Shown: positions 1-28,550 of the stretch, piece after piece
How positions within the stretch are numbered: position 1 is the stretch's first letter
Layout: every line of letters begins with the position of its first letter
From: a virus
Lineage: Duplodnaviria > Caudoviricetes
Direction: 5' to 3' (one strand)
Length of the DNA stretch: 28,550 nt
IMG/VR virus record: IMGVR_UViG_3300034149_000104
Location: 1 to 28,550 of that record
Made by a program: the position numbers and the translations under genes
Notes under the pieces: model-generated
Told to the model about the DNA's origin: nothing
Seen by the model: only the letters and a program-made list of their open reading frames with translations
Databases searched by the model: none

Positions 1-300
1 GAACACGTTCGCGGCGGCCGGCTGAACGGTCACTTCCTCGACCCGTCGGAGCAGATGCTTCGATGGTTCATGGAGCGCCGCTGGCCTGACCGCTGGGGGG
101 CTCCGACGTCGTCGCGGCTGACGATCGCCGGAGACGCCGACGCCCCTCTGTCGATCCGGTCCGAACGGATCGACCTCTGGTCTCCGGCCGAACGGCTGGC
201 CGCCGTGATCGAGGCGCGGGCCGAGGCCGGCGATAAGCAGGCTCGGGCGATCATGGCGGCCGGCGCGATCGACACGACCGCCACCGAGGACCCGCGCTAG
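1..300 (+). CDS. Probable terminase small subunit, C-terminal part (5' truncated by window)
   Basis: Frame open from base 1; WFMERRWPDRWG resembles the W-x-LERR-x-P-x-x-WG motif of actinophage TerS-like proteins; upstream of TerL. Confidence 0.6.
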   Translation, partial: EHVRGGRLNGHFLDPSEQMLRWFMERRWPDRWGAPTSSRLTIAGDADAPLSIRSERIDLWSPAERLAAVIEARAEAGDKQARAIMAAGAIDTTATEDPR

Positions 301-305
301 AGTCC

Positions 306-344
306 TTGACGCGTGGAACACGACGCGCTAGAGTACCGGTCATG
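306..344 (+). promoter_or_regulatory. Class A sigma70-type leaderless promoter, copy 1
   Basis: TTGACG(306)-17 nt-TAGAGT(329)-7 nt-ATG(342). Confidence 0.8.
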
Positions 345-620
345 AGCGCCCGAGGTAAGCCCCCGACCGACCGCTGCGGAACCGTCGACCCTGACTCCCG
401 CCTCGGCTCGACCTGCATCCTGACGACCTCCAACCCTCACGGTCACGTCGAACACGTCTCCCTCGGCTCCCGCTGGCCCGAGCCCTGCCGTAACTGCGGT
501 CGGACCGACCGGCTCCGCACCCCGATCCGCCTCGACGACGGCTCCCCCGCCTTCGTCCGCTGCGTGGACGCCCTCGGCTGCCGCGCCGAGCAGGAACGTC
601 AAGACGGCCATGCCGGCTAA
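342..620 (+). CDS. Hypothetical Cys/His-rich (Zn-binding) protein
   Basis: ATG at leaderless position; CRNC and C-x4-C motifs. Confidence 0.7.
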   Translation: MSARGKPPTDRCGTVDPDSRLGSTCILTTSNPHGHVEHVSLGSRWPEPCRNCGRTDRLRTPIRLDDGSPAFVRCVDALGCRAEQERQDGHAG

Positions 621-924
621 GGCCCCGACGGGCTACCTCCCCTTCGACCCTCTCGCCGCCTGGTGCGAACGGCGCGGCGAGACGTCGCTCCGCGGGATGG
701 CCCGCCTCCTCGACGTCGCCGCGTCGACGGTCCGCTGGTGGATCGAGAACGGGCTCACCGACTCGACCGCCGACGACGTCGCCACGCATATCGTCGGGGA
801 ACACCCGTCGGCCCTGTGGGGCTCCGATTGGGATGACCTCGCCGGCCTGACCCTCGACCTCGACGACGACTACTCGGACCTCGCCACCTGTTCGATCCGC
901 GAAATCCTGGCGACGTCGGCATGA
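610..924 (+). CDS. HTH DNA-binding protein
   Basis: SLRGMARLLDVAASTVRWW HTH pattern followed by HPSALW. Confidence 0.65.
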   Translation: MPAKAPTGYLPFDPLAAWCERRGETSLRGMARLLDVAASTVRWWIENGLTDSTADDVATHIVGEHPSALWGSDWDDLAGLTLDLDDDYSDLATCSIREILATSA

Positions 925-1148
925 GCCCGAGAGCCGCCAAGCGCCGCGCTGCGGTCCTCCTCGCGGATGGCCGGATAGGTCACCTGATCTACTGGCCGCC
1001 CGCCCCCGGGGAACCTCGGGACCTCGCCGGACGTCACGGTCGCCGCACCCGAGGTCGGACGCGGGCGCGTGTCATGCTCGACGACGGCCGCACCCTGACC
1101 CTCCCCATCCGTACCCTGACGATCATGGAGCCCTCTCATGGAGCCTGA
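921..1148 (+). CDS. Hypothetical protein
   Basis: ATGA overlap with upstream gene. Confidence 0.6.
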   Translation: MSPRAAKRRAAVLLADGRIGHLIYWPPAPGEPRDLAGRHGRRTRGRTRARVMLDDGRTLTLPIRTLTIMEPSHGA

Positions 1149-1377
1149 CTACACGGCGCTAGCCGAAGCCGACATCGCCGCCGCCTCGTCGCATCCGGCC
1201 GACCTGGCCGCCGCCGCCTTCTACGCGGCGCGGGCTCAGGCCTACGCGATGCTCGCCGTCGCGCAAGCCATCCGGGCGCAGACCACCTGGGGGGCGATGG
1301 ACGCCACGGATCGCGCCGACCTCGACGCCTACCGCGAACAGCACGCCCTCCGCGAGTCGGGCGAGGAGCCTTTCTAA
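1138..1377 (+). CDS. Hypothetical protein
   Basis: GGAG RBS; coupled to neighbours. Confidence 0.65.
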   Translation: MEPDYTALAEADIAAASSHPADLAAAAFYAARAQAYAMLAVAQAIRAQTTWGAMDATDRADLDAYREQHALRESGEEPF

Positions 1378-1883
1378 TGACCGACGTTCCGCTTCCCTTC
1401 GACGAGGCTCAGGCCCGCCTCACCGACCCGGAGACCTCCCACGAAGCCGCGGCGAGTGTCACGAACGCGGCGCGGCTCCGCTGGGTCGTCCTCGTCCGCC
1501 TCTGTCTGAACGCGCAGCGCCGGCTACAGGCCCGCCCGGGGGCCCCCGAGCCGCGATCCGAGATGTTCGACGATGCCGAATGGCTGTACGCCTGGGCTCC
1601 GGAGGTCGGCACCCCGGACTTCGCGCTCGTCGACACGCTCGACGCCTACTCCCCCTCGGGAGTCCGGACACGCCGGCACGAGTTGACGACCGCCGGCATG
1701 GTTCAGGCGATCCCCGGCTTCTACGCCCGCACCGAGACCGGCCGCCGGGCCCTGCTCTGGACACCGACCGCGATCGGCTGGCGCTACTGGTCGGGAGACA
1801 GGGTCGCCGCGATGCTCGAACGGGTTCGCCTCGCCCTCGACGTCGAGAAGGCGGCCCGAGACGTAGGAGAGGACACCCCGTAA
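1377..1883 (+). CDS. Phage winged-helix-like protein
   Basis: ARLTDPETSHEAA and SGVRTRRHEL motifs typical of a common phage wHTH family; TAATG coupling. Confidence 0.65.
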   Translation: MTDVPLPFDEAQARLTDPETSHEAAASVTNAARLRWVVLVRLCLNAQRRLQARPGAPEPRSEMFDDAEWLYAWAPEVGTPDFALVDTLDAYSPSGVRTRRHELTTAGMVQAIPGFYARTETGRRALLWTPTAIGWRYWSGDRVAAMLERVRLALDVEKAARDVGEDTP

Positions 1884-2050
1884 TGGCGGACCGATTCGAT
1901 CTTCGCAAGCTCGCGGCGGACTCACTATCGACCTCGCGCTACGACCAGCCCGGCAACGCCTCCTTCTGGCGAGCCTTGTCCGAAGCCCTTGCGTGGGCAG
2001 CCGATGAGATCGAACGCCTACGGGCAGCCGCAGGAGGGGACCCGCCGTGA
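1883..2050 (+). CDS. Hypothetical protein (MADRFDLRKL...)
   Basis: TAATG coupling; AADEIERLR motif. Confidence 0.6.
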   Translation: MADRFDLRKLAADSLSTSRYDQPGNASFWRALSEALAWAADEIERLRAAAGGDPP

Positions 2051-2553
2051 AGCGCCGGACCCTTCTCGTCATCATCGCGGTCTCGGCCGTCGTCCTCACG
2101 GCGCTCGCCGGATGCGGACCGCCACCCGGCATCCCTGTTCCTCCGCCCCCGGTCGATGTCGTAGGCGACTCGACCCTGTTCGGCGCGCAGACAGAATCGT
2201 CGATCGAAGGGGCGCGCGGCTGGTCCGGTTCCTCCCCGCTCACCTGGGCTGGGCTCGCCTCGGGTTCGCCTCGGGTCCTATGGGTCTTCGTCGGGACGAA
2301 CGGGACGGCGACGCCCGCCGAACAGGCCGCCGCGGTCGGGGCCGCCTGTCGAGGTCGGACGTGCATGGTGACCCTTCAAGGGGTCCGCCCCCTGTACGAC
2401 GCAGCGATGCGGGCGATCCCCGGCGTCGCCGTCTGCGACGTCTCGACGCCGGCCCTGAACCGACCCGACGGGGTGCATCCCGACAAGGCCGGCTCCTGGT
2501 GGCTCGCGCAGCGGATCAAGGGCTGCCGGGGTGCGCTCCTCGGCCTGCCGTGA
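2047..2553 (+). CDS. SGNH/GDSL hydrolase lipoprotein
   Basis: Signal peptide with lipobox LAGC; blocks VVGDS, VGTN and DGVHP. Confidence 0.75.
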   Translation: MKRRTLLVIIAVSAVVLTALAGCGPPPGIPVPPPPVDVVGDSTLFGAQTESSIEGARGWSGSSPLTWAGLASGSPRVLWVFVGTNGTATPAEQAAAVGAACRGRTCMVTLQGVRPLYDAAMRAIPGVAVCDVSTPALNRPDGVHPDKAGSWWLAQRIKGCRGALLGLP

Positions 2554-3248
2554 CCGTCGACGCCGCCGCTCACCCGGCCCGCTACACGCCCGCCCTGCTC
2601 GACGTCATCGCCGACAGGCTGACCGGCTGCCGTCTGATCCTCGACCCCTTCGCCGGGACAGGGGAACGGCTCGCGCTCATCGCCGAACGGTCAGGGTCGG
2701 TCGCGGTCGGGGTCGAAATCACGGCGGTCTTCATCGAACGGCCCGACATCGTCGCAGCCGGCGACGCCACCTGTCTCCCCTTCGCCGACGGCACCTTCGA
2801 CGGGGGCTGCTCTAGCCCGACCTACGGGAACGGGATGAATGACTCCTTCGTGTCGTCGGCCTGGGAGACGTCACGGCGTCACACCTACTCGCACGCGATG
2901 CGCGCCCGGATCGGCGACCGGGAGGCCCGCCTCCCGGCACGGTCCACCGCCCGATGGCACTTCGACACGGACGCCTACCGCGACCTTCACGTCGCCGCCT
3001 GGGGCGAGGTCGCCCGAGTCCTCCGCCCGGGAGCGCCCTTCGTCCTGAACACGAAGAACAGCGCCGACCGTCGCCGTAGCGGCAGGGTCGCCTCGTCACC
3101 CGTCACGGCCTGGCATCGGGCCGTCCTCCGTTCGGTCGGCTTCGACGAGGTCGACCGGATCGAGGTCACCGCCGCCGGGCTCCGTCACGGCGCTAACCGG
3201 GATCGGGTCCCCGTCGAGGACCTGACCGTCTTCCGCCGCGCACTCTAG
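2550..3248 (+). CDS. DNA amino-methyltransferase (N4-C/N6-A type)
   Basis: HPARY, ILDPFAGTG (SAM binding), GVEI, GDA and SPTY (SPPY-like catalytic motif); GTGA overlap start. Confidence 0.8.
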   Translation: MTVDAAAHPARYTPALLDVIADRLTGCRLILDPFAGTGERLALIAERSGSVAVGVEITAVFIERPDIVAAGDATCLPFADGTFDGGCSSPTYGNGMNDSFVSSAWETSRRHTYSHAMRARIGDREARLPARSTARWHFDTDAYRDLHVAAWGEVARVLRPGAPFVLNTKNSADRRRSGRVASSPVTAWHRAVLRSVGFDEVDRIEVTAAGLRHGANRDRVPVEDLTVFRRAL

Positions 3249-3286
3249 CGGTACCATCCGACTACGACCCCCGAGGAGACCCCACC

Positions 3287-3826
3287 ATGCCCGTCGCCGT
3301 CGTCGCCGCCCTAGACGTCATCCTCACCGATACCGCCACGGTGGCCGGCCGTGAGCGGCCCCGACACGCCTTCATGCTGTACGCCTGCGCCCGAGACGAG
3401 GAGGGGGCCCGCGAACGGCTCTACGGCAGCCTGATCGAAGTGATCGCTCCCGCCCTCACCTTCACGGCGGAACCTCAGCGCGGCGAGTTCGCCTCCTGGG
3501 CGCTGATCTACTATCAGCGGCCCGGCTACGCCCTCGGCGACGTCGCCCCGTCTCGCATGAGTTGGGCGGCCCGCGTTCAGGACACCGACGGAACGTCACT
3601 CCCCTTCCTAAAGCGTGACCTCGCCCGGAATCGTCTCCGGGTCGCCGAGCGGCTCGTCCGGGAGTGTCGGATCGCCGGAGCCCTCCCGTACCGCCTTGTC
3701 CCGCCGTCGTTCCGCCCGGACATTCTCCCCCCGCACCCGATCCTGATGCCCGAGTCCGTCCCCGGCGACCCGCTCGGCGTGCTCGTCCTCGGCGAACGGT
3801 CTCAGGTCGAGGGGGTCGGGCTGTGA
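3287..3826 (+). CDS. Hypothetical protein
   Basis: GAGGAG RBS; TACCAT -10-like hexamer at 3252. Confidence 0.65.
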   Translation: MPVAVVAALDVILTDTATVAGRERPRHAFMLYACARDEEGARERLYGSLIEVIAPALTFTAEPQRGEFASWALIYYQRPGYALGDVAPSRMSWAARVQDTDGTSLPFLKRDLARNRLRVAERLVRECRIAGALPYRLVPPSFRPDILPPHPILMPESVPGDPLGVLVLGERSQVEGVGL

Positions 3827-4104
3827 ACGACTGTCCCTGTGGCCTAGAGCCCCGCCGTCCCGGGCAGCGCTACGGGCTGGCCTGTCACCGGGCGGCGCAG
3901 CGCACATACCGGGCCCTCGACGCGGTCGAGCCGCCCGCCCCCGGCGAGGCGACGATCACGGTCGTCGTCCGGGTCCCGGAGAGTGTCGCCGTGGCGACCG
4001 TCGCCTGGATGACCGACCGTCTCCCCGGCTACGGCTCCCGGGAACGGGTCACGATCCGCCGGCATGGCCGCCGGCCCGAACATTGGAGATTCGATGATGA
4101 CTGA
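3823..4104 (+). CDS. Hypothetical protein
   Basis: GTGA overlap; Cys-containing N-terminus. Confidence 0.55.
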   Translation: MNDCPCGLEPRRPGQRYGLACHRAAQRTYRALDAVEPPAPGEATITVVVRVPESVAVATVAWMTDRLPGYGSRERVTIRRHGRRPEHWRFDDD

Positions 4105-4375
4105 CTCAGGGGAGCGGCTATTCCCGGCGCTCGTCGCGGCCGGCGCGGAGCCGACCTGCGGGAACTGTCGGCTCGGGCGACCCTCCCCGAACGGGCCCGA
4201 CGTCATCTCGTGTCGCGCTCGCCCGCCCGCCGTGTTCGTTCATGACGTGTTCGTGTCGCACGGTCACGCCCTGACGGGGGACGGGCCGATCAAGGCGACA
4301 CAGATTCTGTCGGAGTTCCCGACGATCCCCGCCACCGAATGGTGCGCCGAGCACCGCTACCGGGGAGAGTCCTAG
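4094..4375 (+). CDS. Small Cys-rich phage protein
   Basis: CGNC...CRARPP...FP...WCAEH pattern; GGAG RBS. Confidence 0.7.
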   Translation: MMTDSGERLFPALVAAGAEPTCGNCRLGRPSPNGPDVISCRARPPAVFVHDVFVSHGHALTGDGPIKATQILSEFPTIPATEWCAEHRYRGES

Positions 4376-4376
4376 C

Positions 4377-4967
4377 GTGGCCCTGTGCAATCCGCTCCGG
4401 CCGTGTCACTGCGGCGCGGACGAATGGGCTCCCGTCAGGCTCGCCGCCGGCCCGGTCCTCTGCGTCCTGTTCGCCTGCTGGACCGTGACCGTGTCGACGG
4501 TCCTGTTCGTCCCGCTCCTCGCCGCCGCGGTGGCCTTCACCCGGTCGACCTGGCGGACGATCCCGACCGTCTCCGCCGGAGCCCTGTACGGCTTCGGGAC
4601 GATGGCGGTCGCCGGGACGACGGGTCAGGTCCTCGGCGCGATCGCCGGTTCCGCCCCGGTCGCCGCCGCCGCCGCCCTGTATCTCGTCGCTCATGACCCG
4701 TTCGGCGAGGAGGCCGCCCGGAGCATCGTCGTCGTCCGTCGCAGGGAACCGCCCGCCCGGATAGACCATGTGGGCACGAGCCGCTACGACCGGCCCCGTC
4801 GCCGGCCCCGCTGGACCGCCCCCAGACTCCCCAGAGCGACGACCATCGCTCAGGCCGCCTACAGACGCCGCACCCCGACCCCGCCGCCTCCACCGGCCGT
4901 AGAACCGCCGATCGAGACGACCGCCATAGAAAGGCCCCGCCGTGAACTTCCGCGACACTGTCCGTGA
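4377..4967 (+). CDS. Membrane protein with Pro/Arg-rich tail
   Basis: Three to four hydrophobic segments. Confidence 0.6.
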   Translation: MALCNPLRPCHCGADEWAPVRLAAGPVLCVLFACWTVTVSTVLFVPLLAAAVAFTRSTWRTIPTVSAGALYGFGTMAVAGTTGQVLGAIAGSAPVAAAAALYLVAHDPFGEEAARSIVVVRRREPPARIDHVGTSRYDRPRRRPRWTAPRLPRATTIAQAAYRRRTPTPPPPPAVEPPIETTAIERPRRELPRHCP

Positions 4968-5172
4968 CGCCTTCGGCCGAAATCTCGCCAAGGTCTACAA
5001 GCCGAGAGTCAAGGCGACTCCGCCGCCGTCGAAGCATCGGAAGCGGCTCCGTGACGGGTCGGGGACCGCTCTCGCGACGGGCCGCCGGCCGGCGGCCGTG
5101 AAGGCTGAACGTCGAGCCCGCCGGAAGATGCGGACCGCCACCCGTCGCTCACAGCGGGCACACGGCCGATGA
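4942..5172 (+). CDS. Small basic protein
   Basis: Arg/Lys-rich ORF coupled to downstream gene. Confidence 0.55.
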   Translation: MNFRDTVRDAFGRNLAKVYKPRVKATPPPSKHRKRLRDGSGTALATGRRPAAVKAERRARRKMRTATRRSQRAHGR

Positions 5173-5426
5173 TCTTCGCTCTCCTCCGGGTCTTCGCCGA
5201 TATCTGCCTGCTCGCCGGCCTCGGTTACGTCCTCGTCGAGACCGCCCGGCTCGATAAGGAAGTGCGGCGGCTCTCAGCGAACGAGCACGGCCTCGACGTG
5301 ATCGCCAAGCACACGGACGCCCTCACCGCCGAGACCGTCGCCCTCGACGCCGTCCGGGCCGAACTGGACGCCCTCACCGCCCGCATATCCGTGACCCCCC
5401 CGAAGGAGACCCGCACCGATGCCTGA
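5169..5426 (+). CDS. Membrane-anchored coiled-coil protein
   Basis: N-terminal TM helix; ATGA overlap. Confidence 0.6.
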   Translation: MIFALLRVFADICLLAGLGYVLVETARLDKEVRRLSANEHGLDVIAKHTDALTAETVALDAVRAELDALTARISVTPPKETRTDA

Positions 5427-5670
5427 TCCGACCGCCGTCTGGCACGTCCCCGCCTTCCTGATCCCCGGCCTCATGGCCGTCATGCTGGCCGGCTTCCTCG
5501 CCCTCGCGTTCGGGGCCGTCCGGTATCGGGCGAAGCGCGCCGAGCCCCTCACCCGAGCCGAGGCCGTCCGCGTGTTCCTCCGCCTCGACCCTGACCCGGA
5601 CCTCGCCCGCCGGACGACCGTCGTCGACCGCGTCCCGGTGGAGTCGATCCGTCGCCAGATCACCCGATGA
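5419..5670 (+). CDS. Small membrane protein
   Basis: AAGGAG RBS; one TM helix. Confidence 0.6.
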   Translation: MPDPTAVWHVPAFLIPGLMAVMLAGFLALAFGAVRYRAKRAEPLTRAEAVRVFLRLDPDPDLARRTTVVDRVPVESIRRQITR

Positions 5671-6152
5671 CCGACGACTACCGCTACACGCTCCACCGGC
5701 CGGTAGGGCTACGACCAGAACAGGTCCTCAGTCGGCTCTGTTGGGTGATGCTGAACCCGTCCACGGCGACCGACGACGTCGACGACCCCACCATCCGCCG
5801 CGTGATCGGGTTCACACGGCGGCTCGGATACAACTCCCTGATCGTCGTCAACCTGTTCGCCCGCCGAGCGACCCGCCCCGCACATCTCGCCGACCCCGGC
5901 GACCCGGTTGGCCCCGAGAACGATCAAGCGATCGCGTCCGCCGCCCGCACGTCCGCCGCGATCATCGCCGCCTGGGGATCGCACGGAGCGGACCGGGCCC
6001 TCGCCCCGCGACGGGCACACGTCGAGGCCCTCCTGTTCCAACAGCGCGACCGCGGGCCCGTCTTCTGTCTCGGCTACACGAAGGGCGGACAACCCCGCCA
6101 CCCGCTGTACCTCCCCGCCGACACGCCCAGAGTCCGCTACGTCCCGGCCTGA
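5667..6152 (+). CDS. DUF1643 family protein
   Basis: VMLNPSTA, DDPTIRR, NLFA-RAT, IIAAWG and PRHPLY motifs. Confidence 0.9.
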   Translation: MTDDYRYTLHRPVGLRPEQVLSRLCWVMLNPSTATDDVDDPTIRRVIGFTRRLGYNSLIVVNLFARRATRPAHLADPGDPVGPENDQAIASAARTSAAIIAAWGSHGADRALAPRRAHVEALLFQQRDRGPVFCLGYTKGGQPRHPLYLPADTPRVRYVPA

Positions 6153-6155
6153 CCG

Positions 6156-6578
6156 ATGGGACTCGCCGGGGCTCACGTCTCAACCTCCCGAGCCGGATCG
6201 CTCGGCATCATCTCGATCGACGGGCTTCCCGACATCGAAGCGCATCACGGCCGCGGCTGGCAGGCCCACTACGGCGACCGCCTCTACCGGGACCGGACCC
6301 TCGCCCGCCTCGCCCGCCAGATCAGAGACGACCTCCTCGCCGGACCGAAGACGAACCATCGGCAGACCGCCAAGAAGCGGGGCCCGGCGAAGGGGAGAGG
6401 AGCGAACCGCTACGACCGGGCCGCCCAAGTCCTCGACAAGATCAGCCAACGCAACCCCGACCACACCCATCCGCCGCTCGACGACCGGATAGGCCGCCTC
6501 GACCCCCAACCCCCGCCCCCGAACCGCTACGACCGGGCACACCCCCAACCGCCGCCACCCGATGCCGACCGCCACTAA
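6156..6578 (+). CDS. Hypothetical protein with repeated NRYDRA
   Basis: ORF fills the gap before TerL; low-complexity 3' half. Confidence 0.4.
   Translation: MGLAGAHVSTSRAGSLGIISIDGLPDIEAHHGRGWQAHYGDRLYRDRTLARLARQIRDDLLAGPKTNHRQTAKKRGPAKGRGANRYDRAAQVLDKISQRNPDHTHPPLDDRIGRLDPQPPPPNRYDRAHPQPPPPDADRH
6403..6538 (+). repeat. 19-bp exact direct repeat CGAACCGCTACGACCGGGC
   Basis: Copies at 6403-6421 and 6520-6538. Confidence 0.85.
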
Positions 6579-7617
6579 CCCCCGCACCCGTCCTGTAGTT
6601 CCTGCCGGTACACGCGCGCCCGCGCGGTTGACGCTCGCCGCCGACTGGACGACGACCCTCGACTGGATCGGGCCGGCGTTCTCGCTCCGGGAAGCGTGTC
6701 CGCCGGCTCCGGGGCTGACCTGGTGGGCTCAGGAGCCGACCCCTCGACAGCACGCCTTCCTCCTCGGCGACGAGCGGGAGCGGCTGTACGGCGGCGGGGC
6801 GGGCGGCGGGAAGTCGTCGGCGCTCCTCATGGCCGCCATGCAGTACGTCTGCGTCCCGGGCTATCAGTCGCTCCTGTTGCGGCGGACCTTCCCTCAGTTG
6901 GCGGACTCGGGCGGCCTGATCGAGCGGGCGAAGGGCTGGATGATGCCGCTCGTCGAGCAGGGCTACGCGGAGTGGCATGAGGCTCGACATCGGTACACGT
7001 TCCCGTCCGGGGCGGGCCTCTGGTTCAACTTCGCGTCGCGGAACGATGACCGCTGGAAGTTTCAGTCGTCCGAGTATCAGACGGTCGGCTTCGACGAGGT
7101 CACTCACTGGCCCGATCCGGTCGTCTACACCTATGTGGGCTTCTCCCGGGTCCGTGGCCCCGCGGTCCCCTGTCGGAACTGCGGGGAGGACGTCGAGAAG
7201 TCGACGGGCGCGTGGCGACACTCGGACGGCGACGAGGCCGACGACCGCTGCGGCGACCCTGACCCGGCCGTCGCCCTCCCGGCCTGTCCGGGCTGCGGAC
7301 TGACCCTCGCGGACGTTCCGCTTCGGACGATGGCCGGCACCAACCCGGGTGGCCGAGGTCACGGCTGGGTCAAGAAGCGGTACGGGCTCCGCCGGCTCGG
7401 CGACCGTGACCCGGAGCACATGATCCGCTACCCGAACCGTCTGTTCATCAAGGCGCTCATGGAGGACAACCCGCACCTGAACCGGCGCACCTACCGGGAG
7501 GGGCTCGCCGAGTTGGACCCCGTCGACCGGGCCCGGCTAGAGCGCGGCGACTGGGATGCGACGGAGTCGGGCCGCATGTTCTCCCGGCTCTGGATCGTCG
7601 GCGAAGAAGCGGCCTGA
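6562..7617 (+). CDS. terL: Terminase large subunit, ATPase domain only (start uncertain)
   Basis: PTPRQ, Walker A YGGGAGGGKS, LLRRTFPQL, Walker B GFDEV, TNPGGRGHGWVKKRY, DNPHL and GDWD; stops after the GRMFSRLW linker. Confidence 0.92.
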   Translation: MPTATNPRTRPVVPAGTRAPARLTLAADWTTTLDWIGPAFSLREACPPAPGLTWWAQEPTPRQHAFLLGDERERLYGGGAGGGKSSALLMAAMQYVCVPGYQSLLLRRTFPQLADSGGLIERAKGWMMPLVEQGYAEWHEARHRYTFPSGAGLWFNFASRNDDRWKFQSSEYQTVGFDEVTHWPDPVVYTYVGFSRVRGPAVPCRNCGEDVEKSTGAWRHSDGDEADDRCGDPDPAVALPACPGCGLTLADVPLRTMAGTNPGGRGHGWVKKRYGLRRLGDRDPEHMIRYPNRLFIKALMEDNPHLNRRTYREGLAELDPVDRARLERGDWDATESGRMFSRLWIVGEEAA

Positions 7618-7620
7618 CGC

Positions 7621-8029
7621 GACCGAGTCCCCTCCCACGTCTCTCGCCCGGTTGCGCTATCGGGTGCAGACGAGGTCGGGGACACGGCCGGCGCGGAGCC
7701 CGAGCCTAGACGCGAGGAGAACCCCGACCCGTCGGCCGAGGCTCTCCTGTTCGGGGCCGCCCTTGTAGGCGATGATGGCGGCCGCTGCCTGTCACTGACC
7801 CGCTCGGCCCGATCCCGCGACGCGGGCGGGCCGGCGGACTGATCCCCGAGCCGCGGTGACGTCCGGCGCTCGCAGCCCTCGGGGCCTCATGTATCCCCTC
7901 GGGTGGTTCTGCTGCTATACCGGCTCGGACGCTCGGCCTGCTCTTGACGACGTCACCCTGTCGCCCTCGGGAGGCCGGTCTCGGTCGGACCCTGTCTCGG
8001 GCGCTCCTGTCGCTCCCGGCTCCCTTGTA
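7621..8029 (-). ncRNA. Candidate large structured non-coding RNA, family unknown
   Basis: Consensus promoter upstream; no convincing ORF; at least six helices, with G-U pairs that work only on the minus strand. Confidence 0.6.
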
Positions 8030-8035
8030 AACCCC

Positions 8036-8064
8036 ATCATACGCCCCGCACTCGAGCCCGTCAA
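8036..8064 (-). promoter_or_regulatory. Strong sigma70-type promoter for the candidate ncRNA
   Basis: TTGACG(8064-8059)-17 nt-TATGAT(8041-8036). Confidence 0.8.
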
Positions 8065-8069
8065 GTGAT

Positions 8070-8099
8070 TCGGGAAGATTTCTCGGGGAATCTTTCCGA
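8070..8099. promoter_or_regulatory. Imperfect palindrome (operator or hairpin) between divergent promoters
   Basis: TCGGGAAGATTTC-tcgg-GGAATCTTTCCGA. Confidence 0.55.
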
Positions 8100-8134
8100 C
8101 GTCACCCCGAGCGGCCTGCATGTACGCTAGCGGT

Positions 8135-8446
8135 ATGGCTGCGATCCTCACTGACCGCTACCGCGAAATGGCCTCCGCCGTCCTCACCGCCGAACTGGCC
8201 GGAGTCGAACGGCTCATCGCCGACGCCCTCGCCTGGACCGATCCCCGCTACGTCGACCGGGTCCACGTCGTCGACGCCGGCCCCTTCGTCGCGCTCGACG
8301 ACCCCGAGGCCCGCTGGGCGGTCGCCTCCTGGCTCGTTCACCCCGACCGCGACCCGAACAGCCGGGCGATCTGCTCCGCTGACTTCGCGCTCGCCCTGCG
8401 CGGGCCCCGACACCCATCCGACCCTGATTGGAGCACCGGCCGATGA
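8135..8446 (+). CDS. Hypothetical protein
   Basis: TACGCT(8123)-6 nt-ATG leaderless start; ATGA overlap with next gene. Confidence 0.65.
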   Translation: MAAILTDRYREMASAVLTAELAGVERLIADALAWTDPRYVDRVHVVDAGPFVALDDPEARWAVASWLVHPDRDPNSRAICSADFALALRGPRHPSDPDWSTGR

Positions 8447-8955
8447 AGCGACTCGACGACCGCTACCGCGTGGTCCGCACCGATGGCCGCAGCGCGCCCG
8501 GCGAGAAGCACGCGGACTGCTCCTACTTCGTCCTCGACCTCACCCACGACCGCTACACGGTCCCCGCCGTGCGCGCCTACGCCGACGCTGTCCGCCTGGA
8601 ACACCCCGGCCTCGCCGCCGACCTGGACGCCCTGATCGTCGACGCCGTCTCCCGCTTCGACTTCGCGCACGCTGACGACGCCCCCGGCGGCGACCTCACC
8701 GACCCGCCCCACCGCCGCCTCGTCGCCGACGTCGCCGGCCGCGTCCTGGGCGAACTGACCGAGGACGGCCGAATCCGGCTCCTCGACGATCCGCCCGGGG
8801 CCGCGACCTGGCCCGCCGACCCGTCCGACCTCGTCTGGTCCCATGACGGGCCCATGCGGTGGTCGGACCCCGCCGCCGATCCCCCTGGCGACGTACTGGC
8901 CGTGGCTGCCGCGATGCGCGCCGCCGAGGGGACCAGGCCGCCACCCCGCGCCTAG
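8443..8955 (+). CDS. Conserved phage hypothetical protein
   Basis: YRVVRTDG...KHADCSYFVLDLTHD...AYA motif familiar from phage proteins. Confidence 0.7.
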   Translation: MKRLDDRYRVVRTDGRSAPGEKHADCSYFVLDLTHDRYTVPAVRAYADAVRLEHPGLAADLDALIVDAVSRFDFAHADDAPGGDLTDPPHRRLVADVAGRVLGELTEDGRIRLLDDPPGAATWPADPSDLVWSHDGPMRWSDPAADPPGDVLAVAAAMRAAEGTRPPPRA

Positions 8956-8964
8956 CCTCGCCCG

Positions 8965-9630
8965 GTGCTCGTCTATCACGCCGAGGTCCCCTGGCCCGAC
9001 CTCGCCGTAGTCCGAGCCTGGGACCTCGCCTCGACGAAGCCGACGAAGGCGAACCGCGACCCCGACTGGACCGCCGGGCTCCTCTACGGGGCGGCCGATG
9101 GCGAGTTCTACGTCCTCGACGTGACCCGCTTCCGGGAGACCCCGCCCGAGGGGGAGAAGCGGCTCGTCGCCGTCTCGGCCGCGGACGACGGGCTCCTGTT
9201 CCGTCGGGTCCCGATCCGAGTCGAACAGGAAGGCGGCTCCTCCGGGTCCTGGTCGATCGACGGGCTCCGGCGACGCCTGTTCGCCGGCCGCGACTTCGAT
9301 GGCGTCACCCCGAGCGCATCGAAGACCGACCGGGCCCGCCCGGTAGCGATCACCGCCTACCGCTCACATCTCCATATCCTCGACGGCCCCTGGAATGACG
9401 ACTTCCTCGACGAACTGGAACTGTTCCCCCCGGCCGCAGGCGAAGGTCACGACGATCAGGTAGACGCCCTCTCCCTCGCACACTGGTTCCTGACCGACGG
9501 CGACCGCGGCCTCTCCGGCGAGGTCGGCCCTGACGTCTCGGTCAAGGAGAACGAATGGGCCGGAGCGGGCGACGGCAGGGGCCGTCCCGGTATCGACGAT
9601 GACGCCGAGGGCGGCTGGGGGGCCCTGTAG
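8965..9630 (+). CDS. terL: Terminase large subunit, RNase H-like nuclease domain as a stand-alone gene
   Basis: RAWDLA, PDWTAG, EQEGGSSG, KTDRARP, WNDDFLDELELFP and HDDQVDA; TAGCCT-6 nt-GTG start. Confidence 0.9.
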   Translation: MLVYHAEVPWPDLAVVRAWDLASTKPTKANRDPDWTAGLLYGAADGEFYVLDVTRFRETPPEGEKRLVAVSAADDGLLFRRVPIRVEQEGGSSGSWSIDGLRRRLFAGRDFDGVTPSASKTDRARPVAITAYRSHLHILDGPWNDDFLDELELFPPAAGEGHDDQVDALSLAHWFLTDGDRGLSGEVGPDVSVKENEWAGAGDGRGRPGIDDDAEGGWGAL

Positions 9631-9641
9631 CATCCCGACTC

Positions 9642-9788
9642 ATGGCTGCTCCCGACGACTTCGACCCCGAGGCGATCCCCGAGTACCCGGGTCCCGGCGG
9701 ACCCCACGACGAGAGAGGCATGGACGTCGCCGCCGACCTTCATGCCGCGGTCGTCGCCGCCGAGGCCGCGGAGACCGAGCCCGCCTGA
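9642..9788 (+). CDS. 48-aa acidic peptide (MAAPDDFDPE...), not in the ORF track
   Basis: TAGCAT(9628)-8 nt-ATG; TGATG coupling to the endolysin. Confidence 0.55.
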   Translation: MAAPDDFDPEAIPEYPGPGGPHDERGMDVAADLHAAVVAAEAAETEPA

Positions 9789-10642
9789 TGGCCCTCTACC
9801 CGTTCGGCTACGCCGGCAACCCGCAGGGGATGGGGACGCTCCTCACGATCGAGCAGTACGACACGCTCCGCACCATCCGTCAGTTGAACTTTGAGATGTG
9901 GCGGCGCACCCGGGCGCTCATGATCTACGCCGGCTCCGTCGGAGTCCCCCTCGGCGTCGGGACCGGTTGGCGCATCCAGCCCAACCCGCCTCCCCCCGGC
10001 TTCGCGTCGCCCGGCAACTCCAACCATGAGGGCTTCCCCGCCGATGGCGTCTCCGGTGGTGCGGTCGCCGCCGATATGGTCCCCGCCCCCTCCTGGCCGT
10101 GGATGGAGGCCCACCTGGCAGCGTTCGGGCTCAGGTCGTTCCGGAACGTCAACAGCGAGCCGTGGCATATCCAGCCGTGGGAGATACCGGCATCCCGCAA
10201 CTACCGGCGGGCTCCGTGGGTCCTCGCCCCGTTCCCGCTGCCCGGCGCGCCCACCCCGCCGAACCCCGTCCACTACAACCCGGCCGCCGATCAGTGGGGC
10301 CTGTTCCCGATCGACAGGAACAAGCCGACGCTGTCGTGGCTGTCAGGATTCGCCCCGGCGGCGACCGTCGCATGGCAGCCGCAGGTCACCTACTTCAACC
10401 ATGTGCTCGTGTTCAAGTGCCGGCAGCCGATCAAGGCCCCCTATGCGGTCTACACCGGGGCCGAGCCCGACAACCCGAACACGGCGGTCGGTGAGGGCGG
10501 CTCGATCTGGGCGCAACGCAACGTCCGCAACTTCTTCGACCCGCAGAACGCGAACAGGGCCGCCGCCGAGGAGGCATGGTACGGCGTGTGCGGTCCGGCG
10601 ACGTGGGGCCTGATCGACGCGATCGCGACGAACTTCCGCTGA
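9788..10642 (+). CDS. Endolysin, M15-like Zn peptidase with C-terminal peptidoglycan-binding-like region
   Basis: GWR, ASPGNSNH, AADM and EPWHIQ motifs; C-terminal GVCGPATW. Confidence 0.8.
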   Translation: MALYPFGYAGNPQGMGTLLTIEQYDTLRTIRQLNFEMWRRTRALMIYAGSVGVPLGVGTGWRIQPNPPPPGFASPGNSNHEGFPADGVSGGAVAADMVPAPSWPWMEAHLAAFGLRSFRNVNSEPWHIQPWEIPASRNYRRAPWVLAPFPLPGAPTPPNPVHYNPAADQWGLFPIDRNKPTLSWLSGFAPAATVAWQPQVTYFNHVLVFKCRQPIKAPYAVYTGAEPDNPNTAVGEGGSIWAQRNVRNFFDPQNANRAAAEEAWYGVCGPATWGLIDAIATNFR

Positions 10643-10643
10643 C

Positions 10644-11624
10644 GTGGCCGCCCTCCCCGGGGACGTCCTCGACTGGTCCGGCTATCGGCCCTCGCAGGCC
10701 ACGCTCGACTCCATGCCGGGCCTCGGCATCGTCGGCGTCTACCGCTACCTGTCGTCGCTCGACCCCGTCGATAAGACAGCGTGGAAGGTCCTCGGCCCGG
10801 ATGAAGACGCGATGCTCGACGCCGCCGGCCTCCCTGTGTCTCTCGTCTGGGAGTTTCACGCCGACTCATGGCGGGGCGGCTTCCCCGTCGGCCGCACCTA
10901 CGGTCGGGAGGCGCGCCGGCAGGCCCGCCTCCTCGGCCGGCCCGACACGACCCCGGTAGCGCTCGCCTTCGACGACAACCTCCAACCGGGAGACCTGACC
11001 GTCGCCCTAGAACACCAGTCCGGCTACCTCGACGGTCACGGCCTCGGCCCGCAGCCGATCTACGGTCAGGCGTGGCTTATCGACGAGATGGTGAGTCGAG
11101 GCCTCGCGCCGTGGGGCTGGCAGTCGGCGTCGACCGGCTATCACGACAACGCCCGCCTCAGCCCCAACGCCCGCCTCCGGCAGCAGGTCGGATCGACGTA
11201 CCCGCTCCCCCCGAAGTCGCATGACGTCAATACCCGCTATCACCCCGACTGGGGTCAGTACCCGAAGGAGCCCGAGATGCCCGACTACTCCCTATGGCGC
11301 GACGGATCGGGGACCGTCTGGCGTGTCGCTAGCAACGCTCAGTCGAAGGTGCCGACCTCGGGGCTGGCGCTCGACGTCGATATGTTCTGGCTCGGCGCGG
11401 GCGCGCAGATCGTCGACGGGTCGGCCGCGAATCTGACCGCCTGGCTGGCGACGATCCCGAACGGGAGGGCGGCCGTCGAGAACAGCGCGGCGGCGGCGGG
11501 CGCGGCGGCGAGCGCGGCGACATCGGCGGCCGCCGCGAAGGCCGCGGCTGACGTCGCCGCGGCGCAGGCTAAGTCCGTGTCTGATCGGCTCGCCGCCGGA
11601 GTGACGCTCCGGGCGACCGCCTAG
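10644..11624 (+). CDS. DUF1906/Rv2525c-like (GH25-like) peptidoglycan hydrolase
   Basis: GVYRYLS, GLPVSLVWE, LAFDDN, IYG, WGWQS, LRQ, DVN and DWGQ; Ala-rich tail. Confidence 0.82.
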   Translation: MAALPGDVLDWSGYRPSQATLDSMPGLGIVGVYRYLSSLDPVDKTAWKVLGPDEDAMLDAAGLPVSLVWEFHADSWRGGFPVGRTYGREARRQARLLGRPDTTPVALAFDDNLQPGDLTVALEHQSGYLDGHGLGPQPIYGQAWLIDEMVSRGLAPWGWQSASTGYHDNARLSPNARLRQQVGSTYPLPPKSHDVNTRYHPDWGQYPKEPEMPDYSLWRDGSGTVWRVASNAQSKVPTSGLALDVDMFWLGAGAQIVDGSAANLTAWLATIPNGRAAVENSAAAAGAAASAATSAAAAKAAADVAAAQAKSVSDRLAAGVTLRATA

Positions 11625-11863
11625 GGGAGCCTGGTCGGTTCGACCCTGTCGGACGGATAGTCGATCCCGGCGGCCCGGTAGGCGGCCGCGATCGCTGTGA
11701 GGGCCGCCGAGTAGGACGAGAAGCGCGCTCCCCGCTCCGGGATCGGCACGAATCGGAGCGCACGGCCCTCTGTGGGGCTCCACCAGACGCGCCGCTCGCC
11801 GGGTCCTCTCTCCGCCGGCCAGAGTTGGGAGACGCCGTAGAAGCCCTTCGGGGGGCGCTTCAC
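11621..11863 (-). CDS. Hypothetical protein
   Basis: Last gene of a coupled minus-strand cassette. Confidence 0.55.
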   Translation of the reverse strand: MKRPPKGFYGVSQLWPAERGPGERRVWWSPTEGRALRFVPIPERGARFSSYSAALTAIAAAYRAAGIDYPSDRVEPTRLP

Positions 11864-12090
11864 GATACCTCGACCGTGACCGTGACCCGGAGGGCGCTCG
11901 GGGGCTCGTGGGTGGCCTCCCAGCGGCGCATGACCCGGGTCCCGACCCAGGCCATGAGGCTCTCGTTCAGGTCCTCCATGGCGTCGGCCGAGAAGGTCCG
12001 GCCCTCCTCGATCGTGACCCGGACGACCTCCACGTCAATGGCGGGTCCCGGGAGCGCCATCATGGCGTCCCACTTGTCCTGGGCGCTCAC
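11860..12090 (-). CDS. Hypothetical protein (VSAQDKW...)
   Basis: GGAGG RBS; GTGA overlaps. Confidence 0.6.
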   Translation of the reverse strand: MSAQDKWDAMMALPGPAIDVEVVRVTIEEGRTFSADAMEDLNESLMAWVGTRVMRRWEATHEPPSALRVTVTVEVS

Positions 12091-12341
12091 GGTCGGACCT
12101 CCTCGACGGCGAGGAGCCGTGAGGCTGGGCTGAACCGGCGACGCCACCATTCGGGGCGGCCGGCGTCGTCGGCGTTCGGGTCCCATCGGACCTCGACGCA
12201 GTCCGGGGCGCAGGCGGTCCGGCCGCAGCCGGCGAGGTCCGTGACGGTCCCGAGTCGTTCGGGGCGGGCCTGTCGGACGCGGGACCCGACGTCGAGGGGG
12301 ACGCCCTCGGCGTCGAGCCGGGCGACGGGGAGCCCGGTCAT
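12087..12341 (-). CDS. Hypothetical SH3-like small protein
   Basis: VGSRV...GTV...VEVRWD pattern; coupled. Confidence 0.6.
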   Translation of the reverse strand: MTGLPVARLDAEGVPLDVGSRVRQARPERLGTVTDLAGCGRTACAPDCVEVRWDPNADDAGRPEWWRRRFSPASRLLAVEEVRP

Positions 12342-12595
12342 CCGAAGACGACCAGCGGGGCGACCGGGGCGGGCTGGCCGTGGACCCGACAGAAGGGGAC
12401 GATCGTCTCGCGGGTCCCGGTCAGGGGGGCGACGACGTAGGCGGTCAGGGTCTTGTCGACGATGACGCCGACGTTCGCGACCGTGGTCCCGAGGGGGAGG
12501 AACCCGGCCGGGATGGCGGCGGCCTGGTGGGTGGTGATGAAGGCGGGGACGTCGGCCATGAGGGCCTCCTCGGGTCGGGGAGCGGTGGTGCTCAC
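12338..12595 (-). CDS. Hypothetical protein (alternative start ATG 12559)
   Basis: GTG 7 nt after the -10 hexamer; GAGGAGG precedes the internal ATG. Confidence 0.6.
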   Translation of the reverse strand: MSTTAPRPEEALMADVPAFITTHQAAAIPAGFLPLGTTVANVGVIVDKTLTAYVVAPLTGTRETIVPFCRVHGQPAPVAPLVVFG

Positions 12596-12631
12596 GACAC
12601 GCACTCTAGCGCCGCCCCGTAATCCTGTCAA
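12593..12631 (-). promoter_or_regulatory. Class A promoter, copy 2 (leftward)
   Basis: TTGACA(12631)-17 nt-TAGAGT(12608)-7 nt-GTG. Confidence 0.8.
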
Positions 12632-12653
12632 GCGGAATCTCCGACGACACTAC

Positions 12654-12692
12654 TTGACGCCCTCGGCTCGATCCGCTAGAGTGCCTGTCATG
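12654..12692 (+). promoter_or_regulatory. Class A promoter, copy 3 (rightward, divergent from copy 2)
   Basis: TTGACG(12654)-17 nt-TAGAGT(12677)-7 nt-ATG(12690). Confidence 0.85.
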
Positions 12693-12998
12693 AGCACCAC
12701 CTACACCTACCGCCCCTCCGTCGAGGCCCCCGAGGATTCCCTCGACCTCGACGCCTACACGATCGACGCCGTCCGCACCCCGCAGGGCTGGCTCCCCGTC
12801 TATGACCGAAACGTCGAGGCCCTCGTTCGGTCCGCCGATTCCGTCATCCTCGGCGATGACGCCGGCCGGGCCCTCGGCCTGGTCGTCCCCTTCTCCTGGC
12901 TAGAGCGGATCGAGCCCGAGCCGTGGACCGACGAGGACCGCCGCCAGGCCGAGGCCGACGCCCGCTACGTCGAGATGAGAGACGAGCCCTGGCGATGA
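12690..12998 (+). CDS. Hypothetical protein (MSTTYTY...)
   Basis: Leaderless start. Confidence 0.7.
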   Translation: MSTTYTYRPSVEAPEDSLDLDAYTIDAVRTPQGWLPVYDRNVEALVRSADSVILGDDAGRALGLVVPFSWLERIEPEPWTDEDRRQAEADARYVEMRDEPWR

Positions 12999-13231
12999 CC
13001 GTCATCCGGTACACCCCGCCCCGCACCGGCTACGACCGCGGGCCCGCCCTCGACCGTCTCCGCTGTACCGACTGCGGCGACGAGCGCGACGTCCCCGCGA
13101 CCCTGACCGTCGTCCTCACGTCCTCGGGTCACCAGTGCCACGTCGCCGAATGGCCCCTCCCCGAGCCCCTCGTCCCGGCCTGCCTCGGCCGCCCGATCCG
13201 ACCCCGACCACAGGAGGTCCCCGCATCATGA
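12995..13231 (+). CDS. Small Cys-containing protein
   Basis: ATGA overlap; CTDC. Confidence 0.6.
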   Translation: MTVIRYTPPRTGYDRGPALDRLRCTDCGDERDVPATLTVVLTSSGHQCHVAEWPLPEPLVPACLGRPIRPRPQEVPAS

Positions 13232-13506
13232 CCCCATCGTCCGGCCCGACCCGATGGCGGCAAGCCGCGCTCGCCGTCATGGTCTCTCACAACGACACAA
13301 TGCGCGCCCTGATCGGTAGCCGCTGGCGGCCGCCGGGCTGGACCCGCTGGAACGGTGAGGTCATCCCGAAGCCCGAGCACACCCCGGCCGCCCTCCGCTA
13401 CACGGCCAGCGTGCTCCACCTGGAAGCGTACCGGCTCGACTCGCTCGCCCGTCAGTGCGAGAACCGCGCCGTGCAGATCGAAGGAGCCGACCATGCAACG
13501 TCGTGA
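13228..13506 (+). CDS. Hypothetical protein
   Basis: AGGAGG RBS; ATGA overlap. Confidence 0.6.
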   Translation: MTPSSGPTRWRQAALAVMVSHNDTMRALIGSRWRPPGWTRWNGEVIPKPEHTPAALRYTASVLHLEAYRLDSLARQCENRAVQIEGADHATS

Positions 13507-14191
13507 CCTGACCCCGGGAGAGGACTACGCCTACCTCCGGAACTACTCCCGCCGCTTCGACCCGGACCGCGACCTCGGCCGCTGCACCCGAGTGACCCTC
13601 GATCACTTCTCCAACGGCTACCCGGTCGTCGTCTTCCGCGACGTCGCTAACTTCCGGTCCTTCGCCGACGAGAAGGAAGCCCGCGACTACATCGCCGAGC
13701 ACGGCCTCACGGTGGAGCCCATACATCGCCCCCAATCCCGCTGGTCGTGGACCGTCCAATGGGTCGCCGACGAGGAGCCCCGAACCGTCAGCATCCGCGA
13801 ACTCCGCGCCCCCTGGGCCGTCGCCGCCCCCTACGTCGCCGCTAAGGCCGTAGCCGACGCGGAGGCCGTCCGGGTCCGCGAGGAACGTGAGGCCCTCGAC
13901 CGTGCGACGCGAGCAGCGGAACTAGCCGACCATCAGAGAGTCTCGGCGCTCAGGGAGGACGCCCGCGCCGCGGTCCGTGCCCGCTTCGGGCTCGCCCCGC
14001 ATGACCACCGCGCCAACGTCTCCGGCGATGGGGCCGGGACCTTCCTCGGGTCCCTGTCGCTCCGCATCGACGACCTCGACGCCCTCGCCGCCGGCCTCGA
14101 CGACCCCGAACAGGTCGACTGGTACGCCGTCCTCGACCTCCCCCGGCCGGCCCCCTCGTCCGCCCCCGGAGCAGGATGGGCGACATCATGA
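13493..14191 (+). CDS. Hypothetical protein with coiled coil
   Basis: AAGGAG RBS before MQRRDL. Confidence 0.7.
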   Translation: MQRRDLTPGEDYAYLRNYSRRFDPDRDLGRCTRVTLDHFSNGYPVVVFRDVANFRSFADEKEARDYIAEHGLTVEPIHRPQSRWSWTVQWVADEEPRTVSIRELRAPWAVAAPYVAAKAVADAEAVRVREEREALDRATRAAELADHQRVSALREDARAAVRARFGLAPHDHRANVSGDGAGTFLGSLSLRIDDLDALAAGLDDPEQVDWYAVLDLPRPAPSSAPGAGWATS

Positions 14192-14589
14192 ACCCGATAC
14201 TCGATCAGCGACTCACGCCGCCCGACCGTGACGGCCACCGCCACTGGATCACCTACGGCCGCGGTCGACCCGCCGCCGACGCCCCGCCCCGAGTCGGCGG
14301 CGGTATCCACGGCATCCGGGCCGCCCGCCGCGCCGTCTGGTCCGCCGCCGGTCACCCTGACCCGCCCCCCGGGAGCGCTCCCCGACCGACCTGCGCCGAT
14401 CCGGAGTGCTGCGCCCCCGATCATCTCGCCCTCACGGCACGTCGGCCCGGGCTCCCACCCGGCGAGACGATGCTCCTGATCCGCGCCGACGATCAGACGC
14501 CCGGCGTCGACCTCGCCCGCCGGCTTGGCGTGTCCCGGCAGTACGTCTCGCAGGTCCGGCCCGGCCGGTTCCCTCGGGTGTCCTCGTGA
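14188..14589 (+). CDS. Divergent HNH/His-Me homing-endonuclease-like protein with C-terminal HTH
   Basis: RAVW...TCADPECCAPDHL and LARRLGVSRQYVSQV. Confidence 0.65.
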   Translation: MNPILDQRLTPPDRDGHRHWITYGRGRPAADAPPRVGGGIHGIRAARRAVWSAAGHPDPPPGSAPRPTCADPECCAPDHLALTARRPGLPPGETMLLIRADDQTPGVDLARRLGVSRQYVSQVRPGRFPRVSS

Positions 14590-14924
14590 CCGGCTGGAAG
14601 GGCCGTGGGCCTCGGGGCCGGTACACGGCGGAGGAGAGGGCGCGGAACGAGGCGAACGCCGCACGGTTCGATATGGCGATCACCCGTTACCGGGTCCGCG
14701 TCTGGCTTGAAGGGGCGGAGGATCGCGCGTCGTGTCCGACGCTCGCCGAGTTGCGGGCCTGCGGCTACGACGCCGTACAGCAGCACGCCTGGATCGTCAC
14801 GACGGTCGACGGAGTGTCAACGGCGGAGTGCTTCTGTGGGTGGGCGGGGACGCCTGTCCTGTCCGAAGCCGCGGCGGAGGACGAGGCCGCGAACCACGTC
14901 GAGATTTCTACCCGGTACGGCTAG
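14586..14924 (+). CDS. Hypothetical Zn-binding protein
   Basis: H...CFCGW...AANH; GTGA overlap. Confidence 0.55.
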   Translation: MTGWKGRGPRGRYTAEERARNEANAARFDMAITRYRVRVWLEGAEDRASCPTLAELRACGYDAVQQHAWIVTTVDGVSTAECFCGWAGTPVLSEAAAEDEAANHVEISTRYG

Positions 14925-14957
14925 ACACGCCGGGCGGTACGCGCTAGAGTGTCTGTC
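14922..14957 (+). promoter_or_regulatory. Class A promoter, copy 4 (leadered)
   Basis: TAGACA(14922)-17 nt-TAGAGT(14945)-GTCTGTC; then hairpin CGGCCC/GGGCCG and AAGGAG RBS. Confidence 0.7.
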
Positions 14958-15001
14958 ACCGGCCCCGATGAGCGGGCCGCAAACCGAAGGAGCACCACCC
15001 G

Positions 15002-16126
15002 ATGTCACAAGAGTCGATGACCTGGCTCAACACCAACACCCTGATTGGCTTCACCGAGAAGCGCGGCAACGCCTGGCATTACCGGGCCGCCGATCAGGGC
15101 GACGAGCCGAACCACTACCCCGGGGCGATCCCCGTCGACGACGTCCTTCGCCGCCTGTTCAACTTCACCGCTCAGGAGCGGCTCGCCGCCGCCCTCGTCC
15201 CCTGCTCCGTCGATGACCCCGCGATGTCGTACATCGGGAAGGACGGGCTCGCCTACCGGGTCGTCGAGGTCGAGCGCGACCGCTACTGGCTCGCTTCCGA
15301 CGACGACTCCCGCCTAGGGCATCACTCCTCGGGCTACGCCGGTCACCAGTACCAGGAGTGGCTGATCGACAACGTCGCGTCGATCCTCGGCGATGAGTTG
15401 GGGATCGGCTCCGCCGGGCTCCTGTCTCACCGGGCGAAGGCGTGGGTACAGGTCGAACTGCCCGACTCGATCGAGACGCCCGAGGGGTTCACCTTCCGGC
15501 CCTTCTTCCTCGCCGGCACGTCGTTCAACGGGTCGATGGCCTCCCGCTTCAAGTTGTGCATGCAGGCCGTCGTCTGTGACAACACGCTCGACCTCGGAAT
15601 GTCCGAGGCGACCCCGACGGTCAGGGTGAAGCACTCCCGGCATTCGTCGCTCAGGATCGCCGAGACCCGCGACGCCCTTCGGCTCCTCTACACGGCGGGC
15701 GACAGCATCTCCGCCGCCATCCGGGCGCTCTGCGAGTGGGACGTGACACCGGCCGAGTTCGGTCGGGTCGTCGAGGCCGTCGTCCCGATCCCTGTCGGCC
15801 CGAAGGCAACCCCTCATGCCGTCACGATCGCTGCCCGGAAGCGTGACGCTGTCACCCGGATCGCGATGACGGACCCTCGGGCCTCGACCTGGTTCGGGAC
15901 CGCCCTCGGCGTCGTGCAGGCGTTCAACACCTACCTGCATCATGAGTCGACCGTCCGTGGAGTCGATCACCGGGCCGAGCGGAACATGGCGAACGCCCTC
16001 GACGGGTCGACCGCCAAGGCGGACGGCGAGGTCCTCGACGTCCTCGCCCGGGTCACCGGCCGCACCGATCGGCTCATGGCCGTCGCGGCGGCACTGGAAG
16101 GCGACAAGGTCGCCGTTCCGGCCTGA
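15002..16126 (+). CDS. DUF932 family phage/plasmid protein
   Basis: MSQESMTWLNTNTLIGFT..RGNAWH, HQYQEWL, SAGLL, TSFNGS, VVCDNT, KHSRHS and GVVQAFNTY. Confidence 0.88.
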   Translation: MSQESMTWLNTNTLIGFTEKRGNAWHYRAADQGDEPNHYPGAIPVDDVLRRLFNFTAQERLAAALVPCSVDDPAMSYIGKDGLAYRVVEVERDRYWLASDDDSRLGHHSSGYAGHQYQEWLIDNVASILGDELGIGSAGLLSHRAKAWVQVELPDSIETPEGFTFRPFFLAGTSFNGSMASRFKLCMQAVVCDNTLDLGMSEATPTVRVKHSRHSSLRIAETRDALRLLYTAGDSISAAIRALCEWDVTPAEFGRVVEAVVPIPVGPKATPHAVTIAARKRDAVTRIAMTDPRASTWFGTALGVVQAFNTYLHHESTVRGVDHRAERNMANALDGSTAKADGEVLDVLARVTGRTDRLMAVAAALEGDKVAVPA

Positions 16127-16129
16127 CAT

Positions 16130-16178
16130 CTTCCGGGGGGAGGGGCCGAGGTCCGCGGCGGCTCCTCTCCCCCGGAGG
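16130..16178 (+). terminator. Long GC hairpin after DUF932 (terminator or processing site)
   Basis: About 19-bp stem with one bulge and G-U pairs; no U-tract. Confidence 0.55.
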
Positions 16179-16216
16179 GCTCTAACCGTGTACCTGACGA
16201 GAGAGAGGATCGCCTC

Positions 16217-16495
16217 ATGAGTCTCCACGATCAGCAGACCCTTCCGGGGGTCGCCGAACACGCCCTAGTGGCGACGGTCGACGCGATCAGCGAAGCGTGC
16301 GACTGTGGCCCCGAGGACGAAGCGATGGCCGCCGAGTTCGACCTCGACACGCCCCGCCCGCAGGTCTGGCGCGTGTCGACCGCCGGCTGGTCCGACACGA
16401 CCGCCGGCCTATCCGTGTACGCCTGCGACCTCTGCGCGCTGCCGCTCATCGCCGCCTTCGGGACGGCCGAGGTAGCCCGCCTCCCGAACCGATGA
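16217..16495 (+). CDS. Small Zn-binding protein
   Basis: CDC...CDLC; GAGG RBS. Confidence 0.6.
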   Translation: MSLHDQQTLPGVAEHALVATVDAISEACDCGPEDEAMAAEFDLDTPRPQVWRVSTAGWSDTTAGLSVYACDLCALPLIAAFGTAEVARLPNR

Positions 16496-16752
16496 GCGAC
16501 GACCGGCTTCCCGCCATCGAAGCGGTCATCGCGATCACGACCGCCTGCGCCCATACCCGCCCCGGTGGCGACTGGTCACTCATGCGCGCCGCCCTCGAAC
16601 TGATCCCGCCGGGACAGGAACGGCGCGTGCTCGTCGGGCTCGCCTCGGTCCTCGGGTCGGTCCTCGCCGAAGCGGAAGTCCAGGGCCTCGACCTCGAAAC
16701 GTACCTGACCGCCTCCGCCCTCGGCATCTACGCAGCCCTAGGAGAATCGTGA
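16492..16752 (+). CDS. Hypothetical protein
   Basis: ATGA overlap. Confidence 0.6.
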   Translation: MSDDRLPAIEAVIAITTACAHTRPGGDWSLMRAALELIPPGQERRVLVGLASVLGSVLAEAEVQGLDLETYLTASALGIYAALGES

Positions 16753-16985
16753 GCCCCCGACAGGTCGTCGTCGCCACCGTTCCGTTCGCCGTCGAGGTCA
16801 TCGACCCCGGCCTGGCTCTCGGCGATCAGGTGGACGTCTCGATCAGCGCGCTTGTCGCCGGCCAGCGCGAGGCGACCCGGATGGTCGGGCGCGTCACGGA
16901 GACCCGCATCGGCTACGACCATGCCGGCCGACAGATTCACCGGGCGACGGTCACGGTCGCCGTCCGCGTCGAGGTCGGACCGTGA
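16749..16985 (+). CDS. Small beta-rich protein, paralog A
   Basis: GTGA overlap; similar to next ORF. Confidence 0.65.
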   Translation: MSPRQVVVATVPFAVEVIDPGLALGDQVDVSISALVAGQREATRMVGRVTETRIGYDHAGRQIHRATVTVAVRVEVGP

Positions 16986-17215
16986 CAGCGCCGCAAGAGT
17001 CGACGTCCTGGACGGCCCCGGGAATCCCGCTCCTCCTCGACGTGATCGTTTCGGGGGAAGGGCTCGACGTCGGCATGACCGTCGTTGTCTACGTCAGGAC
17101 CGGGGATCATCCGACTCCGCCCGCCATCGGGAGAGTGACCGCGATCCGTCTCGACCGGGACGGGTCGCGGCGCGCCACCGTGACCCTCCCGCTCCGCGTC
17201 GAGGTCCGGCCGTGA
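16982..17215 (+). CDS. Small beta-rich protein, paralog B
   Basis: GTGA overlap; similar to previous ORF. Confidence 0.65.
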   Translation: MTAPQESTSWTAPGIPLLLDVIVSGEGLDVGMTVVVYVRTGDHPTPPAIGRVTAIRLDRDGSRRATVTLPLRVEVRP

Positions 17216-17463
17216 GGCTCCCGCCGCCCGGTGGGTCCGTCTTCGGCATCGACTCGACCTCCTTCGGCATCGACTCGACCTCCTTCGGCATCGACTCGAC
17301 CTCCTTCGTGCTCGGCGTCGCCTTCCTCGCCTTCCTCGCCGTCGTCTGGTTCGTGATCTGGCTACAGGAGCCCTCCGTGCGGGCCGCTCGGGCGCGAGAG
17401 AACCGACAGGCCCGCCGGGCTGTCCGTGAAGCGGAGAAGATCGTCCAGAGGTCCTCGCGGTGA
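17212..17463 (+). CDS. Single-pass membrane protein with (FGIDSTS)3
   Basis: GTGA overlap; TM helix followed by basic tail. Confidence 0.6.
   Translation: MRLPPPGGSVFGIDSTSFGIDSTSFGIDSTSFVLGVAFLAFLAVVWFVIWLQEPSVRAARARENRQARRAVREAEKIVQRSSR
17241..17308 (+). repeat. 21-bp tandem repeat, 3.2 copies
   Basis: CTTCGGCATCGACTCGACCTC, perfect copies. Confidence 0.95.
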
Positions 17464-17951
17464 TCGCCGCCGCGTCGGTACTCTGGCAGGTGGTTGCGGT
17501 GGTCGCCTTCGTCCTCCTCGTCCGCGCACGACGAGGCCGGAGGATGATCCTCGCAGCCCTCCTCGCTGTCCCGAAGGCGCTGCGATGGGTCTGGCGCGAG
17601 ACCCGGTCGCGACGCCGTAGGGACAGCAGGAGGGGGTTCACGCCGGATGAGCGGGCCTACATCATCGCCCGAGCCGGCGGACAGTGCGAGTGGGTCGGAG
17701 CGGGCTGGGCGCGCTGTCAGGCGTTCCACGGAGCCGCCGGGGTCACGCTAGAAGCGGATCACGTCTGGCCTCACGCGCTCGGCGGTCCGACGACCGTCGA
17801 GAACGGTCAAGCCCTATGCGGCCCGCACAACCGTCGCAAGGGCAGCAGGGCTCCGACGCCCGCCTACCTCTGGCGGCTCAGGACGTCGCGGGCCCGCTAC
17901 ATGGAGAAGGTCCCGACCCCGCGACGTCGCGGGGTCCTCGACAGGAGGTAA
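17460..17951 (+). CDS. HNH endonuclease with N-terminal hydrophobic segments
   Basis: CE...C...EADHVWPHALGGPTTVENGQALCGPHNRRKG. Confidence 0.88.
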   Translation: MIAAASVLWQVVAVVAFVLLVRARRGRRMILAALLAVPKALRWVWRETRSRRRRDSRRGFTPDERAYIIARAGGQCEWVGAGWARCQAFHGAAGVTLEADHVWPHALGGPTTVENGQALCGPHNRRKGSRAPTPAYLWRLRTSRARYMEKVPTPRRRGVLDRR

Positions 17952-17955
17952 CACG

Positions 17956-18201
17956 ATGCCCCGCCGGAATCATCCCGGTCCGAAGCGATGGGTGAAGCGG
18001 ACCCGTCGGGAACACAACACGGCCGGCGGCTGCTGGTCAGGGAAGCAGCGGTACCGGGATAAGGCGGAGGCGACCGCAGCGCTTCACCGGATCACCGCCG
18101 GGGCTCGGGACACGGCGCGCCGGCTCCCGGTCCGCGTCTATGAATGCCCGGAGTGTGCGGGCTGGCATCAGACGTCGCGCCCGGCCCGAGACGTCGCCTA
18201 G
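17956..18201 (+). CDS. Small actinophage-type Zn-finger protein
   Basis: CWSGKQRY...RVYECPECAGWHQTS; AGGAGG RBS. Confidence 0.75.
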   Translation: MPRRNHPGPKRWVKRTRREHNTAGGCWSGKQRYRDKAEATAALHRITAGARDTARRLPVRVYECPECAGWHQTSRPARDVA

Positions 18202-18218
18202 AAATGCCCCCGAGCCGG

Positions 18219-18257
18219 TTGACAGGATGGGGGAGAGGCGCTAGAGTGTCAGTCATG
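18219..18257 (+). promoter_or_regulatory. Class A promoter, copy 5
   Basis: TTGACA(18219)-17 nt-TAGAGT(18242)-7 nt-ATG(18255). Confidence 0.85.
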
Positions 18258-18689
18258 ACCGAGGCCCTCACCGCCGAAACCGAGGAGTGCGTGCATCTCC
18301 TCCCCCCGATGGAATGCTCGATCTGCCGGGCCCGCCTCGGCTACCGCCCCGGCACCGACCGGCAGCGCTCCGACTGCACCGTTCAGGCCGTCGCCGCCCT
18401 CACCGCCGCCACCTACCGGGAGGCCGAGGCCCTCCTCGCCGCCGCCGGCCGCCTCCCCGGACAGGGAGCCCCCGCCGAAGTGACCTGTGAGGCGATCCGC
18501 TCCGCCGGCTGGACCGTCGCCCCCTCCCCGCTCACGATCGAGGAGGCGCTCCGCTCCGGCGGGTTCTACCTCGTCTCCGCCTGGCGTCGCCGCCGGGGTC
18601 ACGCCTTCGCCCTGATCGGCGGTCAGGCCGTCAACGCCGGCCAGTACATCTCCGGCGGCTGCCGCTACCGACTTTTCGAGGTCTCATGA
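18255..18689 (+). CDS. Putative small papain-like (C39-like) peptidase fold protein
   Basis: DCTVQAVA...Y and GHAFAL give a candidate Cys/His dyad. Confidence 0.55.
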   Translation: MTEALTAETEECVHLLPPMECSICRARLGYRPGTDRQRSDCTVQAVAALTAATYREAEALLAAAGRLPGQGAPAEVTCEAIRSAGWTVAPSPLTIEEALRSGGFYLVSAWRRRRGHAFALIGGQAVNAGQYISGGCRYRLFEVS

Positions 18690-18997
18690 TGTCCGCCTTC
18701 ACCGCCGACCTCGACCCGGACCCCGACGGCTACGACCTCGTCGTAGACCCGCACGGCCGAGTCGCCGCCCGAGTCGCCGCCGGTCACGGTCAGGCCGCCG
18801 CCGACCTCACGAACCAGATCATCCGCCATCAGAACGACCGCCGCTACACGGCCGCCGCCCGAGTCAACTACGCGCTAGAGCACGTCCCCGGCTACGACGA
18901 GGACGACCTCCTCTACGACGACGCCGGAGACACCCTGACGCCTGCCGCTCACCGCCGTCTCGTCGCCTTCTTCGCCGGCTGGCTCGCCCCGTCATGA
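18686..18997 (+). CDS. Hypothetical protein
   Basis: ATGA overlap. Confidence 0.6.
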   Translation: MMSAFTADLDPDPDGYDLVVDPHGRVAARVAAGHGQAAADLTNQIIRHQNDRRYTAAARVNYALEHVPGYDEDDLLYDDAGDTLTPAAHRRLVAFFAGWLAPS

Positions 18998-19401
18998 CCG
19001 CCTTCCGCCGTCCGACCGCCCCGCAGATGCGGGCCCTCATGGCCGTCCTGTCGATCGAGACCGCCGAGGCCGAGCGGATCAACCGCCGGCATCGGGACAA
19101 TCCCCGAGTCGCTCACGTCCTCCTGTTCGACGCCGCTCGGGTCACCGCCCGACAGGTCGCCGACGTCCTCTGGCCCGTCGACCCTGACCGGCCAGAGACG
19201 TCGAAGCGGACCCGGGTCTACGGGAGGAACGGCGCTATCCGCGGGACCTATCCGATGACGGCCGCCCGCCTCCTACACCGGATGACCGAGTACGGCTGGC
19301 TCGTCTACGACCCCGACCCCGAGACCTATCAGTCGCGCTGGGCGCTCACGGTCGACGGTCGAGGCTGGGCGCTCGCCGGCTCCAAGGTCGCCGCCCGATG
19401 A
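18994..19401 (+). CDS. Putative winged-helix protein
   Basis: TARQVADVLW...LHRMTEYGWL...WALTVDG. Confidence 0.55.
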   Translation: MTAFRRPTAPQMRALMAVLSIETAEAERINRRHRDNPRVAHVLLFDAARVTARQVADVLWPVDPDRPETSKRTRVYGRNGAIRGTYPMTAARLLHRMTEYGWLVYDPDPETYQSRWALTVDGRGWALAGSKVAAR

Positions 19402-19640
19402 TCGCCGCCGCCGGCCGATCCTGGCGTGACCTGCCGCTCGCCGAGGAGCGCGCCATCGAAGCGTGGCGACTCGACTACGAACGCCGCTTCCCCGAGGAGC
19501 CCTCTCATCTCGCCGAACGGTCCCTGATCCGGGCCCTCCGCCGCGGCGTCGCCTTCGACCTCGCCGCCCTCCGCCTCACTCATCTCGCCGAGGAACGGGA
19601 ACGTGCCTACGGCCACGACACAGGAGCCGAACGCCGATGA
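19398..19640 (+). CDS. Hypothetical protein
   Basis: ATGA overlap. Confidence 0.55.
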   Translation: MIAAAGRSWRDLPLAEERAIEAWRLDYERRFPEEPSHLAERSLIRALRRGVAFDLAALRLTHLAEERERAYGHDTGAERR

Positions 19641-19963
19641 ATGCTCCACGTGAAACATCGCGGGGCTCCGCCGCCGATCGCCGATCGCGCCGAGCGGCCT
19701 ACATGCGGGAGTGGCGCAAGTCTCGGACCACACCCCGCCGGGGCCTGACCGGCCGGGACCCGCGGGACAACGGGGCCCGGGACCTGACCGGCTACGTCGT
19801 CGCCTGGGTCCTCTCCAACCCGCACGCCCCCCACGCGTCGGCCGACGTGAAGGTCTGTTCCGCTCCGCTCCCCGAGGAACACATGCTCGCGGCCGGCCCG
19901 TTCGACACGGCGGCCGAGGCGAACGCCGCCCTACTCGACCTCGCCCGGGGCTGGGAACGATGA
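19637..19963 (+). CDS. Hypothetical protein (MNAPRE...)
   Basis: AGGAG RBS; AAYMREWRK motif. Confidence 0.55.
   Translation: MNAPRETSRGSAADRRSRRAAYMREWRKSRTTPRRGLTGRDPRDNGARDLTGYVVAWVLSNPHAPHASADVKVCSAPLPEEHMLAAGPFDTAAEANAALLDLARGWER
19642..19657. promoter_or_regulatory. parS-like palindrome
   Basis: TGCTCCACGTGAAACA versus consensus TGTTNCACGTGAAACA, one mismatch. Confidence 0.5.
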
Positions 19964-20061
19964 CCGCCGCCCTCGGGCTCCTGGCCGGCTGGTTCGCCGT
20001 GGCCTGTCTCGCCGGCCCGATCGTCGGCCGGGTCATCCGCCGGCGCGGCGGCCGGTCATGA
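19960..20061 (+). CDS. 33-aa membrane peptide
   Basis: ATGA overlaps at both ends; one TM helix plus Arg tail. Confidence 0.55.
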   Translation: MTAALGLLAGWFAVACLAGPIVGRVIRRRGGRS

Positions 20062-20213
20062 GCGCCGCGCTGCGCTGCCCGGCCTGCGGCTCCGACGACG
20101 TCGACCGCTGCGAGCCTCACCCGACCGCCGTCGGCTGGCACGTCCACGCCTGTAACACCTGCGGGTTCACGTCAGGCGATCACCGCCGCAACGTAGGGGC
20201 CTGTCCGCCGTGA
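20058..20213 (+). CDS. 51-aa Zn-ribbon protein, not in the ORF track
   Basis: MSAALRCPACGSDDV...ACNTCGF; coupled at both ends. Confidence 0.65.
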   Translation: MSAALRCPACGSDDVDRCEPHPTAVGWHVHACNTCGFTSGDHRRNVGACPP

Positions 20214-20458
20214 CCCTCGTCTACGCCTGGTCCGACGGAGACGCCACGACTACGACCGTCCCCGGCACCGGGACCGTCCCCCCGGTCGCCGTCGAGGGGG
20301 TCTGCGTCCCCGGCCCCTGGGAAGCCGCCGACACGACTAGCGCGGGGCTCATCTCCCCCGGGCTAGTCGTCGGGCTCCTCGTCGGCATCGGAGTGGGCCG
20401 CCTCATGATCCGCGTGAAGATCGTCACGACCGCCGTCCGCCGCGCCTTCCGCCTCTGA
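20210..20458 (+). CDS. Small membrane protein
   Basis: C-terminal TM helix; GTGA overlap. Confidence 0.55.
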   Translation: MTLVYAWSDGDATTTTVPGTGTVPPVAVEGVCVPGPWEAADTTSAGLISPGLVVGLLVGIGVGRLMIRVKIVTTAVRRAFRL

Positions 20459-20498
20459 CCCCCGGTCCTCTAGCGCGCCCCGGTCATACCCTGTCGGT

Positions 20499-22391
20499 AT
20501 GGCCGAGACCCCACGCACCCGAGCCGACGCCCTCCCCTGGTGGATCGCCACGGCCGCCGCCGCCCTCGTCGGGCTATCCCTCGGCGTCCTCACGCCGCTA
20601 CAGCAGACGATGGTCGTCCTCGTCGGCATCGCCCTCGCCGGGCTCGCTGTCGACGTCATCTCGCATCGGCTCCGCCCCTACGTCTCCGCTTTCGGGCTCG
20701 TCCTCGCCTGGGTCGGCGCGGCGACCCTCTCCATCCCTGTCGCCGGCCCGCTCCCCGCCGCCGCCTGCCTGATCTTCCTGACGGTCGTCATCGGCTGGCG
20801 GTCCTTCGGCTACCGCTGGCGGTGGGTCGCCGAACATGAGCAGAAGGTCGAGCATCGTCGGGCGATCCGACTGATCCGGGATCACTGGACGAAGATCGCT
20901 CACTCCGCCGGGCTCCCCCCGGAGTCGAAGATCATCGACGACCCCGAACCGACCGCGACCGGGATCGACTTCAAGGTGTCAGTCCCGGGGGACGCTCAGG
21001 CCCTCTCGTCGCGGGAGGGGACCCTCGCCTCGACGCTCGGCACCGGGAAGACGAAGGTGACGATCAAGGCCGATCCGCAGAACGCTTCGATCGCCCATAT
21101 CTCGGTCCGGACTCATGACCCGCTCGCCGAGCCTCCTAAGCCGTGGCCGTATCCCGACGTTGACTATCGGATCGCCGCCGGCCTGTCGGTCGGCATCTTG
21201 GAGACGTCCCGGCCGATCGTCCTTCACTTCATCGCCGAACACTGGCTAGTCGGCGGGATGACCCGTTCCGGTAAGACTCACGTCCTTCATATGGCCTGCG
21301 CGGCGGCCGCCGCCGCCCTCGACGCCGAACTGTGGATCATCGACACGGCGAAGCGGGGCGCGGACTTCGCCCGCTGGGAACCGGCCGCTGTCCGGTACGC
21401 GACGACCGCCCCGGAAGCGGAAGCGATGATCGAGACGCTTTACGCGACGATGGAGGCCCGCTATCACGGCCGGAAGGGCGCTCATCGGACCGGACAGTGG
21501 CGACCCTCCCCTCCCGGCTCGGCCCGCGGGGAAGGTCCGCAGATCATCCTCGTCATCGACGAAGCGGCGAACGCCGTCCGCACCGAGAAGATCAAGGCTC
21601 GGCTACAGCATCTCGCCGCCGAAGCGGCCGGCGCTGGGATCACTCTCGTCGTCGGGACTCAGTCCCCGCAGCACGCCATCTTCGACGTGAACACCCGACG
21701 GAACCTCGGAACGAAGATCGCCCTCGCCACCGACTCGGATCAGGCGTCGGACCTGATACTCGGGCAGGGGATGGCGGGGAAGGGCTACGACTGCTCGCAT
21801 CTCCCGAAGGGCGGCCATTGCTTCGTCCGTCGAGCCGGCGACAAGGTCCCGGTCCGGGCTCGGGCCTGGTGGGTCGACGACCTCGACTTCGACCGGTTCG
21901 CCCTGTCACTCCCCGAGGTCCAGCACTTCTCCCCCCATCCGTTGTACGTCGACAGGAGCGACGCGATCGACACGACCGCTACCGAGGCCGCGCCCATCGC
22001 GCTCCCGGCCCCCACGGCCCCTGGCAGGGGCCTGGACGAGGGGCCTGGACCCGGGGGCGGCGAGGGGCCTGGACCTGACGTCAGGGCCCCTCTACACGGT
22101 GGGGTTATAGGGGGTGACGGACGTGCGGAGGCCCCGAGGGGCCTGGACCTCTCCCCCGACATCTCCGCAGCCCTCGCCGGCACCGGCCTGACCTATGCCG
22201 AGGCGATCTATCGGGCCCTCCTCGACGAGCCCCTGTCGCAGACCGCGGTGGCCCGGAAGGTGGGGACATCGGACCGGACCGCCAGGAACACGCTCAACCG
22301 GCTCGCCGACGTCGGCCTAGCGAAGACCTCCGGCGGGCTGTGGGGGGCGCGGCGGTCCCTGTCGCCGAGCCGAGAGGACGTGACGGCATGA
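20499..22391 (+). CDS. FtsK/SpoIIIE family DNA translocase, TraB-like (TM-ATPase-wHTH)
   Basis: Four N-terminal TMs; HWLVGGMTRSGKT (Walker A), LVIDEAA (Walker B), GTQSP; C-terminal LSQTAVARKVGTSDRTARNTLNRL HTH. Confidence 0.88.
   Translation: MAETPRTRADALPWWIATAAAALVGLSLGVLTPLQQTMVVLVGIALAGLAVDVISHRLRPYVSAFGLVLAWVGAATLSIPVAGPLPAAACLIFLTVVIGWRSFGYRWRWVAEHEQKVEHRRAIRLIRDHWTKIAHSAGLPPESKIIDDPEPTATGIDFKVSVPGDAQALSSREGTLASTLGTGKTKVTIKADPQNASIAHISVRTHDPLAEPPKPWPYPDVDYRIAAGLSVGILETSRPIVLHFIAEHWLVGGMTRSGKTHVLHMACAAAAAALDAELWIIDTAKRGADFARWEPAAVRYATTAPEAEAMIETLYATMEARYHGRKGAHRTGQWRPSPPGSARGEGPQIILVIDEAANAVRTEKIKARLQHLAAEAAGAGITLVVGTQSPQHAIFDVNTRRNLGTKIALATDSDQASDLILGQGMAGKGYDCSHLPKGGHCFVRRAGDKVPVRARAWWVDDLDFDRFALSLPEVQHFSPHPLYVDRSDAIDTTATEAAPIALPAPTAPGRGLDEGPGPGGGEGPGPDVRAPLHGGVIGGDGRAEAPRGLDLSPDISAALAGTGLTYAEAIYRALLDEPLSQTAVARKVGTSDRTARNTLNRLADVGLAKTSGGLWGARRSLSPSREDVTA
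22026..22149 (+). repeat. 12-bp direct repeat AGGGGCCTGGAC, four copies (clt-like)
   Basis: Copies at 22026, 22039, 22063 and 22137. Confidence 0.85.
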
Positions 22392-22657
22392 GACACGACG
22401 GAGACGGACCCTGGCCGCCGCCGGAGCGGTGGGTTGAGGCCCGCGACCTCGGCCCACCGTCCCGAGGGGCGCACGTCGCCGCCCTCCTGATCCTCCTCGG
22501 CATCCCGGTCCCTATCGTGATCGGTCTCCTCGGGGACGGCTGGCACGCCTGGGCCGTGTCCGCCATCACGATCTACACGGCCGCGTTCCTCGCCGCCGTG
22601 TACGGAGGGTGGTCACAGGGCCGAGGACGCGCCGGGAAACCTGACCGACGCCGGTAG
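22388..22657 (+). CDS. Two-TM membrane protein
   Basis: ATGA overlap with the translocase gene. Confidence 0.6.
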   Translation: MRHDGDGPWPPPERWVEARDLGPPSRGAHVAALLILLGIPVPIVIGLLGDGWHAWAVSAITIYTAAFLAAVYGGWSQGRGRAGKPDRRR

Positions 22658-22689
22658 CGATCCGGGCAGGGTCGATACCATCGGCCCGG

Positions 22690-23184
22690 ATGGCCCACCC
22701 GACGATCGCCGCCGCGACGATCGCCGCGGGCTTCATCGTCGCTCAGGTCGCCGACCCGCCGACTATCGCCGGTCAGTCCCCCTACGGGATCGTCGCGGCC
22801 GGCGTCGCGGCGGTCATCGCGGTCGCCGGATACCTCCGGGCCCGCGCCGCGGAGAAGGCCGCCGGCCTGTCCGCCGACCGGGCCGCCGTCCTACAGGATC
22901 GGGCCGCGACGACCGCCGAACTGGAAGCGGTCGTCGAGGCTCAGCGCGGCCTGAATGACCTCCTATCCGCTGCGAACCGCCGTCAGGGTGAAACCATAAA
23001 GGCGCTCCGGGGAAGGATCGCCCGACAGGATGACCGGCTCGCCGCTCTCGACGAGGCCGTGAGACGATGCGAGGAACACAAGTCGGCGCTCGGGCTCCGA
23101 GTCGAGGAACTAGGACGGCACGTGCAGGACATCATCCAGGACCCCACCGGACCCACGCCGATCGTAGGGGAAGCGAGTGACTGA
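22690..23184 (+). CDS. Membrane protein with coiled coil (holin/lysis-accessory-like)
   Basis: TM helices plus heptad region; TACCAT-8 nt-ATG. Confidence 0.6.
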   Translation: MAHPTIAAATIAAGFIVAQVADPPTIAGQSPYGIVAAGVAAVIAVAGYLRARAAEKAAGLSADRAAVLQDRAATTAELEAVVEAQRGLNDLLSAANRRQGETIKALRGRIARQDDRLAALDEAVRRCEEHKSALGLRVEELGRHVQDIIQDPTGPTPIVGEASD

Positions 23185-23641
23185 CCCGAATGGCGTCGTG
23201 ACAGACGCGGAGAGGGCCGCCGTACTCGCGCAGGCCGCCCCGGCGAGGTCGACGCTCCCGCCCGGCCGTGCGCTCCTCCGGATCGCCGTCACCTTCGCCG
23301 CCGTCGCGGTGATCCTCTCGCAGATCGCTCAGATTCAGACCTCGCATGCCCGAGGCGAACAGGTGAGCGACCTCCGCGAAGTAGTCGAGCGGCTCCGAAG
23401 CCGCGTCGACCTCCTCGACGCGGAACTTGGCTGCCGGTCGGTCATCTCCGGAGACCTCGACGTCGCTCAGGGCCGAGCCCTAGAGACGATCCTCCGGGGG
23501 CTCGGCGCGATCGCCGTCGCTGACCGGCCGACCGTCGCGGCGCTCGGCGACGAGGCCGGGGTGCTCGCCGACTCGATCGACGCCGCCGTGGCCGCCCGGA
23601 TAGCGGCGGTCGCCACCTGTAGCGAAGGGAGCACGCCATGA
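23177..23641 (+). CDS. Membrane-anchored coiled-coil protein
   Basis: One TM helix, two Cys; coupled to the portal gene. Confidence 0.6.
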   Translation: MTDPNGVVTDAERAAVLAQAAPARSTLPPGRALLRIAVTFAAVAVILSQIAQIQTSHARGEQVSDLREVVERLRSRVDLLDAELGCRSVISGDLDVAQGRALETILRGLGAIAVADRPTVAALGDEAGVLADSIDAAVAARIAAVATCSEGSTP

Positions 23642-25062
23642 CCGACGAGGTTGACCTCGATCACTTCGACCCGGCCGTACCGATCGGCTCCTACGGGCTC
23701 CACCGCTACGGCGGAACGATCGTCGAGGAGTTCCTCCCCGAACTACAGGGCGACGCCGGTCGCCGCGTCTTCCGGGAGATGTCGGAGAACGACCCCGTCG
23801 TAGGGGCGATGCTCCTCGCCGTCGAACTGTCGATCCGGCAGATCGAATGGCAGATCGAACCGGCGCATGACCTCGGCGACGACGTCGAGCCGTCGGCCCG
23901 GGCGGCCGAGGTCGCGCAACAGGTCGGGTCCTGCCTTCACGATATGGAGCAGACCTGGCCGGACGTCATCTCCGAAGCGTTGGAGATGCTCCCCTACGGC
24001 TGGGCGTGGTCGGAGGTCACCTACAAGCGGCGGCGCGGTGATCAGCCTCTCGGCGGGCCGGCCTCGTCGATCTATGACGATGGCTGGTGGGGCTGGGCGT
24101 CGATCGCGTCTCGGTCTCAGTCGTCGCTACAGGAGTGGCTCTACGGGGAGGACCAGCGGACCCTCGTCGGGATGCGCCAGTACGTCACCGAGACCGGCGA
24201 GATAGTCGACATTCCGCTGGCGAAGTCGCTTCACTTCCGGACGTCGGCCCGCCGCGGGAACCCGGAGGGTCGCTCCCTCCTCCGCTCCGCCTATCGGCCG
24301 TGGTTCTTCAAGCGGCGGATCGAGGAGTACGAAGCGATCGGGATAGAACGTGACCTCGCCGGGCTCCCGATGGCGACCGTCCCCGACACGATGCTAGGGG
24401 CCGACGCGTCGGCGGCGGAGAAGGCGACCGTCGCCAATATCAGGAAGACCGTCCGGCTCGTCCGCCGAAATGAGACCGACGGGCTCCTCTGGCCGTCGTC
24501 CTACGACGCCGCCGGAAATCAGCGGTACACCTTCGGGCTTCTCACGTCCGGCGGAACCCGACAGTTCGACACGGACAAGGTCATCTCTCGCTACGACCAG
24601 CGGATAGCGATGACGACCCTCGCGGACTTCATCCTCCTCGGGCATGAGGGGGTCGGGACCGGGCTCGGCGTGTCGCTCGCCGGGACGAAGGTCGACCTGT
24701 TCACCGCCGGCCTAGAAGCGTGGGTCGATATGATCGCCGCGCAGTTCAATGACCGGGCGATCCCGACGCTCTGCCGGCTGAACGGGATCACGGACCGGAA
24801 TCTCTGTCCGACCCTGTCGCATGGCGAGGTTCGGGCGGTCGACCTGGCGACCCTCGGGAAGTTCCTGACGGACATCTCCGGGTCGGGTGCTCCTCTGTTC
24901 CCGGATGAGGGGCTCCTCGCCGAGTTGATGCGGCGGGCTGACCTTCCGGTCCCGGACGCTCAGGCCGTCGACGAGGGCGGCTCCGGCGGCGGGCCGGGGG
25001 CGGCTGGGGTGATCCCGGAGGGGGACGCCGCGGAGAGTGACGAGGTCACGACCGGCGAGTAG
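23638..25062 (+). CDS. Phage portal protein (DUF935-like)
   Basis: EEFLPELQG, REMSENDPVVGA, GNPEGRSLLRSAYRPWFFK, EAIGIERDLAGLP and ISRYDQRIA. Confidence 0.9.
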   Translation: MTDEVDLDHFDPAVPIGSYGLHRYGGTIVEEFLPELQGDAGRRVFREMSENDPVVGAMLLAVELSIRQIEWQIEPAHDLGDDVEPSARAAEVAQQVGSCLHDMEQTWPDVISEALEMLPYGWAWSEVTYKRRRGDQPLGGPASSIYDDGWWGWASIASRSQSSLQEWLYGEDQRTLVGMRQYVTETGEIVDIPLAKSLHFRTSARRGNPEGRSLLRSAYRPWFFKRRIEEYEAIGIERDLAGLPMATVPDTMLGADASAAEKATVANIRKTVRLVRRNETDGLLWPSSYDAAGNQRYTFGLLTSGGTRQFDTDKVISRYDQRIAMTTLADFILLGHEGVGTGLGVSLAGTKVDLFTAGLEAWVDMIAAQFNDRAIPTLCRLNGITDRNLCPTLSHGEVRAVDLATLGKFLTDISGSGAPLFPDEGLLAELMRRADLPVPDAQAVDEGGSGGGPGAAGVIPEGDAAESDEVTTGE

Positions 25063-25079
25063 TAATCGCCCGGCACCGC

Positions 25080-25118
25080 TTGACGCCCTAGCCGATCGGC
25101 GCTAGAGTGCCTGTCATG
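25080..25118 (+). promoter_or_regulatory. Class A promoter, copy 6
   Basis: TTGACG(25080)-17 nt-TAGAGT(25103)-7 nt-ATG(25116); near-identical to copy 3. Confidence 0.85.
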
Positions 25119-25400
25119 AGCACCACCGATACCGCCACACTGATCACCGTCAAGGCCCCCGTCCTGACGGATCACGACCTCTCCCTTCTGATCGGTCACC
25201 TGATCGCCCTCGACGACCCCACCCTGGCGGACGCCCTGCTCGCCCTCCGGGCCGAGGCCCTCGACCGTGACGCCGCCGCCGACGATCAGGCCTACGGCTG
25301 CGAGTGCGAGATGGACTGGAACTGCCCGCTTCACGGCGGGACTAGCCGCCCGACCTGGCTAGAGCGCCGCTACGACGGAGGCTATGACCCCGATGCCTGA
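25116..25400 (+). CDS. Hypothetical protein (MSTTDTAT...)
   Basis: Leaderless start; CEC-x4-CPLH. Confidence 0.7.
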   Translation: MSTTDTATLITVKAPVLTDHDLSLLIGHLIALDDPTLADALLALRAEALDRDAAADDQAYGCECEMDWNCPLHGGTSRPTWLERRYDGGYDPDA

Positions 25401-25758
25401 CCCGATCGGCGATCACTACCTCCGGGTCGACGTCACCCAAGGCGTCGACGGCCCCGCCCGTCCCCCCGTCCGCTTCCCCGCCGGAACCCGCGTCCGCCGC
25501 CTCGTCGGCCTGGGCGGACTCATCTACGTCGAGGCCCGGCATCCCGACCTCACCGACGGCACGGCGACGCTCGTCGTCCGCCCCGAGGAGGTCGCCGCCG
25601 TCCCCTACCTCGGCCCGATGTCGACCCGCTACCCGGTCTGCACCCCGACCGGCGAAACGGTCGGCTACGTCATCGACGAGGCCGCCGTCCTCGACTGCCG
25701 CGAGGAGTCGGACCACGGCACCGACGACGCCCCCGCCTACACCGGCCCCGAGGGATGA
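25384..25758 (+). CDS. Hypothetical protein
   Basis: GGAGG RBS. Confidence 0.6.
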   Translation: MTPMPDPIGDHYLRVDVTQGVDGPARPPVRFPAGTRVRRLVGLGGLIYVEARHPDLTDGTATLVVRPEEVAAVPYLGPMSTRYPVCTPTGETVGYVIDEAAVLDCREESDHGTDDAPAYTGPEG

Positions 25759-25765
25759 TGCGCTC

Positions 25766-26245
25766 ATGGTGACCTGCCCCGCCTGCCGAGCGACCCTCTC
25801 CCCTCATGACCTCGGGCCCGTAGTGACCGCGGCGCTCGTCGAGGCCCATGCCTGCCCGGCCGCCCCCTGGCCCGCCCCGACCGGCTCCCCGACCGTCGGC
25901 CTTCACCTGTCCTACGTCGGCCCGGCGGCTATGGCCGCCGCCATGAAGGTACCGCTCCTCGACTCGGCCCGGCTCCTCTCCGCCGGCACCCCGGGCCTCG
26001 GCAAGTCGACCATCACGGCCCGCCTCCTCGTCGTCGCCTACTACCGCTCCCCCTACGAACGGGCCGCCGAGCGGATCGGCGTCATAGCCGACCGTCGAGG
26101 ACGTCACACCTGGCATGGACGACTCCTCGCGAACATCGTGCGCCGCATCGAACAGGCCGACCTGGCTTGGATCGCTGACGTCGCCAACCGACCGGCCGAG
26201 GACCGGCCCGCCACACGGCTCCGGTCCGTCCTCGACGGCGAGTAG
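25766..26245 (+). CDS. Hypothetical protein
   Basis: N-terminal CPAC...HAC; internal GTPGLGKST P-loop-like fragment. Confidence 0.55.
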   Translation: MVTCPACRATLSPHDLGPVVTAALVEAHACPAAPWPAPTGSPTVGLHLSYVGPAAMAAAMKVPLLDSARLLSAGTPGLGKSTITARLLVVAYYRSPYERAAERIGVIADRRGRHTWHGRLLANIVRRIEQADLAWIADVANRPAEDRPATRLRSVLDGE

Positions 26246-26282
26246 CAGACCCCGACCCCGACACCAAGGAGACACGACCCCA

Positions 26283-26654
26283 ATGCCCGACTTCAATCCC
26301 ACCCCAATGACCGGCCTGTCCGGCCCGATCACCGAGACCCCCGAACACCCGTCCGAGTTGGACCTCCCCGGAGTGTCCCGACGGGCCGACCTCCTCGCAC
26401 ACGAGACCGTCATCCGCGACACGCTCGCCGAGGTCGCCGAGGACGCGGCGACGCTCCTGACGGAAGCGACCCGGGAGCGGGAGGTCGGCATCGCCCTCCT
26501 CGACGACAACGTGAAGGTGGCGAAGGACGCGCTCCGCGCCGCCAAGAAGGCGCTCGCGGAGCAGGAGCGGCTCGTCCGGTCCCTCACCCCGCGGGCCTCC
26601 CGCTCCGCGAGGGCGGCCGGTCCCTCGTCGGCGACTCAGGACGGTGCCGAGTGA
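26283..26654 (+). CDS. Coiled-coil protein
   Basis: AAGGAG RBS before MPDFNP. Confidence 0.6.
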   Translation: MPDFNPTPMTGLSGPITETPEHPSELDLPGVSRRADLLAHETVIRDTLAEVAEDAATLLTEATREREVGIALLDDNVKVAKDALRAAKKALAEQERLVRSLTPRASRSARAAGPSSATQDGAE

Positions 26655-27382
26655 AGCGCCGGCTCGCACAGGTCGGGGCCGCCGCCCTCGTCCTGCTGTC
26701 CCTCCCCCTCGGCCTTCAGGGGGTCGCCCATGCGGCGAACTGCGGCGGGCAGAAGGCGCTCCCTCGGGACGTCCCCTACGCCTGTCATATCCCCGGGCAC
26801 ACGATCGACGGAACACACTTCTCCGCCGACGTCGTCGCGACCGGGCACGTCGTCGTCGTCAACTACACGCTTGACGCCCCCCGGGCGATCCCGACGCCGG
26901 TAGTGATCCGGCATCACGTCGGAAAGTCCGGCGACGGCGGAGTGGTCGACACGGCCTCCGGGACGATCCCGCCCGGCTCGACGACGATCCGGCTACAGGA
27001 CTCCGTTCCCTGCCGTGACGGACAACTCGACGTGAAGGCCGTCTACACCAAGCCCGGCGACGAGCGCGGACTCGTCGGTGGGCCGTGGATCAGGAACGGC
27101 GTCGGCTGCGACTCGCCGCCCGTCACGCCGCCCACGACGCCTACACCGGCTGCACCGCCCGCGGTACCGCCGACGATCCCGGCCGCCCCGCCGGGAGCGC
27201 CGCCCGTCACCCCGAAGCGGCCGACCTCGCCGCCCCCGGCGAACCGGCCGCCGACCTCGACCCCGGACCGGCTCCCGGCGACCGGCCGAGACGAGGGGCC
27301 CGCCCTCGGGGCGGCGGTCCTCATGCTCGCCGCCGGAGTGGCGCTCCTCATCCTCCGCGGTCGGAAGCCGATCAGCACCTAA
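26651..27382 (+). CDS. LPXTG cell-wall-anchored surface protein
   Basis: Signal peptide ending VAHA; beta-rich domain with four Cys; Pro/Thr linker; LPATG plus TM plus RGRK tail. Confidence 0.8.
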   Translation: MKRRLAQVGAAALVLLSLPLGLQGVAHAANCGGQKALPRDVPYACHIPGHTIDGTHFSADVVATGHVVVVNYTLDAPRAIPTPVVIRHHVGKSGDGGVVDTASGTIPPGSTTIRLQDSVPCRDGQLDVKAVYTKPGDERGLVGGPWIRNGVGCDSPPVTPPTTPTPAAPPAVPPTIPAAPPGAPPVTPKRPTSPPPANRPPTSTPDRLPATGRDEGPALGAAVLMLAAGVALLILRGRKPIST

Positions 27383-27419
27383 CGTCGCGGGGAGCGGCCC
27401 TGCAACCTGTCCCGCTGCG

Positions 27420-27460
27420 TCGAGCGGCCCCGACCCACGGCTGGCGTCCGGGCCGCTCGA
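27420..27460. terminator. Intergenic inverted repeat
   Basis: TCGAGCGGCCC...GGGCCGCTCGA, perfect 11-bp stem. Confidence 0.55.
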
Positions 27461-27485
27461 TCGCGTCCGACGTAGCATCGCGGCC

Positions 27486-28295
27486 GTGCCTGACCTCGAC
27501 GCTCCGCTCCCCGACGTCATGACCGCGGAGGAGCGCCGCATGGCCGCCGTGCTCGTCGCCGCGTCGGCCGCGGCGGTCGTCGCCCTCGGACCGCTCTCGG
27601 AAGCGTTGCAGGCCCGTTCCGCTGTCGCCGCGGTCGAGGCCGTCGACTGGATCGCGTGGCGGGCGGCGCTCGCCGGTTGGGAGCCGCTCCTCGTCGCCGA
27701 GTACCTGTCGACGATCACGACGACCGTCGCCGCCGGCCTCGACTGGACGACGACCTTCGATGCGACGGTCCTCGCCCGCACCTGGGGCTACGAACACTCG
27801 GCGCGGCTCGTCACCGCGGTTACCGAGACGTCACGCGACGCGATCCGGGCGATCGTCGTCGACGGGATCGGGAAGGGCCGGTCGATGGACGTCGTAGCCG
27901 GCGAGGTCCGCGCCGTCGTCGGGCTTCACCCGCGCTGGGCTACTGCCGTCGCCACCTACCGCCGCCGCCTGATCGACGACGGCCGGCCGGCGGCGCAGGT
28001 CGCCCGGATGACGGACCGCTACCATGCCCGGCTCCTCCGGAAGCGGTCGGAGAACATCGCCCGCTGGGAGGTACAGGAAGCCCGGAACGTGGGCCGCTGG
28101 CGGACCTGGAAGGAGGGTCAGGCCGAAGGCGCGTTCCCGCTCGATCAGCGCAAGTCGTGGCACGCCGACTCGACCGCCTGCCCTGTCTGTCTCGGCCTAC
28201 ACGGCGAGACGGTCGGCCTCGACGAAACCTTCTCCGACGGTCGCCTCATGCCGCCCGATCACGTCCGCTGTCGATGTACCGCTGTCCTCGTCTGA
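27486..28295 (+). CDS. Phage minor head morphogenesis protein (MuF/SPP1 gp7-like)
   Basis: RSENIARWE, KSW, CPVCLGLHGE and PPDHVRCRC; TAGCAT-7 nt-GTG start. Confidence 0.85.
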   Translation: MPDLDAPLPDVMTAEERRMAAVLVAASAAAVVALGPLSEALQARSAVAAVEAVDWIAWRAALAGWEPLLVAEYLSTITTTVAAGLDWTTTFDATVLARTWGYEHSARLVTAVTETSRDAIRAIVVDGIGKGRSMDVVAGEVRAVVGLHPRWATAVATYRRRLIDDGRPAAQVARMTDRYHARLLRKRSENIARWEVQEARNVGRWRTWKEGQAEGAFPLDQRKSWHADSTACPVCLGLHGETVGLDETFSDGRLMPPDHVRCRCTAVLV

Positions 28296-28315
28296 CGGCG
28301 GCTAGCATCGCCGTC

Positions 28316-28550
28316 ATGCTCCCTCGACTCCCTCGACTCCGCCGGCTCGCCGCCCCTGTCGCTCTCTCCCTCGGGCTCACCGTCGGGCTGACCGCCGTCA
28401 CGACCGGAGTCGTCGTCCCCTCCGCGCCGACCGCGGAGGCTCACTCCTTCGGGTCTCAGGGTCCGCCGCACACGCACCTGACGAACCCGGGCTGTACCGC
28501 GTATGACTGCTGGCGGTGGCTCCTCGTGAACGGGGCGATCCTCCAAGGCC
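28316..28550 (+). CDS. Secreted protein, 3' truncated (MLPRLPRLRRLAAPVAL...AEAH)
   Basis: TAGCAT(28303)-7 nt-ATG; signal peptide with AEA cleavage site; frame open to window end. Confidence 0.65.
   Translation, partial: MLPRLPRLRRLAAPVALSLGLTVGLTAVTTGVVVPSAPTAEAHSFGSQGPPHTHLTNPGCTAYDCWRWLLVNGAILQG

Follow-up and report, generated by a model that had tools for sequence, protein, structure and literature searches.

Organisation of the split terL locus

The large terminase (TerL) of this uncultured sediment phage is encoded by two separate genes, one for the ATPase and one for the nuclease, which lie on the window, that is, on the whole 28,550-nt stretch of DNA that was analysed (Table 1). In profile searches the ATPase reading frame, which terminated in GDWDATESGRMFSRLWIVGEEAA with its stop codon at 7615-7617, matched Terminase_6N (E = 1.2e-7), and the nuclease reading frame matched Terminase_6C (E = 4.5e-14). 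Together the two matches covered phrog_979 contiguously, as one whole TerL, and the gene order was the same on contigs from other sequencing runs. These results agreed with a sequence-only reading of the same DNA, which had proposed separate ATPase and nuclease genes and an HMM search as a check. The two domains were not found in a single polypeptide: a gap of 1347 nt, close to the 1.35 kb of that reading, followed the ATPase stop and comprised 517 nt without a credible reading frame and then two cargo ORFs, both of which were coding-like.

Table 1. Coordinates of the terL halves, their motifs, the gap features and two other genes of the window.
Feature	Position	Strand	Basis or remark
TerL ATPase gene, 351 aa	6562..7617	+	PF03237; phrog_979 152-421; AlphaFold2; Foldseek
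Walker A GGGAGGGKS, residues 77-85	6790..6816	+	alignment of 20 ATPase-only proteins
Walker B D178-E179	7093..7098	+	invariant in the same alignment
Cys-rich insert CxxC...C...CxxC, predicted metal-binding	7171..7296	+	C242, C245 at least 90% conserved
Coupling motif TNPGG	7339..7353	+	N261, P262, G263 invariant (ATPase-only alignment)
C-terminal tail GRMFSRLWIVGEEAA, then stop	7570..7617	+	predicted docking peptide, possible degron
Non-coding stretch, candidate RNA convergent on ATPase 3' end	7618..8035	-	downstream of leftward promoter
Sigma-70-type promoter TTGACG-17-TATGAT	8036..8064	-	1 in 6000-10000, shuffle mean 0.1
Palindrome, operator-like	8070..8099	.	between divergent promoters; function inferred
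TACGCT, leaderless-type -10	8123..8128	+	6 nt before ATG 8135
Cargo ORF 1, 103 aa, no family	8135..8446	+	coding-like codon score; no Pfam match
Cargo ORF 2, 170 aa	8443..8955	+	coding-like; N-terminal part matches phrog_9572
TAGCCT, -10-like hexamer	8953..8958	+	6 nt before nuclease GTG; TAG is the cargo ORF 2 stop
TerL RNase H-type nuclease gene, 221 aa, GTG start	8965..9630	+	PF17289; phrog_979 434-603
Rv2525c-like endolysin	10644..11624	+	PF08924, phrog_13480; in gene block after nuclease
Mu-like portal protein	23638..25062	+	PF06074, phrog_113

Catalytic motifs were retained in both halves, as the earlier reading had stated. In the ATPase, residues G77, G78, G81, G83, K84 and S85 were at least 90% conserved among the 20 aligned ATPase-only proteins, and this half has the P-loop ATPase of a large terminase, with three sites that we take to be the Walker A, Walker B and coupling motifs. 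The Cys-rich insert, the first part of which was absent from 6 of the 20 aligned rows, may bind metal. The nuclease (RAWDLA...HDDQVDA, ending in GWGAL) kept D20, E89 and H162-D167 intact, and its catalytic residues were invariant across seven stand-alone nucleases; it has the acidic catalytic residues of an RNase H-type terminase nuclease, the fold being taken from the model of the fused TerL P0020, to which it was 47% identical. The AlphaFold2 model of the ATPase had a pTM of 0.81, and its best Foldseek match was the D6E TerL (5oea, E = 1.2e-8); searches of the PDB by sequence, whether from one protein or from a profile, gave nothing significant, the matches being obtained by fold search only. 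The pair, of 39 and 24 kDa, is predicted to carry out ATP-driven packaging and DNA cutting.

Misassembly, against which a check across the gap had been advised, was not responsible for this arrangement, since single contigs of flat depth extended over 5500-9907 in run X3 and over 5500-9017 in run X2. The contig from run X1 (5500-10398) was left out of this support because it may represent the source sample. No joint fusing the ATPase to the nuclease was listed across the eight DNA runs; three contig joints with sides of 21-24 letters were considered, and none connected the halves. No convincing repeats marking an excised element were found at the junctions; TCGTC, which is common to both gap ends, was rejected since it was not conserved in the related loci L124 or L009. 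Nine of the ten distinct SNPs in the halves were synonymous, compared to 25% expected, and an additional R207G was seen at the protein level only. An intact terL elsewhere was also sought with a fused-TerL profile, which found nothing but the two halves in each of three incomplete records (27%, 78% and 40% complete), the first value being the estimated share of the genome held by the window.

The non-coding stretch after the ATPase stop scored negatively for coding in each of the six frames and had a fold z-score of -2.3 on the minus strand compared to -0.5 on the plus strand; no counterpart was found in L009 or L124. Over the whole window, Rfam at gathering score and ARAGORN each returned no match, and three Rfam hits obtained at E values up to 5 within 7400-9100 were dismissed as chance matches far under the gathering score. 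Beyond the palindrome, the TACGCT hexamer would serve the cargo ORFs and possibly the nuclease too. The phrog_9572 match of cargo ORF 2 had an E value of 1.3e-14 (scan starting at 8428). Sites made up of TANNNT, 5-7 nt and a start codon numbered 16 in the phage and 7.3 ± 2.3 in shuffles. The proposal that the nuclease has its own TAGCCT was in part upheld, by its spacing and by this leaderless pattern; against it, the hexamer overlaps a stop codon, and neither related locus had it ahead of its nuclease gene. Separately regulated nuclease cutting is a plausible hypothesis. Downstream, a cell-wall hydrolase gene followed the nuclease in L124 and L009 as well, and the portal protein was 46-49% identical in genomes G001 and G002.

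The cut site and the ATPase tail

The ATPase stop had been assigned to the inter-domain linker, an assignment that the model of a fused relative did not bear out. Solved nuclease domains aligned to this model from residues 270-275 and the cut mapped to 282-284, and the cut is thus predicted to lie ~10 residues into the nuclease domain. With the boundary taken from that model, the ATPase tail comprises ~10 residues from the start of this domain and a terminal Ala-Ala. Twenty of 21 ATPase-only proteins ended 5-9 residues past an invariant F-x-R-x-W, the F, R and W being invariant in all 19 distinct tails, and the window ATPase ended seven residues beyond W344. On the other side of the cut, the alignment of the nuclease to fused TerL began at nuclease residue 2, with P0020 joining at its residue 284, and six other stand-alone nucleases started no more than one residue from the same site; further ones were found. 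Six of eight distinct split nucleases ended in WG[AS]x.

Since the cut falls inside the nuclease domain in the fused model, renewed docking of the ATPase tail on the nuclease is probable. Residues 341-351 of the ATPase modelled alone had pLDDT values of 36-47, compared to 97 for the equivalent block in the fused relative. The ATPase-nuclease complex scored 0.53, compared to 0.00 for the best control, and this was graded as weak support. Among 157 solved complexes just 18 reached the band of this score, as did both of the mismatches that passed, and split-gene halves may pass such a prediction through likeness to solved full-length TerL. Contact agreement between runs was at least 57% and partner pLDDT at least 72, and no interface was returned. 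Fused TerL often carry the F-x-R-x-W motif too, with R at 51 of 59 non-CVPGY junctions, so conservation of the motif by itself is no proof of trans-docking. The two-chain motor suggested earlier stood as far as two separate conserved genes are concerned; assembly of their products is likely, with weak support from prediction.

The terminal Ala-Ala, which appears exposed from the sequence and the low-pLDDT tail, was present in 14 of 21 ATPase-only proteins and absent from seven, including that of provirus L124 (FA). It is a possible ClpXP degron. In Streptomyces sigma-AntA, a C-terminal Ala-Ala conserved in 67/71 acts as a ClpXP degron (PMC7142297); both families have a conserved terminal Ala-Ala, but the degron was shown biochemically there and is a candidate from sequence here. 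In E. coli, Ala-Ala alone is insufficient as a degron (PMC10862746).

Split relatives and known terminases

About twenty split relatives were found. The best 15 of the 120 listed ATPase matches were all ATPase-only, as were 20 of the 120 overall, the window's own protein included in both counts, and a profile search found no further ATPase-only proteins among the 120 listed. Synteny was preserved in L009 and L124, which keep the halves separate and in the same order, 7.0 kb and 3.5 kb apart, respectively. The cargo between the halves differs in these loci, and the gene after the L124 ATPase has a GTG start that overlaps the ATPase stop. Among 53 loci on viral contigs, three were split (two species), 48 fused and two truncated. 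A metagenome scan of ten loci gave three from the window's species, one split (L124 itself), two fused, two truncated and two unrelated, and a motif scan of genome contigs gave 18 loci without terL and one fused locus (19 in total), the latter scan thus yielding no split locus from a named host. Searches for related loci from single proteins yielded mostly fused, distant TerL. The split was seen in the DNA of three species, the remaining ATPase-only and nuclease-only sequences being proteins without context. Trees required at least three changes between the split and fused states; a single origin was not rejected, with an AU p value of 0.44 when P0096 was left out.

The view that TerL is one polypeptide, interrupted mostly by introns or inteins, had overlooked a two-gene precedent: in most Arthrobacter phages of cluster AY, each TerL domain has its own gene, one directly after the other (PMC11920828, PMC12820723; MH834598). 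In the literature, a direct report of a split or two-gene terminase was found only for this cluster, and none was found on separated T4 domains. Cluster AY (Auxilium gp2/gp3, MH834598; BillyTP; BlueShadow) and the window share separate ATPase and nuclease genes. The cluster AY genes, however, overlap by 32 nt between TerS and the portal gene, whereas 1.35-7.0 kb separate the halves described here, which also lie a long way from the portal gene; the distance precludes the frameshift rescue that the overlap makes conceivable in cluster AY. The cluster AY proteins, from cultured phages, belong to phrog_9 and did not match the ATPase or the nuclease significantly in BLASTP, and because this is a different TerL family the split there is independent of the present one. 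The Auxilium ATPase ends in SA rather than AA.

The nearest cultured sequences were the TerL of Gordonia phages ChisanaKitsune, Chidiebere and DalanDe and of psiM2 (phrog_979), which carry the same motifs and were up to 46% identical to the ATPase and 44-45% to the nuclease, but are single polypeptides. The modelled ATPase and RNase H folds resembled those of D6E (5oea, 5oe8), P74-26 (4znl, 5tge), Sf6 gp2 (4idh, 5c12), G20c nuclease (5m1q) and T4 gp17 (3cpe); solved TerL have a covalent hinge and showed 9-17% identity. Beside the published two-gene TerL, the distant halves, the predicted intra-domain cut and the Ala-Ala end are new.

Explanations for the separation of the halves

The explanation that we favour, and consider fairly probable, is that terL was split into ATPase and nuclease genes 1.35 kb apart, the products of which re-assemble non-covalently into a functional motor for packaging and cutting. 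The ATPase is predicted to keep a G-x-x-F-x-R-x-W anchor and the nuclease to begin at the next beta-strand; by fragment complementation, the anchor would fit back into the nuclease pocket that it had occupied before the split. Fission would have freed the halves and allowed cargo genes to move in; the nuclease may have come to adjoin the lysis genes, upstream of them, possibly with its own leaderless transcript. More speculatively, host ClpXP could remove undocked ATPase by way of the terminal Ala-Ala. A fuller version, in which an unlinked-gene motor is held by a peptide latch from the nuclease N-terminal arm, the degron is hidden on nuclease binding, the protease sets stoichiometry and a late, lysis-linked nuclease gene times the start of packaging, is tentative and somewhat unlikely.

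Both genes might also function without a stable complex, the ATPase pumping alone while TerS, DNA or the portal briefly recruits the nuclease. The distance between the genes, their possibly separate promoter and the weak predicted binding are in keeping with such recruitment, and the conserved WG[AS]x end could bind another partner; the cut, however, removes part of the nuclease N-terminal arm, which in the fused model is ordered only beside the nuclease, and we regard this alternative as distinctly unlikely. Rejoining of the halves into one chain at the RNA, DNA or protein level, by a group I or II intron, an excised element, a ribosome hop or a split intein, has precedents in the group I introns of KASIA terL (PMC8541194), the inteins of Mic1 TerL (PMC7156551) and a split-intein terminase (PMC2677866). 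The structured non-coding stretch would suit it, but folds better on the opposite strand. An intron is opposed by the lack of an Rfam intron match and by a gap that is unconserved and gene-filled in relatives, and an intein by the lack of an intein Pfam match and by the seven residues past W344. With gaps of 1.35 to 7.0 kb holding unrelated genes, the stop-GTG overlap in L124, no joined contigs in the eight runs and stops and starts that align in both halves, rejoining is highly improbable.

A comparably slight probability attaches to decay, in which the halves would be remnants and an intact terL would lie outside the recovered sequence. The window is only ~27% complete and the trees place fused relatives nearby, but the catalytic residues are invariant over proteins 39-80% identical, the SNPs are nearly all synonymous and no second terL was present in G001, which is 78% complete. 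Many ATPase-only proteins came from short contigs, as might be expected of an assembly or gene-calling artefact; against this, the X2 and X3 contigs span the gap, the stop was seen in the DNA of three species, and 20 of 21 ends fell within five residues of each other, unlike random truncation. An artefact is refuted for this locus, and as a general explanation retains hardly any probability.

In one model of T4 packaging, as outlined in PMC8589836, covalently hinged domains shift like a piston. With halves kilobases apart and fused relatives 45-50% identical, re-assembly of the split TerL would offer a test of the need for a hinge, force generation against tethering, in a pair that is small and expressible. 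Should the terminal Ala-Ala act as a degron, a packaging motor would be under proteolytic control. Split-TerL phages will be overlooked or wrongly labelled by pipelines that look for a single terL; several of the ATPases were annotated as "hypothetical protein" by JGI.

Two intact terminase genes

As the sequence-only reading had proposed, the two domains of the large terminase, TerL, were encoded separately in the window record (G000; 28,550 bases, linear, G+C approximately 71%), and HMM searches matched each gene to its own portion of the protein (see table). The motifs taken to be Walker A, Walker B and TNPGG in the ATPase were retained across 20 aligned ATPase-only proteins, and nuclease residues D20, E89 and H162-D167 were invariant in seven stand-alone nucleases. 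The intergenic gap comprised 517 nt without coding signal followed by two coding-like ORFs. Among the SNPs listed between near-identical copies, 9 of the 10 distinct changes in the halves were synonymous, compared to 25% for random changes; the exception was E132V, and R207G was visible at the protein level only. These results showed that the ATPase and nuclease are two intact genes under selection.

Coordinates of features in the window
Feature	Position	Strand	Length	Remarks
TerL ATPase	6562-7617		351 aa	Terminase_6N; phrog_979 positions 152-421
Cys-rich insert	7171-7296			In ATPase, downstream of Walker B
Strong leftward promoter	8064-8036	-
Palindrome, operator-like	8070-8099			Between TACGCT element and leftward promoter
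TACGCT element	8123			Faces away from leftward promoter, across palindrome
TerL nuclease	8965-9630		221 aa	Terminase_6C; phrog_979 positions 434-603
ORF between nuclease and endolysin	9788-10642		284 aa
FtsK/HerA-like ATPase, C-terminal HTH	20499-22391

An assembly artefact is most improbable: run X1, possibly the source sample, was left out, and contigs from runs X3 (5500-9907) and X2 (5500-9017) crossed the gap at flat depth. Passages in print describe terL genes interrupted by an intron (PMC8541194), an intein (PMC7156551) and a split intein (PMC2677866); no joint linking the halves was found in the 8 runs examined (of 24), and it is improbable that they are rejoined by splicing, excision or an intein. 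Decay of the halves alongside an intact terL is just as improbable, since in the window record, 27% complete by CheckV, and in two related phage records a profile of 45 fused TerL matched the two halves and nothing else.

The CxxC at 242-245 of the Cys-rich insert was kept in split and fused TerL of the CVPGY type; the longer part was absent from 6 of 20 rows. The halves lay 14-17 kb from the portal (span 6562-25062), with lysis and early-type genes between. No TerS was identified in the window, where a phrog_4102 match at 55-300 was weak (E = 0.0026). The 284-aa ORF had no Pfam or PHROG match; its H...D and E-x-W-H residues resemble an M15-type peptidase, and it may be a second lysin.

Conservation and ancestry of the split

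ATPase-only proteins made up 20 of the best 120 ATPase homologues listed, including all of the top 15; one was the window's own. Together with the protein of L009 (n = 21) they shared 39-80% identity with the window ATPase, and ended 5-9 residues past the W of F-x-R-x-W in 20 cases and 20 residues past it in one. The start of six stand-alone nucleases, which P0252, P0253, P0258 and P0318 resembled, coincided with that of the window nuclease or differed by a single residue. DNA context was available for two other species, in which the halves were 7.0 kb (L009/L020, a 65.5-kb contig) and 3.5 kb (L124/L178, a provirus) apart, with the same gene order and strand, different cargo and a cell-wall hydrolase gene within 2 kb after the nuclease. 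The split is real, inherited and conserved.

Fused TerL was common (48 of 53 viral loci carrying the family motif); the trees took in 70 of 164 fused rows, later 22-31. In the ATPase trees 20 of 21 split proteins were placed with CVPGY-type TerL, forming one group of 14 and another of 6, with a few fused rows interspersed; a single origin of these 20 was neither rejected (AU p = 0.44) nor shown. The remaining one, P0096, was cut at the same site, grouped with a Gordonia-phage-like branch, and is probably an independent split. In the nuclease tree, 10 of 11 split nucleases and 4 fused proteins shared one supported branch (100/99).

The fused P0020, P0029, P0251 and P0255 (and P0052) had nuclease domains that grouped with split nucleases, and would be re-fusions or sisters of the split, serving as natural controls. 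The ends of P0029 (WGGL) and P0052 (WGAIT) were as in many split nucleases. The FtsK/HerA-like ATPase recurred in L009 (4974-6683) and, far shorter and with only its two ends, in L124 (about 9375-9719). A long MuF-containing frame in the provirus (L183, 6171-9005) had a weak C-terminal ADP-ribosyltransferase match that fell far short of the cut-off (E = 4.7e-4) and may mark an enzyme domain linked to MuF.

The background to the sequence-only reading, that terL interruptions are mostly introns or inteins, overlooked a precedent: such genes are published, but two-gene TerL as such is already known too. In Auxilium, an Arthrobacter phage, gp2 and gp3 overlap by 32 nt and are annotated in GenBank as the TerL ATPase and nuclease domains, and passages of PMC11920828 and PMC12820723 describe two genes in most cluster AY phages; those of PMC7824862, PMC9915841 and PMC12628072 held nothing further on terL splits. 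Cluster AY TerL proteins belonged to phrog_9 and gave no significant match to the window halves. Auxilium gp2 (L179, 599-1678) has a short Trp-rich C-terminal tail, WLRDGLW, which may be an analogous nuclease arm. What opens the hinge question to testing here is the distance between the halves, a cut inside a domain for which close fused controls exist, and the Ala-Ala terminus.

Predicted position of the cut and probable re-association of the halves

Modelled alone, the window ATPase (pTM 0.81) matched the D6E, Sf6 and P74-26 TerL structures; residues 341-351 had a pLDDT of 36-47, compared to 97 for the equivalent block (281-290) in the model of fused P0020. On the latter, solved nuclease domains (G20c, P74-26, Sf6, P22, SPP1, RB49, E217) aligned from residues 270-275 (Z 14-17, rmsd ~3 A, 156-166 residues) and solved ATPase domains stopped at 269-275. 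The window ATPase reached the W281-F282 equivalent and the nuclease aligned from 284, so no sequence was lost and the cut is predicted to lie ~10 residues within the nuclease domain, not at the inter-domain linker originally suggested. The F and W anchors stayed on the ATPase and, along with R, were invariant in 19 of 19 distinct tails; once 38 fused rows not fitting the pattern had been dropped, the junction R occurred in 12 of 41 CVPGY-type fused TerL compared to 51 of 59 others.

The halves probably re-associate through this retained tail, predicted to dock on the nuclease, giving an otherwise normal motor in which the two might be separately timed. The predicted ATPase-nuclease complex scored 0.53 (best control 0.00), with contact agreement of at least 57% and partner pLDDT of at least 72, which lends weak support to binding and to the two-chain motor first proposed. 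Scores of 0.60 or lower were obtained for just 18 of 157 solved complexes and for both mismatches that passed, and the pass can be accounted for by resemblance to full-length TerL of solved structure. Recruitment that is transient and forms no stable complex is unlikely, if less so than the alternatives weighed for the genes themselves. The domains of T4 gp17, expressed apart, are reportedly each active, the mixture being unable to package.

Ala-Ala end and regulation around the locus

Fourteen of the 21 ATPases, scattered across several branches, ended in Ala-Ala, a count that overstates independence because the rows are related; as background, the same ending occurred in 6 of 251 open frames across these loci, with overlapping ones counted in. 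Among other called window genes the frequency was 0 of 47 (single-Ala end, 12 of 48). Streptomyces sigma-AntA is degraded by ClpXP on account of its terminal Ala-Ala (PMC7142297), an ending that in E. coli is necessary, not sufficient (PMC10862746); by analogy, a degron is a speculative role for the ATPase end. The host would be actinobacterial, judging from G+C, leaderless-type promoters, an Rv2525c-like endolysin and Gordonia phage neighbours.

TANNNT followed after 5-7 nt by ATG or GTG occurred 16 times in the window compared to 7.3 ± 2.3 in 100 shuffles (maximum 14), chiefly, as judged by inspection, at gene starts. TAGCCT at 8953, proposed as the nuclease -10, fits this enriched pattern. 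Its TAG, however, doubles as the stop codon of ORF 8443-8955, and no such motif preceded the nuclease in L124 or L009, where a TAG lies 4 and 0 nt, respectively, ahead of the nuclease start. Alternatively, the nuclease may come third on a transcript driven from the TACGCT element. The leftward promoter would yield a candidate non-coding RNA (~420 nt, modestly structured, fold z -2.3) that runs toward the 3' end of the ATPase gene and is convergent on it. This sequence matched nothing in Rfam and lacked a counterpart in L009 and L124; the 7618-8099 stretch, promoter and palindrome included, possibly encodes an antisense or small RNA.

Six near-identical promoters, T[TA]GAC[AG]-17-TAGAGT, with CGC upstream, lay at 306, 12631 (-), 12654, 14922, 18219 and 25080, the pair at 12631/12654 being divergent. 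In most the start codon was 7 nt downstream (leaderless), and the six likely form one early regulon.

Follow-up and report, generated by a model that had tools for sequence, protein, structure and literature searches.

A candidate non-coding RNA of about 315 nt between the halves of a split terminase gene in a sediment phage

A phage from sediment likely carries, between the two halves of its large terminase gene, an optional and self-contained actinobacterial phage RNA gene that comprises a promoter, a non-coding transcribed region of about 315 nt and a terminator-like stem. The RNA would occupy positions 7715..8028 of the minus strand, a region that is partly covered by contigs from three environmental RNA data sets, contains no coding-like frame and matches no Rfam family, and it is probably a previously undescribed, optional RNA of about 315 nt. 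A preliminary description based on the letters alone had already proposed an undescribed phage RNA made from its own minus-strand promoter, and this proposal is supported, as the ends of the RNA contigs fit the promoter and the terminator while neither a coding frame nor an Rfam match was found. As for its function, we tentatively favour, at somewhat less than an even chance, a trans-acting decoy that binds several copies of one protein via seven ACA(A)GG motifs. Few phage non-coding RNAs of such size have field evidence of expression, and those of actinophages are without assigned function.

The window, by which we mean the whole stretch of DNA analysed, is the entire virus record of 28,550 nt (71% G+C, about 27% complete). 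In portal and terminase, it comes closest to cultured phages of Arthrobacter and Gordonia; since most of its promoters moreover run directly into a start codon, the host is, judging from sequence, likely an actinobacterium. The ATPase half of the large terminase subunit (6562..7617, plus strand; PF03237), which ends in a stop codon of its own, and the nuclease half (8965..9630, plus strand; PF17289) match non-overlapping positions of one PHROG profile (phrog_979, positions 152-421 and 434-603, respectively) and lie 1.35 kb apart (1347 nt). The longest stretch without a coding-like frame is 7618-8134 (517 nt), and the remaining gaps measure 127-246 nt except for one of 528 nt that contains an HNH gene, in line with the earlier observation of a sole long gap in a gene-dense window. 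The placement of this gap between the terminase halves was also correct, but it does not fill the whole interval, as two uncharacterised plus-strand genes share it: 8135..8446 (called protein 8120-8446), with a counterpart of 73% in the relative L218, and 8428..8955, which matches phrog_9572 in its first 70 residues and has an L218 counterpart of 89% over 94 aa. Neither a reverse transcriptase (PF00078) nor a tyrosine integrase was found in the contig, which represents about 27% of the genome. A TraB/FtsK-like DNA translocase gene with a C-terminal HTH lies distant from the terminase halves, three genes upstream of the portal (20499-22391, plus strand).

The preliminary description had placed a minus-strand promoter of the form TTGACG-17-TATGAT at the head of the gap. 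This sigma-A/70-type promoter is indeed present at 8036..8064 (-35 TTGACG at 8064-8059, 17 nt, -10 TATGAT at 8041-8036) and is the only one in 6000-10000, where 0.1 would be expected. If the 7-nt spacing seen at the contig's other promoters applies, transcription would start near 8028, and no start codon follows downstream of this start. The promoter has TTGAC and a GC run before the -10 element in common with six other promoters, yet lacks their TAGAGT-N4-GTC signature. These six, at 306(+), 12654(+), 14922(+), 18219(+), 25080(+) and 12631(-), form a family in which the -10 element TAGAGT follows GC and GTC comes right before the start, and five of the six run directly into a start codon; the shared letters exceed what sigma-A requires and may represent the site of a phage regulator. 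A further TAGAGT-type -10 element, without a -35 element, occurs at 3249(-).

Just upstream of the RNA promoter lies an inverted repeat (8068..8101; arms 8070-8080 and 8089-8099) that is, from its sequence, a possible regulator site, and letters resembling it are also found upstream of the 12631 promoter. The element GACGTCAC occurs in three copies, one of them inverted (7855-7863, 7949-7958 and 8098-8107). Two of these form a 9-bp helix of the RNA; the third lies upstream of the RNA promoter, so a role as a site at the DNA level is possible. On the opposite strand, a -10-like hexamer within 8121-8134, right before the start at 8135, is kept in L218, and the gene at 8135 may thus have its own leaderless promoter, divergent from that of the RNA. 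Elsewhere in the contig, a short hairpin leader (14958-15000, plus strand) between the 14922 promoter and a DUF932 gene bears some resemblance to hammerhead-like motifs and had no Rfam match at E up to 5.

Evidence that the RNA is made comes from metatranscriptomes. Among the 24 runs listed for positions 6500-9700, three (X22, X23 and X24; 5-6% share) are of this type, and their contigs placed on 1-20000 numbered 7, 9 and 7, respectively (n = 23). Most were partial fits only (5, 8 and 6), i.e. short chance pieces, while four of the 23 matched in full with 0 differences each. Three of these four fall into the gap, one from each run: 7760-8001 in X22, 7775-8016 in X23 and 7780-8017 in X24, none of which gives the strand. 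All three lie between the predicted start and a 15-bp stem, and neither this stem nor the promoter is crossed by any RNA contig. In X23 and X24 the gap contig is the sole full match, and X22 has one more. Since 30 of 30 bins are covered in the DNA run X9, the remainder of the 20 kb can be used as a silent stretch. For a 240-nt contig placed by chance on the 3.2-kb search stretch, the probability of falling inside 7715-8028 is about 0.025 in each run, a value to be read in light of the fact that the three runs share year and habitat, possibly stem from one campaign and were found via a stretch that contains the RNA. The contigs (depth 4.5-7.7) show neither strand, ends nor level. Taken as a whole, it is very probable that an RNA is truly made at this gap; minus-strand transcription from 8028 to about 7715 by the host sigma-A polymerase would account for it, and its level or stability appears to be high relative to phage mRNAs. 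The fourth fully matching contig (12317-12572, X22 only) lies just downstream of the minus-strand promoter 12631-12603 and thus serves as an internal control for this promoter type; it overlies a small ORF (12338-12595) at the head of a minus-strand gene run that extends down to 11621.

The 3' end is probably set by the 15-bp stem (7715..7748), a likely terminator without a U tract. As described earlier, three of its 15 pairs are G-U on the minus strand; it is predicted with p 0.99 in the fold of 8028-7715 and scores z -2.26 on the minus strand vs 0.61 on the plus strand. When a model built on the final 89 nt was run on 151 actinobacterial genomes, it matched three of them, always via this stem alone, and two of the three matches come just after a stop codon; the stem thus seems to behave as a common terminator hairpin lacking a U tract. 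The RNA contigs end 12-32 nt short of it, whereas DNA contigs span it in three of four runs, which gives a weak hint at a length of about 315 nt. Strong stems can block cDNA synthesis, and for this reason a 410-nt form is conceivable, although the 410 nt originally suggested are probably too long, as about 315 nt fits and the distal stem is uncovered by RNA contigs.

This distal hairpin (7627..7683, minus strand) would be a second terminator or a 3' extension. The terminal stem 7689-7621 of the preliminary description does exist, but since L218 keeps it without promoter and RNA, it is separable from the RNA, and no RNA contig reaches it. In a comparison of two sequences with registers set by hand, 18 of 21 registered positions pair in the window and 20 of 21 in L218. 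The two differ by two compensatory changes and two changes from U-A to U-G, and tandem G-A pairs are kept. The U-A to U-G changes and the tandem G-A favour the minus strand, whereas two inner A-C positions favour the plus strand. From these sequences, the distal hairpin is apparently kept under selection.

Most of the helices proposed earlier recurred in the predicted fold of 8028-7715, with some corrections. The helix of 8024-8016 with 7978-7969 formed with p about 0.85, and the 5' domain it closes (7969..8024), which encloses a hairpin at 8002-7989, with p 0.79-0.86. The central domain (7855..7957) is closed by the expected 9-bp helix (p 0.69; GCAG/CUGC p 0.66), but it encloses one nested hairpin (7903-7876; p 0.95-0.99) with tandem G-A pairs and a 10-nt loop, not two. 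The compound hairpin (7799..7838) was likewise predicted (p 0.9-0.99). In contrast, the GGCCGCC/GGCGGCC helix was seen only when the last 89 nt were folded alone, and in the full fold it is displaced by pairing of 7771-7767 with 7762-7758 (p 0.96). The folding energy of the 444 nt gave z -2.24 on the minus strand (3 of 100 shuffles equally good) and z 0.09 on the plus strand; for 8028-7712 (317 nt), z was -2.07. Folding beyond shuffled controls is thus present at z about -2.1 but modest, as 4 of 48 control windows of the contig (8 shuffles each) reached -2.1 or lower. The fold as a whole is a model prediction.

Relatives of the phage suggest that the RNA is dispensable. A clade-specific pattern searched over JGI metagenomes found three loci, namely two near-identical copies and L218, while distant fused genes dominated the results of terminase scans that relied on alignment. 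The ATPase half of L218 is 93% identical over 282 aa and both downstream genes are present (73% and 89%), yet its spacer after the ATPase half measures 142 nt vs 502 nt in the window. L218 keeps a counterpart of 7620-7695 but has no match to the promoter, to the RNA or to the 15-bp stem; according to the spacer comparison, the segment without counterpart is 7696..8113, with approximate break points. The L218 sequence agrees fully with the window over 254 nt before the two part ways, which raises the possibility of a recombinant or a chimera. However, the bases spanning its stop codon are seen again in run X17 and its C-terminus is that of P0002, although L218, X17 and P0002 may not be independent samples. 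A third arrangement was seen in run X2, where other sequence directly follows the ATPase stop codon. In the X2 contig matching 7430-7617, this stop codon overlaps the ATG of a would-be CxxC peptide, which by eye resembles, over 30 letters, a loop inside the ATPase half; many ATPase halves of the split clade carry an inserted CxxC...C loop.

Among the 120 best homologues, 20 ATPase halves, the window's own included, end at the same motif. In G002, a record classified as proviral, 3.5 kb separate the terminase halves, and in G001 the distance is 7.1 kb; in both, the ATPase stop is followed by ordinary genes. The split-terminase records G001-G003 (12-78% complete) contained no RNA match. On sequence grounds, the terminase split is clade-wide and old, and the space between the halves would be a landing site for accessory cargo. 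As the RNA is absent in L218 with the same split and the content between the halves varies, we regard it as cargo and not as part of the motor. It is likely optional among close relatives, where gain here or loss in L218 are both possible.

What sets the RNA apart is a repeated motif overlooked in the preliminary description. Seven ACA(A)GG motifs lie within 7746..8028 on the minus strand, starting at 8028, 8010, 7995, 7961, 7792, 7766 and 7750, vs a shuffle mean of 0.62, and seven were reached by none of 5000 shuffles. As the pattern had been picked after inspection, the test was repeated over all such patterns as a post-hoc control, and an equally enriched pattern arose in none of 2000 shuffles. 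With seven copies in 314 nt, this is the densest cluster of the contig when both strands are compared. According to the predicted pairing probabilities, ACA is mostly unpaired while GG opens a helix strand. CCGAG (8 copies) and CCCGAGGG (3 vs 0.08) were likewise above expectation, with a post-hoc control that covered the 5-mer maximum only and was reached by 50 of 5000 shuffles. No tandem array was found in 7600-8100, where the longest direct repeats are 10-19 nt in two copies each.

Repeated exposed motifs on a stable scaffold constitute the anatomy of a multi-site protein decoy, which is why we favour this reading. In this scheme, the sigma-A polymerase of the host would read the cassette in the orientation opposite to the packaging genes, and the transcript would fold, terminate at the 15-bp stem and persist. 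Its exposed ACA(A)GG motifs would, at a guess, bind multiple copies of one protein, perhaps a host regulator or a defence ribonuclease. ACA is the cleavage site of some toxin ribonucleases, and ACA motifs also figure in some defence-RT RNAs. The protein sponge put forward among the earlier suggestions is the reading favoured by the repeated motif. Against a decoy, no homologue was found that could reveal covariation or conservation of the motifs, the copies observed are identical, and the motifs might derive from old short duplications, three of them being spaced 15-34 nt apart. More specifically, the RNA could represent a new class of decoy, in which a 315-nt scaffold with seven ACA(A)GG sites titrates an actinobacterial RNA-binding regulator or an ACA-cutting ribonuclease, forms a mobile cassette in the cargo site of a split terminase, and is abundant enough to be the sole phage trace in sediment RNA; we consider this combination unlikely but possible. 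Natural relatives with and without the RNA, together with a sharp motif, make its target directly testable.

Known systems resemble the RNA in part. Abundant, stable non-coding RNAs with unassigned function have been described in actinophages, namely the Pleft RNA of L5, D29 and StarStuff (available sections of PMC5712189) and nc_1-3 of Rhodococcus phage WC1 (available sections of PMC10986025). Like these, the candidate is intergenic, has no convincing ORF, its own promoter and a length of a few hundred nt, and belongs to an actinobacterial phage. The Pleft RNA and nc_1-3 are, in the same sections, the dominant phage transcripts, whereas a high level of the candidate is only suggested by the contigs. 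As far as these sections describe them, it further differs in having no sequence match in 50,697 phage records, in its location between the halves of a split terminase, in an orientation opposite to the surrounding genes, in being optional among close relatives, and in its repeated ACA(A)GG motifs. The CsrB/RsmZ sponges present GGA in single strands or in loops of the ANGGAX type, and CsrA has little affinity for GGA that is buried (available sections of PMC4005645). As in these, many short purine-rich motifs sit on a scaffold of hairpins that has a promoter and a terminator of its own. Unlike them, the candidate is phage-borne, has no Rfam Csr/Rsm match and shows no GGA enrichment (8 vs 6.7 expected); two ACA(A)GG motifs read ACAGGA and one ACAAGGGA, while four of the seven contain no GGA, and as GG is predicted to be mostly paired in six of the seven, such a site would be buried. 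CsrA, the best-known target of sponge RNAs, therefore fits poorly and was rejected. Phage RNA decoys are known for ToxIN (pseudo-ToxI of phage TE; available sections of PMC3475682) and for CRISPR (RNA anti-CRISPRs; available sections of PMC10651486), and, going by these sections, share with the candidate that they are accessory phage RNAs with repeated short elements, optional between relatives. Here, however, there is no regular 30-40-nt repeat and no match to an Rfam CRISPR repeat or type III antitoxin; a type III antitoxin mimic or RNA anti-CRISPR with a 30-40-nt unit is thus unsupported, with neither a tandem array nor an Rfam repeat family found.

Instead of acting in trans, the locus might act in cis as a brake, in that the promoter fires against the plus-strand operon and collision or antisense RNA lowers read-through from the ATPase to the nuclease gene before late infection, while two hairpins halt transcription short of the ATPase gene. 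The promoter does point against an extended series of plus-strand genes, with two hairpins favoured on the minus strand separating it from the ATPase stop codon; it lacks the letters common to the six other promoters and may thus be on when those are off, and one split-terminase relative (G002) is classed as a provirus. We nevertheless hold such a brake to be unlikely, as the RNA overlaps no terminase codon, L218 manages without it, and neither 315 nt nor seven repeated motifs would be required. For the same lack of overlap, an antisense regulator of terL, as once envisaged, could at most be indirect.

It is also conceivable, though not likely, that the RNA has no selected function and represents a decayed accessory gene or a promoter-terminator relic whose GC-rich transcript folds and resists decay. 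Consistent with this, no homologue appeared in any search. Blastn found none in 50,697 phage records and only two matches of 32 nt in 72,556 plasmids. Motif scans, in which flanks were compared for 80 loci each in the large ones, found no homologue either: promoter plus 5' end in viral contigs (25 of 64 parts; 121 loci, best nhmmer E 3.3), the central helix in the whole viral contig collection (5 loci), a triple GACAGG in viral contigs (51 of 64 parts; 121 loci) and in genomes (4 of 64 parts; 119 loci), the 3' motif cluster in the whole viral contig collection (28 loci) and an 18-nt hairpin in genomes (0 loci). Over the 268 loci of the two triple GACAGG scans and the 3' cluster, the best nhmmer E was 3.1, and the best blastn match (E 8e-5) was a simple tandem repeat. 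In 401 genomes of the phylum of G004, 27 had short matches of 22-80 nt, none a homologue, and the single 25-nt exact genome match (L630) sits in an open frame; the unpublished G006 was counted only in the 401-genome and 151-genome tallies. Single-sequence models R1 and R2 found no homologue in 54 and 53 sources and no match in G001-G003 (12-78% complete), and R1 matched actinobacterial genomes only via the terminator stem (3 of 151). Four DNA runs contained no variant inside the RNA at 80% likeness, and every copy observed has the same sequence; interruptions of the contig coverage in X8 and X14 were not taken as absence. No non-coding RNA inside a split terminase locus was found in the open-access literature, and three motifs were absent from three of the six supplementary files of the phage RNA catalogue PMC10690425. 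The modest folding z-score, the absence from a close relative and the different cargo at the site in each relative also agree with a relic. Against it, no frame retains coding character, no terminase remnant was detected in the gap (0 of 120 homologues at E<1e-3, vs 98 matches for a control piece), promoter and terminator are both intact, and the motif excess survives the post-hoc control. As a by-product of the scans, the low-GC viral loci L353, L303, L274, L277, L323 and L327 were noticed to share a promoter with a short hairpin element downstream, whose changes look compensatory; beyond its first bases, this element is unrelated to the RNA.

A base-pairing small RNA that acts on host mRNAs with its A-rich single strands as seeds would share the promoter, the terminator-like end and the repeated unpaired purine-rich motifs of the candidate. 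We consider it improbable, as the RNA is long and GC-rich for this kind and shows no excess complementarity to the available phage sequence; its longest run of pairing with the rest of the contig is 13 nt vs 12-17 nt in shuffles. Nine nucleotides at 7794-7786 could pair with the transcription start of two phage promoters, which hints at a 6S-like RNA, but with p about 0.1 by rough estimate.

An mRNA for a small protein appears even more doubtful. The nine minus-strand start-to-stop frames of at least 12 aa in 7560-8200 had scores of -0.25 to -0.76 in the codon model of the phage; for true genes cut into 30-codon pieces, the mean is +0.31 (sd 0.22), with 5 of 103 at -0.27 or lower. The best candidate, a 32-codon ORF at 7890-7792, lies within the RNA contigs, and a purine-rich segment precedes its ATG by 4 nt. 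However, its score of -0.30 and GC3 of 0.74 (vs 0.83-0.92 in true genes) are low, its ribosome site is predicted to be paired (p 0.99), and it is not among the called proteins, which weighs little given its small size. A look-up of three gap ORFs yielded no called protein, while 8120-8446 and the nuclease half are called; the same look-up also missed 8428-8955, as its called start differs. As regards a type I toxin-antitoxin system, in which a small hydrophobic toxin gene would be expected on the opposite strand, the plus-strand ORF at 7889-8068 is not coding-like (score 0.01), matched no family (as 7856-8068) and showed no hydrophobic run by eye.

Searches for known RNA families agree with the earlier remark that tRNA, tmRNA, RNase P and intron motifs are missing from the letters. 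Rfam 15, whose families include 6S, Ms1, RNase P, SRP, tmRNA, ribozymes, introns, ROOL/GOLLD/OLE and CRISPR repeats, gave 0 matches in the window at the gathering threshold, and of nine weak matches in 7400-8300 under relaxed settings, the best had E 0.71 and 20 bits vs 83 required; ARAGORN detected neither tRNA nor tmRNA. The covariance-model check recommended at the outset thus returned no known family, and SRP, SAM-IV, HDV-like, group II domain V, H/ACA and type III CRISPR repeat assignments were unsupported in Rfam. A self-splicing intron was rejected, given that Rfam contains no matching intron, 20 of 120 homologues stop at the same motif and the spacer content varies among relatives. A template RNA of a retron or defence RT was rejected as well, with no PF00078 in the contig (about 27% complete) and terminase halves plus two uncharacterised genes as neighbours, as was translational bypass of the Hau3 type, for which the available sections of PMC10732093 describe bypassed inserts of 10 nt vs 1347 nt here.

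Finally, a scaffold akin to pRNA that keeps the two terminase halves attached to the prohead, suggested earlier by analogy to phi29, is extremely improbable: although the RNA sits between the terminase halves and its repeated CCCGAGGG elements could pair between molecules, it is missing in L218, whose ATPase half is 93% identical, and had no match in G001-G003 (12-78% complete), its strand is opposite to the packaging genes, the split terminases of cluster AY work with no RNA mentioned in the available sections of PMC11920828 and PMC12820723, and pRNA is described in those of PMC11476376 as unique to phi29-like phages. Compared with the phi29 prohead RNA as portrayed there, the candidate is likewise a phage non-coding RNA of a few helical domains, and it adjoins packaging genes, but it is dispensable in close relatives with the same motor, twice as long and without an Rfam match, and the motor here is of the TerL/portal (Mu-like) type. 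In cluster AY Arthrobacter phages, the large terminase is also split into separate ATPase and nuclease genes, which the same sections of PMC11920828 and PMC12820723 place consecutively, whereas the halves are 1.35 kb apart here, 3.5 kb in G002 and 7.1 kb in G001, with variable cargo between them. A terminase clade with halves 1.3-7 kb apart and variable cargo represents a step beyond the adjacent genes of cluster AY.
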